Below are positions 1 to 62,839 of a stretch of 62,839 nt of DNA, one piece after another. Each line of letters starts with the position of its first letter. The first letter of the stretch is position 1. The notes under the pieces were generated by a model. It was not told the origin of the DNA. It worked only from the letters and a program-made list of their open reading frames with translations, and did not search any database. Source of the DNA: a virus (lineage: Duplodnaviria > Caudoviricetes). A program made the position numbers and the translations under genes. Location of the stretch: positions 1 through 62,839 of the IMG/VR virus record IMGVR_UViG_3300011335_000322; one strand, 5' to 3'.

Positions 1-436
1 AACCAAATCCTTGTCCACGAGTGCTTGTAGATTTTCGGTCTGCAAACAAAGGCATACGAGGGTCGTTGTTCCGCATAAAACTATTATCCACTGACTCCAT
101 CTGCTCAGATGCGTGTTTGTCATAGTATTGCTTCCGGGCTTCTGTGCGTTCGGATGGCTGTTTGCATAGCATCAGTCCACCGATTTCCACATTGCCGTTG
201 GCGCTACCAACAATCATCAGTTCAGGATGGTCTACTGCTTTTACTGGCTCCCAACCATCTCGCATTTGGCGAGACACATTGGTGTGGTGTGCTGTTCCGT
301 TTACATGCGTTGCAATCCAACGGAACGAGTACCCCGGTTCAGGAGTCGGGTCTGGCAGTGAAGAGGGCGGTACGTAGACCGTCCGTGCATTTTTATCGCG
401 TGACACTAGGTCGCGGGGGGTACGAGCATCAGCCAT
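1..436 (-). CDS. Head-module protein of unknown function, 3' end runs off the window
   Basis: Not in ORF track. Manual translation from ATG 436: MADARTPRDLVSRDKNARTVYVPPSSLPDPTPEPGYSFRWIATH...GWEPVKAVDHPEL...EIGGLMLCK...RMPLFADRKS, open to position 1; overlaps the stop of the scaffold-like gene. Confidence 0.8.
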   Translation of the reverse strand, partial: MADARTPRDLVSRDKNARTVYVPPSSLPDPTPEPGYSFRWIATHVNGTAHHTNVSRQMRDGWEPVKAVDHPELMIVGSANGNVEIGGLMLCKQPSERTEARKQYYDKHASEQMESVDNSFMRNNDPRMPLFADRKSTSTRGQGFG

Positions 437-1349
437 TTTGATTCTCCAGTTTAGCTACTTGAACAGCATATTGTTGAGGGGTCAGTCCAAACTTTTTCGC
501 CAACGCCATCTGCGTTAGTGTAAGCTGAACTTTCTTTGGCCCTGACGAACGAGTCGCCGAGGCCACAACAGATGAAGGTCGAGTGCTTCGTGCTTCACGC
601 CCCCCAAATGATTCTGGGAAGGTGCTCCGCATCCGGGCATCAATACGTTCAAAATACTCATCAGAGCGGGGGTCTACCCCCGAATTCACTAGTTTTTGAT
701 GCAGCCCTAGTGAAAAGCTGGTTAATTCTTCGTTTCCCGGAGCGCCAAACCACTGGTTTTTTGCTTGCCAGCGCAAGGTTTTGTCATCAGGTTCTACCGC
801 TACAGGTTCCGATTTCCGTATTTGTACATTATCTGAAGCCGTTTGTAAAGGGGTTGGCTTAAAATTCTGGGCTGAAATCATCTTCAGCTTGGCATCCGTC
901 AGTGCTTCCTGTGCCGCAATGATAGCATCAGTATCAAAAGCCTCCTGTGCTGCCTTGTAGTTACGCCTTGCAGTCTCAAGCTCACTGCCAACCGCCTGTT
1001 TTACAGTTTCTGCGTACTGTTGAGCACCATTATTGGCGTAATTCTTCAGTTGCCGGTTTTCATCTAGCAACTGTTGAGCAAGATTCTCAAGTTCTTGCTT
1101 TTCCCGGATCGTGGACTCCTTGGCACGGCGTTCGTCGTGTCGGGCATGGGTCAATTCCTTGATCCGACCCTTTACTTTGTCCGAATATGAGTTAATTTCC
1201 TCATCTGTGGGGTCTTCAACAGGTCGGTCAAGGGCTAATCGGCCCCTGTCTGAGGCTGGGGTGTCATCTACAACCTCAATTTCAACCTCAAACTCTTTCT
1301 CATCAGCTTTCGCTGCAATTTCATCCGGAAATTCAAACTTTTCAGCCAT
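429..1349 (-). CDS. Putative capsid scaffolding protein
   Basis: Acidic N-terminus, long coiled coil, WQAKNQWFG motif, C-terminal LAKKFGLTPQQYA helix; lies between portal and capsid genes. Confidence 0.6.
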   Translation of the reverse strand: MAEKFEFPDEIAAKADEKEFEVEIEVVDDTPASDRGRLALDRPVEDPTDEEINSYSDKVKGRIKELTHARHDERRAKESTIREKQELENLAQQLLDENRQLKNYANNGAQQYAETVKQAVGSELETARRNYKAAQEAFDTDAIIAAQEALTDAKLKMISAQNFKPTPLQTASDNVQIRKSEPVAVEPDDKTLRWQAKNQWFGAPGNEELTSFSLGLHQKLVNSGVDPRSDEYFERIDARMRSTFPESFGGREARSTRPSSVVASATRSSGPKKVQLTLTQMALAKKFGLTPQQYAVQVAKLENQNG

Positions 1350-1359
1350 TTTCTACTCC

Positions 1360-1788
1360 TCAAGCACGAGTTAAGCCTCGCGGGTCTTGCACAACAGCGT
1401 CTACTTGGTCATCATTAAGCAGACGGAACTCTTTGCCGTAGATTTTGAAGCGTGTACCAGAATAGGTACGTACCAAAACAAAATCTCCAGCCTTACACCA
1501 CGCACCACCGGGGAACTTGACCTGATCTTTGTAGGCATCAGGGCCAATTTTTACAACAAAGAGCACGGTGGTGGCGTGTTCTTCTTGCCGCATGTAGGGA
1601 TCGGCTTTGACAATGCTGGAATTCTCAAAGGTCTTCTCTACATCAGGCACAACACACAACAATTTCCAACCTGTGGGGTCGGGCAACTGTGTGGCTTTTT
1701 CTTCTTGGGACGCATCTTCGCTAGGGTTTTCCCTAGGTCGGATAGTTTTTGGCAAACTAATGCCGGGTGGAAGAATCAGATTACTCAT
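1360..1788 (-). CDS. GroES/Cpn10-like co-chaperonin
   Basis: LPDPTGWKLL...VVKIGPDAY...GDFVLV..YSGTRFKIYGKEFRLLNDDQVDAVV matches the Cpn10 pattern; start placed at ATG 1788. Confidence 0.8.
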   Translation of the reverse strand: MSNLILPPGISLPKTIRPRENPSEDASQEEKATQLPDPTGWKLLCVVPDVEKTFENSSIVKADPYMRQEEHATTVLFVVKIGPDAYKDQVKFPGGAWCKAGDFVLVRTYSGTRFKIYGKEFRLLNDDQVDAVVQDPRGLTRA

Positions 1789-1975
1789 CGGCTCTTTCTG
1801 CTTTATCAGCAAGGTCAATTAGATAACGCTCTGCGAGAGCTAGACCCTGAATAGTCCCGCAAAGTTTTTGGTACTCTTCGAAATTGCGACAAGCACCCCC
1901 AGCCAAGTCATCGGCGTAGTTGTTCATGTCGGTACGAATCTTTTCGCGCAGTACCCGCACAAAATCTTTAATCAT
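1781..1975 (-). CDS. Small hypothetical protein
   Basis: 64 aa, coupled to the portal stop (4-nt overlap) and the GroES start. Confidence 0.7.
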   Translation of the reverse strand: MIKDFVRVLREKIRTDMNNYADDLAGGACRNFEEYQKLCGTIQGLALAERYLIDLADKAERADE

Positions 1976-4575
1976 ATTGGCGCTTTCGGTGTTTTTGGTT
2001 GTTGCATGGACTGTGCCCTGCTCTTGGCAACATCAATACCCATCCTGACCCCAGATTCTTGTTGTTGCGCTGACAGTTTTGCTTTACTGTCCTGTATCTG
2101 CGCTCCAACTTTCAACCCGGCAAGCTGACTTTGCAATTGAGCTTTTTGTTGCTCCAGTTTGATCTTGTCAGCCTGTGTTGTTGCATCAACTAGTAATTTT
2201 TTCTCTTGCATAGCGGCTTGTTGGGCCATCTGCTGATTTTTAGCTTGTAGCTGCTGCATGGCAATCTGATTCTTCATTTGCGAATCCTGTGCTTGCTGCT
2301 GTGCTTGCTGCATAGCCTGCTGATTTCGCATCTGCAAATCTTGCTGTTTGATTTGCAACTCCTGCTGCTTGATCTGCAACTCCATTTGCTGCATTTGAAT
2401 CAACGGGTCTTGTTGATTTTGTTGTGCCTGCTGTTGCGCTGCCTGTGCTTGGTTTTGTTGCAAGACCTGTTGAGCCGCTTGAGCCAGCATCCCAGACAGA
2501 GCCGTTTCAACTTCGGGTGGCAGCTTCTCATCTTGCGGAGGCATGGGCATCCCTAGCTGCTGCTCAATTTGTTGTCGGTACTGGAACCCAACATGCTCTG
2601 CAAGGTGAGCCATCATGGCCCCTTGAATAAGAGGAGCCTTGGGGTTCTGACCAATTACTTGAGTTACAGACGGATCTTGCATCATGGCTTGATGCACTGC
2701 AATGTGCGATTTCTGATCTTGATAAGAGAACGCCTTGACCGGCTCCCCTTTGATAATCATCATGTTCTCAGTCACCGGGTCTAGCGGTTTCTGGTCATCT
2801 GGCAGGGGAACCAATTTATCTGCGTTCTTAATCCCCAAAACCTCCAGCATGTTGCGGTGCAACTGCGGCAAGTCATAGATATCAGGGGCCATCTGCGCCA
2901 TCTGAATCACAGCTTGGTACTGGACAACCCGTTGGCTCATGGTGGCTGCATTCGGGTCACTAACTGGAATCACATCCACATCGTCGTAGTCTTCCTTCTT
3001 GGCTTTCCTGTCCCCAATTTCAGGCTCATAGGTATAGTCAGGGTCGGTGTAGTCGGCGATGATCCGAGCCAGCAGCTTCAGTTCTTGTTTAAACGCAGCA
3101 TGAACCCTAGCCTGCACTGCGGTCATCACCTTGAGTTGGCGCTCCAGCAATGCCAGCGTTGTGCCGACCGGAGACTGACCTGACATGTCGCTGATCTTTA
3201 AATCTGCGGTGGCGGCAAACCTACGGCCTTCCTCAACAATATTCCCCAGCAGGGTGTAGAGAACTTGGCTTGGTTCCTTGTAAGGCAGCGGCAGGATGTT
3301 GTCCCGCATCACCCCAGAGCCAATGTCTACATCTCGCCATTCACCGGGGGCAATGGGGGTGTCATCTCCCTTGATTCGGAGTCCTCTGGTCTTGAGACCA
3401 CCCGGCAAGTTGGACAGTGTTCCTGCGTCCACAAGCTGTCGCATAATGCTGGTAGCCGACTTCGCAAACCCTCCGATGAGGTGGAAAAGGCCGAAGCCGT
3501 AAGCCCCAAAACCCGGAATGTATTGGTAGTGAACGAAGTGTTGTCGTTTAAGTCGGAGGTCGTCATCTTCTTCCCAGTTGCGGCGAATCGCCAAAACTTC
3601 TCCTGTGCCCTTGATTAGCGTCACGACATACGGTAGCATGATCCCGGTCTCTTCACCTTCTTTGTCGGTGTCTTCAAATCCCTTCAAATCAAGATCTGCA
3701 TGAATTTCATACAAGGTGAAACGGTCATCGTTTAAATCACTGAACCCGGTCTCTTTGTCCTTGGCTTTCTCAATGTCGGTGGTTTCTTTGGTCGGATCAC
3801 CAATGTCACATTCCCGATAAAATCCAGCGGATTGCAGTTTCAATATTTCATTTTTGGTCTTGTGCATCACATGGGTGACGCGATAGCAAGACTGAATATC
3901 TGATGCGCCATAGGGCAACAAGATATCTTCTGCTGGGATAAATATGGATATCTGCCTGCCAAGGCTGGGGTCGTAGTAGACCTTCTTGAATGCGGAGCCT
4001 GTAGCAGGTAGGCTCCACAGCATCCTCTCATGCTCTGCCCTGAACTCAACCATCTTCTCAGTCAGTTGATAGTTCATGTCTTCCTGAACCCTGACAGCCG
4101 ACTCTTTCTTCTCCTTAGTCTCTTTACCAATAATCTTGGTTTTTACTGGGCCAGCAGCCGGGAATGTCTCAGTGATTGTTTCGCTTTGGAACCTGACCAC
4201 TGCCTCTGTAATCATGGGGTGGAACACGCCACAAGCGCCGTTCCACGGCTCTGTGCGCTCTTCATACTGCAAACCCAACAGCTTCAAGCCCTCGGTGTAG
4301 GCTTTCTCCCAATCCTTGCGGCCTGCCTTGTCATTGTCTATTTCTGAGGTCAGATCAGAACTAAGGGTCTGCATGGCCCCCTCAGTCATTTCCTCTGCAA
4401 GATTTGCAGCAAAATCTTCTTCACCCATAGCATCTGGATCAATCTCAATCTCCATGCCATCTATACCAATCTTCATCGACTCCGGGTCAACAATCTCTAT
4501 CTCAATTGCCTCATCACCCATGTCATCCAAACCCATAGGGGCTTGGTACAACGATTTATCAATGTTGGTTGCCAT
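1972..4575 (-). CDS. Portal protein with Gln-rich C-terminal extension
   Basis: 867 aa directly after terL; podovirus portal-like segments (GSAFKKVYYD, FGAYGFGL, LSNLPGG) and long Q-rich coiled tail. Confidence 0.85.
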   Translation of the reverse strand: MATNIDKSLYQAPMGLDDMGDEAIEIEIVDPESMKIGIDGMEIEIDPDAMGEEDFAANLAEEMTEGAMQTLSSDLTSEIDNDKAGRKDWEKAYTEGLKLLGLQYEERTEPWNGACGVFHPMITEAVVRFQSETITETFPAAGPVKTKIIGKETKEKKESAVRVQEDMNYQLTEKMVEFRAEHERMLWSLPATGSAFKKVYYDPSLGRQISIFIPAEDILLPYGASDIQSCYRVTHVMHKTKNEILKLQSAGFYRECDIGDPTKETTDIEKAKDKETGFSDLNDDRFTLYEIHADLDLKGFEDTDKEGEETGIMLPYVVTLIKGTGEVLAIRRNWEEDDDLRLKRQHFVHYQYIPGFGAYGFGLFHLIGGFAKSATSIMRQLVDAGTLSNLPGGLKTRGLRIKGDDTPIAPGEWRDVDIGSGVMRDNILPLPYKEPSQVLYTLLGNIVEEGRRFAATADLKISDMSGQSPVGTTLALLERQLKVMTAVQARVHAAFKQELKLLARIIADYTDPDYTYEPEIGDRKAKKEDYDDVDVIPVSDPNAATMSQRVVQYQAVIQMAQMAPDIYDLPQLHRNMLEVLGIKNADKLVPLPDDQKPLDPVTENMMIIKGEPVKAFSYQDQKSHIAVHQAMMQDPSVTQVIGQNPKAPLIQGAMMAHLAEHVGFQYRQQIEQQLGMPMPPQDEKLPPEVETALSGMLAQAAQQVLQQNQAQAAQQQAQQNQQDPLIQMQQMELQIKQQELQIKQQDLQMRNQQAMQQAQQQAQDSQMKNQIAMQQLQAKNQQMAQQAAMQEKKLLVDATTQADKIKLEQQKAQLQSQLAGLKVGAQIQDSKAKLSAQQQESGVRMGIDVAKSRAQSMQQPKTPKAPI

Positions 4576-4584
4576 TCGGTATCC

Positions 4585-6129
4585 TTAATAGTATGCGGCC
4601 TGTCTGCCGCGCCTAAATATTCTAGGCTCTTCTTTCTCATCAGACTCCAACGAGATAAAACCCCCTTGGCGGTAGCGCAGCAGCGCTTGTGTGGTGGTGT
4701 CCACGTAGTCGTCGTGCTCTCCCACAGGAAACGCTGCCATTTCTTCTATGACTTCCCTAGCCCACCGGGTGTCTGGGGCCCACACTTTACCTGAAGTGAA
4801 CAGGTCGGCTACGGCGTTCATCCGCACCATTTTGTCGTTTCCCCGGCTGGGGGTGAACTCTTGCACAGGTATGCCCATTGCCCGGAGTTCTTGAATCAGA
4901 GGAGACCCTGCGGCTTTCTTTTCCACAATAATGCTATCAGGTTCCCAATCTTTCCAGTGTTTCAACGCCACAGCTTTCAGTTCCGGGAAGGCCATCCGGT
5001 CTTTAAACGCATCCAGCAGTATGAGTTGGGGAGAGCCGTTTTCTTCGTCGTTGTACCAAATCCCCCATGTCGTACACGCACTGTAGTCAGCGGTGGTCTT
5101 GGTCTCAAAGGCGGTGTCCCACGACTGTATGACGTACTCACATTTGGGCGCATCATCATGGGGCCAGACCCGCCAGTGTTTGCGGGAGACAACCGCCGAC
5201 ATGTCTGAGGTGGGCTGCTGCATGTACTGTGCGTTCCAGTACCGGGGTTCCAAACTGGCTTTGGTTGTCTCCAACAACTCTAGGGGCCACTGTTCAGGCC
5301 ACAAGGCTTTACCCGATGGTAGTATGGCGGGTAGCTCCACAACCTCCCACGGCATGGAGTCCGGGTTCTTGGTCTGGTAGTCAAGCAGCCGCCCGGTCAA
5401 GTCCAGTAATGACCAACGGGTCATTACCACGATAATGGCTCCCCCCGGCATCAGTCGTTGTAGCGGCCCGGTCTGGAACCATGACCATGCAGTATCAAAT
5501 GCCAAGCGGCTGTTGACCTTTATGTCTTGCTCCGAATGCGGGTCATCAATGACGAATAGGTCAGCGCCGCGCCCAGCAAGTGCACCGCCAACACCCGCTG
5601 CGTAGTACTGGCCCCCGGCTGTAGTTGACCATTTACCGGCGGCTTTTTGGTCACTGGCAACAAGGGTGCGGGGAAAGATTTCATGGTATTCCTCTGAGTC
5701 AATCAGGTTGCGTACTCGTCTGCCATAGTCTTCGGACAGGGACGCCGTGTGTGTCCCCATGATGATTTTCTTTTCTGGGTACTTGCCTAAAAAATAAGCA
5801 GGGAACAGATATGAGGAGAACTCAGACTTTCCATGCCGGGGGGCTATGTTGACGATCACCCTTTTCTTGTTGCCCTCAATCACATCCGTAAATATTTTTG
5901 CCAGCTTGCGGTGATGGGGGCCAATCTTAAATCCGGGGTACACACCTTGGGCAAACCCCAAGGGGCTGTGTTTGGCGGCAGTCAGTCTGGCGCGTTGCTC
6001 ACGAATACTTAGGTCATCAAACAGTTCAATCTTGTCCTGCAATGACATGGATGGCAAAGCGCGTTGCAGCGCTTCCAATTCCACTTTACTTAGGCTGGTC
6101 AGCGTCTGTAGGTTCATTAACTGGGACAT
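4585..6129 (-). CDS. terL: Terminase large subunit
   Basis: Walker A APRHGKS, Walker B-like LFVIDDPH, MTRW coupling motif, nuclease motifs QSWDTA and HDDYVD. Confidence 0.95.
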   Translation of the reverse strand: MSQLMNLQTLTSLSKVELEALQRALPSMSLQDKIELFDDLSIREQRARLTAAKHSPLGFAQGVYPGFKIGPHHRKLAKIFTDVIEGNKKRVIVNIAPRHGKSEFSSYLFPAYFLGKYPEKKIIMGTHTASLSEDYGRRVRNLIDSEEYHEIFPRTLVASDQKAAGKWSTTAGGQYYAAGVGGALAGRGADLFVIDDPHSEQDIKVNSRLAFDTAWSWFQTGPLQRLMPGGAIIVVMTRWSLLDLTGRLLDYQTKNPDSMPWEVVELPAILPSGKALWPEQWPLELLETTKASLEPRYWNAQYMQQPTSDMSAVVSRKHWRVWPHDDAPKCEYVIQSWDTAFETKTTADYSACTTWGIWYNDEENGSPQLILLDAFKDRMAFPELKAVALKHWKDWEPDSIIVEKKAAGSPLIQELRAMGIPVQEFTPSRGNDKMVRMNAVADLFTSGKVWAPDTRWAREVIEEMAAFPVGEHDDYVDTTTQALLRYRQGGFISLESDEKEEPRIFRRGRQAAYY

Positions 6130-6685
6130 CCACTACGTCAATCACATGCATAAACTTGTTCAGCTTTTCTTTGATGCGCTGCTCCAGTTCGCTATCGGAC
6201 ATGTCGGTTTTCTTAATCTCCACACGTTCCGTAAATAGCGCCACTTCAGTTACCTTGCCTAGCATCTCCAACGCTTTGAGTCGGAAGCGGGTGTCAGGGT
6301 TTTTAGTCTCTTCAAGTATTTGTGACACGGCGTAGCCGCGCAGTTCTTTGGCCTGCTCTACAAAAGCCCAATCATATGCGGTCAACATCCCTACCAGATG
6401 CCGCACCGCTTGGGGAGTCTTTATGTTGGTAAGCGCCAACTTTGTGTTTTGAGGTGGGGTTCCTGCAGCCATTGTGGCAAACGCTGCACGTACCGCCTGC
6501 GAGTCCGCAGCCGTTTCAATCTCTTCGTCTGGAATAGCGCCAAGCTGCTTCAACCAATCTGCCGTTTTAACTTTGGCGTCGATGATGTCCGCAACCGACT
6601 GATTGGCAATAGGGGTGACCGCACCCCCGGCGGGGATGTTTTCTATTTCGGGGTGGTATTCCCCGTTGATGAGGTGGTTAAACAT
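6086..6685 (-). CDS. Probable terminase small subunit
   Basis: 199 aa immediately upstream of terL; RLKALEMLGK helix and C-terminal SDSELEQRI. Confidence 0.6.
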   Translation of the reverse strand: MFNHLINGEYHPEIENIPAGGAVTPIANQSVADIIDAKVKTADWLKQLGAIPDEEIETAADSQAVRAAFATMAAGTPPQNTKLALTNIKTPQAVRHLVGMLTAYDWAFVEQAKELRGYAVSQILEETKNPDTRFRLKALEMLGKVTEVALFTERVEIKKTDMSDSELEQRIKEKLNKFMHVIDVVDVPVNEPTDADQPK

Positions 6686-6716
6686 GGGTAGTACGTAATA
6701 GTGTACACTTCTTTTT

Positions 6717-6790
6717 GAGTGGCGGTAGTTTCCGTTGCTTCTCCTTGATAGGCAATCCTATCTTTACCCCCCGCACTGGGGGGTTTTTTT
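6717..6790 (+). ncRNA. Candidate trans-acting anti-RBS small RNA
   Basis: -10 TACACT at 6704-6709; hairpins GAGTGGCGG/CCGTTGCTT, GATAGG/CCTATC and ACCCCCC/GGGGGGT plus T-tract; 6729-6748 is complementary to several phage translation initiation regions. Confidence 0.65.
6766..6790 (+). terminator. Rho-independent terminator
   Basis: ACCCCCC-GCACT-GGGGGGT followed by a T run. Confidence 0.85.
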
Positions 6791-6799
6791 ATGGTTGTT

Positions 6800-6839
6800 T
6801 GTCTAACATTAGACATAGTATGGGGTGAATTTTTATAAT
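6800..6839 (+). promoter_or_regulatory. Palindromic operator 1 overlapping a sigma70-like promoter
   Basis: TGTC-TAACATTA-GACA at 6800-6815; TAGACA (6810-6815), 18-bp spacer, TATAAT (6834-6839). Confidence 0.55.
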
Positions 6840-7081
6840 TTTTATGTGGGGTGGTGTTTTGTTTGGATGGGGGGTGGGTGGACGATTTGGGGGAAATGTG
6901 TAGTACGGGTATGGATTAGTGTTGTTGTATGAGCAGTGTTGCTTGGCCCTAAAGGGGGGCTGGGGGTACAGTGGGGTCTAAGATTACTGCATTTCTGACC
7001 TTCCCCAGAACCCCGTAATGTCATACTAGAAGTGTCAGTAGGGAGAACGCCCTGCTGGTATCGCCCATGTCGGGCTTGTCG

Positions 7082-7102
7082 AACGGGGGGCTTTCCCCCC
7101 AT
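7082..7102 (+). repeat. Early-region palindrome family A, copy 1
   Basis: AAC-GGGGGG-CTTT-CCCCCC-AT just before the AGGAG RBS of 7114. Confidence 0.85.
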
Positions 7103-7113
7103 TAGGAGTCAAT

Positions 7114-7497
7114 ATGTCTATCAAAGCTAATGTCACCAAGTTCATCAAGGGTACTACCGAACGCGCCGAAGCCGTTGTGGCACTCAAGGCTGCGTACAAG
7201 GGTAAGAGCAAGGCTGTGGTACGGGCAGCCCTCTTGTCCATTGTTGCAGCATGGCCTAAGTACAACGTGCCGGTCATACCCGGTGCAGGCAAGGCCAAAG
7301 GGGGGCTGGTGATGGATAGTAGTGCCAAGAACTATGAGACGGCGAGGTCGATGCTAGCAGACCTTGTGTCTGCCGTCGTTGACGGAAAGAAAACCTCGTT
7401 CAAGTACGAGTTCAGCCGCAAGCAGAAAGCTGCGGCCAAGGTGTATTTGGCATTGTTCGCCAATGCGGCCGAGGCCAAGGCTGCGCTGACTGCGTAA
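7114..7497 (+). CDS. Basic Ala/Lys-rich early protein
   Basis: 127 aa, AGGAG RBS, first gene of the plus-strand arm. Confidence 0.8.
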   Translation: MSIKANVTKFIKGTTERAEAVVALKAAYKGKSKAVVRAALLSIVAAWPKYNVPVIPGAGKAKGGLVMDSSAKNYETARSMLADLVSAVVDGKKTSFKYEFSRKQKAAAKVYLALFANAAEAKAALTA

Positions 7498-7553
7498 AGC
7501 AAACCCTGTAGCCCATACACGAGTGTGGGCTATGGAGTGTGTTTTCACACTAC

Positions 7554-7574
7554 AACGGGGGGAATTCCCCCCAT
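7554..7574 (+). repeat. Early-region palindrome family A, copy 2
   Basis: AAC-GGGGGG-AATT-CCCCCC-AT. Confidence 0.85.
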
Positions 7575-7598
7575 TGTCAACAAAACTTTGGAGTAATC

Positions 7599-7979
7599 AT
7601 GAAAACAAAAGTGACACCGGCAAAAATAGCAAAACTAATGGCGCACATGCGCCAAATCACCCCATCGGGGGTGGAGGTGAGAGAGGTATGTTGCGACCCA
7701 AAATACGGAGTCGGGTTGACCCTGGACTCCCCTGCAGGGGAACACTCGTCAGAGTTGGTGCGCTTTAGTTGCACACCCACGTCTGAAGAAGACGGTGATG
7801 TACCAGGGGGTTGGAACATCCATGCCACCCGTCAAAAAAACGGCCATTTTGTGGCCGCATGGGTGGCGGGTGGCGAGTCGCTAGAGGGCGATTATTACGC
7901 GTGCTGGCTGTCGGTAAGTGCAACCCGCAGCGGTTGCACTTACTGGCTACAACCCCTCGAAATCATAGAGGGGGAATGA
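7599..7979 (+). CDS. Hypothetical early protein
   Basis: GGAG RBS then ATG 7599 (MKTKVTPAK...). Confidence 0.7.
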   Translation: MKTKVTPAKIAKLMAHMRQITPSGVEVREVCCDPKYGVGLTLDSPAGEHSSELVRFSCTPTSEEDGDVPGGWNIHATRQKNGHFVAAWVAGGESLEGDYYACWLSVSATRSGCTYWLQPLEIIEGE

Positions 7980-7980
7980 G

Positions 7981-8001
7981 AACGGGGGGAACTCCCCCCA
8001 T
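7981..8001 (+). repeat. Early-region palindrome family A, copy 3
   Basis: AAC-GGGGGG-AACT-CCCCCC-AT. Confidence 0.85.
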
Positions 8002-8050
8002 GATTGGGTTAGTTGCGTGCCCTCTCACGCAGCGTAGTTAGGAGATATCA

Positions 8051-8110
8051 ATGAACATGGTTTTAGCAAGTATCGGCACGGCTTGCGCGGCTGCTGCCTT
8101 CTGGGACTAA
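8051..8110 (+). CDS. Possible 19-aa peptide MNMVLASIGTACAAAAFWD
   Basis: Strong AGGAGA RBS with normal spacing; very short. Confidence 0.35.
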   Translation: MNMVLASIGTACAAAAFWD

Positions 8111-8153
8111 GCACTCTATAGCCCTGTGACAGGGGGCTATGTAGTGCGCTGTT

Positions 8154-8177
8154 AGAGGGAGAACTGTTCTCCCCCTG
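8154..8177. repeat. Palindrome family B, copy 1
   Basis: AGAGGGAGAAC-T-GTTCTCCCCCTG; its reverse complement matches 9523-9546 at 23 of 24 nt. Confidence 0.8.
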
Positions 8178-8198
8178 AGTGTCACTGAGGAGTTAATC

Positions 8199-8429
8199 AT
8201 GAAAACCACCATCATGGGTGTCGAGTACACCATCATCCGCAAGCAGCCTTTGCGTAACGACCCATCGTACTGGGTCATCCATGCCGTGAGCATGGACGGC
8301 AGAACCACCGCCCACAGTAGCACCGAGGCTTTCCTCGGGTGGGCAGAGCGTGAGGGCATGGCCCAACGCTCGGAGCGCAGGCCAAACGGGGTCATGCGTG
8401 CCGCACTTTTGAGTGCAGGTTTGCAGTAA
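8199..8429 (+). CDS. Hypothetical early protein
   Basis: 76 aa, GAGGAG RBS. Confidence 0.7.
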   Translation: MKTTIMGVEYTIIRKQPLRNDPSYWVIHAVSMDGRTTAHSSTEAFLGWAEREGMAQRSERRPNGVMRAALLSAGLQ

Positions 8430-8439
8430 TCTCGCCCGA

Positions 8440-8790
8440 GGGGGGTGGCCCACCTTTTTCCTGCAATGTCCCAGACTAATGGGCGCTGTACAGGAAGTGG
8501 GCCACCCCTAAGTTGTTGTTCCATAAGCGTTTCCAGCAGGGGGTGTCCTATATATATAATTAAATAGATTTACTTTATATATACAGTAATCTCCTTTTAT
8601 CCATTCGTTCTTTCTTTTGCGTTTGGTTTAAGTTAAGATTACAAGGGCTTTGGTTTATTTATTTTTGAGTGTATACTTGGGTCAGGAACCACGCGAACCC
8701 TTGTGCCACAAGGGTTTGAGGGTAGCCCACCTCTTGTCCTAGCACCTGTAGTCTGGGACATCGTTAGACATTTACTGGGCCACCCCCCAC
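8440..8790. other. Candidate replication origin / non-coding control region
   Basis: AT-rich core (TATATATATAATTAAATAG...TATATATA) inside 13-bp inverted repeats ATGTCCCAGACTA (8466-8478) and TAGTCTGGGACAT (8749-8761); GGGCCACCCC-type repeats; 21-bp palindrome at about 8696-8717. Confidence 0.45.
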
Positions 8791-8805
8791 CCAAAAGGAG
8801 CCGAT

Positions 8806-9588
8806 ATGGTTGAATCTTACGCAGCGCTGACGCCAAAAGCGTTAGCAAACCACCTTGCCAAGCGCAAGGTTCCGCTTGTTATGGTGCAAGCCATACAAGA
8901 GCGTGCTGCCCAGCAGCGTGCGTTCAAGCGTTCCGATACGGGAACAAAGCGAACGCATAAGGAACTGTGGGGCAACCTGTTGTTCCCCCTGCGCTACGAG
9001 CGCAACAATGTGAAGTCAGGCCTGAAGTACGCAGGCGATGGCGCAAGGGGTGAGGCAATGCACAGTTATCTCATTGTGTTGGAGGAATTGCTCCATCGGC
9101 TGAACATGCACGCCACAGCCCGTATCCTGACCCCGCGCCAACTGTGCAAGGAGCGCAACGAGTCTGGCCGGGGCGCACACATACCCAATGCAGGAACCCA
9201 TTGGTCTGATTGGATTCCGCAGCATATCAAACTGAGGGTGTGTGTCCTGTTTGACGCTATACCCTATAAACAGCGTGCGAAACGCAAGCTACCTTTCCAG
9301 CGTGCCATACCCCCGCTGCTGTACAGCAGGCTGTACGCAGCCCTTGGCTTACGGACACAGGGGTTCCTGAGCGCGGCACAGCGCAAGCATGCCGTTGCGC
9401 CCACAGAAGAGACAGAAGCTACTGTTGCAGCCATACAACAAGCGCTGGCTGTCCTGAGAGAGTGGCCCCGCAACACAGCCCTGCCCTACGCATGGCAGAG
9501 CCTTGTAGCGACCAGTATCAAACAGGGGGAGAACGGTTCTCCCTCTGCTGAAAGCGGACGACCTCTGCTGAAAGCGGACGACCGCTAA
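8806..9588 (+). CDS. Hypothetical basic protein
   Basis: 260 aa, AAGGAG RBS; 3' end runs through palindrome B and a 20-bp tandem duplication. Confidence 0.75.
   Translation: MVESYAALTPKALANHLAKRKVPLVMVQAIQERAAQQRAFKRSDTGTKRTHKELWGNLLFPLRYERNNVKSGLKYAGDGARGEAMHSYLIVLEELLHRLNMHATARILTPRQLCKERNESGRGAHIPNAGTHWSDWIPQHIKLRVCVLFDAIPYKQRAKRKLPFQRAIPPLLYSRLYAALGLRTQGFLSAAQRKHAVAPTEETEATVAAIQQALAVLREWPRNTALPYAWQSLVATSIKQGENGSPSAESGRPLLKADDR
9523..9546. repeat. Palindrome family B, copy 2 (inverted relative to copy 1)
   Basis: CAGGGGGAGAAC-G-GTTCTCCCTCT. Confidence 0.8.
9542..9583 (+). repeat. 20-bp tandem duplication
   Basis: CCTCTGCTGAAAGCGGACGA twice. Confidence 0.9.
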
Positions 9589-9589
9589 C

Positions 9590-9610
9590 AACGGGGGGGA
9601 AACCCCCCAT
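9590..9610 (+). repeat. Early-region palindrome family A, copy 4
   Basis: AAC-GGGGGG-GAAA-CCCCCC-AT before the AGGAG RBS of 9627. Confidence 0.85.
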
Positions 9611-9626
9611 AACCTAGGAGAGTGAC

Positions 9627-9971
9627 ATGGGACTAGACATTCAGATATTGAGCGTACCTCGGGCAATGGCCTTGAGAGCCACCGATGTGCGGCTTGGCTC
9701 ACGCTACGACAAAAACCCCCGATGGCAGCAAGTGGCCTACGAGCGCAACAACTGGGACTTGCATGCCTTGCTTGCTGCACTCTATGCCGAGCGAGGCGGG
9801 GCACAGGACGAGTTCAACGACACAACTGTGCGCCTGTACAAGCGCGACCTACAACTGTTCCTTCAGACTTTTGAAGGAACTGTGCCTCCTGCCATTAGCC
9901 CATCCACGGCAGCGCAGGTTATCGAACACATGCAAAAAGGGCGAGTTGTGTACGCCGAAGTTAGTTTTTAA
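9627..9971 (+). CDS. Hypothetical phage protein
   Basis: 114 aa starting MGLD, AGGAG RBS. Confidence 0.75.
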   Translation: MGLDIQILSVPRAMALRATDVRLGSRYDKNPRWQQVAYERNNWDLHALLAALYAERGGAQDEFNDTTVRLYKRDLQLFLQTFEGTVPPAISPSTAAQVIEHMQKGRVVYAEVSF

Positions 9972-9984
9972 AAGGAGAAGTGAC

Positions 9985-10191
9985 ATGAAGACAGTATCAA
10001 TTGGCGTATTCAACAAAGAGGATGTGTTCACAGTGGTGTGCACCCTGAACAACAACGATGGACTCGTGCCCCCTGCTGCGTTCGAAGCCATCGTTGAGAA
10101 CACAGCGCTGGCCTTGGCTGTGCATCTGGGACAACGGGAGACGTTTGTCATGGAGCGCCAAGACGCCCCGGACTGCGTAGACGTAGAGTAA
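9985..10191 (+). CDS. Hypothetical protein
   Basis: AAGGAG RBS then ATG 9985 (MKTVSIGVFNKE...). Confidence 0.7.
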   Translation: MKTVSIGVFNKEDVFTVVCTLNNNDGLVPPAAFEAIVENTALALAVHLGQRETFVMERQDAPDCVDVE

Positions 10192-10244
10192 GCATCCGTT
10201 GCCGGTACGGTTTACCGGTGTGTTAGTTATATCAAGGAAACAAA

Positions 10245-11849
10245 ATGAAAATCTACTTAAGTGATTGTGGAAGCGTGCTCAAGGCACAGATTGCGGACGC
10301 CAGCACGCTGGTGCAGGTCACGGGTACGCTGGACGAGGGCTACAGGGAACTGCGGCAATACCTGCCAGAGCCCACGTTCTCCACCCCTGCGTTCACATTA
10401 GAGCAGACCAGCATGCTGAAGAGACGCAGCCCCGATGTGTACGGGCAGTTACTCAACAACATGGTCGATTCGCTCTCAGCGTTCGCAGCACGGCGCATGC
10501 GTGGGCTCTGCCGCCGTTGGGCAGACAGGGAAAACGACCGCTCCCCCACAGCGCACTGTCGCGGGGGCTACTACCAATTGCACGGCAGCGGGGTCCGCCG
10601 GTTCAGGGCAATGAAGGAGATGTGTCGTGAACTCAACGTGCATGTCAAAGCGGCCATCCAAGGTGATGCGTATGAGCTAGTCGAGTTCATCATGGAGAAC
10701 GATGGGAACGACCTGATAGAACGGGTGTTCCCCAAGATAAGCCAGTTCGTTGCCGACCGCTTGGTCTTGGCAGACTGTGGTCACATCACCCGGCCCGATG
10801 ACATGAGAGATGTACACCGCACCTCAAGGAGCATAAGCACGATGTGCGAGCACTGCCGTGGCGAAAATGCGGTGTACTGCGAGGATGCAGAGGCGTACTA
10901 CTTAGAGTCTCGTGCCTACCTCCACAGCGATGACAATTGGTATACGTACGAAGAAGAGCGGGAGGAGGAGGAGGAGACTGCACACAATGGGCACTCCATG
11001 AGCTACTCCGCAGATGTCTTGCGGCATGCCGCTGCCGATGGGAGCATCCACAGTTCCAAGTATGGGGACTTCACGATGGGCATTGAGTTGGAGATGGCCC
11101 CGGGGCGTGCGTCTAGGTACGATGCCATTGAGGATGTGCGGAACCAGCTTGGGCATGACTACTGCATCATCAAGGACGATGGCAGCATCAGCGGGGTGAA
11201 TGGCTTTGAGGTAGTGACTGCACCCCGTGGTCTGAAGGAGCACATCACCCGCTTCAAAGCATGGGATGTTAACAAGTCATATCGGGCTTGGGATGTGGAG
11301 AAGTGCGGCACGCATGTGCACATCGACTCCCGTGCCTTCACTGAGTTGACTCTGGGCAAGTTCATCATGTTCATCAACTCCAACAACAACGCCGACTTCA
11401 TCCGCAATATAGCAGGCAGGCATCCGCTCAAGGACAGCCAAGCACGGGAGTACTGTGCCAATGAGGAGCAGGGCATCTTGGAGAACCCCAAGCAGGCCAT
11501 CCTCGGCAAGACGGCACAGCGCTACTACATGGTGAACCTGAACAACTTGGCTCATGACGAGTCCCGGCGCTTAGGGTTCAAGAGTACGTACACAGAGGGC
11601 AAGTACAACACGATAGAGCTTCGCATCTTCCGCGCCACACTCAAGAAGGAGCGCTTGCTTGCACAGATAGAGTTCACCCATGCCAGTGTGCACTTCTGTC
11701 GCAGTGCGAGTTTCCGCGAACTCAATGGCACAGAGTTCGTGTCATGGCTCAAGACGACCAACAACGCATACCCACACCTGTCCGATTGGTACGGCACACG
11801 CCGCCCCAAGCAGGCTCCTCAATCTCCCGCACTCGCAACAACTGAATAA
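10245..11849 (+). CDS. Putative amidoligase (COOH-NH2 ligase, glutamine synthetase-like fold)
   Basis: GIELE, DGSI, GFEVVTAP, CGTHVHI, RYYMVNL and TIELRIF motifs; N-terminal Cys/His-rich region. Confidence 0.8.
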   Translation: MKIYLSDCGSVLKAQIADASTLVQVTGTLDEGYRELRQYLPEPTFSTPAFTLEQTSMLKRRSPDVYGQLLNNMVDSLSAFAARRMRGLCRRWADRENDRSPTAHCRGGYYQLHGSGVRRFRAMKEMCRELNVHVKAAIQGDAYELVEFIMENDGNDLIERVFPKISQFVADRLVLADCGHITRPDDMRDVHRTSRSISTMCEHCRGENAVYCEDAEAYYLESRAYLHSDDNWYTYEEEREEEEETAHNGHSMSYSADVLRHAAADGSIHSSKYGDFTMGIELEMAPGRASRYDAIEDVRNQLGHDYCIIKDDGSISGVNGFEVVTAPRGLKEHITRFKAWDVNKSYRAWDVEKCGTHVHIDSRAFTELTLGKFIMFINSNNNADFIRNIAGRHPLKDSQAREYCANEEQGILENPKQAILGKTAQRYYMVNLNNLAHDESRRLGFKSTYTEGKYNTIELRIFRATLKKERLLAQIEFTHASVHFCRSASFRELNGTEFVSWLKTTNNAYPHLSDWYGTRRPKQAPQSPALATTE

Positions 11850-11860
11850 GGCTATCAACT

Positions 11861-12895
11861 ATGTGTCTCATCATCACTGGCAAGTCTGCCAAGATTCGCA
11901 GCACCCTGCTCAACACAGCCGGGTTACTCGACACCATCTACACATCCAACCCTGACGGGATTGGGCTGATGTACAGCACCGCCAAGGGACTCAAGACGGT
12001 CAAGGTGTTGCCCAAGTCGGCGGCAGATGCACGCGCCATCATCAACAAGATACCCAAGGATGCCCGGGAGATGGCAATCCACTTCCGCTGGGCGACACAC
12101 GGCAAGACAGACTTGCACAACTGTCACCCGTACGATGTCATACCGGGCTACGTAGCCATGATGCACAACGGCGTGCTGCACACCGGCAACGAGGCTGACA
12201 AGGACAAGTCAGACACATGGCACTTCATCCATGACTACCTGTCAGAGTCGGTGCACATGGCCCCGGAATTGGTGTTCGTTGATGGGTTCCTTGCCATGAT
12301 TGCAGAGTTCATCGGGGACAATCGGTTTGTGTTTATGAATGGCGAGGGGCGCATCAGCCATGTCAACAAGGACTCAGGCATTGAGCACGATGGCATGTGG
12401 TTCAGCAACACCTACGCATGGAACCCCGCACTGCTGATACCCACATACCGAACACGCGCGGTGTCCTCACGCTACCTCGGATCATGGAACGACACAGACG
12501 AGGAAGACTACGGGTACTACAACCGCAGCTTCAACGTGCACAAGCCCCTCTCCGTAGCGCCATCGAAGCCGCTTGTCACTGTGGATGAGATCGCCACGCA
12601 CCTTGAGGCATACGATGTGCCGGGTCTGTGCTATTTGCTAGAGGCGTTCCCCAGCACGACCGTGCACCTGCTGTGCAAGAACTTCAGCCCGAGTCCCACC
12701 TCTGAGGCGTATCGGGGGGAGATCAGCGCACATGAGACGGCTGTGTATGACATGCTGTTGGAGCAGGACATGACGGGGTTGCTGACCTACATAGCGCACT
12801 CTACGTCCTCCGCTGCCACAGTGGCGGAGGTGGTCTGTTACTACCTCAACTGGGAGCGATGTGTGAGCACCCGGCCCAGCATAGCAGCAGCCTGA
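11861..12895 (+). CDS. Class II (Ntn) glutamine amidotransferase
   Basis: N-terminal MC, NPDGIG, HFRWATHG, NCHPY, MHNG, SDT motifs. Confidence 0.9.
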   Translation: MCLIITGKSAKIRSTLLNTAGLLDTIYTSNPDGIGLMYSTAKGLKTVKVLPKSAADARAIINKIPKDAREMAIHFRWATHGKTDLHNCHPYDVIPGYVAMMHNGVLHTGNEADKDKSDTWHFIHDYLSESVHMAPELVFVDGFLAMIAEFIGDNRFVFMNGEGRISHVNKDSGIEHDGMWFSNTYAWNPALLIPTYRTRAVSSRYLGSWNDTDEEDYGYYNRSFNVHKPLSVAPSKPLVTVDEIATHLEAYDVPGLCYLLEAFPSTTVHLLCKNFSPSPTSEAYRGEISAHETAVYDMLLEQDMTGLLTYIAHSTSSAATVAEVVCYYLNWERCVSTRPSIAAA

Positions 12896-12901
12896 CACCA
12901 T

Positions 12902-12924
12902 GCCGGGGGAGACCCCGGCTTTCT
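12902..12924 (+). terminator. Probable terminator
   Basis: GCCGGGG-GAGA-CCCCGGC then TTTCT, after the GATase stop. Confidence 0.6.
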
Positions 12925-12942
12925 ACGAAAGGAAAATAAGTT

Positions 12943-12982
12943 TGTCCAAGGCTTGACAAACAGTTCAGAGATCGGATACGAT
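12943..12982 (+). promoter_or_regulatory. Palindromic operator 2 overlapping a sigma70 promoter
   Basis: TGTC-CAAGGCTT-GACA at 12943-12958; TTGACA (12953-12958), 18-bp spacer, TACGAT (12977-12982). Confidence 0.65.
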
Positions 12983-13008
12983 AAACATCTAACTATTTTG
13001 GAGAAGCA

Positions 13009-13491
13009 ATGAGTACCAATAAAGCACCGTGGACTGAGGTTCTTAAACAGTGGGAACCCACCCCCACTACAACGGTAACACCACCCGTTTTCCCAGTGAC
13101 GAACAACGTCACTCGTGAGACGTTTGAGTGTGTCAAGAAGAACCCCGGGATAACAGCGCCGCAAGTCGTGGCGATGCTGCCCCAACAAAAAGCCAACTCG
13201 GTGAAGTCCCTCTTGACGCAGATGGTCAAGAACGGGCTGTGCCGCAAGCAAGGCTTCGGGTTCTACGCCCTTGTTGACGAGTACCTGCCGTTGAAAAGAG
13301 CGTATGCCAAATACGCAGCGGTAAAGAAGGTCAAGGCAAAGCCCCCTGCCCTTGCCCCCGCCCCCTCAATGGAGCAACAACTCGCCCCAGCAAGGGAGCA
13401 ACGACTTGCTACGGCAAGCAACCTACTGATGTCCCTCAACGTGGTTGAGGCGCGTCTTTTGTACGATGAACTCAAGAAAGTTTTTAACTAA
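13009..13491 (+). CDS. Putative winged-helix DNA-binding protein
   Basis: KKNPGITAPQVVAML...SVKSLLTQMVKNGLC pattern; GGAGAAGCAATG start region. Confidence 0.55.
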   Translation: MSTNKAPWTEVLKQWEPTPTTTVTPPVFPVTNNVTRETFECVKKNPGITAPQVVAMLPQQKANSVKSLLTQMVKNGLCRKQGFGFYALVDEYLPLKRAYAKYAAVKKVKAKPPALAPAPSMEQQLAPAREQRLATASNLLMSLNVVEARLLYDELKKVFN

Positions 13492-13499
13492 GGATTTAT

Positions 13500-14462
13500 A
13501 TGGCACACGAACTAACAACCAATCAGCAAGGGCAAGTCGAGTTTGCCTACCTTGAACAAGACGGCCTGCCTTGGCATGGCCTCGGTCAACCGATGCCCGT
13601 GGGGGCAAGCATTGACGATTGGCGCAGCAAGGCGGGTATGGACTGGCGCATCCAGCGCTCTGAGGTGAGGTTCAACACGAGCCGCACTGAGGAGGTGCTG
13701 GTGAAGATGCCCGAGCAGCATGTGCTGTTCCGCTCTGACAACCATGAGGCGCTTGGGCTGGTGTCCAAGAAGTACCAAGTGGTGCAGCCCAGTGAGGTGA
13801 TTGAGTTCTTCCGGGACATCGCCAAGGCCGGGGGTCTGGAGTTGTCTGCGGCAGGGACGATCTACGGGGGCAAGCGCTTCTGGGCCACAGCCAAGATAGG
13901 CGAGGCAAGTCCGACCAGTATTAGAGACAAGATCAGTGGGTTCCTGCTCATCAGCACCAGCGCTGATGGCTCACTGGCAACCGAGGTGAGGCGCACAACT
14001 GTACGCACGGTGTGCTCCAACACGCTGGCTATGGCGATGGCGGATGCCCATGCGGCTGTGAGAGTCACGCACAAGTCAGTGTTCGACCCGGCAGCAGTGA
14101 AGGAGTTCATGGGACTCAACGAGGCCGCATGGGCGGCGTTCAAGCATCAGGTGGTACGGCTGGCTAACAAGCCTGTCGTCCTTGAAGAGGCAGAGCAGCT
14201 AACCGCCTTCATACTAGGTGGTGGAGAGAAAGTGCAGGCGACAGCAGGGTACAACAAGATACTCGACCTGTTCCAAGGCGAGGCCAAGGGGTCTGGCCTT
14301 GAGGGTGTGCAGGGCACAGCGTGGGGCTACATCAACGCCGTGACTGAGTACGCCGATTGGTTCTCACGGGCACGTAGCCAAGAGAACCGCTTTGTGTCCG
14401 CACAGTGGGGGCCGGGTGCTGACCTCAAGCAGCGTGCACTGGACGCTGTGCTGGCTGTGTAA
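13500..14462 (+). CDS. DUF932-family phage/plasmid protein
   Basis: MAHE..PWHGLG, YQVVQP, TVRTVCSNTL, TAWGYINAVTEY motifs. Confidence 0.85.
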   Translation: MAHELTTNQQGQVEFAYLEQDGLPWHGLGQPMPVGASIDDWRSKAGMDWRIQRSEVRFNTSRTEEVLVKMPEQHVLFRSDNHEALGLVSKKYQVVQPSEVIEFFRDIAKAGGLELSAAGTIYGGKRFWATAKIGEASPTSIRDKISGFLLISTSADGSLATEVRRTTVRTVCSNTLAMAMADAHAAVRVTHKSVFDPAAVKEFMGLNEAAWAAFKHQVVRLANKPVVLEEAEQLTAFILGGGEKVQATAGYNKILDLFQGEAKGSGLEGVQGTAWGYINAVTEYADWFSRARSQENRFVSAQWGPGADLKQRALDAVLAV

Positions 14463-14499
14463 TTAACCGGGGGCTTCGGCCCCCACAACAGGAGAAGCA

Positions 14500-14694
14500 A
14501 TGATTACATTTATAAAGAACTATTTCCGCAGACCCACGCCGCTGGAAATGATCGCCAAGGAATTGGCTGTCGCACACTTGTGCAAGCTAGAAGCTGAGAC
14601 GGCAGTTGACTATGCCGTGAGTGTCGTGCGCTACAACGACACACGCATCAAACGGTTAGAGCAACACATCAACAACCACAAGGAGCAGGTATGA
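14500..14694 (+). CDS. Small hypothetical protein, first of the coupled ORF chain
   Basis: 64 aa; AGGAGAAGCAATG start region. Confidence 0.75.
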   Translation: MITFIKNYFRRPTPLEMIAKELAVAHLCKLEAETAVDYAVSVVRYNDTRIKRLEQHINNHKEQV

Positions 14695-14939
14695 GTGACA
14701 CCAAGGAGATGGTATTGCTGGTCAGTAATCTGCTGGTGCAGCAAGCGATTGAGTCACGGGCAAGAAAGCCCGAGTCAGTGTGGCTCCCTCATTCGTTTGA
14801 GGAGGCAGAAGCCAATGCAAACTTGTTTGCCAAGACACAATTATCGGTCACCGACCCCGAGCGCAAGCGCAACTTGATACGAGCGTACGACCGAGTTAAA
14901 AAATCACGGGAGACATATTCTACGAGGAGTGCAGCATGA
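14691..14939 (+). CDS. Small hypothetical protein
   Basis: 82 aa, ATGA overlap. Confidence 0.7.
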   Translation: MSDTKEMVLLVSNLLVQQAIESRARKPESVWLPHSFEEAEANANLFAKTQLSVTDPERKRNLIRAYDRVKKSRETYSTRSAA

Positions 14940-15106
14940 GAGTTTTGTCTGTTAGTTGGAGTCCAGAACGGGACATTACCAAACTTAAATTTACTGACGA
15001 GTTTTTATCTTCTGGTTGGATCGTAAGAGCAGACGTTTTAAAAAACCTTGTTTACGTAATACAAAAAATGTATGACGAAATTTTAGAGGAAGAACACCAT
15101 GTATGA
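14936..15106 (+). CDS. Small hypothetical protein (56 aa)
   Basis: Below ORF-track cutoff; MRVLSVSWSPERD...EEEHHV; ATGA overlap. Confidence 0.65.
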   Translation: MRVLSVSWSPERDITKLKFTDEFLSSGWIVRADVLKNLVYVIQKMYDEILEEEHHV

Positions 15107-15224
15107 CGATGGCGACTATGGTGGGATTGATGAGTTTATGCACTGGGTGACCGTCATCATTCTCTTTCTGATGACTATTGTTTTTCTCGCAGGAGTTGCG
15201 GGATTCATTTGGGTTTTAATATGA
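15099..15224 (+). CDS. Small single-pass membrane protein (41 aa)
   Basis: MYDDGDYGGIDEFMHWVTVIILFLMTIVFLAGVAGFIWVLI; coupled on both sides. Confidence 0.65.
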   Translation: MYDDGDYGGIDEFMHWVTVIILFLMTIVFLAGVAGFIWVLI

Positions 15225-15517
15225 AATACACACCAGCACCTTGGTATAGCAGAGGGGCGTCAATACGCCCAGCAAAAGGCCCCGGCAGCACAGGAGGGTA
15301 CAAGCCCTTGGCATCGGCGCAGCACGACAAGCGCCTGCCTGACAACCGTCTGGAAAATGCAAGGATGATTGCTGCTGCCCCAGAACTATATGAAGCCCTT
15401 TCATGGCTGATGCGACAAGTACCAGAGCCAAGCCTGAAGGGTGAATACACAACAGGCTATCTTGCTTGCAAAGTTGCATTGCACAAAGCCATAAACGGAG
15501 AAAGGCTAGGAGCATGA
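15221..15517 (+). CDS. Hypothetical phage protein
   Basis: TPAPW...NARMIAAAPELYEAL, a common phage accessory motif. Confidence 0.75.
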   Translation: MKYTPAPWYSRGASIRPAKGPGSTGGYKPLASAQHDKRLPDNRLENARMIAAAPELYEALSWLMRQVPEPSLKGEYTTGYLACKVALHKAINGERLGA

Positions 15518-15753
15518 ACACCGAAGAAGACGAATTTAAGAGGATCGAAGCAGAGGCCAAGCGCCGAGCAGCACAGGAAGACGATGACACACAAACCTAT
15601 ACAAGTGAGAGTGCAGCCTCATACTCTTATCGCTGCGGGTACGAGGCGGGTGCTGCCGCCGAGCGTGAGGCGTGTGCAAAGGTAGCAGATAGATGGCCTG
15701 ACTACGATGTGCAGGGATTGGCTGAAGCTATCAGAGCAAGGGGACAAGCATGA
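15514..15753 (+). CDS. Cassette ORF with EREACA...IRARGQA tail
   Basis: ATGA overlap; tail shared with 18449-18667. Confidence 0.75.
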   Translation: MNTEEDEFKRIEAEAKRRAAQEDDDTQTYTSESAASYSYRCGYEAGAAAEREACAKVADRWPDYDVQGLAEAIRARGQA

Positions 15754-16121
15754 CCTGTAAAGACAAACTTGAAAACAATGGCACTTGCCCTCATCACAAT
15801 CTGCAATGCGGGTGGCCTAAATGCAATGAGCCAGAACAGGAATTTGTCGGTTGCATCCCTAGTCATTGGGTAGATAAGGCAAAGCAGATTGCTAATGGGC
15901 CTATCGCATATCCAGATGCCGAAAGAGCACATCAGGCAATCGCGCTAATTAAGATTCTGTTGAAGTCCACCCCACCACAGCGCACATGGGTGGGGCTGAC
16001 GCAAACACAGGTCAAGCTGCTGTGGGAGGGCGTGCCAGAGGAGGCCATCAAGTCTGGCGATTCTGTGAACTGGATTTTTTACACGCACATCAATGAAGCT
16101 TTGAAGGAGCGGAACACATGA
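15750..16121 (+). CDS. Cassette ORF with WVGLT...LKERNT tail
   Basis: 123 aa, repeat boxes A and B. Confidence 0.75.
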   Translation: MTCKDKLENNGTCPHHNLQCGWPKCNEPEQEFVGCIPSHWVDKAKQIANGPIAYPDAERAHQAIALIKILLKSTPPQRTWVGLTQTQVKLLWEGVPEEAIKSGDSVNWIFYTHINEALKERNT

Positions 16122-16279
16122 AATACGAAGACATAAAAGACTTCTATCAACGCTGTGACGAACACCCCGAACATCAAAGCGGGATAATTAGTAACTCAAT
16201 GATTCAACAGCGGTTACACGAAGAGATTGACGAACTGCGTGAGTACATTGAAGCCAAACTCAAGGAGAAGAATACATGA
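16118..16279 (+). CDS. Cassette ORF (53 aa) ending IEAKLKEKNT
   Basis: Below ORF-track cutoff; MKYEDIKDFYQRCDEH...; ATGA overlaps at both ends. Confidence 0.75.
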   Translation: MKYEDIKDFYQRCDEHPEHQSGIISNSMIQQRLHEEIDELREYIEAKLKEKNT

Positions 16280-16725
16280 AAGAAGAGTGGCTATTTCAAG
16301 GAGCCGTAGTCCCAGTAGACGTTGAAACAACAGCAGCGCTTGTAACTGAAATCAAAAGGTTGATTGACGTTGTTGGCGGTATGGCTTTGGCACAGCCAGA
16401 GCAGCAAGCCGAGCCACCAGAGTGGCCTTTGATTAAGAACATCTTGGACGAGTACGGGTTACAGGCAATTGCTTTTGTTGCGGAGTGGAAAAAAACACAG
16501 CAGCAAGCCGAGCCAATATGCCCCGAATGCAAAGCAGCAGTGCTTTATGAGTGCGTGGCTTGCAGCAGCAACAACTACCCACCCGCAGCACAGCGCCCGT
16601 GGGTAGGGCTGACGGATGATGAGATAAAAGAAATCGTTGGGCCGTATGGAGACACACCCATCAAAGGATACACACGCAAACTGTTTGACCAGATTGAAGC
16701 CAAACTCAAGGAGAAGAACACATGA
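16276..16725 (+). CDS. Cassette ORF with WVGLT...IEAKLKEKNT tail
   Basis: 149 aa; CPEC..CVAC zinc-ribbon-like segment. Confidence 0.75.
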   Translation: MKEEWLFQGAVVPVDVETTAALVTEIKRLIDVVGGMALAQPEQQAEPPEWPLIKNILDEYGLQAIAFVAEWKKTQQQAEPICPECKAAVLYECVACSSNNYPPAAQRPWVGLTDDEIKEIVGPYGDTPIKGYTRKLFDQIEAKLKEKNT

Positions 16726-17615
16726 GATTTTTTACACAAGGTCGTATTGATGGGCTTGATAAAACAACAGAGGCGGGTTTTGCTGAAGCCTTGTTGATTG
16801 CTATGTCCAATTTGAAGAACGAGCAAGGCTTGTTGTTGAATGTCAGGCTGAGTGATGATTTCAATCAACAGATTGACTTTGCAAAACAAATTGCGCGAAT
16901 GATGGTCAAGGAGCAGCCAGAGCAGAAGCCTGTGGCGTGGGGTGTTTTTGATGGCCCAAATTTGCATGACGTGGACTTCACTGAAGAAGAGGCGCATGAA
17001 ATGGTTCGGCTGAAAGGCGATGGGTCAGTAGTAAAGCCCCTCTACACATCCACGCAACCACAAATGCAACCCTGCGCCGGTCGCAACTGCGGTAGCACCA
17101 ACCCCAACCTGCACTCGGCTGAGTGCTTCGAGGACTACGAGAAGTCAACTGGAATGGCACAACCGGTGGCACCAAAGTGTGGGGCAATCATCGAAGTGTT
17201 TGGTAAGGACTGGCGGATTGACTACATGTCGCTTCCAGTAGGCAAACACAAACTCTATACCCAACAGTACACCTACATCGCCCCACTAGCAGAGCAGGAG
17301 TTTGTGGCACACGCTGTCATAGCTGGCGCACTGTTTGACTTCATGGGCTGGTTGACTTCACGCAAGGAACGCCTTGTGCTGTCCTCCGCTGATGAAGCAT
17401 CGCCAGCAGTAGATGCAATCAGGGACTTTGCAAAGATTCGGGGCTTGTCGCTGGATGACGCAAAAGTGCAGGACTGGAACACCACCCCACCACAGTGTAG
17501 GCCGCTAACAGTGCATGAAATCGCAGAGTTTGTAGGTACGAAAGAATATGGGTCAGAACAGCTTAAATGGTTTCGTTTTGGTGAAGCCGCCCATGGCGTA
17601 AAGGAGAACACATGA
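16722..17615 (+). CDS. Mosaic cassette ORF
   Basis: 297 aa; QPEQKPVAW and PLYT linkers, ends VKENT. Confidence 0.75.
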   Translation: MRFFTQGRIDGLDKTTEAGFAEALLIAMSNLKNEQGLLLNVRLSDDFNQQIDFAKQIARMMVKEQPEQKPVAWGVFDGPNLHDVDFTEEEAHEMVRLKGDGSVVKPLYTSTQPQMQPCAGRNCGSTNPNLHSAECFEDYEKSTGMAQPVAPKCGAIIEVFGKDWRIDYMSLPVGKHKLYTQQYTYIAPLAEQEFVAHAVIAGALFDFMGWLTSRKERLVLSSADEASPAVDAIRDFAKIRGLSLDDAKVQDWNTTPPQCRPLTVHEIAEFVGTKEYGSEQLKWFRFGEAAHGVKENT

Positions 17616-17908
17616 CAGACGAAGAGCGTTTACAAATGATTACCGAACAGCTTATCTTGGTGCGTGACAATTTGTTTCGTAACATGAGTAAGTCAATGCA
17701 GAAGCTACAGGCACGAAGCATCAATGAAGTATTGGAGTTGCCCAATCACACACAATCACCACAGCGCCCGTGGGTAGGGCTGACGGACGAGGAGGTGCGG
17801 GATTTGTGGTCATGGTCTGCAACGTCAGAGGCAGAGAAAACAGCAACCACTCAACAACACGCATTTGCCAGAGCCATTGAAGCCAAACTGAAGGAGAAAA
17901 ACACATGA
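17612..17908 (+). CDS. Cassette ORF with WVGLT...IEAKLKEKNT tail
   Basis: 98 aa. Confidence 0.75.
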   Translation: MTDEERLQMITEQLILVRDNLFRNMSKSMQKLQARSINEVLELPNHTQSPQRPWVGLTDEEVRDLWSWSATSEAEKTATTQQHAFARAIEAKLKEKNT

Positions 17909-18240
17909 CTGAAACTGTATCGCTTGAAGTTGCCATCGAGGTCGTTTTACGCAACGGGCCTACGTTCGAGACTATTGCTGGACTATGCAAGATGGCGGTG
18001 GAGGCAGACAGGTTGACACAACCAGAGCAAGAGCCAGAACCTGTGCCTGAAAAGAAGTGGATTTACGGCACACCCCTGCTGGATGCCATGACTCAAGACT
18101 ATGTGCCAACACAACGCCCGTGGCAGGGGCTGACGGATGATGAAATTGAAGATTTTGTAAGCGCATTGTGGCCTGTGGGAGTAGGAGCAGGGAAACTTCT
18201 CCGAGCCATTGAAGCCAAACTCAAGGAGAAGAACACATGA
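17905..18240 (+). CDS. Cassette ORF with WQGLT...IEAKLKEKNT tail
   Basis: 111 aa. Confidence 0.75.
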   Translation: MTETVSLEVAIEVVLRNGPTFETIAGLCKMAVEADRLTQPEQEPEPVPEKKWIYGTPLLDAMTQDYVPTQRPWQGLTDDEIEDFVSALWPVGVGAGKLLRAIEAKLKEKNT

Positions 18241-18452
18241 ACGATAAATTAAAAGCTTTGATAGAAGACTTGCGTTTAAACCATGGGTTCTGCCCAAAGG
18301 AAGTCATCTTGCAAGCGGCAGATGAGTTGGAGAAGATGGGCGGTCACATTGAAACCCTATACGCCATGTACAAAGTAGCAGTTAAGCAACGGGACTACCT
18401 GATGGATCAACAACGAGCGCAGGTTGAGGCTATGCGGGGTAGAGTGCAATGA
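18237..18452 (+). CDS. Small hypothetical protein
   Basis: 71 aa, QAADELE motif, ATGA overlaps. Confidence 0.7.
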   Translation: MNDKLKALIEDLRLNHGFCPKEVILQAADELEKMGGHIETLYAMYKVAVKQRDYLMDQQRAQVEAMRGRVQ

Positions 18453-18667
18453 CCTACAACGCAGAACAGATTACCTATATGTTGGCTGAAGCTATAGACC
18501 AAAACCGTGAGTACAAGTCATGGCATTGCAGTACTCAGCACCTGATGGCCCTTGTTGAGAGGGTTGTTGCCGAGGAGCGTGAGGCGTGTGCACAGTTGTG
18601 TGAAGCCTTGCCTGAGCCTGATGGTGCAGACTTAGCGGAGCGAATCCGAGCAAGGGGACAAGCATGA
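18449..18667 (+). CDS. Cassette ORF with EREACA...IRARGQA tail
   Basis: 72 aa. Confidence 0.75.
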   Translation: MTYNAEQITYMLAEAIDQNREYKSWHCSTQHLMALVERVVAEEREACAQLCEALPEPDGADLAERIRARGQA

Positions 18668-18876
18668 CTGACTGCCCAAACTGTGCGTATCACAGGAAAC
18701 GAGCACAACTGTGGCGTGATGAAGCCTACAAACAAGCAGGGCATCCGTTGCCTGAGCGTGAGCGTGAGTGGGTAGGGCTGACGGATGAAGATTGGGCCAA
18801 GGTTGGGGATATGCCCGACACGTTTGATCAAGGTGTAGCATGGGCACAGGCAAGACTGAAGGAGCGCAACACATGA
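18664..18876 (+). CDS. Cassette ORF with WVGLT...LKERNT tail
   Basis: 70 aa. Confidence 0.75.
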   Translation: MTDCPNCAYHRKRAQLWRDEAYKQAGHPLPEREREWVGLTDEDWAKVGDMPDTFDQGVAWAQARLKERNT

Positions 18877-19130
18877 CTTATGAAGAGTTTTTAAAATTTG
18901 TGCCAGCCAAGTGCATATACGAAACCCTTTACGAGGACACTGAGGGCCGACCAATACTTGTGATCAGTATGCTTGGTGCGTATGGCATGGTGAACAAAGC
19001 ACAACGCCCGTGGCAGGGGCTGACACTAGAAGAGGTTTTGGATTTGTTTGATGTAAACAATGTCTATGGCAGTAAGTGGATTGAGTTCGCCAGAACAGTC
19101 GAAGCCGCCCTGAAAAAGAAGAACACATGA
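18873..19130 (+). CDS. Cassette ORF with WQGLT...LKKKNT tail
   Basis: Start at ATG 18873 by ATGA overlap. Confidence 0.75.
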   Translation: MTYEEFLKFVPAKCIYETLYEDTEGRPILVISMLGAYGMVNKAQRPWQGLTLEEVLDLFDVNNVYGSKWIEFARTVEAALKKKNT

Positions 19131-19336
19131 GATGCCCCATCTGCAACGCACAGACTGATGTAAAAGACTCACGAACACGAAAGGAAACCAACAGTGTTAT
19201 CAGAAAACGGAAATGCTTCAACGACCACCTCTTCCAAACGGAAGAAAAAACCAATCAACTTCTACGACCCGTTCACGAGGGTAGACCCCAAGCTGCTGGA
19301 ACAGATGTACCGAGCAGCACAGAAGGAAAAGCGTAA
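19127..19336 (+). CDS. NrdR-like zinc-ribbon protein
   Basis: CPIC..TDVKDSR..RKRKC...HLFQTEE. Confidence 0.7.
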   Translation: MRCPICNAQTDVKDSRTRKETNSVIRKRKCFNDHLFQTEEKTNQLLRPVHEGRPQAAGTDVPSSTEGKA

Positions 19337-19361
19337 AGAATTACCAGAGGCACTACTATGA
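19194..19361 (+). CDS. Possible overprinted small ORF (55 aa)
   Basis: AAGGAA RBS plus GTG, +1 frame inside the zinc-ribbon gene; stop forms ATGA with 19358. Confidence 0.5.
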   Translation: MLSENGNASTTTSSKRKKKPINFYDPFTRVDPKLLEQMYRAAQKEKRKELPEALL

Positions 19362-19534
19362 ACGGCATACCCACATTCAGTACTTGGGACAGGGCAACGC
19401 TAGATCAGTTTGCGCTGGACGCATGCGTCAAGATGCAACAGCAGCAAGAAACGATTGAGCAGTTGACGCTGGATAAGAAGACCGCCCTTGAAGCGTACCG
19501 CAGGCTAATAAAAGGGACTTCACATGACGCCTGA
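19358..19534 (+). CDS. Small coiled-coil protein (58 aa)
   Basis: MNGIPTFSTWDRATLDQFA...EAYRRLI; fills the gap before VRR-NUC. Confidence 0.7.
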   Translation: MNGIPTFSTWDRATLDQFALDACVKMQQQQETIEQLTLDKKTALEAYRRLIKGTSHDA

Positions 19535-19832
19535 AGCAAGAGTTAAAAACGAAATCAAGAAGATGTTGGATGCCCATGAGGTGTACTACTTCATGCCAGC
19601 AGCCAACGGATACGGACGCGCAGGGATACCCGACATCGTGTGTTGCGTCAACGGGTGCTTCCTTGCGATTGAGTGCAAGGCAGGCAAAGGAAAAACAACA
19701 GCCCTGCAAGACAGGGAGTTGATAGCCATCCACAAGGCAGGAGGTAGCGCTGTGGTTATCAACGAGACTTCCCTGCACACACTGCAGGGAATCATTACAG
19801 ACATCAAACAAAGGACAACGACATGGACTTAG
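19524..19832 (+). CDS. VRR-NUC domain nuclease (putative Holliday junction resolvase)
   Basis: TPEARVK, GIPDIV, FLAIECKAG..TALQ. Confidence 0.85.
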   Translation: MTPEARVKNEIKKMLDAHEVYYFMPAANGYGRAGIPDIVCCVNGCFLAIECKAGKGKTTALQDRELIAIHKAGGSAVVINETSLHTLQGIITDIKQRTTTWT

Positions 19833-20110
19833 AGACTGAACGCATGCAAGCCATGCAGAATGAGATGAACGAGCGGCTTGAGCTTTTTTCGGCGGAAGAG
19901 AAAGTGCATCTGGCGGAACTCATGCTTGTGCTAACCCGGTGCTACGGCCCTGACCCAAACTGCGCCGTAGTGCTGACCTACAGCAACGGCAAACTTTCAA
20001 TCATGTCAATGAACAACACAGAGCTAGAAGCACACACGCTTTGCAAAGATGCAGCAAGCATCTTGGCTGACAGCCTAGGCAGCAACAACCAACCGAAGGA
20101 CATACATTGA
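19823..20110 (+). CDS. Hypothetical protein
   Basis: 95 aa, coupled to neighbours. Confidence 0.7.
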   Translation: MDLETERMQAMQNEMNERLELFSAEEKVHLAELMLVLTRCYGPDPNCAVVLTYSNGKLSIMSMNNTELEAHTLCKDAASILADSLGSNNQPKDIH

Positions 20111-22074
20111 GCCAACCATACGACACCATCCTGACCATCGACTTTGAAACCCGATGGGACAAGGCCGACTACACCCTTTCCAAGATGACCACCGAGGAGT
20201 ACATTAGAAATGAGAAGTTCAAGGCTTTCGGAGCATGCATACATGAGTATGGAACTGATAGACCTACTCAGTGGTATGGAGGAGATGAGCTTCATCGAAT
20301 CCTATCAACATATGACTGGACGCGAACAGCCGTCCTTGCACATAACGCCCAATTCGATATCGCCATACTGGAATGGGTATACGGAGTGCACCCCTGTTTT
20401 ATCTTCGACACCCTGTCAATGGCGCGAGCTTTACGGGGCGTGGAGGTTGGCAATTCCCTCGCCAAACTTGCAAGCGATTTTGGTCTTCCCCCCAAAGGGA
20501 CAGCCATATATTCTACGGATGGACATGCCGTCCTTGAGCCTGAGGTTGAAAGAGAACTTGCTGAGTATTGCAAGCACGACGTATATCTCTGCGAAGGGAT
20601 ATTCAAAAGACTCGCGGAGGGCTACCCTGCAAAGGAACTACGGCTCATCGACATGACGCTGAAGATGTTCACTGACCCTACGTTGGTGCTTGACCCAGAC
20701 ATGCTGGCCGATGCACTGTTGGATGAAAAGGAACAGCGGGAGGCACTGCTGCTGCGGCTCAAGATCAACGAGTCGCAGTTGGCATCCAACCCACAGTTTG
20801 CCGCCGTACTGAACGAGCTTGGTGTGCCCACGCCATACAAGAAAAGCAAGACCACAGGTGAGCAGACCTTGGCGCTGGCTAAGACAGACGCGCTGTTCCA
20901 AGCCATGCTCAACGGAGACAACGAAGAGGTGGCGCTGCTGTGTGAGGCTAGGCTGAAGGTGAAGTCCACAACGGAACGCACACGGGCACAGCGCTTCCTT
21001 GAGATCAGCACACGGGGCACGCTGCCTGTGCCACTGTCCTACTACGGAGCCTCAACGGGACGCTGGACAGCCGCAAGGGGGAGCGCCATCAACATGCAGA
21101 ACCTCAAGCGGGGGAGCTTCCTACGCAAAGCCATCATGGCCCCGGAGGGACACCAGTTGGTGGTGGGTGACCTGTCTCAGATCGAGCCCCGAGTGCTGGC
21201 ATGGCTGGCTGACTACGATGATCTGCTGCACATCTTCAACGCCGGGGGTGATCCGTATGCTGCCTTCGGTGCACAGATGTTCAACATCCCCGGCTTGACC
21301 AAGGAGAGTCACCCTGACTTGAGGCAGTCAGCCAAGTCTGCGCTGTTGGGTGCAGGGTATGGGCTGGGTTGGGCCAGCTTTGCTGCACAACTGTTGGTTG
21401 GGTTCCTCGGCGCACCACCTGTGCGCTACACCAAAGAGTTTGCCAAGCAGTTGGGAGTGACAAGGGAGTCCGTAACTGAGTTTGTTGAGTGGGAGGGCAA
21501 CCTAGAGAAGATGAGGGCCGTGCCACACATCTGTACCGAGCCTGAGTTGCTGATACATTGTGTTGCAGCCAAAGCAATCATTGACAACTACCGCAAGACC
21601 GCCGCGCCGGTTGTTAAATTCTGGAACCTGTGTGGGGAACTGATACACCGCAGCCTGTTCAGCGGTAAGGAGTACACGCACAAGTGCCTGACCTTTAGCA
21701 AGGGGCAGATAAAACTGCCCAGTGGGATGTGCTTGCTGTACCCCAACTTGCGGCGGGGAAAGAACGAAGAAGGAAAGTTGCAGTGGACGTACGGCCTAGA
21801 TGCGAGTAAGATATACGCTGGCAAGATTACAAACAACGTCACGCAAGGCGTAGCAAGATGCGTGATGACAGACGGGATGCTCCGCGTAGCAAAGAGATAC
21901 CCCGTCAAAGGCACAGTACACGACGAGTTGATCGCCGTTGTACCGGATGCGGAGGTTGAAGAAGCTAAGACTTGGGTCTTGGAGCAAATGACTATGGAGC
22001 CACGGTATCTGCCGGGGATTCCATTAAACGCTGACGGCGGCGCACACCGTAGGTATGGACTAGCCAAAAGGTAA
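20107..22074 (+). CDS. Family A DNA polymerase (3'-5' exonuclease plus polymerase, no 5'-3' exonuclease)
   Basis: Exo IDFET, AHNAQFD, YCKHD; motif A DLSQIEPR, motif B RQSAKSALLGAGYG, motif C VHDE. Confidence 0.95.
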   Translation: MSQPYDTILTIDFETRWDKADYTLSKMTTEEYIRNEKFKAFGACIHEYGTDRPTQWYGGDELHRILSTYDWTRTAVLAHNAQFDIAILEWVYGVHPCFIFDTLSMARALRGVEVGNSLAKLASDFGLPPKGTAIYSTDGHAVLEPEVERELAEYCKHDVYLCEGIFKRLAEGYPAKELRLIDMTLKMFTDPTLVLDPDMLADALLDEKEQREALLLRLKINESQLASNPQFAAVLNELGVPTPYKKSKTTGEQTLALAKTDALFQAMLNGDNEEVALLCEARLKVKSTTERTRAQRFLEISTRGTLPVPLSYYGASTGRWTAARGSAINMQNLKRGSFLRKAIMAPEGHQLVVGDLSQIEPRVLAWLADYDDLLHIFNAGGDPYAAFGAQMFNIPGLTKESHPDLRQSAKSALLGAGYGLGWASFAAQLLVGFLGAPPVRYTKEFAKQLGVTRESVTEFVEWEGNLEKMRAVPHICTEPELLIHCVAAKAIIDNYRKTAAPVVKFWNLCGELIHRSLFSGKEYTHKCLTFSKGQIKLPSGMCLLYPNLRRGKNEEGKLQWTYGLDASKIYAGKITNNVTQGVARCVMTDGMLRVAKRYPVKGTVHDELIAVVPDAEVEEAKTWVLEQMTMEPRYLPGIPLNADGGAHRRYGLAKR

Positions 22075-22079
22075 TCACA

Positions 22080-22382
22080 TTGAAGATACCAAAGAAAATC
22101 AAGATAGGCCGACGATGGTACACCATCGAAGTAGTCGAGCAGATGCCAAGAGTAGGGCACATGGGGGACATTGACTATCCCCCAAGCCAGCACATCCGTG
22201 TCGGCTTGCGTAGCAGCAGGACAGGCAAGAGTTTCAAGCAGGAAGAAGTTGCTGATACGTTCTGGCACGAAGTGGTGCACGCCATACTGCATGACATGGA
22301 CAGCAGGCTGTACCGCAACGAGACGTTCGTCAGTGCGTTTGCCGCCCGTCTAACCAAAGCAATCAACTCAGCGAGGTTCTAA
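22080..22382 (+). CDS. Small zincin-like (HExxH) protein
   Basis: TFWHEVVHAIL...NETFV. Confidence 0.7.
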   Translation: MKIPKKIKIGRRWYTIEVVEQMPRVGHMGDIDYPPSQHIRVGLRSSRTGKSFKQEEVADTFWHEVVHAILHDMDSRLYRNETFVSAFAARLTKAINSARF

Positions 22383-23048
22383 ATGACCAAGGTAGTATGG
22401 AGCCACTCATCCCTCAAAGACTTTGAGGGATGTGCCCGTAGGTATCACGAAATCAAAGTTCTTAAAAAATACAAGTTTCAAGAAACAGACGCAACGCGAT
22501 ACGGCACGGACTTGCACAAAGCGGCAGAAGACTACCTTGCTGATGGGGTGGTACTGCCATCCCGGTTTGCCTTTGTCAAGGACGTTCTGGATGTGCTTGA
22601 TAAGAAGCCCGGACGCAAGCTGACGGAGCACAAGATGGCTCTGACAGAAAAGCTGCGTACCTGTGAGTGGGACGCGCCTGATGTGTGGGTGCGCGGCATA
22701 GCGGACTTGCTCATCATTGACGACGAGAACCTGACGGCGTGGGTGGTGGACTACAAAACGGGCAACAACAGATACCCTGACAGAGAGCAGCTTGTGCTGA
22801 TGTCACTGCTGGTGTTTGCCCACTTCCCCCACATCAGACAGGTTAAGTCGGCCTTGCTGTTTGTTGTTAAGAACGACATGGTTAAGCACAACATGTCTGT
22901 CGATGAAACCAAAGATGAGTGGCAGCGCTATCGTGAGCGTTCAGCACGCATTTCCGCATGCATTGACAGTGGCGTGTGGAACCCCAAACAAACGCCACTA
23001 TGCGGGTGGTGTGCAGTGAAGAGTTGTGAATTTAACCCCAAGCACTAG
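22383..23048 (+). CDS. PD-(D/E)xK exonuclease, Cas4/RecB-like
   Basis: RGIADL, VVDYKTG, QL; N-terminal Cys plus C-terminal CGWC..SC. Confidence 0.85.
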   Translation: MTKVVWSHSSLKDFEGCARRYHEIKVLKKYKFQETDATRYGTDLHKAAEDYLADGVVLPSRFAFVKDVLDVLDKKPGRKLTEHKMALTEKLRTCEWDAPDVWVRGIADLLIIDDENLTAWVVDYKTGNNRYPDREQLVLMSLLVFAHFPHIRQVKSALLFVVKNDMVKHNMSVDETKDEWQRYRERSARISACIDSGVWNPKQTPLCGWCAVKSCEFNPKH

Positions 23049-23057
23049 GAGAACAGC

Positions 23058-23294
23058 ATGACACAAGTCAACGGCAAGCGTGATTACAAACACGCATATG
23101 TTTTGCAAAAGAAAAGCGGAGAGACAAAAGACTTTCTTGAACGACAGAAGGCACGCCAAGCATACGATGCCAAGGGCATTGATCGAACGGGGAAAGACAT
23201 TGACCACATCACACCGATACGCAAGGGCGGCAAGTCAACACCGGGCAACACCCGACTGCGTAGCCCAAAAGCAAATCAAAGCGATAACAAATAA
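23058..23294 (+). CDS. Small HNH endonuclease-like protein
   Basis: DIDHITPIRKGG...N...AN. Confidence 0.75.
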   Translation: MTQVNGKRDYKHAYVLQKKSGETKDFLERQKARQAYDAKGIDRTGKDIDHITPIRKGGKSTPGNTRLRSPKANQSDNK

Positions 23295-23306
23295 CACGGA
23301 GAAGCA

Positions 23307-24887
23307 ATGGAAATCATAGAAAACAAAGCACTGTTACTGCGAACTCGTGACCCCGGTAAATACGGCATCATCCCCAAGAGTCGAGTCGTTGAGCAGCACG
23401 AAGACGGGTCGGCATCTGTAGCAGTTTACTGGGGGCTGGAAGAAGCAAAGGTGCTTAGAAACTTGGGTGTCAAAGATGTACCCTCGCCCATAACCAAGCG
23501 CTATCACTGGCCCGGACGTTACATACCGATGGCGCACCAGATTGAGACAGCGGGGTTCCTAACCCTGAACCGCAAGGCGTTCTGTTTTAGTGAGCCGGGT
23601 ACGGGCAAGACCTTGAGTGCGCTGTGGGCCGCAGACTACTTGATGTCACAGGGCGTGGTGCGAAGGTGTCTGATACTGTGCCCCCTGTCCATCATGCACA
23701 GCGCGTGGTTGTCGGACATGACCAGTAGCATCATCCACCGTTCTGCCATCGTCGCCCACCATGCTCAAGCTAGTCGGCGCATTGAGATGGTGCAGCAGAA
23801 CTACGAGTTCGTCATTACCAACTACGATGGGTTGAACCTGATTGCGGACGAAGTGCGTAACGATGGGCGGTTTGATTTGGTGATTGCGGATGAGGCCAAC
23901 GCCTACAAGATGCCCACTACCAAAAGGTGGAAGTCGTTGCAGAAAGTCATCACACCCAACACATACCTGTGGATGATGACCGGCACACCCGCTGCACAGT
24001 CTCCCGTGGATGCATACGGGCTTGCCAAGTTCGTTAACCCCAACGGCGTGCCGAAGTTCTACACAGCATGGCGGGATCAGGTGATGAACAAAATCACGAT
24101 GTTCAAGTGGGCTCCCAAAGCAGATGCGCCTGAGACCGTGTTTGCTGCCTTGCAGCCTGCGATACGCTTCACCAAAGCACAGTGCCTTGACCTACCACCG
24201 GTCATCACAATGGTGCGCGAAGTGCCGCTGACCCCACAGCAAAACAAGTACTACGTGATGCTCAAAGAGCAGATGCTGGTGCAAGCGGCAGGGGAGACCA
24301 TCACGGCTGTGAACGCTGCTGCGGGTGTGAGCAAGCTGTTGCAGATCAGTTGTGGGGCTGCGTACACAGACACAAAGGAAGTGGTGGAGTTTGACTCCTC
24401 CCCACGCCTTGCTGTGCTGGAGGAAATACTAGGAGAGACACAGCGCAAGGTCATCATCTTTGCCTTGTTTCGTAGCACCATCTCAGCGATACACGCACAC
24501 CTGTTGAAGCACCACATAGCAACGGAAATGATCCACGGCGACATACCCCCCATCAAACGGGGAGACATCATCAGGCGCTTTCAAAACGAGCCTGAACCAA
24601 GGGTGTTGGTGATGCAACCGGCAGCGTCCGCACACGGCATCACACTGACCGCTGCGGACACGGTGGTGTTCTACGGCCCCCTGATGTCTGTGGAGCAGTA
24701 CACCCAGTGCATCGCCAGAGCAGACCGCAAGGGGCAGGACTCAGACAAAGTTACGGTGGTGCACATTCAGGGATCGCCAATAGAAAGACGCATGTTTAAA
24801 GCCCTTGGAGAAAAAGTGAGCGACCACTCTCTACTAACCAAGCTGTTCGACATTGAAATTAAAACAGGAAAGGGGTTGCAAATGTAA
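23307..24887 (+). CDS. SNF2-family helicase
   Basis: EPGTGKT, DEAN, MTGTP, HGITLT, QCIARADRKGQ. Confidence 0.9.
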   Translation: MEIIENKALLLRTRDPGKYGIIPKSRVVEQHEDGSASVAVYWGLEEAKVLRNLGVKDVPSPITKRYHWPGRYIPMAHQIETAGFLTLNRKAFCFSEPGTGKTLSALWAADYLMSQGVVRRCLILCPLSIMHSAWLSDMTSSIIHRSAIVAHHAQASRRIEMVQQNYEFVITNYDGLNLIADEVRNDGRFDLVIADEANAYKMPTTKRWKSLQKVITPNTYLWMMTGTPAAQSPVDAYGLAKFVNPNGVPKFYTAWRDQVMNKITMFKWAPKADAPETVFAALQPAIRFTKAQCLDLPPVITMVREVPLTPQQNKYYVMLKEQMLVQAAGETITAVNAAAGVSKLLQISCGAAYTDTKEVVEFDSSPRLAVLEEILGETQRKVIIFALFRSTISAIHAHLLKHHIATEMIHGDIPPIKRGDIIRRFQNEPEPRVLVMQPAASAHGITLTAADTVVFYGPLMSVEQYTQCIARADRKGQDSDKVTVVHIQGSPIERRMFKALGEKVSDHSLLTKLFDIEIKTGKGLQM

Positions 24888-24918
24888 AAAAAACTACTAC
24901 ACTGTCCAACCCTTGACA
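24876..24918 (+). promoter_or_regulatory. sigma70-like promoter with palindromic operator 3
   Basis: TTGCAA (24876-24881), 16-bp spacer, TACACT (24898-24903); TGTC-CAACCCTT-GACA at 24903-24918. Confidence 0.6.
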
Positions 24919-24937
24919 AAACTACATGGAGAAGCAA

Positions 24938-25348
24938 ATGGAAACAGAAGTGATTGAGGTGCTGCCGCTTGATCGGCTTGCCAAAATCTACCGCAAGATG
25001 CGTTCCGCAATTGAGGTCTTGACGAAAGAGTATGACACTCAAGTCGAAGCCATCAAGGAGCAGCAGGAGGGCGTGAAGAACGCCATGAAAGACCAGATGA
25101 AGGCGCTGGGCGTCACATCTGTGAAAACAGCAGAGGGCACGGTCATACTCTCCGTGAAGACCCGCTACAACACGCAGGATTGGGACTCGTTCAAACGATT
25201 CATCATCGAGAACGAAGCCGTTGACTTGCTGGAGAAGCGGATCGCACAGAGCAACATGGCGCAATTCTTGACAGAAAACCCCGGACTCGTACCTCCGGGA
25301 CTCAACTCATCGTCTGAGTATGACGTAAGCGTACGCAAACCAACTTAA
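24938..25348 (+). CDS. Replication-module protein of unknown function
   Basis: Coiled N-terminus, DWDSF..FI, LLEKRI, PPGLN; start chosen at ATG after the GGAG SD. Confidence 0.75.
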   Translation: METEVIEVLPLDRLAKIYRKMRSAIEVLTKEYDTQVEAIKEQQEGVKNAMKDQMKALGVTSVKTAEGTVILSVKTRYNTQDWDSFKRFIIENEAVDLLEKRIAQSNMAQFLTENPGLVPPGLNSSSEYDVSVRKPT

Positions 25349-25359
25349 CAGGACTACTA

Positions 25360-26319
25360 ATGGAAATCATGCTTTTTAACTCTAAGACTGCCCCCGCTCA
25401 CGTTCGTTCAGGGCAGCTTTCCGAAACTGCCAAAGCCCTGTCGGGCGGTGCAGGCAACAACATCAAGCGCATCAGCACAAAGGGCGGCGTGTTTCGTTTG
25501 ATGGCTGGCGGCAAAGAGGTCGCCAACATCGAGGAGCGCCACCTTGATATCGTGATCGTACTAGCTGCCCCCAAGGTCAGCCGCATTTTCTATGCAGCAG
25601 CGTATGACAGCGACAAGATTGCGCCTCCTGACTGCTCTTCCACAGATGGCGAAACGCCTGATGCGGGTGTGGCTAACAAGCAGTCCGACAGTTGCATGGG
25701 TTGCCCCCAGAACATTGCTGGCTCTGGCAACGGCAACAGCCGTGCGTGCCGCTATCAACAACGTCTGGCTGTGGTGCTGGAGGATGCGATTGATGGGGAT
25801 GTGCTGCAACTCACGCTGCCAGCAACGTCCATCTTTGGTAAGGATGAGGGCGACAAGCGCCCCCTGCAAGCCTACGCGCGGTTCTTGGCGAACCAGAACC
25901 CTCCGGTTAACCCCGAGGCGGTTGTGACCCGCATGCGCTTTGACACCAAGGCCGAAGCCCCCAAGCTGTTCTTCCAACCCATGCGCTGGCTGACAGACGC
26001 CGAGTATGCTACCGTCATGCAACAGGCTGCTACGTCTGATGCCAAGCGTGCCATCGCATCTACAGTGGCGGCGGCAGACGGCGTTAAAGCTGAGCCGTTG
26101 GCTCTGGCAGGCAAGGCTCCCAGCAAGCCCCCCGTTGTTGTTGAGGAAGAGGATGAAGAGGTTGCGCCGCCACCGCCAAAAGCTAAAAAGGCCAAACCTG
26201 CTCCAGCAGTAGAGGAGGAAGCAGAACCCGAGGTGCGTAAAACCGCAACCAAGGTAACGGCTGTCCCGGCTAAAAAGGGCAGCCTGTCTTCTATTGTGGC
26301 TGATTGGGACGACGAGTAA
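25360..26319 (+). CDS. Putative ssDNA-binding/annealing protein
   Basis: Four-Cys cluster, flexible acidic/Pro-rich tail ending WDDE; position in the replication module. Confidence 0.5.
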   Translation: MEIMLFNSKTAPAHVRSGQLSETAKALSGGAGNNIKRISTKGGVFRLMAGGKEVANIEERHLDIVIVLAAPKVSRIFYAAAYDSDKIAPPDCSSTDGETPDAGVANKQSDSCMGCPQNIAGSGNGNSRACRYQQRLAVVLEDAIDGDVLQLTLPATSIFGKDEGDKRPLQAYARFLANQNPPVNPEAVVTRMRFDTKAEAPKLFFQPMRWLTDAEYATVMQQAATSDAKRAIASTVAAADGVKAEPLALAGKAPSKPPVVVEEEDEEVAPPPPKAKKAKPAPAVEEEAEPEVRKTATKVTAVPAKKGSLSSIVADWDDE

Positions 26320-26327
26320 TATGTTGC

Positions 26328-26428
26328 TGGGGTACAAGCAGCGGTCGCACTACGTGGGTCGGGGTGAGTAGACTCCTCGTTAATTGATACACACATACCC
26401 ACGACTGCGTTTCCTGACTTGTACCCCA
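26328..26428. ncRNA. Structured 101-nt intergenic element
   Basis: Perfect 11-bp terminal IR TGGGGTACAAG/CTTGTACCCCA with nested stems CGCA/TGCG, CGTGGGT/ACCCACG and GGGGT/ACTCC. Confidence 0.5.
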
Positions 26429-26440
26429 CACTTAATACCT

Positions 26441-26719
26441 ATGGCCTACTCACAAAAAATTATTGGACTCGTTGCGTCTAACCCTAAAACACTGGGCAAC
26501 CAGTTAGGGCGATGGGCAGTCCATCTCAATTTTCCCGTAACCAAGATATCCCGTGCACTGGGTGTTACCCGTCAAACAGTTTATAACTGGTTCACAGGTA
26601 CTGAAGTGTTCGTTGGCTATCGTGGGCGCGTGGAACTGCTTTTAAAAATTATGCAAGCCTCATCCACAGCAGATGAAGCATGGAGAAGAATATGCAAGGA
26701 ATACAACCTCAAACCCTGA
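26441..26719 (+). CDS. Cro/XRE-like helix-turn-helix regulator
   Basis: VTKISRALGVTRQTVYNWFTG; start at ATG 26441. Confidence 0.8.
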   Translation: MAYSQKIIGLVASNPKTLGNQLGRWAVHLNFPVTKISRALGVTRQTVYNWFTGTEVFVGYRGRVELLLKIMQASSTADEAWRRICKEYNLKP

Positions 26720-26862
26720 CCGATGCAGAACTGGCGAAGTACGCCCACCTGCAAGGAGCGAAGGGATTAAGCCCAGAATGGGTAACAGAACTCATCACAC
26801 GGTTTGAATCGTTGCTGATGGACTATGAGGAGTTAGAAGCCAAGCTAGAAGCCAAACTGTAA
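26692..26862 (+). CDS. Small hypothetical protein
   Basis: GGAG SD then MQGIQPQTLTDAEL... Confidence 0.65.
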   Translation: MQGIQPQTLTDAELAKYAHLQGAKGLSPEWVTELITRFESLLMDYEELEAKLEAKL

Positions 26863-26874
26863 ACAAGGACAGAC

Positions 26875-29808
26875 ATGACCCCGCTTGAATTCCTAGCGGT
26901 TGTTTTACCGTCCCCACAATACGGTTTGTATTGCGCGGCAGAACTCAGCACAAATAAAAGAGAGCATACCTTTGTTCAAAACTTGGAGGACATGTACCCC
27001 ACCGTAACCAACTGGGTGGGGGACAACAAAAACGTCTACTTTGCGTTAGCATCTTACGACCCTGCGGTTGCAAAAATCAAAGGGAACAAGGACAGACGCA
27101 CTGCCGATAACGCACGCTGGATAAAAGCGTTCTTTATCGACATGGATAACTACACATCCAAGAAGGCGGCGGCTACGGCACTTGATGGGTTCCTGACCAA
27201 GACAGGTCTGGGAGCACTGGGTGTGCCGTGGATTATTGACTCTGGCGGTGGGCTGCATTGTTACTGGCCCTTGAAGGATGCCGTTGACATAACAACGTGG
27301 AAGCCGGTTGCGGAGAACCTAAAGCGCCTCTGCAAGCAGGAGCAACTCACCATCGACATGACGGTGACCGCCGATGCCGCACGGGTGCTACGCATTCCTG
27401 ACACCACCAACTTCAAACCGAAGTACACAACACCGCGCCCCGTGCGCTTGGTGGCGGAAGGGGATGTGTTTACCCTTGCTCAGTTTGCCAGCGTCATCCG
27501 GGGGCAGCTATTGGGATCGGTTTATGAGACCAAACCCACTAGCACGCTGGGGCTGTCGGGGGTGCGCCCTACGGCATCAGTGACGCCAACCAGTATCAAA
27601 TTGTTTGAGAACAGCGCAACACGATTCAAAACAATCTGGCTGGCTACACAGAACGGCAGGGGCTGCGGACAGTTGGCACACTACGCACTGCATGCTTCAG
27701 AGGACGGCATGGAACCGTTGTGGCGGGGCATGTTGTCGCTCACCCAGAAGTGCGTGGACGGGGACAAAGCCTCGACATGGTTGAGCAACATGCACCCCTA
27801 CGACCATGACCGCATGCACGAGAAACTGCGGCAGATCAAAGGCCCGTACCCATGCGTCAAGTTCGACTCTGAGAACCCCGGTGTCTGTCCCCAGTGTGAG
27901 CATTGGGGGCGGCTTACCAATCCACTGGCACTGGGGCGTGAGGTGATGACGGACAACACCGAGCGTGAGATTGAGATTAAAACGGTAGCCGCCAGCACCG
28001 TTGTGGAAGATGCGCCGATTAAAGTAACCCGCCCCAAACCACCTCGCGGCTACAGCTACGGCGCTCGTGGTGGTGTTTTTTGTGAACGTATTGTGGAGGA
28101 CGCCGATGGCGTTAAGTCAAAGAAGCAAATCATGATCTTGCCGTACGACATGTTCGTGGTAGACATACTCAACCACAACGCTGAACACACGGTGCACTTA
28201 ATGGCGCTTCGTCCCGAAGCCGCTACCGATGTAACCATGCCTATGAAGGCCATTGTAAGTAAGGATGAAACTGTGAAAGCACTAGCTCAACAAAACATAA
28301 TCTCCTCGTTTGGAGCAAACAACGACAAGAACCTTGCGGATTACGTTCGCGCCTGCGTAGAACAATCCAGCACCACCAAGGTGGCGGTCAAAGTACCCGA
28401 CAGCTACGGATGGCAACCAGACAACTCGTATGTGTTTGCTGGCCGTATTTTTACCAAGGACGCAGCGCCTGTCTGTGTGCCCATGCCGGGGCTGGAGAAT
28501 CTGACGGTCAACACTGAACCCAAAGGCACGCTGGACAACTGGCGCAAGTTCATACAGATGCTCATCAACCGCAGGATGTACTCGCACCTCGCCATCATGC
28601 TGGCAGGAGCCAGCGCCCCCTTCATGCGCTTCACAGGTATCTACGGGCTGACGTACCACTGCGCCTCCACAGACTCAGGCACGGGCAAGTCACTGGCGCT
28701 AGAAGCGGCAGCATCCATCTGGGGCCACCCCACCCACTACCGCACAGGCAAGGGTACTTCTCCAGTTGCCATGCAGCAGCGTCTAGGTCTGCTCAACAGT
28801 CTGCCGCTCATCACGGATGAGATCACCAGCAAGAACCGGGCAGACTTCGAATGGTTCCCGGCGTTTCTGTTGGATATGACTGAGGGGCGCGGCAAGGAGC
28901 GGATGGAGTCCGGGGCGAACAAGGAGCGCTTGAACCTGTCCACATGGATGACAACCTGCTTGATGTCGTCCAACACCAACGCCGTGGACTACCTGACGGG
29001 GGGACGCAAGCATGCCTCTGAGGGCGAACTACGGCGGCTGTTGGAGTTCGTGCAGAACGAGAAACTGAAATGGGAACCGCATGAGATTGAGGTCATCAAA
29101 TCTCTGCAAGAGAACTACGGCGTGGCTGGCTACGTACTGTCTGACTACTTGGCTAAAAACTTTGATGCCTTCCCGGAACTGGTGTCTGGCAGCGTCAGAC
29201 GCATGTATGTGGAATTCAAAGCCACCAATGATGAGCGTTTCTGGATGGCGGGTGTCGGTGCGCTGGTAACCGCTGGCCTTGTCATGGGCAGCAAGCACGC
29301 GAACATCATCGACTTGCCTATGGCTCACATCATCGCCCACCTCAAGACCGTTGTAGAGGGCATGAGGGCAAACATGAAGCACAGCGCAAAGACCGCAGAG
29401 GATGTGCTGAACTCCTACACCCGCGAGTCATACGGCAACTTCATTGTGATCCACGAGGTGGTCGGGGGTTACATGGCAACGCTTGGATTGGAGGACGACC
29501 AGAAGATCAACTGGCGCGAACTCACCCGATCTAACGTGGCAGGCCGCATCGAACACGGCGTTACTGAGGGGTACATCGACTACTTCATTGAAGAGCAACT
29601 GCTCAAGGCGTACTGCTCATCCATGAGCTTCGGGTACGCCGAATTCAAACGACAGTTGTCGGGCATGTGCCGGGTGGAGTTTATAAAGAAGGACATGATG
29701 GCACGCACCAAGGGGCCGCAGATGCGGGTTAACGTGATGAAGATAAGCCGCCGAATAGGGGAGGTCGATGATGCCATTGGTGATTCGCTATCCGTGGCGA
29801 CTGATTGA
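26875..29808 (+). CDS. Primase (AEP/RepB-like) fused to DUF927 helicase-like domain
   Basis: FFIDMD, SGGGLHCYW, RVLRIP; Cys cluster; P-loop SGTGKS and DE in the C-terminal half. Confidence 0.85.
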   Translation: MTPLEFLAVVLPSPQYGLYCAAELSTNKREHTFVQNLEDMYPTVTNWVGDNKNVYFALASYDPAVAKIKGNKDRRTADNARWIKAFFIDMDNYTSKKAAATALDGFLTKTGLGALGVPWIIDSGGGLHCYWPLKDAVDITTWKPVAENLKRLCKQEQLTIDMTVTADAARVLRIPDTTNFKPKYTTPRPVRLVAEGDVFTLAQFASVIRGQLLGSVYETKPTSTLGLSGVRPTASVTPTSIKLFENSATRFKTIWLATQNGRGCGQLAHYALHASEDGMEPLWRGMLSLTQKCVDGDKASTWLSNMHPYDHDRMHEKLRQIKGPYPCVKFDSENPGVCPQCEHWGRLTNPLALGREVMTDNTEREIEIKTVAASTVVEDAPIKVTRPKPPRGYSYGARGGVFCERIVEDADGVKSKKQIMILPYDMFVVDILNHNAEHTVHLMALRPEAATDVTMPMKAIVSKDETVKALAQQNIISSFGANNDKNLADYVRACVEQSSTTKVAVKVPDSYGWQPDNSYVFAGRIFTKDAAPVCVPMPGLENLTVNTEPKGTLDNWRKFIQMLINRRMYSHLAIMLAGASAPFMRFTGIYGLTYHCASTDSGTGKSLALEAAASIWGHPTHYRTGKGTSPVAMQQRLGLLNSLPLITDEITSKNRADFEWFPAFLLDMTEGRGKERMESGANKERLNLSTWMTTCLMSSNTNAVDYLTGGRKHASEGELRRLLEFVQNEKLKWEPHEIEVIKSLQENYGVAGYVLSDYLAKNFDAFPELVSGSVRRMYVEFKATNDERFWMAGVGALVTAGLVMGSKHANIIDLPMAHIIAHLKTVVEGMRANMKHSAKTAEDVLNSYTRESYGNFIVIHEVVGGYMATLGLEDDQKINWRELTRSNVAGRIEHGVTEGYIDYFIEEQLLKAYCSSMSFGYAEFKRQLSGMCRVEFIKKDMMARTKGPQMRVNVMKISRRIGEVDDAIGDSLSVATD

Positions 29809-29998
29809 ACGGGGGCAGGGGTTTTTTATCCCCTGCCTTGATATTGAGGCGGTAAGGGAGGAGGGGCTAAAGAAAGCGCTCTCCCTCCGCATGCTGGATG
29901 CCCGTGGTGTTACGGGCATCCGCAAGGGGTTTACGGGCGTGTGGTTCTATCGGTTAGCCGTTCGAAACTCACCGCAATCCGGTTCTGTTCCGTCTTGA
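29768..29998 (+). CDS. Small hypothetical protein, last of the plus-strand arm
   Basis: YPW...GQGFFIPCLD; converges on the giant ORF. Confidence 0.65.
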   Translation: MMPLVIRYPWRLIERGQGFFIPCLDIEAVREEGLKKALSLRMLDARGVTGIRKGFTGVWFYRLAVRNSPQSGSVPS

Positions 29999-32900
29999 TT
30001 TTATCCAGCATGTTGTCCTTCTGCGCCGTGGTCATTGTGGGGTGCGCCCGTATCTTGCGCTCCATTGAGTACAGATCGCCCAAGCGTTTGAACGTCTGCC
30101 CAGACACAGCGGCAGCGGCCAGTTCGTTAGCGTAGCGCTGTGCAAATGCCGCAGCTTCCGCACGCTGCCCACGTTCCACCATGTGCACATAGGTCTGTCG
30201 CGCTTGCTGGATGCGTTCCATGTGGTCATAGGCCGCATCAATAAACCCACGCCCTTCAGCCGACTGAAACAAGCCCCCGATCAAGGGCTGTTTGTTCAAC
30301 GGCACAGAGGCTTTCTCTCCTGTGCCACTAGCCCCTAACAGCGGGTCAAAAACTTGCAGCAGCGCCACACCCAAGCCACCCGTGTACCCACGCACAAGGT
30401 GCGTCAGCATGATGGGCGACACGCCTGCCATCCCGGTTAGCGACCCGGCTATGCGTAGCGCTTCGGGTGTCGTGTCTTTGAACCGATACTCGGCCTGTAT
30501 CTTTTTCTCTCGTTCAGACTCAATTGGGCCAACGGTAGTGCTTCCGTAAAACGCCTCTAGCACAGGCTTGGCGGCTGCTGGGACTACGCCCGGAACCGAT
30601 TGCGCCAGCACACCACCCATACCTTTAAGCGCCTCCCGGGCTTTGGTATCCCGGAAAACAAGGTCAATTATCATCTGCGGCAGTGCAACAAACAGCACAC
30701 CAACCTCATAGGGGATGGGTATCTTGAGCGGTTCTTTAAGCCCCGGCAAGGGCATGAACAAGTTGCTGTAGCGCTCCTGCGGAGTTGCTTTCTTGTACGC
30801 CTCATCGTCCTGCATCATGGCTGCATACGCCATAACACCAACAGTCAACATCGCCCCCCGTGCGTACAGCTTGCGTTTCAATTCCAGTTGTTCAGAGAAC
30901 GGCAGCTTGCCCTTCAGCGCACGGTACAACAAATCCAAGCCCTGCACTTGGGAATTAAAAAACGGAATCAGCGTACTCAAATAGTGCATGCTGGGCGACA
31001 GGCCGTGCCGACCAAAGTTCTGAGACTCGGCAGCGTTAAGCTGTGCCCGGAACTCAGACAAACCTTTTTTCAACCCGTCTTGATAAACCGTGGCGCGGGT
31101 AGCAGCGTCTGTCTGCAAGGCAAACGTATCCAGCGCTCCCATTGTTTTTTTCCACCAGTTCTTGCCGGTGGCAATGCTCTCAATGAACTGCTGCATGTCC
31201 CGCTCACTGCCGCTAAACACGTTGCTGCTAACCACCAACCCACCACTGAGCGCATCCTCGGCAGTGCTCGTACCCATCCGCATTTTGCCAAGTTCTTTCA
31301 AGGCATTGAGTATGGGAACACCGTCTACGCCCGACAGTATGGCGGCGTTTATAGGGTCGCGGACAAGCTGCCGAAACGGATACACAGGAGCGCGGGTGAC
31401 AAACTTACGCACCAAATCTGCCGGGTAGCCCATTGCACGCACAAGGATGGGGATGGTGGTTTTGATCCCCGACATCCCCGCAACAATTAGTTCCGCAGGT
31501 ATCCCAAAGGTATCTGAGTCAATCGTTGCAAAATGCGGCTCACCCTTCAGGCGGTAGTGCACCGTGTCTTTAGAAGCAAGCCCTTGCCCCTTACCCATCT
31601 TGGAAACAAACCCCGCCTTGAACAGCGCGTTGCTTGACTCTAGCGACTCTTTGTTGTGCATCGACAAGCGTGTGAGCATGTAGGTGTTCTGCACCGCGCT
31701 TGTGAAAATAGGCAAGATCGTTTGTTCAGACCCCAGCATGCGGACGAGTTCCTTGTCGTTTGAGATGTCCCCTATGCGGATGGCAGTTTCAGAATCCGAG
31801 TACAGCTTGACAACCCCGTCCTCAATCCGATAGAACGGCACAAACGGCGTCTTCTTCAGTCGGGCAACTTCTTCTGCACTGAGTAGGTCGTGCTGTTCCG
31901 CAAAATCTAACAGGCCGCCGTTGAACTGTTTGTACTCCAGCAGGGCGGCATCCATGTACTTCTTGGCCGTGGGGTTTGTTTGTAGAGATGCAACGGCGTT
32001 TTCGTATTCAACTTTGGCCTCCGCAGCTTTCTTTCCCGCCAGCCGCTCCCATCCATTGGGCACAGCGTCAGCACGTTGCCCAGCAGCAATTCTGGTAAGC
32101 ATCATCTCGCCATCTTTAACCCCGGACTTTTCCACAAGCTCCGCCACACGCACCATAGTAGCGCCTGCTTTGCGTCCGTAACCGTACTCCCCCGATTTTG
32201 GATCGCGCACTATGCTGATAGGCCCGTACGACAGGAACTGACCCACGGCCTGCGAAACCTTGTCGGCCATCCGCATGAAGTAGTTGGCTTGGAACAGTTC
32301 GTTGTTGGTCAGCTTACCTGCTTTTTCAGCAGCAGCAAAGGCTGCTTCCCTCGCCGCCTTAGCGTCTATGTACTGCACCCGTCCAGCCAAGCCTAAGAAG
32401 TTACCCCGGAAAGTTGTCAGCGCATCAGGGCTGCTACCAATAAATACCGACTGTGTTTTTGCAAAACTTGGCGTTGCGGCGTTGCCTACCTGCTGGCTAG
32501 ACGGCGTAAAGATGTTGTCGATGGCAAGAATAGACGCATCCAGCATGTTGTCCACAGTCTTGGGGTCAATGCCAATGGCACGCAAGATAACGCTCTTGAA
32601 CGCACGCAACATGTCCGACAGACGCCACGACCGCTCCTTCAACTGTTCTTGCAACCGTTGGTTTGACAGGACTTCAGCCACAAACTCTTTCAACGTCTTT
32701 TTGGCATTGACGCTGGTGACACCGGGGTCTTTCTTAATCATTGCGTGGATAGCCATAAGCTCTCTTATGGCGGCACGTTGGGTGTCCGTAAGCTGGCTTG
32801 GATCTTCGTCATACATGTCGAGCACACGGTCAGCGCCAGCGTGTGTGCCTTCGTGCAGCAGCGCCTCCTGATTTAACCCACCGTTGCGACTCAGGTACAC

Positions 32901-35900
32901 CGCTTTCTTGTAGAACATGCCGATGGCTTCTTCGCCTTTGCTGTCCACAATCGTGTCCTGCACAGTAGAACTTGTGTCGTCCAACAACAACGACAGCCGC
33001 CGTGCAACAGCTTTGTTAAGGGCATCCGACCCCTTGTCGTTGGCAATATCTGTCAACGCCCCTTCAAGCTCATTGTTGGCAACCAAATCAATTTGGGTTG
33101 GCGATAGGTCACGGCTGTACCCTTCGACCCCACGGGCATACGAACGTGTGTAACCAAAGGTACTCCGTTCTGTCTCACTACTATCCAAAGTTGCTTTAGC
33201 TTTAATCCTACTCGGAGCCAACTCTTCTTGTTCAGGCGAGTATGCCCCCTGTGAAGATTCTTCTTTTCCAGTAGCAATTAGTCGAGACGTTGCGCTGCGA
33301 CGAGTGCTTGGAATTGGTAGTTCCGCTGCTGCTAATTTGCCTCTAACAGTGTCTAAAATACGTTCACGCCTATCAGATTCGGCTTCTGCATCTTCCAATT
33401 CTGTTTGAGCAATCTCTCTAGCTGCGTTTGATTTTGCAGCCCTTTCGCGTTTGTCCGCTTCTGTAACCGCAGCAACAGCCTCTCTAAAACGCTCTGTTGC
33501 AGCAATAAGCTCTAAAGAATTACCGTAACCTAACAGGCGTTTGCCGGTTTCCATGCGGGTTTCAATTTCGGCTTCACTCAGCCCGTCCGTAAGCTGGTCG
33601 TATTGAGCTTGCAGTTCTGTACGGCGGGGTGTGTTTTTTGTGGCAGCGTCCAACTGCGCTTTGGTGAACGCAAGACTGAGTGCATTAGCTGACTCTTGTG
33701 ATAAATCAGCTTCTTCCAACGCAACGCGACCCGATTGTTTTGGTTGGTTGCCTTTGGTAATAGATTTCCGCGACTCTTTAGTGCCCGAAAGCATTTCAGA
33801 AGGTGGAGGCGTTGCATCGCGTACAACTGGGCCTTTTGTAGGTCGCGGCAACCGAACACCTTCGGCAATTTCTTGGGTGTAGACGTCTTCGTCTGTAAGA
33901 AGAACACCCAAAGCGTCTGCGTTTGGGCCGACCTGTGTAGTTGTGTCTGTGCCCAAGTCATACACCTGAGTAAGTCGGGCCTCTAGTTTCTGTATTTCTT
34001 TTATTTTTGCCCTAACTGCTTTAGCATCAATGGATTTGTACGCCCTATCTAAAGTGTTTGTGATTTTAACAAGGTTGTCGTTTGCAGTTTTGAGCGCAGC
34101 CCCATCGCCTTTTTGTCGAGCGGCCTTGTCAACTTCTTGTTGCGCCAAACTAACTTGTGCACGCACCTTGTTTATTAAGTCTGTTTTTTCTAACTGTGCA
34201 AGTTCTGTTGTGGCTTTTCCCAACAGTTTTTTTGCATTAACCTGTGTGGCTTTGGCTACGCCAGAAGCTGTGCTGCGTACACGCCTGACGCCTTGAAGCC
34301 CCAATCCTTGCTGTGCGGCAGCTACAGTCTGTCCGGGCACACCAGCATAGGGTGCGTTACGCGCTGCGGTTGCCGCTGCTTTGGCTGTTTGTGCAGCTTG
34401 AGCGTCTGCTTTTTGTTTTGCAACTACGGCGGCTAATTTTTCTTTTGCCGTGTCGGCTTGGTCTAATGCATCTTTTTGTACCCTAAATGCTTCGTCTTTT
34501 TCTGCAATCAGTTTTTGCAGATCAGGAGAATTAGCCTGTTTTTGTACAAGCGCATCTATCTTTTGCTGTATTTCTTTTTTGGCGCTTTGTACTTTTTTAC
34601 TTAGCTCCAACTGAAACAAGAGCAGGTCTCTTCGTGCCGCCGCATACATACCCACCGCTTTACTGTGTGCGGCATCTACTTTAAGCGCTTCCGGTTTTAC
34701 AAAATTTAAAGCACTTGCAATACCAATCTCGTCCACAGCGTTAATAAAACTGGCTTTGTATTCTTGCAGTTTTTTATCCAACGGCGCTATTTGAGTTTCG
34801 GTATTGTTTACCGCCGTCTCTAACCGTTTTTTAGTTTCCAGTACTAGGTTTGTGTCTTGCCATTTAAAAGACGCAAACGCTTTTCGAATGGTCTGTGCAT
34901 TTTTATAGAGCGCGTCTGTGCCCCATTTTTTTACCAATGCTTGTAGCTTACGAATTTCTTCCGCAACAGCTTCAAAAGAATCTGGGTTAAGCGTGCCACG
35001 TTCTGCAAAGCCTAATTGTGCTTTGCTGGTTAACAACGCAGCCATCTCGTTATGTGCTGCAACAAGTTTGTCTGCGGTACTAGCCGTTTGCGCTTCTTTT
35101 GTCACCGTTGAAACCAACACTTGTGCACGACTAAGCGCTACAGAAGCCTGCGCCACCTTGTTAACGGGTGTGATAGCCGTTTTGGGAATGTCTGACATTC
35201 CCCAGCTTTCTTTGTGCTTTGGCCCCTTGCGCGGCGCACCCGTTACATCCCGGTAACCCCTACCGCCTTGCAGTTCTTCCGCAAGACGTTGCCCCGGAGC
35301 CGCATTTCTTAAAACATCGGCTTGTTGATAGTAGGACTGCTGTGCAGTTTTTAACGCATCCGCTTCTGCTTTTAACTTTTCGTTCCTAGACAGCTCTTTT
35401 TCTAACAAGCCCTCTAGCTGTTGTACCGGCCCCTGTTTGCCTGTTTTGCGAATAGCGCTGCCTATGTTAGCAGTGCGCGTAAACCAAGCTGCGTCTTCAC
35501 GCAGTTGGGCTTGCTCTTTACTGACAGAACTATCTAACTCAGATTCCGCAAGGTCTTTTCTTGCATTTTCAAGTTGCGTTTCTAACTTGGCTATGTTTGT
35601 TTGGTTTGCCGTCTTGCGTTCTTGCGTTTCTTCTGGGGCTAAACGCTTTAAACCATCCAAAGATTGTGTGGCGTTGTTAACAACAACATTAAGTTCGTTT
35701 AAACGTCTTTGTGCAGGTTCAAGGTTTGCAGCCGCCTGCAACCCCTCTGCGCCGCTAACCGCTGTTTTATAAAATTCACCGCCTGCCGTAGGCAAAGTGT
35801 TTTTCTTTACTACATCTTTTAAACGATTAACAAGCTCTTGCTGTTTGTCTCTTGCAGCTATTGCATCCGTCAACCCTGTTTCTGCTTGCGCTAATTGTTC

Positions 35901-38900
35901 CGGGGTTGCTTGTTTACGTGCTGTTTGGGTGTCTTTTTTAGCTTGCGCTAGCTCTGTTTCTTTTTGTTTTACGGCACTGGACAGCGTAATGTAGCGTTGT
36001 AGTTGTGCGGCAACCGAAGCGGCTTTGTCTTCAATTTTAACGGCCTGTTCCCGCAAATACTGCCCTGCATCCCCATCTGTTTTTGATAACGCCTTGCGTA
36101 ACCCTTCAATTCTAATTTGCGAATTTACAACGGCTGTAAGTGCGGCACTTACTTGCTGTGTTGTCACTTCTTGTAGAAGATCGTCCATACCAAACAAATC
36201 TGTTTGGCCTTCTTGCGGCGCTTCCTGAGTGCGTTCAGCTTCTCGGGCTTGTGCAAACTTGTTGTACTGTTCGCTAACTTTTCCAGTAACTGCTTTTAAT
36301 TCCTGTTCTGCTTTTTCAATATCAATAACTTTTTTATTTGTTTTAGCTGGAGCAAATTTAGCCAACAAGTCAGCTAACTGAGGTGTTTCAGAAATTTTTG
36401 CAAGCTGTGCATCCCGTTCTGCATATGCCACATCCAACTGCTTTTGAATACCTGCTGCAATCTTCCGTTGTTTTTCCAAAGGTTTAAGCAACTCATCTGC
36501 AACAGGGGCTGCGGGTTCAGCTTCTGGCGTAGCCTGTTCCCGACTAACTAACAAATTGTATTTATCTCTAGCCCGACTGATTTCTCTTTCCACAAACGTA
36601 CGTTGGTTTTTAAGAACCAACAACGCATCTACTTTGGCTGCATTTGTAGGAGCCCCGGCTTTTTGAATATCCTCATTCAGTTCAGTAAGCAAACGGGTGT
36701 TATCCCGAAATCGATCTAGTTCGTCTTGTGCGTCTAGTATGGGCAGCGTTTCTGTTTTCTTATTTGCAAACTGCCCTAAAAGTTCACGCGCTGTTGCGCG
36801 TTGTACGTCTGTTTCTGGAGCCGTTGTACGCAAAGCGCTGCCTGCACCTTGCTGACTTGTTTCTTTGGATGTTGCAGGAGGTACAGCCCTATTGATAAAT
36901 TCTGCTGCTTGGGCATTACCAGCAATATCCAACGGTGTGGCTTTAGGTTGCCCCGCCAGTTCCTGCCCTGCGGTTTTTGTGTCGTACCCCGTAAGAAATA
37001 ACCGGTCAACTAAATCAGCAACTCGTTCATTACTCAGGTCTAGATTGCCTTTGTACTCCGTGCCTCCAACACCAATTGCCGAACCGGCGTCTGTTTCTTC
37101 AACTTCTGCAAGTGCCCTTGGTGCGGGAGCTTTAAATGCTGCTTGAGCTTGCCGCAAATTACCGGGCAAGCCTTGCGGGTCTTCAGTGCTTGATGGTGCA
37201 GTTGTACCGCTAGAAACAAAAACTCCTTGCGCGTTTTTAACACCTCTATCGCCAATCTCAATGCGTTTATTTACTTCTACTAGCGCAGCTTGTTTTGCCG
37301 CCAACTCCATACCCACCCGCGCTACATCCGCAGGAGACCGCACCAGCGTATCTTGTTTATTTAGTTTCTCTAGTCGGCGTATTTCTGTTTCCAATCCGTC
37401 TTTGAGCCGAAACCGGTCTTCTTGGTAGGCGGTGTCTGTTGGATTTTTTTCTAACCGTTTCCAATCTTGGTCGTGCTGTACCGTGAGTGTGCCTTTTTTA
37501 TCTACAATCTTTACTTTATCTAAAGCGTTAAGCAATGTTCTTGCCGCTGCCGCATCCATTTGCGTTTTTATTTGTGCGGCTGCACTGGGCTGTGCGCCTT
37601 TTTTTGCAATGCTAGATATTGCGGCAAGCTCCGCTGCTACCTTTTCACGAGCGCGTTGTGCCGCTGCCTGCCCTTGTTGTATTTGGGTAGCAAGACTTGG
37701 TGGCGCAGACAAAGGAACAAGGTCTGTTTCACCAAACAATGCTGGCTGCGCTTGAAGCGGTTTGATTTGCTCAATGAGCTTTGCCCCCTTTTCAACATCC
37801 CCAAGCTGCTGCGCTTTTTGCAGTGCTGTATTCAGTGCTTGCAGTTTTGCAGTTTGCACTTCTGGTGCCATTGCAGGCTCTATGTTTTCTCTTTGTTGCA
37901 GGGGCAACTGAGCATTCCGAGCTTCGATTTGAGGGCGTGCTGCAACAAGCTGGTCTTGTGCTTGTTTGAATTTGTTGTACTGCGCTATGTGCTGTTCCGC
38001 TGCATTGGCATCGGGTGCTTCTGAAAAACGAGTTTGCGCCTCCTCTATCTGTCTTTGCAAATATGCATTAATTTCTGCATATCTGGCAAGCGGTGTTGCC
38101 GTATCATCCAAATCAAATGGTAAGGGTGCAAGCTGCGCTGCTTGTTTGGCATTCTGTTTGGCGGCTTGCTTGGCTGTGGGTGCGGCAGCAAAAAGGTCAG
38201 CCTGTCCGCCTATCTGAGGCGGTAAAATTACTGGGGCTGGTGTTTGTGCCGCAAGCGCCGCACGCGCAGCTTGATCTTCCTTGAGGTAGGGTGCGTACTC
38301 TTGAGCTAGCGGCCCCATTACTTCTTTGTTGAACGTGTCAAACTCTGTTTTTGCCAGCTTGTACGCTTCTTTTTCCGCAGGTTCTGCTGTATTACCGGGG
38401 TTTTTTGCCGCTCCTTTCAATGCGTTCCACTGCTGTAGCGCAGTTTCATACCGCGTTTTTAAATCTGCTTGGTACTCAGGAGTCTGTTTATCAAGTTCCA
38501 GTTGGGCAGCAGCAGCGTCCTGCTGGGCTTTCTGGGCTAGGTTGGCTTCTGCATCTGTTTTTATTTTTTGTTGAGCAGTTACATCTCGTGCATTGCTGCG
38601 TTCTTTTAAGGCAAAGCCGCCTCCAAGCGGAGAGGCCAACGCCATGTTTAGCGCTGTGTTGCGGTACTGTGTGATGGCTTCGTCGTCTGCAAGGGGTTTG
38701 CCAATAGCCGCACGGTCTATGACATCTTGAAAAATCTCAGTGGGCAACTCACCAATGGCAAACCGCCCCGTACCGTAGCCAATAGCAGCCATAGTGCCGC
38801 GACCAGCAGTCTTAGTGGCTTCGGCCATCAGTGCTGCACGAGCCGCATCGCCCGATTCCTCTGCCACTCTCTGACCAATGGCTTTCTTAAAGATACCCGG

Positions 38901-39575
38901 CATTGCAATCTTCGTACCGACTAGATTGGCTGCGGCATTGGCGGCTGCATAGGGCGCAAGCTCTAGTGCGTTAACGTCTGGTTTCTCCCCGGCTTCTATT
39001 TGGGTCTGTACCTTTTCCTGTGCTTGGCTACCCAGTGCTTGAATGGCATTGACAATCAAAGGAACCGCATACTGCCCAACGGTTGCCCCGAGGGCGGCTC
39101 CGCCGGGAATAGGAAGCAAAGCCCCCGCTGCCCCACCAGCCAACCTGCCAAGTGCAGCCGATCCTATTTCTTGCCCAACGGACGGCAGCAGTCCAGCAAT
39201 GGCAGACGGCACTTGACTGACGGCCTCACCAGCAGCGCCAAAGTACTCCCCGCTGTTGAACTTATCTGCAATTTTCTGTGGCTGAAACCCCGGCGTGTAT
39301 GCTTTTGCGGCTTCCTCTTGGCGTTGGGCCCCTTCCATTGCAGCGGCAGTTGTGTCCCCTGTGAGAGCGCCCAAACCCGTACGCCCAATATTCAGTAGGT
39401 TTCTTGCACTGGATTTAACATCGGCCAACAGCCCCGTTTCGGGTTTGGGGCCTTCCTTTTGCCGTCCAAAAGCTTCTGGGTACTTTGCATACGCCGCTTG
39501 CATGGCCGTTGCGTAGTCTTCCCCCTCATTAACGGGGAAATAAGAACCATCAGGTAGTTGAACAGCTTTAGCCAT
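29931..39575 (-). CDS. Giant internal virion / polyvalent protein (3214 aa)
   Basis: N-terminal VQLPDG plus Gly/Ala hydrophobic helices, long helical middle, LLHEGTH zincin motif, C-terminal LPD38-like region (LIPFFNSQVQG, KIPIPYEVG). Confidence 0.75.
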   Translation of the reverse strand: MAKAVQLPDGSYFPVNEGEDYATAMQAAYAKYPEAFGRQKEGPKPETGLLADVKSSARNLLNIGRTGLGALTGDTTAAAMEGAQRQEEAAKAYTPGFQPQKIADKFNSGEYFGAAGEAVSQVPSAIAGLLPSVGQEIGSAALGRLAGGAAGALLPIPGGAALGATVGQYAVPLIVNAIQALGSQAQEKVQTQIEAGEKPDVNALELAPYAAANAAANLVGTKIAMPGIFKKAIGQRVAEESGDAARAALMAEATKTAGRGTMAAIGYGTGRFAIGELPTEIFQDVIDRAAIGKPLADDEAITQYRNTALNMALASPLGGGFALKERSNARDVTAQQKIKTDAEANLAQKAQQDAAAAQLELDKQTPEYQADLKTRYETALQQWNALKGAAKNPGNTAEPAEKEAYKLAKTEFDTFNKEVMGPLAQEYAPYLKEDQAARAALAAQTPAPVILPPQIGGQADLFAAAPTAKQAAKQNAKQAAQLAPLPFDLDDTATPLARYAEINAYLQRQIEEAQTRFSEAPDANAAEQHIAQYNKFKQAQDQLVAARPQIEARNAQLPLQQRENIEPAMAPEVQTAKLQALNTALQKAQQLGDVEKGAKLIEQIKPLQAQPALFGETDLVPLSAPPSLATQIQQGQAAAQRAREKVAAELAAISSIAKKGAQPSAAAQIKTQMDAAAARTLLNALDKVKIVDKKGTLTVQHDQDWKRLEKNPTDTAYQEDRFRLKDGLETEIRRLEKLNKQDTLVRSPADVARVGMELAAKQAALVEVNKRIEIGDRGVKNAQGVFVSSGTTAPSSTEDPQGLPGNLRQAQAAFKAPAPRALAEVEETDAGSAIGVGGTEYKGNLDLSNERVADLVDRLFLTGYDTKTAGQELAGQPKATPLDIAGNAQAAEFINRAVPPATSKETSQQGAGSALRTTAPETDVQRATARELLGQFANKKTETLPILDAQDELDRFRDNTRLLTELNEDIQKAGAPTNAAKVDALLVLKNQRTFVEREISRARDKYNLLVSREQATPEAEPAAPVADELLKPLEKQRKIAAGIQKQLDVAYAERDAQLAKISETPQLADLLAKFAPAKTNKKVIDIEKAEQELKAVTGKVSEQYNKFAQAREAERTQEAPQEGQTDLFGMDDLLQEVTTQQVSAALTAVVNSQIRIEGLRKALSKTDGDAGQYLREQAVKIEDKAASVAAQLQRYITLSSAVKQKETELAQAKKDTQTARKQATPEQLAQAETGLTDAIAARDKQQELVNRLKDVVKKNTLPTAGGEFYKTAVSGAEGLQAAANLEPAQRRLNELNVVVNNATQSLDGLKRLAPEETQERKTANQTNIAKLETQLENARKDLAESELDSSVSKEQAQLREDAAWFTRTANIGSAIRKTGKQGPVQQLEGLLEKELSRNEKLKAEADALKTAQQSYYQQADVLRNAAPGQRLAEELQGGRGYRDVTGAPRKGPKHKESWGMSDIPKTAITPVNKVAQASVALSRAQVLVSTVTKEAQTASTADKLVAAHNEMAALLTSKAQLGFAERGTLNPDSFEAVAEEIRKLQALVKKWGTDALYKNAQTIRKAFASFKWQDTNLVLETKKRLETAVNNTETQIAPLDKKLQEYKASFINAVDEIGIASALNFVKPEALKVDAAHSKAVGMYAAARRDLLLFQLELSKKVQSAKKEIQQKIDALVQKQANSPDLQKLIAEKDEAFRVQKDALDQADTAKEKLAAVVAKQKADAQAAQTAKAAATAARNAPYAGVPGQTVAAAQQGLGLQGVRRVRSTASGVAKATQVNAKKLLGKATTELAQLEKTDLINKVRAQVSLAQQEVDKAARQKGDGAALKTANDNLVKITNTLDRAYKSIDAKAVRAKIKEIQKLEARLTQVYDLGTDTTTQVGPNADALGVLLTDEDVYTQEIAEGVRLPRPTKGPVVRDATPPPSEMLSGTKESRKSITKGNQPKQSGRVALEEADLSQESANALSLAFTKAQLDAATKNTPRRTELQAQYDQLTDGLSEAEIETRMETGKRLLGYGNSLELIAATERFREAVAAVTEADKRERAAKSNAAREIAQTELEDAEAESDRRERILDTVRGKLAAAELPIPSTRRSATSRLIATGKEESSQGAYSPEQEELAPSRIKAKATLDSSETERSTFGYTRSYARGVEGYSRDLSPTQIDLVANNELEGALTDIANDKGSDALNKAVARRLSLLLDDTSSTVQDTIVDSKGEEAIGMFYKKAVYLSRNGGLNQEALLHEGTHAGADRVLDMYDEDPSQLTDTQRAAIRELMAIHAMIKKDPGVTSVNAKKTLKEFVAEVLSNQRLQEQLKERSWRLSDMLRAFKSVILRAIGIDPKTVDNMLDASILAIDNIFTPSSQQVGNAATPSFAKTQSVFIGSSPDALTTFRGNFLGLAGRVQYIDAKAAREAAFAAAEKAGKLTNNELFQANYFMRMADKVSQAVGQFLSYGPISIVRDPKSGEYGYGRKAGATMVRVAELVEKSGVKDGEMMLTRIAAGQRADAVPNGWERLAGKKAAEAKVEYENAVASLQTNPTAKKYMDAALLEYKQFNGGLLDFAEQHDLLSAEEVARLKKTPFVPFYRIEDGVVKLYSDSETAIRIGDISNDKELVRMLGSEQTILPIFTSAVQNTYMLTRLSMHNKESLESSNALFKAGFVSKMGKGQGLASKDTVHYRLKGEPHFATIDSDTFGIPAELIVAGMSGIKTTIPILVRAMGYPADLVRKFVTRAPVYPFRQLVRDPINAAILSGVDGVPILNALKELGKMRMGTSTAEDALSGGLVVSSNVFSGSERDMQQFIESIATGKNWWKKTMGALDTFALQTDAATRATVYQDGLKKGLSEFRAQLNAAESQNFGRHGLSPSMHYLSTLIPFFNSQVQGLDLLYRALKGKLPFSEQLELKRKLYARGAMLTVGVMAYAAMMQDDEAYKKATPQERYSNLFMPLPGLKEPLKIPIPYEVGVLFVALPQMIIDLVFRDTKAREALKGMGGVLAQSVPGVVPAAAKPVLEAFYGSTTVGPIESEREKKIQAEYRFKDTTPEALRIAGSLTGMAGVSPIMLTHLVRGYTGGLGVALLQVFDPLLGASGTGEKASVPLNKQPLIGGLFQSAEGRGFIDAAYDHMERIQQARQTYVHMVERGQRAEAAAFAQRYANELAAAAVSGQTFKRLGDLYSMERKIRAHPTMTTAQKDNMLDKIKTEQNRIAVSFERLTDRTTRP

Positions 39576-39611
39576 GTAAGTTACACAAGTAGTTTACTTT
39601 ATAAAAAATTA

Positions 39612-41510
39612 CTAACGGGTTCGCAAAGGAGTATCAACATCAACTACGCCAGTACCGTTTCTCCGAGCCGCTTCTACATAGACTTGTGCCGTAGGATACC
39701 TTTTTCTAAATTCTTCACCCGTATAGGGGTCTTCTGAGCGTTTTGACCAGTCTAAGAACAGTGCGTCATCTTGTTTTGGTCTTGCGTTGTATAGTTCATA
39801 ACCCTTTTCTATATTACCTTTTCCCAGTGCAAGTATAAGTTGTTGTGTTGCTCCGGGCATGCCAGCAATTTTTTCTTGCATAGCAAGAGAAGCTGCATTT
39901 CTAACTCCCGCCGCTGCGTTAGACGCACTGTTTCTAGTCGTCTCTGCGTTCTGTTTCATTACTTCCGTGTTGTACTGCCTGTCTGCTAAACGCTTTGCGG
40001 TTTCGGCATTCATAAATGTGTTTAACGTGCTCTCTATTTGTGCCTTGTTTTCTCCTGTCAATTTTTCAAGCGCACTAAACATTATTGTTTTGCCTTCTAG
40101 CGCAGTTCTACGGGTTTCCCGTTGTATATCTCTTTCTTCTTTATCGTTTAGGTCGGAACGAATAAGCCTGAGTCCGTCAATGCGATCTCGGGTTTCATTT
40201 AGTTTTTCTTTAGCTTTCTCAAGTTGCGCTAAACCTTCTCGGTATGTTTTCGTTCCAGCCAATGCCCCCTTGCCAAGATTTACAAATGCATATGGAGAAT
40301 CTCCAGCCATTGCAGCAAAACCAGCTTCCATTAAAGCTAGATACGGGCTTCTTTCTGCCGACTCTGCAATGCTGGCTTCCTGTTTGTTTGCACGCTCTTC
40401 TTGTTTAGCGTAGGGGTCGCCCTGCTTTGCCATTCTCTCTTTAAAACCTGTAAGTTCTGCTTCAGCGTTTTTATTTTTTTCATCCACAAGTGCTTGGCGT
40501 TCTGCTTTCAAAGAGTCAACAACAGGGTCTTGCAAAAAGGCAATGTCTTTTCTGGCGTTAACTATATCTTGTACTGTCGCATCTTTTGTAACTAACGACT
40601 GTAGCCCAGCAGCAGCAGCATTGGCAGCAGGGGGAGCACCAGCAGTGGGACGCGCAGCAGAGGGAGCCGCAGGAGGACGGGGAGCAGCGTCCGCAGGAGG
40701 AGCCGCACCGGGAGCCGCGCCTGCTGAACCTTGAATACGTGGGTCGTTTGCCATCCCCCCGCGCCTTGTATCATCCGTTGGCATTGTTGCCACGGATGGC
40801 AGGGCGTACTGATCTCGGCGTGTTGCCTTAGCGGGGTCGTACAACGCATTGTCGTACGCCTGCACTGCCTCGGCATACGAACCAAATTTACGCCCTGCCA
40901 AAGACGCCAATGGGTTCGGAATCATTCGGTAGTACGGAACGCTGGGGTCACGAACAGTTTCAGGTACGTCCAAAAAGTAGTCTTTACCTCCAGTGTGGCT
41001 CCGCACCAAAGACTCCGCTGCACCGCTAAAGCCAACTATCCCACCATCAGCCATGTTAGACAGGCTGCGTTCGGGCAGCGCACCTATGCCCATATCTTCG
41101 GGCAGACGGGAGTCCATGTAGCCACCATCTGCTGCCATCTGTGGTTGGCCTTGTGGCGGTGGCATACCTTGGGGCGGTGGGCCTTGCTGTGGCATACCTT
41201 GTGGCGGTGGCATACCTTGCTGCGGCCCTTGTGGCATACCTTGGGGTGGCCCTTGGGGTGGCCCTTGGGGTGGCATGCCTTGGGGAATATCTGGCTGCGT
41301 CATAGCCCGAATTGCCTGCGGCACTACCGGGTTTTTTATTTCAGACACGCCTTGTCTGCTTAATTTCTTTTTTTTATCTTCGTTGTTTACATACAATGCC
41401 GTTAATACCGCAATGGGATCGTCCATGTTGTCTGCGGCATATTTTTGCCGGTCTTCTACCTCCATCCCGGACAGCATCTTTTCTAAACTGTCAAATCGAC
41501 TACTTAACAT
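39612..41510 (-). CDS. Putative internal virion/ejection protein
   Basis: 632 aa; PQG repeats, MADGG motifs, coiled coil. Confidence 0.55.
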   Translation of the reverse strand: MLSSRFDSLEKMLSGMEVEDRQKYAADNMDDPIAVLTALYVNNEDKKKKLSRQGVSEIKNPVVPQAIRAMTQPDIPQGMPPQGPPQGPPQGMPQGPQQGMPPPQGMPQQGPPPQGMPPPQGQPQMAADGGYMDSRLPEDMGIGALPERSLSNMADGGIVGFSGAAESLVRSHTGGKDYFLDVPETVRDPSVPYYRMIPNPLASLAGRKFGSYAEAVQAYDNALYDPAKATRRDQYALPSVATMPTDDTRRGGMANDPRIQGSAGAAPGAAPPADAAPRPPAAPSAARPTAGAPPAANAAAAGLQSLVTKDATVQDIVNARKDIAFLQDPVVDSLKAERQALVDEKNKNAEAELTGFKERMAKQGDPYAKQEERANKQEASIAESAERSPYLALMEAGFAAMAGDSPYAFVNLGKGALAGTKTYREGLAQLEKAKEKLNETRDRIDGLRLIRSDLNDKEERDIQRETRRTALEGKTIMFSALEKLTGENKAQIESTLNTFMNAETAKRLADRQYNTEVMKQNAETTRNSASNAAAGVRNAASLAMQEKIAGMPGATQQLILALGKGNIEKGYELYNARPKQDDALFLDWSKRSEDPYTGEEFRKRYPTAQVYVEAARRNGTGVVDVDTPLRTR

Positions 41511-41519
41511 TTTGATTCC

Positions 41520-44309
41520 TTATGCCATGCTGTGGATAGCCAGCGCAACAAGACCTTGTGGGCGTGATCGTACCAGACCCCCTTTGGCATAACGTCCAAC
41601 CATGCCACCATTTGCGGCTGATTTAAACCCACCTGAAGCACCAAATGCTCCTAACGCAGATGCCCCCAAGCCGCCTATCTGGCTGAGTGTGCTAGGAGCA
41701 GCTTGGTACATGGTGCTGCCCAGATTGGCTGTTGGCGCTGCACTGGCTTGGTTCATCATAAAACCAAGGTTTTTGTACGGCATGTTTTGCTCGTTCAAGA
41801 AGTCTTGGTATTGTGTGTTTAAACGCTGTTGCTCTGCACCCTGTTGTTGATTGCCATAAGCAGACAACATTTGGTTTGTTTGCACACCTTGGTTGAAGCC
41901 CTGCCCTGCAATATTAGACAACCCGGTAGCGCCTTGCATGGCTGCTTGCTGTGCTTGTAGGTCGTAGTTAGCGCCGAACTGACCGGACTGTTCGTTCAGT
42001 TGGTTGGCTGCTTGTCCGTACTGTGCAGCCGTTCCTGCCGAAGTCAGCCCCTGCCCAGCGCCAAACTCACTGGCTCTGTTTCCTGCCGCTTGATTGGCAA
42101 GTGCTGTTTGCTGTTGGTTGGTGGCGTTGTACTGCGCCCGTTCGTTTTGGGCTTGTGCGCCATACATCCCGGCGGCTTGCCTGTTAGCCGCTGTTTGCAT
42201 AGCGGCTTGCTGATCCATAGTGCCCTGCTGCATCCCGTACTGTCCTGCCAAGGCTTGGTTTGCCATACCCGTCTGCTGGGCATAACCAGTGTTTGCCATC
42301 TCCGTTTGCTGTCTGTTGGCAAGGTTAGTGAGCCCGTACTGGCTGCCAACGGCTTGATTTTGCCTTTCTGCTTCTTGCCGGTTTGCTAAGTTTGCCAGCC
42401 CGGTTTGTTGCTGATAGCCCGCATTTGCCATGTTGGTCTGTTGCTGATTGCCGGTGTCAGACAGGCCGTACTGCCCCGCCATTGCCTGATTCTGCCGTTG
42501 CGCTTCTTGCGCTTGTGCAGAGGTCTGCATATTGGCCGCTTGATTAAATTGCCCCTGCTGCAACCCGTACTGCCCGCGTTGTCCTTGGTTGGCTAACTCC
42601 GTCTGCTGCCGCAACTGCGCGTTCTGTGCGTTGGTGTTGTACTCCATGCCTTGGTTGGCTTGTTGGGCGGCAAGCCCCGTCTGCTGATTGGCAAGCTGCC
42701 CCTGCATGTTGTACTGCTGATTGGACTGCTGCGCTTGTAGCCCTGTCTGAGCACCAAGACCTTGCGTCTGGAGCCCCGCACTCAGGTTTTGCACGTTGGC
42801 TTGCTGCTGCACGCCTTGATTAGCCAGCGCGGCCTGCATAGCTTGACCTGCGGTTAACCCCTGCGCTTGCAGCCTGTTTGCTTCGTTTTGAACAGCCGTT
42901 TGTTGTTCGTTGTTTAAATTAGCCAATCTGGTTTGTAAGCCAATTTGTCCTTCACCCAGTTGTTGAACTCCTAAATTAGCAGCCAGATTTTGTTGACCTA
43001 CGGTCAACCCAGCTTGTTGATTGGCGGTTTGGGCCTGTAGACCTTGGCCTTGTTCCGTATTGAACTGCTGCTGTGCTTGTTTATACGCTTCCTGCAAGCC
43101 TTGTGCTTGGATGTCACCCTGTTGAGTGGCGAGGTTACGGGCCGCTTCAGCGTCCATGATGGCTGCTCTGGAGCCACCAAAAGCCCCTGCCCGAGTCTGT
43201 TCACCCCTACGTCCAGTTGCAGCCACATCTGCGGCTCGTTGCGCTTCCCGTTGCTGAATACCAACCACACTCTGCATGTAGGGCGACATGTACGCATCTG
43301 CTGAACCGGGTTGAGCAAAACTTTTTGTTTCTACTCGTTCTGCTGGCCCCATCTGGTAGTTTTTAAGACTTGCTATACCAGAATCTCTGGCAGCTTTTAT
43401 ATCTCTGGATTCAACTGTGGAACCGGCAATGTCTTTTGCCGCATCCATCCGCAAGTCTTTTAAGTTAGGTGCGCTTATGCGTTCTGCCCCCACTCGCTCT
43501 GCGCTCACATCTCTCGGCCCTGCAAACTGTTGTTGCTTGGCTTCCGGTGCAGCGCCTAATGTGGCGGCATTGGCTGCTTGCGCTTTCATCTCAGGGGTGG
43601 CTTTGTTAAGAGCCGCTATTCCAGTTGCTGCTGTTCCAGTTTGAGCAGACATTTTTGGGGCCATCTGATCTTGCTGCGCCTGCCCAATTGCCGCTATGCC
43701 TGTTGGGGCTTTGCCCATTGTGGCGGCTGTAGCTGTTTCGCCTGTAGGCAGAGTAGCAAGCCCCGCTTGCTGCGCTGTTGCATTTTGGGCTGTGTAACCA
43801 AGATTGGCGGGGGCGGTGTACTGATTGCCAAATGCACTTGGATCATATGTAGACCCCGCAGCAGTATCTGCCGCAGTTTTCATAATGTCTTGAGCACTCT
43901 GGTTAGCTACTTGAGCTTCGCCGCCCACCATGTCCCTAGCGCCCTGCATGGCTTGTTTTTGCAGGTCTGAAAACTCAGCTTGCCTTTCGTACCCTTTAAA
44001 CTCTGTTACAGGCTGTCCGTCTGCGCCAATAACAGGCTTTCCATTTGCATCTAGAACCGGAACTTGACCACCATACTTTTCTGGTGATTTAAAGCTCTCA
44101 ATCTCGGGCATCCCATTTGCGCCGATAAGTGGTTTTGTTAAAGGTTTGCCATCTGGGCCAATAACCGGTTTTCCATTTGCGTCTAAAACAGGAGTCTGTT
44201 TGTAGTTGTAAGTCAGCGCCCGTGCCTGACCTATATTCTCCTTTAGGTACGGAGCAATTTCTGGGTTATACCCAATTTGATTTACAACGGTTTGTGTTGC
44301 GTCTGCCAT
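41520..44309 (-). CDS. Putative DNA-ejection/pilot protein with Gln/Ala/Asn repeats
   Basis: YMSPYMQSVV, AGAFGGSR, many ANQ repeats, C-terminal Gly-rich hydrophobic helix. Confidence 0.6.
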   Translation of the reverse strand: MADATQTVVNQIGYNPEIAPYLKENIGQARALTYNYKQTPVLDANGKPVIGPDGKPLTKPLIGANGMPEIESFKSPEKYGGQVPVLDANGKPVIGADGQPVTEFKGYERQAEFSDLQKQAMQGARDMVGGEAQVANQSAQDIMKTAADTAAGSTYDPSAFGNQYTAPANLGYTAQNATAQQAGLATLPTGETATAATMGKAPTGIAAIGQAQQDQMAPKMSAQTGTAATGIAALNKATPEMKAQAANAATLGAAPEAKQQQFAGPRDVSAERVGAERISAPNLKDLRMDAAKDIAGSTVESRDIKAARDSGIASLKNYQMGPAERVETKSFAQPGSADAYMSPYMQSVVGIQQREAQRAADVAATGRRGEQTRAGAFGGSRAAIMDAEAARNLATQQGDIQAQGLQEAYKQAQQQFNTEQGQGLQAQTANQQAGLTVGQQNLAANLGVQQLGEGQIGLQTRLANLNNEQQTAVQNEANRLQAQGLTAGQAMQAALANQGVQQQANVQNLSAGLQTQGLGAQTGLQAQQSNQQYNMQGQLANQQTGLAAQQANQGMEYNTNAQNAQLRQQTELANQGQRGQYGLQQGQFNQAANMQTSAQAQEAQRQNQAMAGQYGLSDTGNQQQTNMANAGYQQQTGLANLANRQEAERQNQAVGSQYGLTNLANRQQTEMANTGYAQQTGMANQALAGQYGMQQGTMDQQAAMQTAANRQAAGMYGAQAQNERAQYNATNQQQTALANQAAGNRASEFGAGQGLTSAGTAAQYGQAANQLNEQSGQFGANYDLQAQQAAMQGATGLSNIAGQGFNQGVQTNQMLSAYGNQQQGAEQQRLNTQYQDFLNEQNMPYKNLGFMMNQASAAPTANLGSTMYQAAPSTLSQIGGLGASALGAFGASGGFKSAANGGMVGRYAKGGLVRSRPQGLVALAIHSMA

Positions 44310-44318
44310 GATTCGTCC

Positions 44319-46916
44319 TTATGCGGGAAGGTATTTGTGTGATTTGCTGTTTACAGCCACACTGTTTTTGCCAGTAGTCTTACGGCGGTTGGCTTGTATA
44401 CGATCCATCATTTTATATAGCGCCCGTGCACCTGCTTCGGTGGAGCCGTTGCCCAGTTCTGACACGATACGGGCAGGCACAACAAACTCACCATCGGCAA
44501 GCCTCGCAGGTTGACGACCACCCACAGTGGCTGGGATTGAATCTGACACGCCATCACCCGGCCCACGCAGGAGCCTGCCACCGTCTGAGTAACCACCAAG
44601 GGAGCCTAGACCGCCTTGGGCGTAGCCTGCCATGCCGCCATAAGCAAATTGACTGCCATTACCCTCTACACCACCCCCCGAACCCTCTCCACCGCCCAAA
44701 TCGGAACCCCCTATGTCTGAACCGCCCCAACCAGCAGTAGTCCCCGTACCAAGACTTGGCGCGCGTCCCGGATTATCATTGGGGTTGTCTGATAACTCCG
44801 ATACAAGTGCTGCTATGTCTGCCGCCATTGCTTTTTGGCTTACGCCTCTAGCATTTTCTACACTTTGGGCTTCTCTGTTTGCTTGACTTTGCATTGCCGC
44901 ATCTTGCTCTGCCTGCGCGTTTACTTGGTTCCTTTCCGCTTGCGCCATTACACTATGAGCTGCGTTGGCGGCCTTCTCGCTTGCTGCGTTGTTACCCACC
45001 ATAACTGCTGCATCCGCTTCATCTTGTCTTGCATCAAAATCAGGGTTGGCACTTAATGACGCAATTTCAGAAGGGCTGTTTGCTTTTCCCCCAGTTGCTG
45101 TTGGGCCTGTATTTGGATTTCTGCCACCAAGTTCACCGGGGGATAGCCCCGTTTCAGGATCTTTGCTCAATCCAGCGATGGTTTGCCCTGTGAAGCCATT
45201 TTGAGCTTGCTGAGATAAATAACCCCCCAAAGTAGTCAGCCCTGTGTTTGACAAGGTGCGGCCTATCGTTGCCAGTGTGCCGTAGTCTGGTGTTGTATTA
45301 GGTGGGTTCTCTCCACCACCGGGGCCACCACTATCACCCATCAATGTTTGAACACCGGGATTTGTTTTCTCTTCAGCTTCTTTGATGACGTACCAATGTT
45401 TCTTTACGGGGTCATAGCGATATGTTTTCCCATCTGCTGCGAGAAAATCTGGCTTGGGCACATCTGGCATTGGGGTTACAGGTCGCACGACATCTGTTTT
45501 CTTCCTGCCATATCCTGAGTAGTCATAGTCGGGGTCAATATACCCGCCGGGAGCTAGCGCCATTAGTCCGCCTCTTGCAGCGGAGTCTCGTCCGCCTTCT
45601 AGCCTTGGAACAATCACAGGGTTCTCAACCACTTGTCTAGGAACCATTCCAGTTTCGTCAATTCGACGTTGCGTAGGTTGGGTGGGTTCCATAGGTTGTT
45701 GCGGCCTAGGCGGTTCAATAGGCTGTTGCGCTACAGGCCGAGTAGGCTCCATAGGTTGTTGTGTTATAGGCTGAATTGGTTGCTGTGGTGCAGGCTGAAT
45801 TGGTTGCTGTACTACGGGTTTTTCTACAAATGTGCTGCTTCGTTGAGCACTACTTGCTGGGTTTGTATAACCAGAGGGGTTTACATTTGATTTACCGGGG
45901 GGTAAACTGTTTTTACCAAGTCCAGAAGGATAGGAAAACTCGTCACGATTTACAGGTGTAAATCTTTTAGAACCTCTGTTTCCAAGATTTACTAAGTCTG
46001 CGGGGGTTCTAATTATTGGCGTACCTGTAGAGACTCTTCCGGTGCGACCACCAGCACCAAAATGCTCTATGCCATCATCTGAAACAAACCCACCTTCAGC
46101 AGCGTAGTTACCTATGTAAGTAGGCCCAAAATAACCCCGTTGACCAGAACTACCTGTGTCTCTCTGGTATGGAAGTTGTTCTCTGCGAATGTTTATATTG
46201 GCAGGACGGGGGTCAAACTTTATCTGATCAAAAGTTGGGACTGATGTTTGGTCTTGGCTTGATAGGGCTGACAGCAACGGAGCGCCAAGCATTGCAGCAC
46301 CTTTGAATGTACTTCCCCCACCAATTGCGTTAAAAGCATCTCCGGGATTGCTCAAGGCTTTTGAAAACCCGGCTTTAAGTTTGTCAGAATAAGTAGCGCC
46401 TGCCATTCTGTCCCCAACGCCTTTTTGTACTGCTGTTGCGTATGGATTTGACATAACTCCAGTAGTGTCTGTCATTATTGATTGATTAGTCAATCCTGCG
46501 TTTGCCGCATCTGCTGTTGCAGCACCAATTGCTTTTTCTCCTATATCGGCAGCGCCAAACCCTTCCAAACCTTCCATAATTCCTGACCCACCATAAGCAC
46601 CCAGACCCGCCATGAGTCCTTTGCCTAGGTCTTTGCTGGTCAAAGCTGTTAGACCGCCGACACCTAAAGCTGCCATAAATGGGGTGATGGCTCCTCCTGA
46701 AAAGAATGTGGCTGCACCGCCAAGGAGAGTTGGCAGCAGACTGTCTAAGAACCCTGCTTCAGGCAATCCTGTTTCTGGGTTAATGGTCAGTGTGCCGCCA
46801 TGTGCCATAGCCAGACTTTGCAGTCCTGACACCTCACGGGGCGACATGTGGACAAGGGTCGAGTCTGGGCCTCTGCCTTGAGCAGACATGTGGTTGGCTA
46901 GTTGATGAAGGCTCAT
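44319..46916 (-). CDS. Putative internal virion protein
   Basis: GRGPDSTLVHM, TINPETGLPEA, GPGDGVSDSIPA...LADGEFVVPA, many xxGG motifs. Confidence 0.6.
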   Translation of the reverse strand: MSLHQLANHMSAQGRGPDSTLVHMSPREVSGLQSLAMAHGGTLTINPETGLPEAGFLDSLLPTLLGGAATFFSGGAITPFMAALGVGGLTALTSKDLGKGLMAGLGAYGGSGIMEGLEGFGAADIGEKAIGAATADAANAGLTNQSIMTDTTGVMSNPYATAVQKGVGDRMAGATYSDKLKAGFSKALSNPGDAFNAIGGGSTFKGAAMLGAPLLSALSSQDQTSVPTFDQIKFDPRPANINIRREQLPYQRDTGSSGQRGYFGPTYIGNYAAEGGFVSDDGIEHFGAGGRTGRVSTGTPIIRTPADLVNLGNRGSKRFTPVNRDEFSYPSGLGKNSLPPGKSNVNPSGYTNPASSAQRSSTFVEKPVVQQPIQPAPQQPIQPITQQPMEPTRPVAQQPIEPPRPQQPMEPTQPTQRRIDETGMVPRQVVENPVIVPRLEGGRDSAARGGLMALAPGGYIDPDYDYSGYGRKKTDVVRPVTPMPDVPKPDFLAADGKTYRYDPVKKHWYVIKEAEEKTNPGVQTLMGDSGGPGGGENPPNTTPDYGTLATIGRTLSNTGLTTLGGYLSQQAQNGFTGQTIAGLSKDPETGLSPGELGGRNPNTGPTATGGKANSPSEIASLSANPDFDARQDEADAAVMVGNNAASEKAANAAHSVMAQAERNQVNAQAEQDAAMQSQANREAQSVENARGVSQKAMAADIAALVSELSDNPNDNPGRAPSLGTGTTAGWGGSDIGGSDLGGGEGSGGGVEGNGSQFAYGGMAGYAQGGLGSLGGYSDGGRLLRGPGDGVSDSIPATVGGRQPARLADGEFVVPARIVSELGNGSTEAGARALYKMMDRIQANRRKTTGKNSVAVNSKSHKYLPA

Positions 46917-47233
46917 AGTGCAGTCTTTATTTTAAGCGTTTGGTTGTTGCTCATCACACCGTTCTGGGTGTCTCTGTAAACGTCCCCGATCCGCAAATTG
47001 GCAAAGTCAGCGTCTGTGGGCAAGCTGGGGGATGTGCCAGACGTAGGGAAAAAACTCAAGCCCGATACTACATCGGTTCCGTTGGTTTGGGTAGACCCTG
47101 CCATTGGCCCTGCGTTGTCCAGTTGGTTGAAGTACAGGCGCAGCAAGCTCAACAGTTGGTTCATGTAAACAGGGTCGTACTCCTGTGGGGGGCTAGGTAG
47201 CCGGGGGGCTACTACGTTCTTTTGTGCCATCAA
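46913..47233 (-). CDS. Small virion-module protein
   Basis: 106 aa, coupled on both sides. Confidence 0.65.
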   Translation of the reverse strand: MMAQKNVVAPRLPSPPQEYDPVYMNQLLSLLRLYFNQLDNAGPMAGSTQTNGTDVVSGLSFFPTSGTSPSLPTDADFANLRIGDVYRDTQNGVMSNNQTLKIKTAL

Positions 47234-49326
47234 CGTCTGCCGTCTTGACGGATGTCAATTCTTGGAGCGCCCATCTGCCACTGTGTGCCAAGGGTATTTG
47301 AACTGATCTTCATAGACATCTGCCTTGCCCTTACCCGTATGTTCAACTGCCCGTTGTAGGTGTCTAGGTCAATGGGGTAGGTCTGGGTGGCTGTGACTAC
47401 GCCCTCTGCGCTGCTGCTGTCGCCGCCGACTGACTTGGGGCTGTTGTAGCCAGAGCCTGAGTTCTGTAACGGCAGGAGTTGCATGGTCAGGCTGGGTGTC
47501 GTCCCGTCTGTGGAGCCGTTGAAGGTCAGGTCAGGTAGCATCCTCCAGACAAAAGCAAAGTTGTGCCCATCACCAATGTCAAACTGGGATGAGGTGATAA
47601 ATGCAGTAATTGGAAGCGCGGTGGCTGCTGTACCATCGTCTACACCCAGTTCATGGCTGACAAGGTTGTTGCTGTAGGTGGCTGCAATCGGATAGTCTTG
47701 AAGGCCGCTGTCCAGCCATGCGGTACGGGCCATAGAGCCGTAGTACCAGATGTTTTCTAGGTAGTTGTAGACCACATAGCTGTCGTTGGTGGTAGAGCCA
47801 TTACTGGGGTAAAACCACCAAACCTCATTAAAACCTTCATTGGTGGATGCGTAAACCTGCTCAAACTGTACTCGGTCAATGTCATTGTAAACATACCTGA
47901 GTAGGTCACAGTTGAGGGTTTGCAGCCGCCCGTCGTACTTGTAGAACTTGTCTACGCCCATCCAGTAAATGGTTCCCGCCGCTATAGTAACTGCGTTGGG
48001 GCCAACAATAGAAATGTTGTCGCCGAGTAACTGTGACCCCCAAACATAGGGAGGGCCAAGATATTGCAGGGAATACAGCGCAGAATCTGTAAAGATCACA
48101 ATCTCTTGTTTACTTTGGATGGCAGTGACGATGGTGGAGCCGTGGGACAGACCAATGCTGCCCGACTGATTGGTAATAGCAGGCGTCCACATGGTTGGGT
48201 CTTCTTGGTCTGACCACCGAACCAGCATGGGGTTTACCACAGAAGAACCGATGTCGTTGGTTCCAAAACAAATGACAAACCGGCTGGCATCGGAAACAAG
48301 AAAGAATATTTGACTCAGCGGGACATCACTTGCGGAGGACAACACAGACAACAAAACACCTCTTTGGGATATCTTGTGTACCCCAGACTGACTGACTGAG
48401 GAACTGATTAACGCCCCGGTGGGGGTCAGAGACAGATTAAACGTGGTTGCTGATACATACCGGGTGTAGTAGATCGTGCCTACCAGCAGACCTGTGGGCA
48501 ATGCGCCAGAGGTTTCAAAAACAATTGGGGTCAGATCAGGCAGATTTAGTGTGGTGGTAACAACGCAGGGGCTGGCAATCGTCATGGTGACCGTGGGTGC
48601 TACGTAGCCGATAGTGGCGTCCCAGTAGTACAGCGGCCCACCCCTTGGGCCATACAACAGGTCTTCACCAAAGTTAAATTGGTTCCAAATCCTCAATGAT
48701 TCCGCAGAGGCCGCACTGTTTCCCCAAGACCCAGAACTCCATGCGCCAGAACCCCATCCAGACAAAGGCGCAGCGTAGCTTGGGCCGGGGTTGACTTGAT
48801 ACACAGCATAGACTGTGCCGCCACCTGAAGCCGTGGACGTTGCAACAGATGTAAACGTGATGGTGTAGCTGGAACCGGCTGAGTAGGTTAACTGAAACTC
48901 TCCCAGTATGGTCAGGCCACCCACCGCCGTGCTGCCTGTAAACGTCACATAGCCATTGTTGATGTAGCCGCCAGTGGCGTCTGTGACTGTGACTGTGGCA
49001 GAGCCGCTAACTGTGGCAAACGGATTGGTTAGTGTGTGGACGGTCTGCGTGGGCGTGATGTCGTAGTAATAGCCGCCGTTGGATATGTAGAACTTGAGGT
49101 TTGTGCCGACCCCAATAAGGTTTTGATAGCCTAGCGTGACCCAGTTCCACAGGGAGCGGCAAACACCTAAGAATGTGCTGGCAGAGATGCGTAGCCAGCC
49201 GCCTATCTTTTCGGGTGTGCCTTGCCGAAAACGGACGTTATCCGACTCGTAAAATCCGCCCTCGTTCGTGTATCTTGTATTTTCCCTGTTTACACCTGGA
49301 ACCAATTTGATTTTTTGTAAACTCAT
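47230..49326 (-). CDS. Tail nozzle/stabilisation (tubular protein B-like) protein
   Basis: 698 aa beta-rich; VRF..G.PEKIGGW, VRWSDQED, EVWWFYPS. Confidence 0.65.
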   Translation of the reverse strand: MSLQKIKLVPGVNRENTRYTNEGGFYESDNVRFRQGTPEKIGGWLRISASTFLGVCRSLWNWVTLGYQNLIGVGTNLKFYISNGGYYYDITPTQTVHTLTNPFATVSGSATVTVTDATGGYINNGYVTFTGSTAVGGLTILGEFQLTYSAGSSYTITFTSVATSTASGGGTVYAVYQVNPGPSYAAPLSGWGSGAWSSGSWGNSAASAESLRIWNQFNFGEDLLYGPRGGPLYYWDATIGYVAPTVTMTIASPCVVTTTLNLPDLTPIVFETSGALPTGLLVGTIYYTRYVSATTFNLSLTPTGALISSSVSQSGVHKISQRGVLLSVLSSASDVPLSQIFFLVSDASRFVICFGTNDIGSSVVNPMLVRWSDQEDPTMWTPAITNQSGSIGLSHGSTIVTAIQSKQEIVIFTDSALYSLQYLGPPYVWGSQLLGDNISIVGPNAVTIAAGTIYWMGVDKFYKYDGRLQTLNCDLLRYVYNDIDRVQFEQVYASTNEGFNEVWWFYPSNGSTTNDSYVVYNYLENIWYYGSMARTAWLDSGLQDYPIAATYSNNLVSHELGVDDGTAATALPITAFITSSQFDIGDGHNFAFVWRMLPDLTFNGSTDGTTPSLTMQLLPLQNSGSGYNSPKSVGGDSSSAEGVVTATQTYPIDLDTYNGQLNIRVRARQMSMKISSNTLGTQWQMGAPRIDIRQDGRR

Positions 49327-49334
49327 GGTACAAT
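49307..49334 (+). promoter_or_regulatory. Promoter for the antisense endonuclease gene
   Basis: TTGATT, 16-bp spacer, extended -10 TGG-TACAAT, overlapping the start codon of the tail gene on the other strand. Confidence 0.5.
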
Positions 49335-49364
49335 CTCCGAATCGTCATTAACTTGGAGAACATT

Positions 49365-50213
49365 GTGTATATTTACATTTGGAAAGATGCTTTTAGCGTT
49401 CCATTTTACGTTGGCTTTACCAAAAACAAACGGCGCACTAACCCTAGAAACAACGGGGGACGTAACTGGCTGTGTAAACAGAAGTTGGCTGCAGTCGGGG
49501 TGGAGCGCGTTATTGTTGAATTGCGTCCTGTTTTTTCTGCGGAAGAAGGGGTTGCATTGGAGCGCCACCTTATTCAGGAGTACGGACGTATTCAAACGGC
49601 AAACGGCCCTCTTACTAATTTGACTTCTGGTGGGGAGGGTAGTCATTCTTTATCCCCAGAACACAAAGAAAAGTTGCGAGAAATAATGCTTGACCCACTG
49701 CACCCCATACGCAGTCTTGCATCTCGCGCAAAAGCAAAAAAACGTATGAATGATCCTGATGTTAAAGCCAAGTTTTTAGGCGATAACAACCCTGCAAAAA
49801 AGCTAGAAGTTCGCGCCAAGCTTAAAGCGGCATGGGAAAATCCAGAGTTTCGCGCTGCACGGAGTAAGGAACGCTTGGGAGTACCAAAAAACTTTTCTAA
49901 AGCTGGCCTAGAAAGAAGGGCCGCAGCGTTAAGAGAAAACCCAAAAATGAAAGGGTGGGGTGAACGCAATGGAAAAGATGCTGACTTTGATGCTAAACGG
50001 ATTGAAGGCATCCGCGCTGCACAGCCTAAAAGAGCAGAGAAAATGCGTGACCCTGTTGCTCTTGCCCAGCGCAAAGCAAGACTTAGTGCAACACTCAACT
50101 CACCTGAACACAAAGCCCGTAGAGCCGCCCAGAACACGCCAGAGTACCGCGCCGCTGCATCTGCGCGGAAAAAAGAATACTGGGCAAAGAAGAAAATTGA
50201 CATTTCATCCTAA
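49365..50213 (+). CDS. Free-standing GIY-YIG-like homing endonuclease, antisense to the late operon
   Basis: VYIY...FYVG....R, E..LI..YGR, LTNLTSGGEG, basic repeat tail; likely GTG start at 49365 after GGAG. Confidence 0.75.
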   Translation: MYIYIWKDAFSVPFYVGFTKNKRRTNPRNNGGRNWLCKQKLAAVGVERVIVELRPVFSAEEGVALERHLIQEYGRIQTANGPLTNLTSGGEGSHSLSPEHKEKLREIMLDPLHPIRSLASRAKAKKRMNDPDVKAKFLGDNNPAKKLEVRAKLKAAWENPEFRAARSKERLGVPKNFSKAGLERRAAALRENPKMKGWGERNGKDADFDAKRIEGIRAAQPKRAEKMRDPVALAQRKARLSATLNSPEHKARRAAQNTPEYRAAASARKKEYWAKKKIDISS

Positions 50214-50686
50214 GACAGGAACAGGGCACGTTCGTCATTGCGGCGCTTGACCAACCCCGGCAGGATTTTACCCCCGCCCCGGGTGAATTTCAAGAACTCG
50301 TCGGCAGCTTCTTGCGTCTCGCCCCTAAGAACCTTCTGACGGAGGGTTGATCGCTGTACGCCCCCCAAACCCAGATTAAAAGCAAAGCTGACGAGAGCAT
50401 CGTTTTGACCTGCGGTAAGCACCAAAGGAAAAAGTCGGGCGACCCCAACCTCAAATCGCTGGAGATCAGTACTAAGGATTCCATCTACTTCGTCTTTTGA
50501 AAAAGTACGGTTATCATTTTGTTCCAACGGGAAAGCGTCTCTCTGATCGAGTGGTAAACGTCCTTGATCCGGGTATAAAACATGGCCTACTCCTACAGTC
50601 CAAAGTTTTGCTGGGCAACGGTAAGGTTTAAACCGCACACCTTCATGGTGCTTAATCATCTCCTTGCATCGGTCGGAGACTTTCAA
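50210..50686 (-). CDS. Endolysin, GH24 lysozyme
   Basis: HEG..PYRCPA..WTVGVGH, DALVSFAFNLG, GLVKRRNDE. Confidence 0.9.
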   Translation of the reverse strand: MKVSDRCKEMIKHHEGVRFKPYRCPAKLWTVGVGHVLYPDQGRLPLDQRDAFPLEQNDNRTFSKDEVDGILSTDLQRFEVGVARLFPLVLTAGQNDALVSFAFNLGLGGVQRSTLRQKVLRGETQEAADEFLKFTRGGGKILPGLVKRRNDERALFLS

Positions 50687-51174
50687 TCCTTGCCACCTTT
50701 AAACGCCCGTCCACCAAAATGGAAGCTGATGATGCTGGCAAAGATGATCTGGGTGTCGGCGTCCCACAACTTGGCAATCAAAACGTCAAAGGCAATGTCA
50801 CGTTGCCATGCGTAGACAAAGCCACCGATTTCCACAAACGCAAACAGGCCGAAGAAACCGTAGGTCAGTATCGGGCGCACACCGGAGCGCAGGTTAATCA
50901 TCCACTGGCTGGCTCCCTGTCCTATGGCTATGTCGTGCGCGTAGAGTGCAGCGCGTTCTGACGCCTCGGCTTCAATGGCCTGGCCTTCAACTTTTATCTC
51001 TTCAACTCGTTGCTGGGCCTCAAAGCCAGCCTTGCGGAGTTCCAGTTCGCGCTCAATCTGCAACTGGGCCATCGCCATCTCATGCTTTTTGTCGGCCCGG
51101 TCTTGGAAGAAACCCAGCAGCTTGGGCAGGCCACCAGCCAAGAAGCTGATTAGGGTGGAGAGTAGGGTTAGCAT
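50683..51174 (-). CDS. Putative holin
   Basis: N-terminal hydrophobic helix, VRPILTY, two further TM segments, FHFGGR; adjacent to the endolysin. Confidence 0.65.
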   Translation of the reverse strand: MLTLLSTLISFLAGGLPKLLGFFQDRADKKHEMAMAQLQIERELELRKAGFEAQQRVEEIKVEGQAIEAEASERAALYAHDIAIGQGASQWMINLRSGVRPILTYGFFGLFAFVEIGGFVYAWQRDIAFDVLIAKLWDADTQIIFASIISFHFGGRAFKGGKD

Positions 51175-51176
51175 AT

Positions 51177-51632
51177 TTAGCCTTTAAGATCAAAACTTAA
51201 GTTTGCATGGCGAGGGTATTGCACGACACGCTCCCCTTCAGGACATTTGTACTTAATCGTTGCAAGCAGTGTGGCTGTGCCCGGTGCAATCTTTTCTTTT
51301 CTAACCATAGTCAATTGATACGTGAACGTGTCAATCTGTGGCCCTGCTGGGCCGCTGAACTTGCTTGCCGTGGTAGTGGCCTCATGCACCATGCCCGATT
51401 CGTCACGGATGCTTGGCGTAAAACTCTCGACTGAGCAGTCGTCACGCTTTTTGATTCGGGCCACTGTCACATTGATGGGTTGATTAGGCTCTGCTGTGAT
51501 TTTAAAATGCTCTGGTGACCACTCAAGGATGGCCCGGTCAAACCAACCAAACTTGTCTGCAAGTGTGTACCCGCCGCCGATGGCTGCAATGCTGGCTGCA
51601 ACTGCTCCGATGGCTTTTGTTACGTCAATCAT
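51177..51632 (-). CDS. Membrane-anchored hypothetical protein
   Basis: N-terminal TM then beta-rich domain with two Cys. Confidence 0.65.
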   Translation of the reverse strand: MIDVTKAIGAVAASIAAIGGGYTLADKFGWFDRAILEWSPEHFKITAEPNQPINVTVARIKKRDDCSVESFTPSIRDESGMVHEATTTASKFSGPAGPQIDTFTYQLTMVRKEKIAPGTATLLATIKYKCPEGERVVQYPRHANLSFDLKG

Positions 51633-51784
51633 TTGTCATTCTTTCGGTTAAAAATCTCAAACAAACTCTTGACCTTTTCCTCCAGCACAGCGATTTTGAT
51701 GTCCATCTTCGCCAGCACAATAATCAGCGTTATCAACGCCAACAGCATGGGCCAACCTTTTGCTAATGCATCAAAAAACTCCAC
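51629..51784 (-). CDS. Small membrane protein
   Basis: GTG start; WPMLLALITLIIVLAK then coiled coil. Confidence 0.6.
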   Translation of the reverse strand: MEFFDALAKGWPMLLALITLIIVLAKMDIKIAVLEEKVKSLFEIFNRKNDK

Positions 51785-51785
51785 A

Positions 51786-51995
51786 TCACAACCCCAGCAA
51801 TTTCTTTGCAAACTCAGCCGCCACACCGGGGCCGAACAGAACAGCAACGATCACCCCGTACAGCAAATACTCGATGCGGGTCATGCGTTTGGAGCCATCA
51901 GCAAAACTCTTTTGGATGCCAGCATAACGCTCGGCACAAATTGCCTCATGCGTAGCAAGTTTTGCTTCAGTCTCAGTGATCATTTTTTCGGTCAT
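51786..51995 (-). CDS. Small coiled-coil plus TM protein
   Basis: HEAICAERY...RIEYLLYGVIVAVLF. Confidence 0.65.
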   Translation of the reverse strand: MTEKMITETEAKLATHEAICAERYAGIQKSFADGSKRMTRIEYLLYGVIVAVLFGPGVAAEFAKKLLGL

Positions 51996-52135
51996 GCTGG
52001 CTCAGGTTTCGTTACTTGCGCCTCGGCCTGCTCTTTGATTTTGACGATAAGAGGCCACACCCCTGACCTGCTGGGCAACTCGCCCAAGGTTTGCAGGACA
52101 AAATTGATTTCGTTTACGTCGAGTTCTAGGGTCAT
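51992..52135 (-). CDS. Small protein (47 aa), possible fibre-associated
   Basis: Below cutoff; MTLELDVNEINFVLQTLGELP...KIKEQAEAQ; ATGA overlaps. Confidence 0.7.
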   Translation of the reverse strand: MTLELDVNEINFVLQTLGELPSRSGVWPLIVKIKEQAEAQVTKPEPA

Positions 52136-52449
52136 GCTTGGCTCCAAGGCAGGGCGGTGTTGGCGGGGCTAACGGGCGGGGTAATCATGCTGTCAATCTG
52201 GCCCTGCACACAGGCTTGTGCGTTGGTGATGGCGGATTCAGGAATCCAGCCAATGACTTGGGCTTCGGTCAGTTGGTCGTAGGGCACGAACACAGCGCCC
52301 TGCTGGGAGTCAAACTGCGTGTTGCCGCCGATGGATGCGGTGTTACTGCCGTCTACACCTGTAACAGTCCACAGCGCATTGACCACATAGTTTGGGTCAG
52401 GCTGCTGGAGCGTGTACATCGTGGTGATGGTGGTGGTAAAGGTGGTCAT
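52132..52449 (-). CDS. Putative tail fibre-associated protein
   Basis: FVPYDQLTEAQVIGW...LPW, directly after the fibre gene. Confidence 0.6.
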   Translation of the reverse strand: MTTFTTTITTMYTLQQPDPNYVVNALWTVTGVDGSNTASIGGNTQFDSQQGAVFVPYDQLTEAQVIGWIPESAITNAQACVQGQIDSMITPPVSPANTALPWSQA

Positions 52450-52474
52450 GGTGGTTCCTTGTAAGGTTTAAAGA

Positions 52475-54574
52475 TTAAGCGACCATTAAAGCGCCAGCAA
52501 CTACATACAACCCGCCCGATGGCAATCCAGCAGAAGATGTTGGCAAACTTGGAATAACAACAGTTGTGCCGTTGTGATAGATGCGAGGGTTGCCGTCACC
52601 GTCGGACAGGACAAGATAATTTGAAAGGGTGCGAATGTCGAGGCCACCTTGGTTGCCGTTGTAACGGCCAAGGATAGAGTTTTTGGATCCAGTGGTAATT
52701 GCCCCACCAGCCGCCGCTCCAAAAAATGAGTTTAGGTTTCCGGTTGTTGCCGCATTACCAGCCTGATAGCCAAAAAAAGCATTTCCGTCTGCTGTGGTTT
52801 GCGAATACCCAGCCTGATAACCAACAGCAGTGTTGTTTGAGGCGGTGGTGTTGTTTAACAACGCAAGGTAGCCCAAAGCCGTATTGTTTGATCCAGTCGT
52901 GTTAAGTTTTGCCGCACCGACACCAAGGGCCACATTGTAATTGCCGGTAGTGTTTGCATTTAGCGCATCAACGCCAACAACAGTATGTTCCGCGCCTGTT
53001 GTGTTGGCATACAGTGCGCCTTTACCGAAAGCAACATGATTAGCACCCGTGGTATTGCTATACCCAGCCTGATAACCCACGGCAGTGTTGTTTGAGGCGG
53101 TGGTGTTACCAAACAACGCCGAAGTGCCAACACCCACGTTGGAGGCACCAGTGGTGTTTGCGGTAAGCGCACTTTGTCCAACCGCAACGTTAGCACCGCC
53201 AGTGGTTGTTTGACTCATCGCGGCATCGCCAACGGCGGTATTGCTATCACCCGTTGTGATTGACGCAAGAGAATACGCCCCGATGGCGACGCTATAAGAG
53301 GGGGCGCTACCAACCCCGCCCTTTGCCGCCTGAAAGCCAACAGCCGTAATTCGCGTTCCAGTAGAACTTGTATACCCAGCTTGATAACCAACAGCAGTGT
53401 TGTTAGATGCTGAGAGGTTTTCTGCCAATGCTTGAAAACCGACTGCGACATTATTTGCTCCGCTGGTATTTTTTAGCATGGCACTTCTGCCAAAAGCAGA
53501 ATTGTCTACGCCTGTGATATTTGCAGTTAACGCTTCTGCGCCCATTGCGGTATTTTGATAAACACCAGAGCCTTGTGTTTTAAGCGCACGATATCCAACT
53601 GCGGTATTCGCAGAGTTGTCTGTGTTGCCTGCAAGCGCCTCATATCCCACAGCGGTGTTGTAAATTCCACTTGTATTAGCCGCCAAAGCACTAGCACCCA
53701 CCGCAGTGTTGGTAGCCACAGCACCTGCGCCAAGCCCCACGGTCAAGCCCTGCACAACTGCACCAGCAGTTAGCGTGGAGACACCTGTCACGCCGAGGGT
53801 TGTGGATGCTGTCAGCGATGTAAACGCACCCGTAGTCGCCGTTGTAGCACCCACAGTGCCGTTGATGTTGATGGAGGCTGTGCCGGTCAGGTTGGTGACT
53901 GTGCCGCTTGCGGGTGTACCCAACGCCCCGCCATTGACAACAAACGCCCCGGCAGAGCCTGTGTTGACGCCAAGTGCTGTAACGACACCTGTGCCTGTGG
54001 TTGTGGTGCTTGGAGCCGCACCAGCACCGCCGCCAATGACCAAGGCGCTTGCTGCCAGTGCGCTTGACGATGCCAATGTGCCTGATGCGGTGTAGGCTAG
54101 GACACCGCCGGATGTGCCTGATGCCAAGCCTGTGCCGCCGTTGGCTACGGGGAGAATACCCGTGGTGGAGGTCACCGATGCTGTTACGAAATCAACGCCG
54201 TTCCAGACAACAAGGGCTGCTGTGCCAGCAACAATGGTGACACCTGTGGTGGGGCCAGCCCCGACAATCTTGATGCTCTGGGAACTGCTGGTCTTGTTGA
54301 TGACAATGTAGGATTTGCTTTGTGCCGGGACGGTGATCGTGCGCGTAACCGTACCGCCTGCTGTCCACAGGATAATTGCCTGCCGAGCTTGGTTTGCTGC
54401 CAGTGTGGTCGTTGTTAGCGTTACATCAGCGTCTGACGACAGGGTGGTTGTTCCGGCAACGGCTGTATCCAGCAAGGCGGTTATAGACACATTGACTGTA
54501 TCGCCCCATGTACCGGACAGTTCGCCCGTTACGGGGAGGGCTAGGCCCAAAAGTGATGTTGCTGCTGTTGCCAT
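52475..54574 (-). CDS. Tail fibre / receptor-binding protein with beta-roll repeats
   Basis: LPVANGGTG fibre motif and about 25 repeats of ~14 aa, N(T/V)A(V/F)GxxA. Confidence 0.8.
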   Translation of the reverse strand: MATAATSLLGLALPVTGELSGTWGDTVNVSITALLDTAVAGTTTLSSDADVTLTTTTLAANQARQAIILWTAGGTVTRTITVPAQSKSYIVINKTSSSQSIKIVGAGPTTGVTIVAGTAALVVWNGVDFVTASVTSTTGILPVANGGTGLASGTSGGVLAYTASGTLASSSALAASALVIGGGAGAAPSTTTTGTGVVTALGVNTGSAGAFVVNGGALGTPASGTVTNLTGTASININGTVGATTATTGAFTSLTASTTLGVTGVSTLTAGAVVQGLTVGLGAGAVATNTAVGASALAANTSGIYNTAVGYEALAGNTDNSANTAVGYRALKTQGSGVYQNTAMGAEALTANITGVDNSAFGRSAMLKNTSGANNVAVGFQALAENLSASNNTAVGYQAGYTSSTGTRITAVGFQAAKGGVGSAPSYSVAIGAYSLASITTGDSNTAVGDAAMSQTTTGGANVAVGQSALTANTTGASNVGVGTSALFGNTTASNNTAVGYQAGYSNTTGANHVAFGKGALYANTTGAEHTVVGVDALNANTTGNYNVALGVGAAKLNTTGSNNTALGYLALLNNTTASNNTAVGYQAGYSQTTADGNAFFGYQAGNAATTGNLNSFFGAAAGGAITTGSKNSILGRYNGNQGGLDIRTLSNYLVLSDGDGNPRIYHNGTTVVIPSLPTSSAGLPSGGLYVVAGALMVA

Positions 54575-54583
54575 TAAATTCTC

Positions 54584-55360
54584 CTAATTCGTTGTCACAT
54601 CAGCCCAAGCTGCTGTTTGCGTATTACCAATATCCTGCCAGTTTGCTGTTTGCGTGTTACCAATACCCTGCCAGTTTGCATTCTGTGTGTCATCAATTAC
54701 TTCCCAGAATGGTCGTGCTGTAATTAAATCTGTTCCGGTTGCCAACTCCACAATGGACGCTATAAACGCCGCCGCTGCCGTATCTACATCAGTACCCGTT
54801 GCTGTCTCTGCAACCACACCTTTAAACGCAGCACTAGCACCAACAGCATCAGACCCAGTGGCTGTCTCACTGACAACCGCCCCAATAGACAAGCTACTTA
54901 CTACCGCATCCGTCCCAGTAGCCGTCTCACTGACAGTAACCAAGAACGCAAAGGATGAATCTACCGCATCTGTACCTGTCGCTGTTTCTGTAATCTGACC
55001 TAAGAAGATAGCAAACGCCGCATCTACATCAGACCCCGTAGCAGTCTCACTGACCGAGGAACTCATCGTGAGCAATGCTGTTACGGCATCACTACCCGTA
55101 CCCGTTTCACTGACCGAAGACTTAAATACCGCCGTTGCGTTTATTGCGTCTGTACCCGTACTTGTCTCACTGACTGCCGCATTGACCTGTACCAAACTTG
55201 ATACAGCATCCGATCCCGTAGCAGTCTCACTGACCGAAACCCCAACACCGTTTGCCGCCGCTACAGAGTCCGTGCTTGTTGCAGTCTCGTCAACCGTGCT
55301 TGAAAAAGCCGTGAAGCCCCAGCCGCCATCACCCCATGCGCCAGAACCCCACGTTGACAT
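54584..55360 (-). CDS. Virion protein with ~19-aa ETATG(S/T)D repeats
   Basis: About 10 tandem repeats VSETATGxDAV. Confidence 0.7.
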   Translation of the reverse strand: MSTWGSGAWGDGGWGFTAFSSTVDETATSTDSVAAANGVGVSVSETATGSDAVSSLVQVNAAVSETSTGTDAINATAVFKSSVSETGTGSDAVTALLTMSSSVSETATGSDVDAAFAIFLGQITETATGTDAVDSSFAFLVTVSETATGTDAVVSSLSIGAVVSETATGSDAVGASAAFKGVVAETATGTDVDTAAAAFIASIVELATGTDLITARPFWEVIDDTQNANWQGIGNTQTANWQDIGNTQTAAWADVTTN

Positions 55361-55361
55361 A

Positions 55362-55940
55362 TTACCCCGCCAAGCTGAATGTGTAGGTCACAGATAGAGT
55401 GTCACTGTTCACCACAGAGCGATCCCCGGGTGAGCCAAAGTCAGCCGCAGAGAACAACGTACCTGCCGTACCACTCTTGGCACTGCCGCTGGTTAGGAAA
55501 GCCCCGCCCACAGTCGTTGTGCCGTTGATGTTAAACGTAGCAGGAGAAGCTGTGTTAGTCACTACAGATGGGTTGGCAGTGGTTGCTGTTGCAAACGTAG
55601 CAGCTACACGGGTTGCATTGCTGTAAGCCACAACCTCTGTCCAGCCAGCGTGGGAAGACATCGTATCTCCAGCCGCAGGGGTGTTACTTGCCCCAGCACC
55701 GTACAGACCAATGTACCAAGTGGTGATTTGCGCGACTGAAGTTAAGGCCGAACCCGCCATGTACTGAAGACCGACATTGACTACCAGATTCTTGGACTGC
55801 GCTTCCCATTTCAAGTTACCGTCTTTGTCATGGCACTTGATCTCAAACATGCCAGTGGCTTGTGCGTCCTCACCAGCTTTTAAGTTGCATGTCAGACCAC
55901 TAGAAACAGTGTCGGTGGCTTTGAGTTTTTCGGTAGTCAT
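55362..55940 (-). CDS. Tail structural protein
   Basis: KW...NLVVNVG, GTLFS, DTLSVTY. Confidence 0.6.
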   Translation of the reverse strand: MTTEKLKATDTVSSGLTCNLKAGEDAQATGMFEIKCHDKDGNLKWEAQSKNLVVNVGLQYMAGSALTSVAQITTWYIGLYGAGASNTPAAGDTMSSHAGWTEVVAYSNATRVAATFATATTANPSVVTNTASPATFNINGTTTVGGAFLTSGSAKSGTAGTLFSAADFGSPGDRSVVNSDTLSVTYTFSLAG

Positions 55941-56353
55941 GGTAGCCTTATCAATGAGGTGGTGGATGAGTTGGTTGGCATTACAACGGTGAACGATGAG
56001 GTGGTGGTTTTGTCAGCGCCAAAGTCCAATACTGCCACCGATTTGTTGCTCTTAGATGAATTGTAAATTAACGCACCCCGTGCTGTAAACGCACCTGTTG
56101 TCCAGACCACATTGCTGAAGTTTACAAAAGCGGTGGTGTCTGTGACACTGACCGAGATGCCTGTCATCACCTGACCCGCAGCGGTGTAGCCTGTGCCTGA
56201 TATCTCCCCCGTTGCTGTGTAAACGGTGGTAGCTGCTCCTATATTGGCATTGGCTGTGTACAGCGCCATATAGAAGGTGTCTGAGGAGAAATTGTGTACT
56301 CCCTCAAGCAGTTGCTGCTTAAAGGATGTGGTCAGAGTTTGGGCGATGCTCAT
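55937..56353 (-). CDS. Tail structural protein
   Basis: SFKQQLL.GVHNF, ALYT, ARGALIYN, VLDFG. Confidence 0.6.
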   Translation of the reverse strand: MSIAQTLTTSFKQQLLEGVHNFSSDTFYMALYTANANIGAATTVYTATGEISGTGYTAAGQVMTGISVSVTDTTAFVNFSNVVWTTGAFTARGALIYNSSKSNKSVAVLDFGADKTTTSSFTVVMPTNSSTTSLIRLP

Positions 56354-57006
56354 TACGCTACCCGTGTTCGTACTTGGCCGTCACGATAAGCATCTTGCCT
56401 TTGCTTCCCGTCGCCTAGATTTTTCAGCAGCGCGATAGCTTGTACATACCTGTCGCTGTACAGGGTAACCATGTCCTGCTCACCCTTCATGTAGGTGTAG
56501 GCTTCAACCAGTGTCCCATACAGCAGCGCCGAGTCAAAGTTGTCACTGAGCCATGTGTTTGAAGCCGTGACAATGGACTCTGGATAGTAGAAGTAATGAA
56601 GCTCTGTGCCGTACACAACGTCAGGTGTAGGGCCGAGGATGAACGTCAGTTCTGCTTCGTTGTCTGAACGGGGGCCAAATATGGCGTAGAACTTGGGTGA
56701 CCCTGTGGTTGTTGGCTTGGGATACGCTTCCCTGATGAAGTTCACATCCTTGTTGAGCAGGTACGTGTACGCACCTGTGGTGGGGTCTATAACTGCTAAA
56801 GAGTACGTAGACAGAAAATCAAGGGGGCACTGCAAATACTTATTACTTGCTGTTGTGCTGCCCGTGACGTTCTTGCGGAGGTTCTGAATCTGTACGGTGT
56901 TGTAGATACGTTGTTCCGCCTGCTTAATAAAAACATTTATGTCCGCCGTAGGAAATGTATTTTCCGTATACGAGGAAACCGCAGAAACCAACGCAGCGTA
57001 GTTCAT
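56353..57006 (-). CDS. Head-tail adaptor-like protein
   Basis: FIKQAEQRI, GPTPD..Y..EL.Y, LLYGTLVEA. Confidence 0.6.
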   Translation of the reverse strand: MNYAALVSAVSSYTENTFPTADINVFIKQAEQRIYNTVQIQNLRKNVTGSTTASNKYLQCPLDFLSTYSLAVIDPTTGAYTYLLNKDVNFIREAYPKPTTTGSPKFYAIFGPRSDNEAELTFILGPTPDVVYGTELHYFYYPESIVTASNTWLSDNFDSALLYGTLVEAYTYMKGEQDMVTLYSDRYVQAIALLKNLGDGKQRQDAYRDGQVRTRVA

Positions 57007-57239
57007 GCCATCGGACCCCGAGACATCAGACCTTTAGTGGCCGCACCAGTTCCACGCATCTTGATACCCGAGGTTTTTACACCGGGTTGTTCTCCGCTAG
57101 TAATGCTTCCAAGCGTAGCACGGGCGTTTTTTAACATGCCCATGTCCTCGCCCTTACCGGGATTGGCTTCTACCGTGACGGCTTTGCCCGACATGGTGTG
57201 CGGCTTTGCGTAGGCCGCTGCTTGTTTGTTGTTAATCAT
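57003..57239 (-). CDS. Small basic protein
   Basis: GGAGG SD then ATG 57239; KMRGTGAATKG. Confidence 0.7.
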   Translation of the reverse strand: MINNKQAAAYAKPHTMSGKAVTVEANPGKGEDMGMLKNARATLGSITSGEQPGVKTSGIKMRGTGAATKGLMSRGPMA

Positions 57240-57240
57240 C

Positions 57241-57429
57241 TTAACCTCCACGACCAGATTTCTGGTTCATCACTTTAGCCATGCCACGACCGTATTTCAT
57301 CATGTCCATATCGGTCTTGCCGCCTTTGGCAAACTTGGTCATGGGTTTACCGGGATGCATGGACTTCTCGTGCTTATGCACAGCCCCTGCCATCATCTTC
57401 TTGTCCTGCTTCATGTCTGCCTTATCCAT
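57241..57429 (-). CDS. Small basic Met/Lys-rich protein
   Basis: VHKHEKSMHPGK..KFAKGG. Confidence 0.7.
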   Translation of the reverse strand: MDKADMKQDKKMMAGAVHKHEKSMHPGKPMTKFAKGGKTDMDMMKYGRGMAKVMNQKSGRGG

Positions 57430-57437
57430 ATAAGCTC

Positions 57438-57821
57438 CTAATTTACTGTAACTGAACCAAGTTCCAATTCTGCCACCAAATAGTTGGGTGTCAGACCGTC
57501 ATCGTTTGCCCTAGACCCGCCTACCGGGTTCCAGTTCCACTGAAAAATCCTGCTGCCTTCGCCCGGATTTCCGTCTGCCAACAAGCCAGAAACCACATAA
57601 CTCAAATCTCTGCGCGGCTCCCGTACCGCCTGTGGGTCATCTACCGGGTACATCCCCAACTGCAACTGAGGCTGATCCGGTGTCCAGCAGGTTGGGCACA
57701 CCAGCAAGTTGTAGGTTTTAGTCTTAACAACTTCCTTCTTCAGTTCCTTCAGCTTGTAGCGGAAACCACAACGGTCGCATTCCGCTATCGCATTCTTACC
57801 TGATGCAAACCTATTGCCCAT
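57438..57821 (-). CDS. Zinc-finger protein
   Basis: CDRCG...VCPTCW..DQPQL. Confidence 0.7.
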   Translation of the reverse strand: MGNRFASGKNAIAECDRCGFRYKLKELKKEVVKTKTYNLLVCPTCWTPDQPQLQLGMYPVDDPQAVREPRRDLSYVVSGLLADGNPGEGSRIFQWNWNPVGGSRANDDGLTPNYLVAELELGSVTVN

Positions 57822-57823
57822 GA

Positions 57824-58744
57824 TTAGCTCAAGAACATCTGTCTTGGCACGAAGCGCACTGCTGCTTTCTCTCTGTCCTCATCTTGGGCCAACTGCCATG
57901 CCTCATCGTATTGCATCTTCAATACCTGTAAACGCTCCATGCCGTTGGGCAGCTTCATTGCCAAGTAGTAGGCCAGCCCTGCTGCTACGCAAGGTATAAA
58001 CCTAAACGGCACATCCATTGTGTCAGAGCCATCTCCAGCGTTCTGATTCCTACGCAGCCGCCAATAAACGAAGGTGTAGGTCTGGGAACCATCAGGCGTG
58101 GGCCAGACGGTCACTGCCGGGGGGTTTGATACGTAGACTGCTGTGGCAGTTATATGCGTTGCTGCGGTGGTGTTGGCCTGTCCTCTGGAGCAGGCTGTCA
58201 GGACGTTGCCCACGATGTAGCCGTAGTAGATGATCTCGCTGTCCACCTTGATGTAGCCAGCGGCGGCTAGTCCTATGACTGAACTTAGCGTGATGGTGGT
58301 GGCTGTAGCGGTGACTGCCCCATTCAGGGTCAGGGTTGTTGCTGATGTCTGCCCTGAGTTGCGCTGCACCAGAACTTGAATGGGCCTAGCTTGGGTTAGC
58401 TTGTTGGGCAGCGTGGCGTAGGTGCTGACGCTAATGCGGGTGATGGTCAGGTCTGCTTGGTTGGATGTTGAGTTGGCGCTGGTGCGGATGACATGCTCAA
58501 GCAAGTCCACGGTATCCACCGGAAGTGCGTACGTATTCAACCCCTGAGTCAGGGTGAACGACCCCTGCTCAATTGTCCACATGTTGATGCCCCGGTTGGC
58601 CCAATCCGCAAACATGATGTTGAGGGATCGCCGTGCGGTACGCATGTCATAGCCAGAGCGAAGCTCAGAACCCGCACGTTCAAATGCGTCTTCTATGACT
58701 TCACTCAAGTCCATGTCGAAGGTTGCTACGCCCGAAGTTGTCAT
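57824..58744 (-). CDS. Tail tubular A / adaptor-like protein
   Basis: EDAFERAG, ARRSLN, WANRG, WPTPD, GLAYYLA. Confidence 0.6.
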   Translation of the reverse strand: MTTSGVATFDMDLSEVIEDAFERAGSELRSGYDMRTARRSLNIMFADWANRGINMWTIEQGSFTLTQGLNTYALPVDTVDLLEHVIRTSANSTSNQADLTITRISVSTYATLPNKLTQARPIQVLVQRNSGQTSATTLTLNGAVTATATTITLSSVIGLAAAGYIKVDSEIIYYGYIVGNVLTACSRGQANTTAATHITATAVYVSNPPAVTVWPTPDGSQTYTFVYWRLRRNQNAGDGSDTMDVPFRFIPCVAAGLAYYLAMKLPNGMERLQVLKMQYDEAWQLAQDEDREKAAVRFVPRQMFLS

Positions 58745-58977
58745 TATCTGAACCCTGCTGTTTTCTTGGCAATTGCTTTAGGCTGTGCTACGAACTGTTT
58801 TCCGCTGGCTTTACCGGCTCTTTTGGCTTTGGTTGTTGCGGCGTACTCAGCAGGGCTGAGAGATTTGATCGCGGCTTCCGGTAGGTATCTTTCACCTGTT
58901 TTAGAAGACGGTTTTCCACTTTTGGTTTTCCAATTTTGGGCTGTCCAATCTTTCAGGGACTGTTGTGGAGCTTTCAA
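58744..58977 (-). CDS. Small basic protein
   Basis: SLKDWTAQNWKTKSGK..TGERYLP. Confidence 0.7.
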   Translation of the reverse strand: MKAPQQSLKDWTAQNWKTKSGKPSSKTGERYLPEAAIKSLSPAEYAATTKAKRAGKASGKQFVAQPKAIAKKTAGFR

Positions 58978-59261
58978 TCTCTGTACCCGCCACCTGCGGC
59001 CTTGTATCGTTTAGCCATAACCTGCGCTTTTCTCGCGCTCCATTCCCCAGCGCCCGTGCCTACAATTGCCGCAGCCTTGACGCTGTTGAAAATGCGTTTG
59101 CGAAGGCTGGGTTTGGTGTAGTTGCCAGCTTCATTGACCTTCGACTTCACAGCCCCACCCTCTTTGTACTGAGTAAAGTTTGTGTTGTCGCGGCGGGCTT
59201 TCTTTTTCCCACCGGGCATCTTGCTAGGGTCAATGGCCCCCATGCCACGGGAGGCTCTCAA
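58974..59261 (-). CDS. Small basic protein
   Basis: NYTKPSLRK..WSARKAQ..YKAAGGGY. Confidence 0.7.
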   Translation of the reverse strand: MRASRGMGAIDPSKMPGGKKKARRDNTNFTQYKEGGAVKSKVNEAGNYTKPSLRKRIFNSVKAAAIVGTGAGEWSARKAQVMAKRYKAAGGGYRD

Positions 59262-59434
59262 GATGCACCACCTTTGGGTTTCTTGGCTAGAAAAAGCTTA
59301 TCAACCATCTCCACCCGCTGGGGTTTGGTTGTAAGTTTATCAATGATACCAAGCCGCTTGGATTTACTCGCGTCATAAAACCCAGCCTTTTTCAAAGACT
59401 GAACTACTCGCTTGACCCCTGCGGAAGTTGCCAT
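59258..59434 (-). CDS. Small basic protein
   Basis: 58 aa from ATG 59434. Confidence 0.55.
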   Translation of the reverse strand: MATSAGVKRVVQSLKKAGFYDASKSKRLGIIDKLTTKPQRVEMVDKLFLAKKPKGGAS

Positions 59435-59435
59435 G

Positions 59436-59714
59436 TCAGCACATCTTTCCACGGGTCTTACCCCGTTGGGCTATGCCATCTGCGCGAGATGAAACTGAGC
59501 CGCCCTTGGAAAACTTCTGCCCCATTTCCGTTTTAGTGGTAGGGGCGGCTTCAGCGGCGTTTTGATTTTGTTTCTCAAGATCGTCAAGACGCGCTTCTTC
59601 AAGCATTTTTTTGCGTGCGGCCCGAATTTCAGGCGTGATCACATCGTCCAGAGTTGTACCTGGGCGGCGTGGAACATAGTTACGCATCCCTGCGCGTGTG
59701 CTACTTACAGGCAT
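59436..59714 (-). CDS. Small protein
   Basis: KFSKGGSV..RADGIAQRGKTRG; AGGAG SD. Confidence 0.7.
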   Translation of the reverse strand: MPVSSTRAGMRNYVPRRPGTTLDDVITPEIRAARKKMLEEARLDDLEKQNQNAAEAAPTTKTEMGQKFSKGGSVSSRADGIAQRGKTRGKMC

Positions 59715-59723
59715 ATTGTTCTC

Positions 59724-60104
59724 CTAGCAGGCCATGCCGCCACGGTTCATTTTGATTTGCTTGGCTTTGGTTTTGCCCTTAGAGGCAACACCGTCAGCAG
59801 CACGAGTAAAACCACCTGATGCCATCTTAGCCATACCGCCCTTGTTCATGCCCATCATCTGTTTTTTGTCAGATGCCTTGTCGGCTTTGGAGCCCTCTTG
59901 CATGCCTTTTTTCTTGGCAATCATTGCCATGAAACCGGGATTCATTTTCGTAGCCATATCACCACCTTTTGAGAAAGATTTGCCTTTGTCGGCGTTAGAG
60001 AAATCCTTGCCCACGGATTGTGGGACACCTACCTTCTTGGCAAAGCCCGGATTGTGAGCTATCGCCGCCATGAAATTGTGCTGCTTTTTGCTGGAGCTTG
60101 GCAT
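59724..60104 (-). CDS. Small basic protein
   Basis: MPSSSKKQHNFM; four xxGG motifs. Confidence 0.7.
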   Translation of the reverse strand: MPSSSKKQHNFMAAIAHNPGFAKKVGVPQSVGKDFSNADKGKSFSKGGDMATKMNPGFMAMIAKKKGMQEGSKADKASDKKQMMGMNKGGMAKMASGGFTRAADGVASKGKTKAKQIKMNRGGMAC

Positions 60105-60362
60105 TTAGCATTTCCATCTTGCAAGAGCCGCTGCTTTGCGGGTTGGTTTGCCTTTTTCGTCTTTCATCGGCCCCGGCATACCTGACATCCGCGCACAGAA
60201 TGAGTCTTTGCGTGGGCCACCTTGGGGCTGGGGAGCCTTGAGGTTGCTGCCCGTTGCTGCGTTGTACTTGGCCCTGCCCTTGGCAGTCAGACCAGCCCCC
60301 TGAGAGATCGGTAGCTTCTCGCCCCGACCCACAGAGAGAACCGGGCCTTTCTTCTTAGCCAT
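60105..60362 (-). CDS. Small basic protein
   Basis: GLTAKGRA..GSNLKAP..SFCARM..ALARWKC. Confidence 0.7.
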   Translation of the reverse strand: MAKKKGPVLSVGRGEKLPISQGAGLTAKGRAKYNAATGSNLKAPQPQGGPRKDSFCARMSGMPGPMKDEKGKPTRKAAALARWKC

Positions 60363-60648
60363 AGAAAACTTCTATACCTACAACCGTGCCAACGCTGGTT
60401 GTAAGGTGCAGCCCTGTAGTTGCCAAGATACCTTCACCGGGTATGGTGATGTTAAAGTTTACAGGGACAGTAACGCTGGCAATGTCCATCGTGAACAAAA
60501 TAGCGCCACTGGCGCTGCCGTCACGAATTTCAAATGTAGCTGCCGTGGAAACTTTAGGGCTGACCACAATGCCTTTGAGGCGTGTACGCCCCAGCATAAA
60601 AGAACCGGCGGCAGTTAGGTGTGCCGCCTTTACGTCTGTTTGCATCAT
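60355..60648 (-). CDS. Small beta-rich virion protein
   Basis: GGAG SD then MMQTDVKA...IPGEGIL. Confidence 0.65.
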   Translation of the reverse strand: MMQTDVKAAHLTAAGSFMLGRTRLKGIVVSPKVSTAATFEIRDGSASGAILFTMDIASVTVPVNFNITIPGEGILATTGLHLTTSVGTVVGIEVFYG

Positions 60649-60682
60649 AATTAATCTCCAGTTGTGGGGTTGCCCCCGAAGA

Positions 60683-61102
60683 TTAAGCTGTGCGTGTAAA
60701 CACGTAGGCTGTTGCGCTAGAGAACATGATGGTGAACCGGGCCAAGCCTGTGACACCGGAAGCCACTGTCAGGTCACCAAACGAGCCGGGGGTGTCAGCG
60801 GCGGCGGTGGACAAGATGCCGTTAACTGCTACAACGATAGTCACAGTAGATGCGCCTGCTGTGTTGTCAATATACAGATCAAGCGTAGTGCCTTGAGTCG
60901 CACCCAGTGCTGCACCAAGCAGCGTACCAGTGGGTAGCGTGATGGCAGTTGCTGCGGCTGAAGTGGAGGTGATGTAGCCGGTTGCTACCTGTGCTGCTGT
61001 GGCAGTTGCTGTGGCATTGATTGCGTTGGCAGCGTCAACTTGATGCCCAGCAATGAAGCCATTTTGGGATACAACGGGGCCGTTAAACGTGGTTTTAGCC
61101 AT
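60683..61102 (-). CDS. Putative capsid decoration/minor virion protein
   Basis: MAKTTFNGPVVSQNGF, Ala/Thr-rich, AAGGA SD. Confidence 0.6.
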   Translation of the reverse strand: MAKTTFNGPVVSQNGFIAGHQVDAANAINATATATAAQVATGYITSTSAAATAITLPTGTLLGAALGATQGTTLDLYIDNTAGASTVTIVVAVNGILSTAAADTPGSFGDLTVASGVTGLARFTIMFSSATAYVFTRTA

Positions 61103-61184
61103 GATTTTTCCTTACATACAAGTTAGGCGCATTAGTCTGTATGTCGTCAGCCGGGGCTGTCTAATGCACCGGAAAGCCCGGAGT
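61103..61184 (-). promoter_or_regulatory. Structured 5' leader with pseudoknot next to the SD
   Basis: GGUGCAUUAG/CUAAUGCGCC stem; loop hairpin CAGC/GCUG; loop ACAUACA pairs with UGUAUGU directly before AAGGA. Confidence 0.6.
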
Positions 61185-61190
61185 AGCTGC

Positions 61191-61219
61191 AATATATCAC
61201 ACTATTTGGGGGGATGCAA
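61191..61219 (-). promoter_or_regulatory. sigma70-like promoter
   Basis: TTGCAT, 17-bp spacer, extended -10 TGA-TATATT. Confidence 0.6.
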
Positions 61220-61925
61220 GATATTTAAATTTCCAACCCGTATACGGGCCACGTACCAATGATTTACCGGACTTGAGTGCCCGATTGGCTGTGGGCGGTT
61301 TTAATTTTAGCGCAATGAGCAGCGCTGCGACACTTGCGTACCCTGTGATGTTCCCCACAGGGTCAATAGCTACTACAGCCTTGCTGACCTTTGCGCCGTG
61401 GTCTGGGCGCTCTTTGCCGTACCAGAAGTTGCCCTCCCCCATTAGAGTAGCACTGATCTTAGCACGGACATCAGCGGGTTGTGGTCTGCCGCGCATGGTT
61501 TCCCGCCGTTTGTCCTTCTCTTCGTCGGACTGGATTCGGGCTTTTGATGCAATACCGATTCGAAACTTAGCGTTGTCTGTCTGAAAAAAAGTTTTTCCCC
61601 ACATAGGGTTCTTTTCTCCAAACCACCCCGTAGTTGGTGCTGTAGCGTCTGTCGCAATGTTGTAACAATATTCTTCGCCAACGTGCTTTTTGAGCCATAC
61701 GTTTTCCGCCGCCAATAAGTCGCTGTCGGGGGTAACCTCTTCCACCACAGCAAATACAAACGCCTGCGCTCCGTACTTCAACCACGCTGCTTGCAAATGC
61801 TTGTTTGCGTGATCTCCTCGACGTAACCGCCAAAGATGCCGCGCTTTGCGTTTCTCGTAATTTACGGCGCTGCCGACATAAAACTTGTTGTTGACCACGT
61901 TGATGATTTTGTAAACGCACCGCAT
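61197..61925 (-). CDS. Free-standing GIY-YIG homing endonuclease with NUMOD3-like repeats
   Basis: CVYKI.N..NNKFYVGS....R, H.N.HLQ.AW.KYG, YN; GEKNPMWGK and GEGNFWYGK; start at ATG 61925. Confidence 0.85.
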   Translation of the reverse strand: MRCVYKIINVVNNKFYVGSAVNYEKRKARHLWRLRRGDHANKHLQAAWLKYGAQAFVFAVVEEVTPDSDLLAAENVWLKKHVGEEYCYNIATDATAPTTGWFGEKNPMWGKTFFQTDNAKFRIGIASKARIQSDEEKDKRRETMRGRPQPADVRAKISATLMGEGNFWYGKERPDHGAKVSKAVVAIDPVGNITGYASVAALLIALKLKPPTANRALKSGKSLVRGPYTGWKFKYLASPQIV

Positions 61926-62008
61926 GTTGGTTGCCTCTGGACTTTGACACAGGTAACGGCCTGCTCCGTAATCAAAGTGTACCACAGGCGAATGAATAAC
62001 ACAACAAC

Positions 62009-62036
62009 AAAAGAAAAGGGGCCGAAGCCCCTTTCT
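62009..62036 (-). terminator. Rho-independent terminator after the major capsid gene
   Basis: AAAGGGGC-TTCG-GCCCCTTT then TCTTTT on the minus strand. Confidence 0.85.
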
Positions 62037-62063
62037 GTAACCTGCATGGTTACTTGGTTTTTG

Positions 62064-62839
62064 TCAACTAGCCCCCGGCGATCCAAAGATGCCTAACGGA
62101 TCCGACCACCCAAACGAATATCGTTCGCGGCTCTTGTAACGCACGTTTCCGGTATCGAAATCCCCATCCATTGAATTTGCCAACGCTGCACGTTCAAAAT
62201 GCTTCAGGCCGTTGGGCACATCGGTCATCAGGAACCATGCATTGCTATCAGTCAAGAAGTGGTTAATGCAATACCCTTGTGGGATAGAGCCGTTGTTCTT
62301 CAAGGCGTTGATATCGTTGTCGGCAGTGCCAACACGTAGATTGGTTTCCAGCAAGCGGGTTGCAGTGAACTGCAATGCTGGCGGGATAACCAATTTTTTG
62401 GGCTGTGCTGCGATCAGAAGACCGCGCTCATCAGTCCAAGCAGCAATCTGAATAACTGCGTTTTCCAACGAAGTCTCATTCAAATCAGCTGCGGTTGCAG
62501 GACGATTGCTGTTGGTTCCACCAGACACCAGAGGGTGTGCAGTAGAAATTAAAGCAACTCCGTCACCACCAACATATGAGCTACTAAAAGCGTTGTTTAG
62601 GATGGCAGCGCCTTTGACCTGCTTGGTATACGCCATTGCACGGGCCAAAGCCTTGGTGTAACGGGCAGACAGCGAGTCATACAGGTTGTCCTCAACAGCC
62701 TCTTCGGTAATGGAGAAGCCAAGAGCGATAGTCTCGTGGTTGTACCGAGCTGTAAACGCTTCCTGTGCATTGTCATAAGCAATGGCAGAACCCTCGTTTT
62801 TGACTGGTGCAGCGGAGAATCCCGACAGCTTGGTCTCTT
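62064..62839 (-). CDS. Major capsid protein (HK97 fold, Mu gpT-like), 5' end outside the window
   Basis: Frame is open to the window edge: ETKLSGFSAAPVKNEGSAIAYD...ITEEAVEDNLY...RERYSFGWSDP. Confidence 0.9.
   Translation of the reverse strand, partial: ETKLSGFSAAPVKNEGSAIAYDNAQEAFTARYNHETIALGFSITEEAVEDNLYDSLSARYTKALARAMAYTKQVKGAAILNNAFSSSYVGGDGVALISTAHPLVSGGTNSNRPATAADLNETSLENAVIQIAAWTDERGLLIAAQPKKLVIPPALQFTATRLLETNLRVGTADNDINALKNNGSIPQGYCINHFLTDSNAWFLMTDVPNGLKHFERAALANSMDGDFDTGNVRYKSRERYSFGWSDPLGIFGSPGAS

What the first reader, a model, noticed from the sequence alone, without database searches (positions are those of the whole stretch)
6717..6790. Candidate phage small RNA antisense to an extended RBS signature shared by several phage genes
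Seen: a self-contained non-coding unit at the late/early divergence, with -10 TACACT (6704-6709), three hairpins starting at G6717 and a clean terminator. Its segment 6729-6748 (TTTCCGTTGCTTCTCCTTGA) has the reverse complement TCAAGGAGAAGCAACGGAAA. The 10-mer GGAGAAGCAA occurs at four start codons: 13000-13011 (wHTH gene), 14491-14502 (head of the 17-ORF chain), 23298-23313 (SNF2 helicase; GGAGAAGCAATGGAAA pairs over 16 nt with one G-U, covering SD and AUG) and 24928-24945 (pairs through GGAAAC with one bulge). 9972-9984 (AAGGAGAAGTGAC) pairs with two wobbles, and TCAAGGAGAAG matches 11/11 in the cassette junctions at 16260, 16706 and 18221. The CUCCUU anti-SD part lies unpaired between hairpins 1 and 2, and the rest sits in a wobble-rich stem, which suits a toehold. 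Inference: one sRNA translationally silences an address-tagged set of middle/replication genes, as an early-to-late switch, dormancy control or superinfection exclusion. GGAG alone is expected at any SD; the AAGCAA(TGGAAA) extension is not.
Basis: partly seen in the sequence, partly recalled or inferred. Interest (0 to 1): 0.9.

Follow-up and report, generated by a model that had tools for sequence, protein, structure and literature searches.

The report
Conserved phage small RNA with anti-RBS seed
A roughly 74-base structured RNA gene sits between the packaging genes and the early promoter of an uncultured freshwater phage, and its never-changing exposed stretch mirrors the ribosome-binding site of the phage's own helicase and a few other early genes, so it most likely switches their translation off.

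Summary
The sRNA reading is strongly supported by comparison with relatives. Its function is still inferred.

**The RNA gene**
- Window 6717-6790 (+) folds into hairpin 1, unpaired CUCCUU, hairpin 2 and an intrinsic terminator.
- The unit lies upstream of TerS in 78 of 80 related IMG/VR loci.
- It occurs in 48 distinct sequence variants that all keep this architecture.
- On a model-fitted alignment, 96.1% of cells pair against 85.1% shuffled, and 12 of 23 pairs show double changes.
- The sense strand folds better than the antisense strand in 47 of 48 variants.
- TTGCTTCTCCTTG is invariant.
- An invariant ANTNTANANT motif sits 6-7 nt upstream. It reads as two overlapping, divergent -10 boxes, one for the sRNA and one for TerS.

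**The targets**
- The complement GGAGAAGCAA occurs 18 more times in six genomes, always at early/middle gene starts.
- It is kept, or changed only to wobble-compatible forms, at the helicase start in 61 of 78 loci and at the next gene in 64 of 80. Two control genes show 0 of 49 and 0 of 77.
- With unfolding costs included, the window's four tagged starts are the best four of 70.

**Limits**
No transcript or repression was shown. There is no Rfam membership.

The parts
6700..6709 (.). 10-bp palindrome AGTGTACACT. It reads as two overlapping, divergent -10-like hexamers: TACACT at 6704-6709 on '+' for the sRNA, and TACACT at 6705-6700 on '-' towards TerS.
   Evidence: Sequence. In 48 variants the invariant columns are exactly A.T.TA.A.T. 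46 of 47 further unique members carry ANTNTANANT, with 6 nt to the RNA model start in 42 of those 46. The function as a promoter is inferred.
6717..6790 (+). Candidate small RNA gene (about 74 nt).
   Evidence: Fold -30.9 kcal/mol, z -4.3. A covariance model built only from other-clade relatives hits 6717-6791 (+) at 43.5 bits, E 1.2e-8. There is one copy per genome in 6 of 6 genomes.
6717..6740 (+). Hairpin 1: 9 bp with 4 G-U pairs. Its 3' arm, CCGUUGCUU, is part of the target-complementary stretch.
   Evidence: In helix 1, 95.4% of cells pair; 6 pairs vary on one side and 2 pairs vary on both sides. The wobble pairs make the helix strand-specific.
6735..6747 (+). Invariant 13-mer TTGCTTCTCCTTG (the seed). 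CUCCUU at 6741-6746 is unpaired.
   Evidence: Invariant in 48 of 48 distinct variants. Unpaired in the single-sequence folds.
6747..6762 (+). Hairpin 2 (GAUAGG/CCUAUC).
   Evidence: 5 of its 6 pairs show changes on both sides among relatives, and 98.1% of cells pair.
6766..6790 (+). Intrinsic terminator: stem 6766-6784, then a U-tract.
   Evidence: A GC-rich stem plus T-run is present in all 48 variants, always on this strand. 5 of its 8 pairs covary.
6086..6685 (-). TerS-like first gene of the late/packaging block. It is divergent from the sRNA and has no SD before its ATG.
   Evidence: PHROG 51, weak (E 5.7e-4), followed by TerL (E 1.8e-98) and portal. The N-terminus and ATG are conserved in relatives.
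6800..6839 (+). Early promoter TAGACA-18-TATAAT (6810-6839), with a perfect inverted repeat TGTCTAACATTAGACA (6800-6815) over its -35. It lies directly downstream of the sRNA terminator.
   Evidence: The same arrangement is seen in relatives.
23298..23313 (+). Predicted target: helicase translation start GGAGAAGCAAUGGAAA.
   Evidence: Best of 70 starts in cofolding (-18.5 kcal/mol net). The motif is conserved in 52 of 78 loci exactly and in 61 of 78 counting wobble-compatible forms.
24928..24945 (+). Predicted target: start of the 136-aa gene after the helicase (PHROG 13900).
   Evidence: Second best of 70 (-17.7). 32 of 80 loci exact and 64 of 80 wobble-compatible.
14491..14502 (+). Predicted target: start of a 64-aa gene.
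   Evidence: Third of 70 (-13.7). Also present in G001.
13000..13011 (+). Predicted target: start of a 160-aa gene.
   Evidence: Fourth of 70 (-13.0). Also present in G001.
9972..9984 (+). Weaker candidate target AAGGAGAAGUGAC (two wobbles).
   Evidence: The corresponding start in G001 scored -18.4, second of 74.
16260..16270 (+). Weaker candidate target TCAAGGAGAAG. The same 11-mer is at 16706 and 18221, in a repeated gene-junction cassette.
   Evidence: Cofold gave only -7.7 to -8.1 for the starts at 16722 and 18237; the start at 16276, which follows this copy, was not among the 14 printed.

Best explanation
Window 6717-6790 (+) is a gene for a small, structured, non-coding RNA of a family that has no Rfam model. 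I estimate the existence of this RNA at about 0.9.

**How it is made (inferred).** It is probably transcribed from a -10-type promoter (TACACT, 6704-6709). That hexamer overlaps, back to back, the -10 of the divergent late/packaging (TerS) promoter. Transcription ends at the intrinsic terminator at 6766-6790.

**How it works (inferred, about 0.55).** The RNA acts in trans.
1. Its invariant stretch UUGCUUCUCCUUG is an extended anti-Shine-Dalgarno sequence. It nucleates on the SD of phage mRNAs through the unpaired CUCCUU.
2. Pairing then zips into the wobble-rich hairpin 1.
3. This covers the SD, the spacer and the AUG of starts carrying GGAGAAGCAA(UG): the helicase, the 136-aa gene after it, the genes at 13009 and 14500, and more weakly other (UC)AAGGAGAA starts.
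4. The 30S subunit can no longer bind, so translation of this early/middle (replication) gene set falls.

**Shown:** sequence, fold, conservation, covariation, strand specificity, motif enrichment and motif conservation.

**Inferred:** the promoter and 5' end, expression itself, pairing in vivo, the direction of the effect (repression), its timing, and any chaperone.
For: **Structure and conservation**
- The three-hairpin fold has z -4.3.
- The element lies upstream of TerS in 78 of 80 loci. The two without it have only 74 nt of upstream sequence.
- 48 distinct variants of 93-139 nt all fold as hairpin 1, single strand, hairpin 2, terminator. Their length differences are not multiples of three.
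- The sense strand is more stable than the antisense strand in 47 of 48 variants (mean -34.8 against -26.7 kcal/mol).
- A model built from 23 type-A sequences finds exactly one hit in each of 48 sources, including the window.
- It finds one hit in each of 6 genomes.
- It finds 55 hits in 76 further loci that were retrieved by a pattern scan.
- Pair counts: 96.1% paired against 85.1% shuffled (0 of 500 shuffles reach it). 94 cells show double changes against 19.9 expected (0 of 500). Slid controls pair 34-60%. 12 of 23 pairs change on both sides.
- The 13-mer is invariant in 48 of 48 variants.

**Promoter**
- The -10 motif ANTNTANANT is invariant.
- It is present in 46 of 47 further members, at a fixed distance.

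**Targets**
- The 10-mer has 5 copies against 0.15 expected.
- All 18 copies away from the sRNA locus, across six genomes, are at gene starts on the early/middle strand. The reversed-pattern control gives 0-1 per genome.
- AAGCAA is the commonest 6-mer after GGAG: 18 of 309 candidate starts, with the next commonest at 6.
- The motif GGAGAAG-Y-A-R is kept at the helicase in 61 of 78 loci and at the next gene in 64 of 80. Two control genes in the same loci show 0 of 49 and 0 of 77.
- 43 of 67 changed cells still pair with the seed.
- With unfolding costs included, the four tagged starts are ranks 1-4 of 70 in the window (-18.5, -17.7, -13.7, -13.0; mean -4.4, sd 4.0).
- In the five relatives, tagged starts rank 1st and 3rd of 74 (G001), 1st and 2nd of 72 (G002), 1st, 5th and 6th of 58 (G003), 7th of 75 (G004), and 1st, 5th and 6th of 46 (G005).
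Against: - No transcript evidence exists. RNA runs held only small shares, as contigs of relatives.
- No -35 was found, and the consensus scan did not call the promoter.
- The seed core is simply anti-SD, so any strong SD pairs with it. In relatives, untagged (C)AAGGAGAA starts score as well as tagged ones, and the G004 helicase start ranks only 7th of 75.
- A plain duplex scan of both strands did not separate gene starts from other sites.
- There is no general co-variation of the seed flanks with targets. Type-A sRNAs match the helicase start over only 12 nt, and the AUGGAAA extension is specific to one clade.
- 17 of 78 helicase loci and 16 of 80 next-gene loci lack even the wobble-compatible motif.
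- The same RBS occurs as an ordinary RBS in unrelated phage contigs.
- Counts across relatives are not phylogenetically independent.
- Alignment A3 was fitted to the model's structure, so pair counts lean towards it.
- Gene calls are crude.
Confidence: 0.55

Rival explanations
1. The RNA is real, but its main targets are host mRNAs, or strong SDs in general. It would then be a phage tool for host shut-off or global retuning of translation. The matches to the phage's own starts would be a by-product of those genes using a strong, common RBS.
For: - The seed core is a generic anti-SD.
- Many untagged (C)AAGGAGAA starts score well.
- The same RBS 13-mer occurs at gene starts of unrelated phages.
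- Sub-threshold Rfam similarity is to bacterial CU-rich sRNAs: anti-hemB at 23.1 bits and PsrR1 at 19.3 bits.
Against: - The invariant stretch extends 6-7 nt beyond the anti-SD. That extension (AAGCAA) is the commonest spacer at the phage's own starts.
- The extension is conserved at orthologous phage genes but not at control genes.
- The host is unknown, so no host target could be examined.
Confidence: 0.15
2. The conserved sequence works on the TerS strand or as DNA. It could be a strong RBS plus a short upstream ORF that feeds ribosomes to the SD-less TerS. It could also be a late promoter or operator, or a packaging signal. On this reading the plus-strand fold is incidental.
For: - In most relatives the motif is followed by ATG and a short ORF that ends near or over the TerS ATG.
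- TerS has no SD in any clade.
- The palindrome and the A-rich block next to it are highly conserved.
Against: - The ATG is absent in the window clade (ACG) and in others (ACA, ACT). The ORF's frame and length (14 to 46 aa) and its peptide are not conserved.
- The G-U-rich helices form only on the plus strand: sense beats antisense in 47 of 48 variants.
- Hairpin 2 and the terminator covary.
- The T-tract lies on the plus strand in all variants.
- No TerS-strand promoter was found upstream of the motif. The TerS-strand -10 lies downstream of it, so the motif would not be in the late mRNA.
Confidence: 0.07
3. The unit is mainly a transcriptional insulator. A short transcript and its terminator would keep RNA polymerase that leaves the late-promoter region from running into the early promoter, and would set up promoter competition. 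The RNA itself would have no trans function.
For: - The terminator sits 10-20 nt before the operator and -35 of the strong early promoter in the window and in relatives.
- The two -10 boxes overlap, so polymerase binding in the two directions should be mutually exclusive (this consequence is inferred).
Against: - An insulator needs only a terminator. It does not explain an invariant, unpaired 13-mer between two covarying hairpins.
- It also does not explain why that 13-mer matches conserved starts elsewhere in the genome.
Confidence: 0.08
4. The RNA acts in another way through the same stretch. It might bind or titrate a protein such as Hfq, ribosomal protein S1 or a phage factor. Or it might activate its targets instead of repressing them.
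For: - The pyrimidine-rich single strand, a U-rich linker before the terminator and the U-tail resemble chaperone-binding modules (resemblance recalled, not tested).
- Nothing here measures the direction of any effect.
Against: - Pairing would cover both the SD and the AUG, which is the classical geometry of repression.
- The target starts show no strong inhibitory structure that pairing would open in the folds.
Confidence: 0.1

Closest known systems
c4 antisense RNA of phages P1 and P7
   Same: A phage-encoded small RNA that acts in trans on the phage's own mRNA. It pairs around a ribosome-binding site and blocks translation, and its function depends on secondary structure that presents the complementary stretch. 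Source: passages of the review PMC12197685.
   Different: - c4 serves immunity in temperate phages and controls one antirepressor operon.
- Here no tyrosine integrase was found, and no prophage copy in one scan of 185,579 species genomes.
- The RNA here is a separate unit beside the late promoter.
- Its complement is shared by several unlinked genes.
- No sequence or model similarity to c4 was tested beyond Rfam, which gave no family at gathering score.
T4 RegA translational repressor
   Same: One phage-made factor competes with the ribosome at the translation initiation regions of many early and middle mRNAs, replication genes among them. This is layered on the transcriptional switch to late genes. 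Source: passages of PMC3014915.
   Different: RegA is a 122-aa protein that recognises loose A+U-rich sites. Here the proposed factor is an RNA that recognises an exact extended SD by base pairing. This is an analogy of function only.
Bacterial CU-rich 'anti-SD' sRNAs: Rfam anti-hemB (RF02837), PsrR1 (RF02701), Betaproteobacteria toxic sRNA (RF02278)
   Same: A small RNA with a UCUCCU-type stretch followed by an intrinsic terminator. These were the best sub-threshold Rfam matches, and the aligned consensus shows the same CU-rich stretch.
   Different: - Scores of 23.1, 19.3 and 16.2 bits fall far below the gathering scores of 49.5, 42 and 50.
- Those RNAs are chromosomal, not phage-encoded.
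- The helices are different.
Cis-antisense phage RNAs such as lambda OOP and P22 sar (recalled, not looked up here)
   Same: A short, terminator-ended phage RNA of about 70 nt that is made near a regulatory junction.
   Different: Those RNAs overlap their target gene on the opposite strand. Here the inferred RNA starts 32 nt beyond the TerS ATG and runs away from it, so it overlaps no gene.

Membership tests
Trans-encoded base-pairing sRNA that occludes ribosome-binding sites | Own transcription unit ending in an intrinsic terminator | tested here: met
   A GC stem plus T-run lies on the plus strand in the window and in all 48 variants. The stem covaries.
Trans-encoded base-pairing sRNA that occludes ribosome-binding sites | Own promoter and a defined 5' end | tested here: inconclusive
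   An invariant TAnAnT lies at a fixed 6-7 nt before the structured part. However, there is no -35, the consensus scan made no call, and there are no 5'-end data.
Trans-encoded base-pairing sRNA that occludes ribosome-binding sites | Conserved secondary structure supported by covariation | tested here: met
   96.1% paired, 12 of 23 pairs with double changes, 0 of 500 shuffles reach the score; the same architecture in 48 of 48 variants.
Trans-encoded base-pairing sRNA that occludes ribosome-binding sites | Conserved accessible seed complementary to the translation starts of genes encoded elsewhere | tested here: met
   The 13-mer is invariant and CUCCUU is unpaired. The complement lies at 18 of 18 non-locus sites at gene starts. 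The tagged starts are the top four of 70 in cofolding.
Trans-encoded base-pairing sRNA that occludes ribosome-binding sites | The RNA is made, and target translation falls when it is present | not testable with these tools
   RNA runs gave only contigs of relatives with small shares. No reporter or infection data exist.
Rfam families anti-hemB, PsrR1 and Betaproteobacteria toxic sRNA | Score at or above the family's gathering threshold | tested here: not met
   0 families reached gathering score over the whole window. The best sub-threshold scores were 23.1 (threshold 49.5), 19.3 (42) and 16.2 (50) bits.
Cis-antisense RNA to the late (TerS) mRNA | The RNA overlaps the target transcript on the opposite strand | tested here: not met
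   The TerS ATG is at 6685 and the RNA begins near 6717 and runs away from it. No minus-strand promoter was found upstream of 6790. This rests on inferred transcript ends.
Upstream ORF or leader peptide for TerS | Conserved start codon, reading frame and peptide | tested here: not met
   The start position reads ACG in the window clade and ACA or ACT in others. The frames differ over the conserved block, and lengths are 14, 20, 23 and 46 aa.
c4-type immunity RNA of temperate phages | Temperate life style, with the RNA embedded in the immunity operon that it controls | tested here: not met
   There is no PF00589 integrase. One scan for the commonest form of the motif in species genomes found one short, binned phage-like scaffold and no integrated copy. 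The RNA is a separate unit. Other integrase types were not searched.

The most novel reading that the evidence does not exclude
This is an RNA counterpart of T4 RegA in a widespread group of uncultured, apparently virulent freshwater phages. On this reading:
- One small RNA defines a translational regulon by an exact, extended Shine-Dalgarno 'address' shared by the helicase and other early/middle genes.
- The RNA is fired from a promoter whose -10 box physically overlaps, back to back, the -10 box of the late packaging operon.
- The choice of direction at a single 10-bp palindrome would therefore couple late-gene transcription to the silencing of replication-gene translation.
Probability: 0.3. 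Interest if true: 0.78.

Novelty: new member of a known kind. Interest (0 to 1): 0.62.

Why it matters
Few small RNAs of virulent phages have a proposed function, and almost none comes from uncultured environmental phages.

Here comparative data alone give several things at once:
- a well-delimited RNA gene;
- its structure and its seed;
- a short list of conserved candidate targets, which are replication and recombination genes;
- an unusual promoter arrangement.

The family is large. There are 312 TerS relatives and 432 helicase relatives in IMG/VR, and more than 100 distinct RNA copies were seen.

If the mechanism holds, it would show that phages can schedule gene classes by tagging ribosome-binding sites for an RNA repressor. 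It would also supply a compact natural part, an RBS tag plus a 74-nt RNA, that can be tested in E. coli without the unknown host.

Tried and rejected
**Searches that found nothing**
- blastn of 6400-7400 against 50,697 phage records gave no match.
- Relatives of the first early protein (7114-7497) were not found.
- The covariance model found nothing in about 9-kb loci of phage DSL-LC04 and phage 023Pt_psg01. Only the region around TerL was examined, not the whole genomes.

**Expression**
- One search for RNA runs returned four runs, holding 0.05-0.09 of the sampled words.
- Laid on 3000-11000, they were contigs of relatives, mostly over the portal and terminase genes, with next to no cover at 6717-6790.
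- Contigs cannot show ends or strand, so this says nothing either way.

**Alignment and pairing methods**
- RNAalifold on the plain MAFFT alignment recovered only 10 pairs, because hairpin 2 and the terminator were misaligned by indels. I replaced it with single-sequence folds and a model-based alignment.
- A plain duplex scan of both strands gave the helicase and next-gene starts ranks in the top five of about 31,000 windows in the window and in G001.
- In that scan non-start sites scored alike, and type-A genomes did not rank the helicase start in the top 12. It was rejected as a discriminating test and replaced by cofolding with unfolding costs.

**Readings considered and rejected**
- A plus-strand small protein: the length differences among variants are not multiples of three.
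- tRNA or tmRNA: none found.
- A TerS leader peptide, and a cis-antisense RNA: see the membership tests.
- A packaging site as the sole explanation: the conserved signal is strand-specific RNA pairing.

**Life style**
- No PF00589 integrase was found.
- One scan of species genomes found one phage-like 4.9-kb scaffold in a MAG. It also found four copies of an unrelated repeat in another MAG.

**Literature**
- Three searches listed no paper that describes this RNA.
- I read passages of PMC12197685 and PMC3014915. All other papers were seen only as search listings.
Table S1 of PMC12197685 lists 38 phage sRNAs without a function; I could not see it, and it may bear on novelty.

Full report
**Setting.** The window is a whole IMG/VR virus record of 62,839 bases, linear, with estimated completeness 98%.
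- Minus-strand genes run from 6685 down to 1: a TerS-like gene at 6086-6685, TerL at 4585-6129 and portal at 1972-4575.
- Further minus-strand genes run from 62839 down to 29931, ending in a 3214-aa ORF.
- Plus-strand genes run from 7114 to 29808. Pfam or PHROG matches there include an amidoligase, DUF932, a family A DNA polymerase, a PD-(D/E)XK nuclease, a helicase and a DUF927 protein.
- The finding lies in the divergent gap between TerS and the first plus-strand gene.
- The nearest cultured phages by TerL are at about 50% identity: Pelagibacter phages HTVC027P and HTVC023P, phage DSL-LC04 and Planktothrix phages. There is no DNA-level match.

- All quoted strings and coordinates are correct.
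- 6717-6790 (+) folds into hairpin 1 (6717-6740, 9 bp with 4 G-U pairs), unpaired CUCCUU (6741-6746), hairpin 2 (6747-6762) and a terminator (stem 6766-6784, then U-tract). The energy is -30.9 kcal/mol, z -4.3, with 0 of 200 shuffles as stable.
- GGAGAAGCAA occurs 5 times against 0.15 expected, and 0 of 100 shuffles reach 5. Four copies are on '+' directly before an ATG. The fifth is on '-' inside the element.
- The window has no tRNA and no Rfam family at gathering score.

**Relatives.** The TerS protein has 312 confirmed relatives among 321 candidate stretches in IMG/VR, and the best 80 loci were kept.
- The 10-mer lies upstream of TerS in 78 of the 80. The two without it have only 74 nt of upstream sequence.
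- Trimmed from the -10 region to the T-run, the element exists in 48 distinct variants of 93-139 nt.
- TTGCTTCTCCTTG is identical in all 48. The hairpins differ in sequence and length, and hairpin 1 carries apical insertions of up to about 45 nt.
- Folded one by one, all 48 give hairpin 1, a single strand with UCUCCUU, hairpin 2 and a terminator.
- The reverse complement is less stable in 47 of 48 (mean -26.7 against -34.8 kcal/mol). The helices are rich in G-U pairs, which become A-C mismatches on the other strand.

**Covariation.**
- I built a covariance model from 23 sequences of the commonest type, none from the window's clade.
- It found exactly one hit in each of 48 sources.
- On the resulting alignment 96.1% of 1031 cells pair, against 85.1% after shuffling (0 of 500 shuffles reach it).
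- 12 of 23 pairs change on both sides.
- 94 cells carry a double change against 19.9 expected (0 of 500).
- Sliding the partners by 1-3 columns gives 34-60% paired.
- This alignment was fitted to the model, which favours the structure. The independent single-sequence folds agree with it.
- In hairpin 1 the 3' arm belongs to the invariant stretch. The 5' arm varies only by C/U and A/G exchanges that keep pairing.

**Size of the family.**
- I passed 76 new loci to the model, and 55 matched at E 0.01 or better.
- The other 21 look unrelated. Several are the antisense of ordinary gene starts in other phages.
- Each of six genomes, the window and G001-G005, has exactly one copy.

**Promoter.** In the 48 variants the invariant columns just upstream are A.T.TA.A.T.
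- That is the pattern expected if two TAnAnT hexamers, one on each strand, overlap by their TA.
- In the window this is the palindrome AGTGTACACT at 6700-6709.
- Variants such as AGTATATACT, AGTATACAAT and AGTGTATAGT change only the free positions.
- 46 of 47 further unique members carry the motif. In 42 of those 46 there are 6 nt between the motif and the model start.
- This fits a start site at about G6717 for the small RNA, and a divergent start a few bases before the TerS ATG.
- That would make the window clade's TerS mRNA almost leaderless, which agrees with TerS having no SD in any clade.
- All of this is inference. The sigma-70 scan found no -35 and made no call here.
- The scan did call a strong early promoter, TAGACA-18-TATAAT at 6810-6839, just after the terminator. 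Its -35 is overlapped by a perfect inverted repeat at 6800-6815. Relatives show the same layout.

**Is the conserved stretch an RBS for the other strand?** In most relatives the TerS-strand reading is TCAAGGAGAAGCAATG followed by a short ORF.
- The ATG is ACG in the window clade and ACA or ACT in others.
- The ORFs have different frames across the same conserved DNA block.
- They encode unrelated peptides of 14, 20, 23 or 46 residues.
- The TerS-strand -10 lies downstream of the motif, and no promoter was found upstream of it.
- I therefore rate this reading low.
- The ACG and ACA forms still pair with a target AUG through G-U wobble. That fits selection on the plus-strand RNA.

**Targets.**
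- In five related genomes the 10-mer occurs 1-4 times away from the RNA gene. The reversed pattern occurs 0-1 times.
- Together with the window, all 18 such copies lie at gene starts on the early/middle strand: 17 before ATG and one before TTG.
- Among 309 GGAG-led candidate starts in the six genomes, AAGCAA is the commonest following 6-mer, at 18 against 6 for the next.
- The helicase start carries the tag in five of the six genomes, and so does the gene after it.
- I then fetched helicase loci: 432 relatives were confirmed and the best 80 kept. 78 helicase starts and 80 next-gene starts could be read.
- The helicase start has the exact 10-mer in 52 of 78 loci and GGAGAAG[CT]A[AG] in 61.
- The next gene has the exact 10-mer in 32 of 80 loci and the wobble-compatible form in 64.
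- The nuclease gene before the helicase and the 319-aa gene after the pair have it in 0 of 49 and 0 of 77 loci. Their SD regions vary freely.
- Of 67 changed cells within the 10-mer, counted over unique sequences of both genes, 43 still pair with the invariant seed.
- These counts are not phylogenetically independent. A transition bias would push them in the same direction.

**Energetics.**
- A simple duplex scan was not discriminating.
- I then cofolded the whole 74-nt RNA with -35 to +25 of each of 70 crudely called starts and subtracted both monomer energies.
- The four tagged starts came out as ranks 1-4: -18.5, -17.7, -13.7 and -13.0 kcal/mol. The next was -9.9, the mean -4.4 and the sd 4.0.
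- In these duplexes hairpin 1 opens, while hairpin 2 and the terminator stay folded.
- In the five relatives, each folded with its own RNA, tagged starts are also near the top. Other (C)AAGGAGAA starts score as well, and the G004 helicase start is only 7th of 75.
- The predicted regulon is therefore 'strong early/middle SDs, best of all the tagged ones', not a sharply bounded set.
- The longer AUGGAAA pairing seen in the window is peculiar to its clade.

**What it is most like.**
- Mechanistically it resembles a classical base-pairing sRNA that occludes a ribosome-binding site.
- The closest phage example is c4 RNA of P1 and P7 (passages of PMC12197685).
- The closest in logic is the T4 RegA protein, which competes with ribosomes at about 30 early and middle starts (passages of PMC3014915).
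- Sub-threshold Rfam matches to anti-hemB, PsrR1 and the betaproteobacterial toxic sRNA share only the CU-rich stretch and a terminator.
- It is a member of none of these families.
- No tyrosine integrase was found.
- One scan of species genomes found no integrated copy. The group therefore looks virulent, but that is weak evidence.

**What is missing.**
- There is no evidence of expression, no 5' end, no host and no test of repression.

**Verdict.**
- The existence of a conserved small RNA gene is very likely, at about 0.9.
- Trans repression of the tagged early/middle starts is the best-supported mechanism, at about 0.55.
- The biological purpose is open.
- It is a new family of a known kind of regulator, with an unusual promoter arrangement.
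- Interest is 0.62.

Noticed in passing
window 6800-6839: The strong early promoter TAGACA-18-TATAAT has its -35 inside a perfect 16-bp inverted repeat, TGTCTAACATTAGACA, which looks like an operator. Relatives have TGTCCAACGTTTGACA at the same place. A similar TGTCCAACCCTTGACA lies at 24903-24918, just before the tagged start of the 136-aa gene, and at the same place in relatives.
   Followed up: partly
window 6846-6900: Runs of G (GGGGTGG..., GGGGGGTGGGTGG, GGGGG) follow the early promoter directly. GGGGGGTGGGG follows the -10 in most relatives too, so early transcripts would start with a G-rich, possibly quadruplex-forming leader.
   Followed up: no
window 8668-8677: A second copy of the palindromic double -10-like motif (AGTGTATACT) lies in the other divergent gap, between the minus-strand gene 8063-8524 and the plus-strand gene 8806-9588. 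ANTNTANANT has only 4 copies in the window, against 8.75 expected.
   Followed up: partly
L018, L031, L038, L057 and others, about 20-45 nt upstream of the TerS ATG: In most relatives outside the window's clade, the TerS leader holds a small hairpin with compensatory changes (GTGC..GCAC, GTAC..GTAC, GCAC..GTGC), preceded by GAGG about 30 nt before the SD-less ATG.
   Followed up: no
window 16247-16278, 16693-16724, 18208-18239 (and 17880-17907, which has one change): A repeated gene-junction cassette, ATTGAAGCCAAACTCAAGGAGAAGAAYACATG, suggests a run of paralogous small genes that share a C-terminal end overlapping the next gene's RBS.
   Followed up: no
window 29931-39575 (-): A single 3214-aa ORF ends the late block. 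It was not examined.
   Followed up: no
L313-L316 (one MAG, two large contigs): Four near-identical copies of an unrelated repeat hold the same 13-mer as the antisense of a gene start. It is probably a mobile element and is not related to the phage RNA.
   Followed up: partly
L221, just after the terminator: In one GC-rich family member, the sequence after the RNA's terminator looks like part of a tRNA gene on the other strand. It was not checked with a tRNA finder.
   Followed up: no

Follow-up and report, generated by a model that had tools for sequence, protein, structure and literature searches.

Known Systems of Gene Exchange at Short Motifs

The hyperplastic regions of T4-like phages contain promoter-early stem-loop (PeSL) cassettes, each combining an early sigma-70-like promoter with a terminator stem-loop and situated between genes (Arbiol et al., 2010, PMC2839356; Comeau et al., 2014, PMC4122927). 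Here, an array of small genes at positions 14500-19336 of a tailed phage contig (IMG/VR record IMGVR_UViG_3300011335_000322; the whole stretch of 62,839 nucleotides is called the window) is compared with these cassettes. The systems are alike in that short repeated motifs lie between small, non-essential ORFan genes with conserved core genes on either side. A PeSL is both an exchange point and an expression signal for the next gene, and so, probably, is a box of the array. PeSLs mark the places where close relatives differ by insertion, deletion or replacement; in the array, joints are seen at box A and at box B, but box B junctions are hit no more often than other junctions. The PeSLs are intergenic and transcriptional, while the box of the phage array is coding and translational, combining the end of a protein domain, a Shine-Dalgarno (SD) sequence and an overlapping stop and start. 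The PeSL promoter and terminator have no counterpart at the array boxes; a scan of 13400-20200 gave three promoter-like sites (4.3 expected from shuffled sequences) and 11 terminator-like sites (7.3 +/- 2.5 expected), none of them at a box. Within the genes of the array lies a further exchange point, box A. Mini-circles of PeSLs have been shown physically; for the array the analysis covered assembled contigs of public runs, in which no deletion allele, duplication or circle between boxes came to light. On balance we lean toward regarding the array as a coding analogue of the T4 cassettes.

Linker or boundary sequences are reportedly part of the picture of modular evolution in lambdoid phages drawn by Susskind and Botstein and by Juhala, Hendrix and colleagues. 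In lambdoid mosaics and in the array alike, high identity gives way abruptly at gene borders to sequence without similarity, and both have short conserved putative linkers. The array differs in that its linker is a defined string of 25-40 nt with synonymous sites kept, found in over 120 contigs from unrelated phages among the matches listed, and in that the box is protein tail and ribosome-binding site in one.

Integron arrays and the phage array have in common promoterless small genes of varied function that are exchanged as units and served by a common upstream signal. The folded inverted repeats of attC are absent from the phage array, whose boxes are coding and repeat in direct orientation, and exchange would here be general homologous recombination, in frame and within coding sequence. 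Comparison of the window's 40 larger ORFs with PHROGs, and of 34 proteins (17 + 17) with Pfam, revealed no integrase, of the IntI tyrosine recombinase type or any other; the original prediction, made from the DNA letters, was of an integrase-free array.

Organization of the Array

The array consists of 17 small ORFs of 41-297 amino acids, all on the + strand (Table 1), and probably forms a hyperplastic accessory block of a freshwater tailed phage of approximately 60 kb, with a DUF932 gene on one side and the replication genes on the other. A recount agreed with the chain of 17 ORFs first described and with its 15 ATGA overlaps (4 nt) at 16 junctions; the odd junction is ORF3/ORF4, which has an 8-nt overlap at 15099-15106, ATGTATGA. 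The ATGA overlap is also found in 114 of the 128 family members listed from other phages. At box B (AAGGAG) and in the ARGQA class (AAGGGG) it is accompanied by an SD in the upstream coding sequence, at a spacing of 6-10 nt. These are features of coupled operons, and the small ORFs would be read as one operon with their translation probably coupled through the overlaps.

Box B encodes IEAKLKEKNT-stop together with the SD AAGGAG and the ATG of the next gene. The SD lies at -14 to -9, inside the upstream coding sequence, and the last six codons double as SD, spacer and start codon of the following gene. A codon-degenerate pattern allowing at most three mismatches matched four times in the window, compared with 0.00 expected from 100 shuffles. 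All eight copies that had been proposed, four near-identical and four degenerate, were recovered.

A second motif had escaped the original prediction. In ORFs 7, 9, 11, 12, 15, and 16, box A (QRPWVGLTDEE) is located about 100 nt upstream of box B, 32-59 amino acids ahead of the stop; ORF8 has box B without box A. Since these six ORFs carry box A upstream, box B closes a domain that they share and is not a junction alone. Six to eight ORFs are modular in this way, with a unique N-terminal part, box A, a variable stretch of 20-35 amino acids and box B. According to blastp, similarity among the six ORFs with box A is confined to the last 42-58 amino acids. The claim that the N-terminal parts are unrelated is thus largely right, but with two pairs as partial exceptions, ORF11/ORF16 (32% along the entire length) and ORF9/ORF15 (over 77 amino acids).

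Also overlooked earlier was a second junction class, EREACA...IRARGQA-stop with AAGGGGACAAGCATGA, which is common to ORF6 and ORF14; these two proteins have 41% identity over 56 amino acids (blastp, E 5e-9).

Table 1. Features of the array and its flanks, with positions in the window. L252, L253 and L312 are related contigs.
Feature	Position	Strand	Remark
DUF932 gene	13500..14462	+	Conserved left flank of array
ORF1	14500-14694	+	
ORF2	14691-14939	+	
ORF3	14936-15106	+	
ORF4	15099-15224	+	
ORF5	15221-15517	+	
ORF6	15514-15753	+	
Second-class junction	15721..15753	+	ORF6 tail AEAIRARGQA-stop, SD AAGGGG, ATGA
ORF7	15750-16121	+	
Box A in ORF7	15979..16009	+	RTWVGLTQ
Box B, degenerate	16089..16121	+	ORF7 tail NEALKERNT-stop
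ORF8	16118-16279	+	
Box B, copy 1	16247..16279	+	ORF8 end, ORF9 ATG
ORF9	16276-16725	+	
Box A in ORF9	16589..16634	+	QRPWVGLTDDEI; downstream part of ORF9 recurs in L252 chimeric ORF
Box B, copy 2	16693..16725	+	ORF9 end, ORF10 start; L253 homology begins at 16710, within the box
ORF10	16722-17615	+	
Box B, degenerate	17583..17615	+	ORF10 tail AAHGVKENT-stop
ORF11	17612-17908	+	
Box A in ORF11	17760..17805	+	
Box B, copy 3	17876..17908	+	ORF11 end, ORF12 start
ORF12	17905-18240	+	
Box A in ORF12	18110..18155	+	Upstream part of ORF12 recurs in L252 chimeric ORF
Box B, copy 4	18208..18240	+	ORF12 end, ORF13 start
ORF13	18237-18452	+	
ORF14	18449-18667	+	
Second-class junction	18635..18667	+	ORF14 tail AERIRARGQA-stop
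ORF15	18664-18876	+	
Box A in ORF15	18761..18791	+	
Box B, degenerate	18844..18876	+	ORF15 tail ARLKERNT-stop
ORF16	18873-19130	+	
Box A in ORF16	19000..19045	+	Homology begins at 19017 with L252 and 18998 with L312
Box B, degenerate	19098..19130	+	ORF16 tail VEAALKKKNT-stop; four relatives again homologous from 19117-19119
ORF17, NrdR-like zinc ribbon	19127-19336	+	First conserved gene right of variable block
Hjc-like Holliday-junction resolvase or endonuclease	19524..19832	+	Predicted recombination function
PD-(D/E)XK exonuclease	22383..23048	+	Predicted recombination function

The assignment of ORF17 is based on a match of residues 1-40 to Pfam PF22811 (34.7 bits, cut-off 27.2). The ATP-cone of full NrdR is absent from this protein of 69 amino acids, which scores 23.6 against TIGR00244 (cut-off 124.65).

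Gene Turnover and Chimeric Joints

Relatives were retrieved through the DUF932 gene on the left flank. In those designated L248-L253 the flanks are 89-95% identical to the window at the DNA level, while between approximately 14.7-15.2 kb and 19117 they match in short patches only and the sets of ORFs differ. L252 has the ORF13-14 pair in another order relative to the genes resembling ORF10 and ORF12, and the variable parts of ORFs 7, 8, 11, 12, 15, and 16 have no counterpart in nine relatives. As judged from these alignments, the array is a hyperplastic cassette-like region whose content is almost wholly different between close relatives.

The ends of homology are not random. Of 152 left ends, 54 are no more than 5 nt away from a gene junction, as are 52 of 181 right ends, compared with 4.3% for random positions, and this clustering is seen at junctions of every type. 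Among close relatives, 7 of 18 box B junctions are breakpoints; the figure is 58 of 97 for the remaining ATGA junctions and 42 of 83 for junctions without ATGA. Since box B junctions are no commoner as breakpoints than the others, most exchange in this lineage needs no box B.

Across the wider set of phages, joints lie at the boxes themselves. In all seven pairs with a common downstream gene, homology begins at -26 to -43, and in all seven with at least 150 nt in common upstream it stops at +4 to +6. All 14 one-sided homologies thus end at box B or the junction, a result which is partly forced because both partners were picked for carrying the box. Four chimeric genes are joined exactly at box A. 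In a 156-amino acid ORF of L252, the part ahead of box A matches ORF12 (8-10 of 10 nt in each interval) and the part after it matches ORF9. L172 and L186, and likewise L196 and L173, have common N-termini and differ past box A, while L137 and L195 are 94% alike from box A to box B and have unrelated N-termini. The proposal that the boxes are swapping sites therefore holds insofar as mosaic joints lie in or at them, but not as regards a preference for box B. The content of the array turns over as proposed, but much of the exchange takes place at box A, within genes.

Proposed Mechanism

The boxes are near-identical DNA islands of 25-40 nt among otherwise unrelated genes, and might for that reason be crossover points in co-infection. 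It seems somewhat more plausible than otherwise that they are in-frame joints for homologous recombination which also provide translational coupling. Recombination between boxes would take place during co-infection, and the phage encodes candidate enzymes for it, the exonuclease and the Hjc-like resolvase listed in Table 1. A crossover in box A would exchange N-terminal modules in frame, while one in box B or the junction would exchange whole downstream genes with frame, ribosome-binding site and coupling kept. The joints presumably arose through homologous and not illegitimate recombination; joints at gene or domain borders are also expected from illegitimate recombination combined with selection for working proteins.

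A more far-reaching version, which we put forward only tentatively, is that the two boxes propagate themselves as recombination linkers that keep the reading frame, and would correspond at the level of translation to attC and the PeSLs. By general recombination, a gene or gene half between two boxes could then pass between unrelated co-infecting freshwater phages and arrive in frame, with a ribosome-binding site and coupling. Cassettes matching the consensus would spread furthest, and the boxes would for this reason be uniform at synonymous sites across the contigs, while all that surrounds them is replaced. Ease of exchange may at least help to keep them so.

Codon-Level Conservation of the Boxes

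Viral contigs were scanned with a pattern that fixes only the amino acids EAKLKEKN(T) and leaves the synonymous codons free. This gave at least 128 distinct hits in at least 122 stretches among the matches listed, and the following counts refer to these matches. TGA follows directly after box B in 120 of the 128 hits. Box B prefers GAA (95%, background 61%), GCC (87%, 22%), CTC (55%, 6%), AAG (97%, 41%), GAG (88%, 39%), and, in its last codons, AAC (95%, 59%) and ACA (92%, 38%). The binomial p-values are 3e-4 to 8e-54, although they overstate significance because the hits are not phylogenetically independent. Box A, which is outside the scan pattern, is present in 92 of 120 hits and has a bias of its own, with GGG at 82% (22%), CTG at 78% (22%), ACG at 68% (16%), and GAT at 96% (46%). 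Both boxes are thus conserved at synonymous sites as well as at the amino acid level, for box B in keeping with the original prediction. At +4, and likewise farther upstream than -40, information content drops to about zero, and nucleotide similarity is gone right after ATGA. Altogether, 4153 of 4286 box-spanning pairwise HSPs from 77 distinct loci start at -45 to -25, and 4210 end by +14.

These codon preferences might also be explained by ordinary dual coding, where box B is a C-terminal helix plus the SD and start of the next gene and box A is a protein motif. Selection on translation (re-initiation efficiency, mRNA accessibility or codon context) would then set the codons, and recombination would be incidental. 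The strongest biases (AAG GAG ... ACA TGA) are indeed exactly the SD and the overlapping start, and in L144, L145, and L208, members of the family that have no start next to the box, the codons are AAR GAA AAA AAT and the SD is gone. Neighboring synonymous sites are sharply unequal in constraint: the third positions of Ile (ATT 43, ATC 42) and Leu (0.46 bit) are free, a pattern that site-specific selection explains no worse than homogenization does. Nor is there a sign that the boxes are homogenized within genomes; likeness is 28.5 of 36 nt within and 31.3 between genomes (permutation p 0.998), in a sample that is biased against within-genome likeness. That box B junctions are not favored breakpoints among relatives also fits dual coding. 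However, the bias extends to GCC and CTC, codons which have no role in the SD, and that of box A is found about 100 nt from any start. The 31 stretches from box A to box B revealed no conserved RNA structure joining the boxes (four predicted pairs, none covarying, -2.4 kcal/mol). Furthermore, 816 other ATGA junction candidates from the same loci have a weak SD profile of at most 0.38 bit per position, so coupling does not demand the exact box string, and chimeric genes with the joint at box A exist. Taken together, dual coding as the whole explanation is possible but rather unlikely.

A conservation at the nucleotide level that exceeds coding needs could also mean that the boxes are cis-regulatory sites, where a phage or host factor reads the string at each junction and the genes form a regulon. 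The candidate factors are a RegA-like translational repressor or an anti-SD-like small RNA at approximately 6700-6790, where CTTCTCCTTGA (6738-6748) precedes a strong terminator on the + strand (6766-6790). An 11-nt match between the junction and this candidate had been taken as a sign of control, but it is at the level of chance. The complement covers the SD core and is matched by any SD, and two such 11-mers are found in the window, with an estimate of roughly 0.5 per strand by chance; the link is therefore without weight. The candidate also has no predicted + strand promoter upstream and no match in Rfam. For any factor, phages with unrelated replication modules carry the boxes and would all need the same one, and box A is not near a start. 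Regulation is accordingly an improbable explanation. Recent tandem duplication of one gene in this genome followed by divergence of the N-termini is disfavored and least probable of all, since the six to eight family members within 3.4 kb and the partial likenesses of ORF11/ORF16 and ORF9/ORF15 are outweighed by copies without DNA similarity outside the boxes, by variable parts that lack counterparts in the nine relatives and by the same boxes in the unrelated contigs.

The Shared C-Terminal Domain

Boxes A and B bound a conserved C-terminal domain of approximately 45 amino acids that is widespread in uncultured freshwater phages and has no model in Pfam, PHROGs or NCBIfam. In an AlphaFold model of ORF12 the region consists of an extended segment (residues 71-77) and two helices (78-88 and 95-109) with pLDDT about 87-92. 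This strand-helix-helix topology is compatible with a ribbon-helix-helix (RHH) fold, which is to be regarded as a lead only. No Pfam RHH family matched the domain at E <= 0.1, its profile gave a best E of 0.24 against PDB sequences, to a protein that is not an RHH, and a structure comparison with 48,161 chains gave nothing with Z >= 5. The structural neighbors are all weak and below significance, both TacA1, NikA-like, MobC, and RHH_1 (TM 0.39-0.49) and those found by Foldseek, the PutA RHH, CopG, and ParG (E 7-8). One homologue is labeled DUF1778 (TacA/DUF1778, RHH group) by its source.

Structure of the Array and Its Boxes

The 17-ORF array is on balance probably a coupled accessory-gene operon in which boxes A and B are in-frame homologous crossover points, box B adding a Shine-Dalgarno sequence (SD) and a start codon. 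The ORFs encode 41-297 amino acids, and re-examination bore out the chain as originally predicted, with ATGA overlaps at 15 of the 16 junctions and an 8-nt overlap at the remaining one. Box B (ATTGAAGCCAAACTCAAGGAGAAGAAYACATGA) forms the 3' end of ORFs 8, 9, 11, and 12, while degenerate tails of it end ORFs 7, 10, 15, and 16, so that all the predicted copies were recovered. A codon-degenerate pattern with up to three mismatches finds the four copies in ORFs 8, 9, 11, and 12, compared with 0.00 expected from 100 shuffles. A repeat finder also identified box A (CAGCGCCCGTGGGTAGGGCTGACGGATGA, encoding QRPWVGLTDDE) in ORFs 7, 9, 11, 12, 15, and 16, about 100 nt upstream of box B. In protein comparisons the similarity between the family ORFs is limited to the last 42-58 residues. 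The claim that the N-terminal parts are unrelated therefore holds in general, the pairs ORF11/16 and ORF9/15 being partial exceptions. ORF17 encodes an NrdR-like zinc ribbon.

A second C-terminal module (...EREACA...IRARGQA*) is common to ORF6 and ORF14. It closes with AAGGGGACAAGCATGA, where the last codons also contain an SD (AAGGGG) and ATGA. Among the ATGA junctions of related loci, ARGQA ranks second in frequency as a tail (12/816), and the contig depth in metagenomes also peaks at this module. The module appears to represent another family built in the same way as that of boxes A and B.

Features of the window discussed in the text
Feature	Position	Strand	Remark
Anti-SD-like CTTCTCCTTGA	6738-6748		
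Good intrinsic terminator	6766-6790	+	After CTTCTCCTTGA
Near-consensus sigma-70 promoter (11/12)	6810-6839		Downstream of terminator
Amidoligase (PF12224) and class-II glutamine amidotransferase-like gene pair	10245-12895		Upstream of array
DUF932 gene	13500-14462		Left of array; replication genes on the other side of array
Perfect GC hairpin GGGGGCTTCGGCCCCC	14469-14484		No T-run; between DUF932 gene and ORF1
Array, 17 ORFs	14500-19336	+	
ORF6	15514-15753	+	ARGQA module
ORF14	18449-18667	+	ARGQA module
ORF of 3214 aa	29931-39575	-	
Three large ORFs	39612-46916		After the 3214-aa ORF
GIY-YIG-type homing endonuclease gene	61197-61985	-	phrog_314, E 1e-28

Conservation of the Boxes at Synonymous Sites

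When viral contigs were scanned with the amino acids EAKLKEKN(T) fixed and every synonymous choice free, at least 122 stretches with at least 128 distinct matches were found. In the 128 matches listed, TGA directly follows the box in 120, and ATGA is formed in 114. In the matches listed, codon use in box B depends on the position and differs strongly from the background set by the same genes, the p-values for this bias being inflated by the common ancestry of the matches. The conservation is thus not at the amino acid level only, in agreement with the original prediction. Some synonymous sites are free, among them the Ile codon (ATT in 43 and ATC in 42 of the matches listed) and the third position of Leu.

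Codon use in boxes B and A, in percent of the matches listed, and in the background
Box	Order in box	Codon	In box	Background
B	1	GAA	95	61
B	2	GCC	87	22
B	3	AAA	74	59
B	4	CTC	55	6
B	5	AAG	97	41
B	6	GAG	88	39
B	7	AAG	85	41
B	8	AAC	95	59
B	9	ACA	92	38
A		GGG	82	22
A		CTG	78	22
A		ACG	68	16
A		GAT	96	46

The main alternative, possible but rather doubtful, is that the boxes are maintained by constraints on coding and translation alone and that any recombination at them is incidental: the AAG-GAG and ACA-TGA choices follow from the SD and the overlapping start, and are lost in three family members that have no adjacent start, while the preference for GCC and CTC is not explained by these signals, and neither is that of box A. 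The latter was not part of the selection pattern and is still found in 92 of the 120 matches listed. The information content is zero right after ATGA and upstream of -40, and box-spanning alignments of 77 distinct loci start at -45 to -25 in 4153 of 4286 cases and end by +14 in 4210 of them, which makes the box an island between unrelated genes.

As a control, 816 other ATGA junction candidates from the same loci display a weak SD profile of at most 0.38 bit. KEKNT is the commonest tail among these controls (19/816), showing that the SD-spacer-ATGA string also occurs on unrelated proteins. In many proteins the last five residues appear to be set by the ribosome-binding site of the neighbour, KEKNT being an example of a protein tail that follows from the translation signal of a neighbouring gene.

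A conserved RNA structure linking boxes A and B was considered and rejected, as the four pairs show no covariation. Homogenisation of boxes within one genome was not found; the copies are no more alike than between genomes, in a sample that is biased since one copy per locus was picked for an exact match. In the relatives L248, L249, and L253, unrelated small proteins have tails of the types ...KEKNT*, EKNT*, or KEKNI*, encoded by AAGGAGAAGAACACATGA. At 13980-14225 in L249, two adjacent family ORFs carry a variant box, EALLKERNT (GAAGCCCTTTTGAAGGAGCGCAACACATGA), identical over 30 nt, which points to duplication or gene conversion at this site.

Gene Turnover and Joints

Searching with the DUF932 protein gave 80 related loci. 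The flanking DNA of the six closest is 89-95% identical to that of the window, and only short patches match from about 14.7-15.2 kb to 19117. The sets of array ORFs are unlike between the window and its relatives. No counterparts of the variable parts of ORFs 7, 8, 11, 12, 15, and 16 were found among nine relatives, and in L252 the ORF13-14 pair takes a different place in the gene order. When 11 arrays were compared all against all, homology ended no more than 5 nt from a gene junction in 54 of 152 cases on the left and in 52 of 181 on the right, compared with 4.3% of random positions. The ends are accordingly not randomly placed; they cluster at gene junctions. A breakpoint was found at 42/83 of the non-ATGA junctions and at 2/10 of those of the ARGQA class. 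Since all junction types are used, genes are exchanged as whole units at any kind of junction. Box B is not a preferred exchange site: 7/18 box B junctions have a breakpoint, compared with 58/97 other ATGA junctions.

Several joints lie in the boxes. A 156-aa ORF of L252 corresponds to ORF12 of the window for 90 nt before box A and to ORF9 for 100 nt after it, and the switch point of this chimeric ORF is inside the common box A. The pairs L172/L186 and L196/L173 have N-terminal parts that are 84-89% alike and diverge after box A; L137 and L195 are 94% alike from box A to box B and have unrelated N-termini. For pairs with a common downstream gene, homology starts at -26 to -43 in 7/7, and for pairs sharing at least 150 nt upstream it ends at +4 to +6 in 7/7, these 14/14 one-sided joints at the box being partly forced by the way the set was chosen. 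Homology to the window resumes at 19117-19119, within the tail of ORF16, in four relatives, and at 16710, within box B of ORF9, in L253.

Distribution of the Boxes

At least 123 stretches of IMG/VR contigs contain exact box B, and it is also present at ATGA junctions in two unrelated lake phages. A blastn comparison of L166 with the window revealed nothing in common except the boxes. Among 185,579 prokaryotic species genomes, the exact box is limited to seven MAG contigs, mostly of freshwater Betaproteobacteria, and these may be binned phage DNA. In four metagenome runs (X1, X3, X4, and X8) the summed contig depth over 14000-20200 is 300-970 in box bins and about 25 in neighbouring ones, box-holding bins being 10-40 times deeper than their neighbours. 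The boxes are accordingly very abundant over many genomes of river and lake communities. Contigs of this phage end at the boxes in such runs, as expected for a repeat common to many genomes. The analysis of deletion alleles and circles covered assembled contigs, the form in which all 20 public runs found are stored. The joints listed from the same four runs have unknown or replaced letters between two flanks of 20-32 nt, and fit family members of other phages, not deletions in the window phage.

The Boxes as Proposed Recombination Linkers

It has been disputed for decades whether phage mosaicism arises via short conserved linkers or by random illegitimate joining followed by selection. To our knowledge, clear candidates for recombination linkers are few, the promoter-early stem-loop (PeSL) cassettes being the main one. 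In the array, the accessory genes would be translated as one translationally coupled operon, co-infecting phages would recombine homologously and in frame at boxes A and B, and box B would, besides serving as a crossover, give the next gene its SD and start. The nearest known system is the PeSL-mediated shuffling in hyperplastic regions of T4-like phages (PMC2839356; PMC4122927). Exchange in the array would work like PeSL shuffling; however, its motif is coding and has neither promoter nor terminator, and it is not a member of the PeSL class. The open-access literature searched gave no earlier account in which a coding or translational junction acts as a recombination linker. In many unrelated uncultured phages, a defined pair of coding boxes of 25-40 nt is conserved down to the synonymous sites. 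The boxes lie where swapped genes and gene halves end, and one of them doubles as ribosome-binding site and start of the following gene. This makes the question of linkers versus illegitimate joining directly testable.

The C-Terminal Domain

The stretch framed by boxes A and B is a domain of about 45 amino acids for which Pfam, PHROG, and NCBIfam have no model. Of 2470 candidates in a protein search, 227 were relatives at E ≤ 0.001; none of the 120 listed has an informative name or a Pfam domain. Longer fused forms number only four proteins, none with a Pfam domain. An AlphaFold2 model based on 70 aligned sequences is confident in the C-terminal part (pLDDT about 87-92) and predicts an extended segment (71-77) followed by helices at 78-88 and 95-109. 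Fold searches gave no significant match, nor did the profile match any PDB sequence. Ribbon-helix-helix proteins recur among the weak structural neighbours, none of them significant, and this predicted fold may be taken as a lead only. The domain brings to notice a large unannotated protein family of freshwater phages, the hosts of which are probably betaproteobacterial.

A Candidate Small RNA

The original prediction placed the array under control of a small RNA through an 11-nt match to box B. Complements of the box 11-mers are found in the window only at 4106 and 6738, which is at chance level given the author's estimate of about 0.5 expected per strand, and the pairing was dropped. Any AAGGAG SD would match the 6738 site equally well. 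This site, with its terminator, is probably the candidate originally proposed, and a small RNA here is possible; no promoter is predicted upstream of CTTCTCCTTGA. The region 6700-6840 is divergent, with packaging genes on one side and a rightward operon on the other.

The Phage Genome

The window is a tailed-phage contig of about 62.8 kb encoding terminase, portal, DNA polymerase A, helicase, primase, a PD-(D/E)XK exonuclease, an Hjc-like nuclease, and endolysin. Its large terminase is closest to those of Pelagibacter phage HTVC027P (51.6%) and the lake phage DSL-LC04 (52.1%). PHROG gave no match at E ≤ 1e-5 for the 3214-aa ORF, and none for the three large ORFs after it. Rfam and tRNA scans across the window gave no matches. 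The homing endonuclease gene is inserted among structural genes, adjoining the major head protein gene. The GC hairpin preceding ORF1 is kept in close relatives of the window, and could be an RNA processing element, a stability element, or a promoter hairpin.
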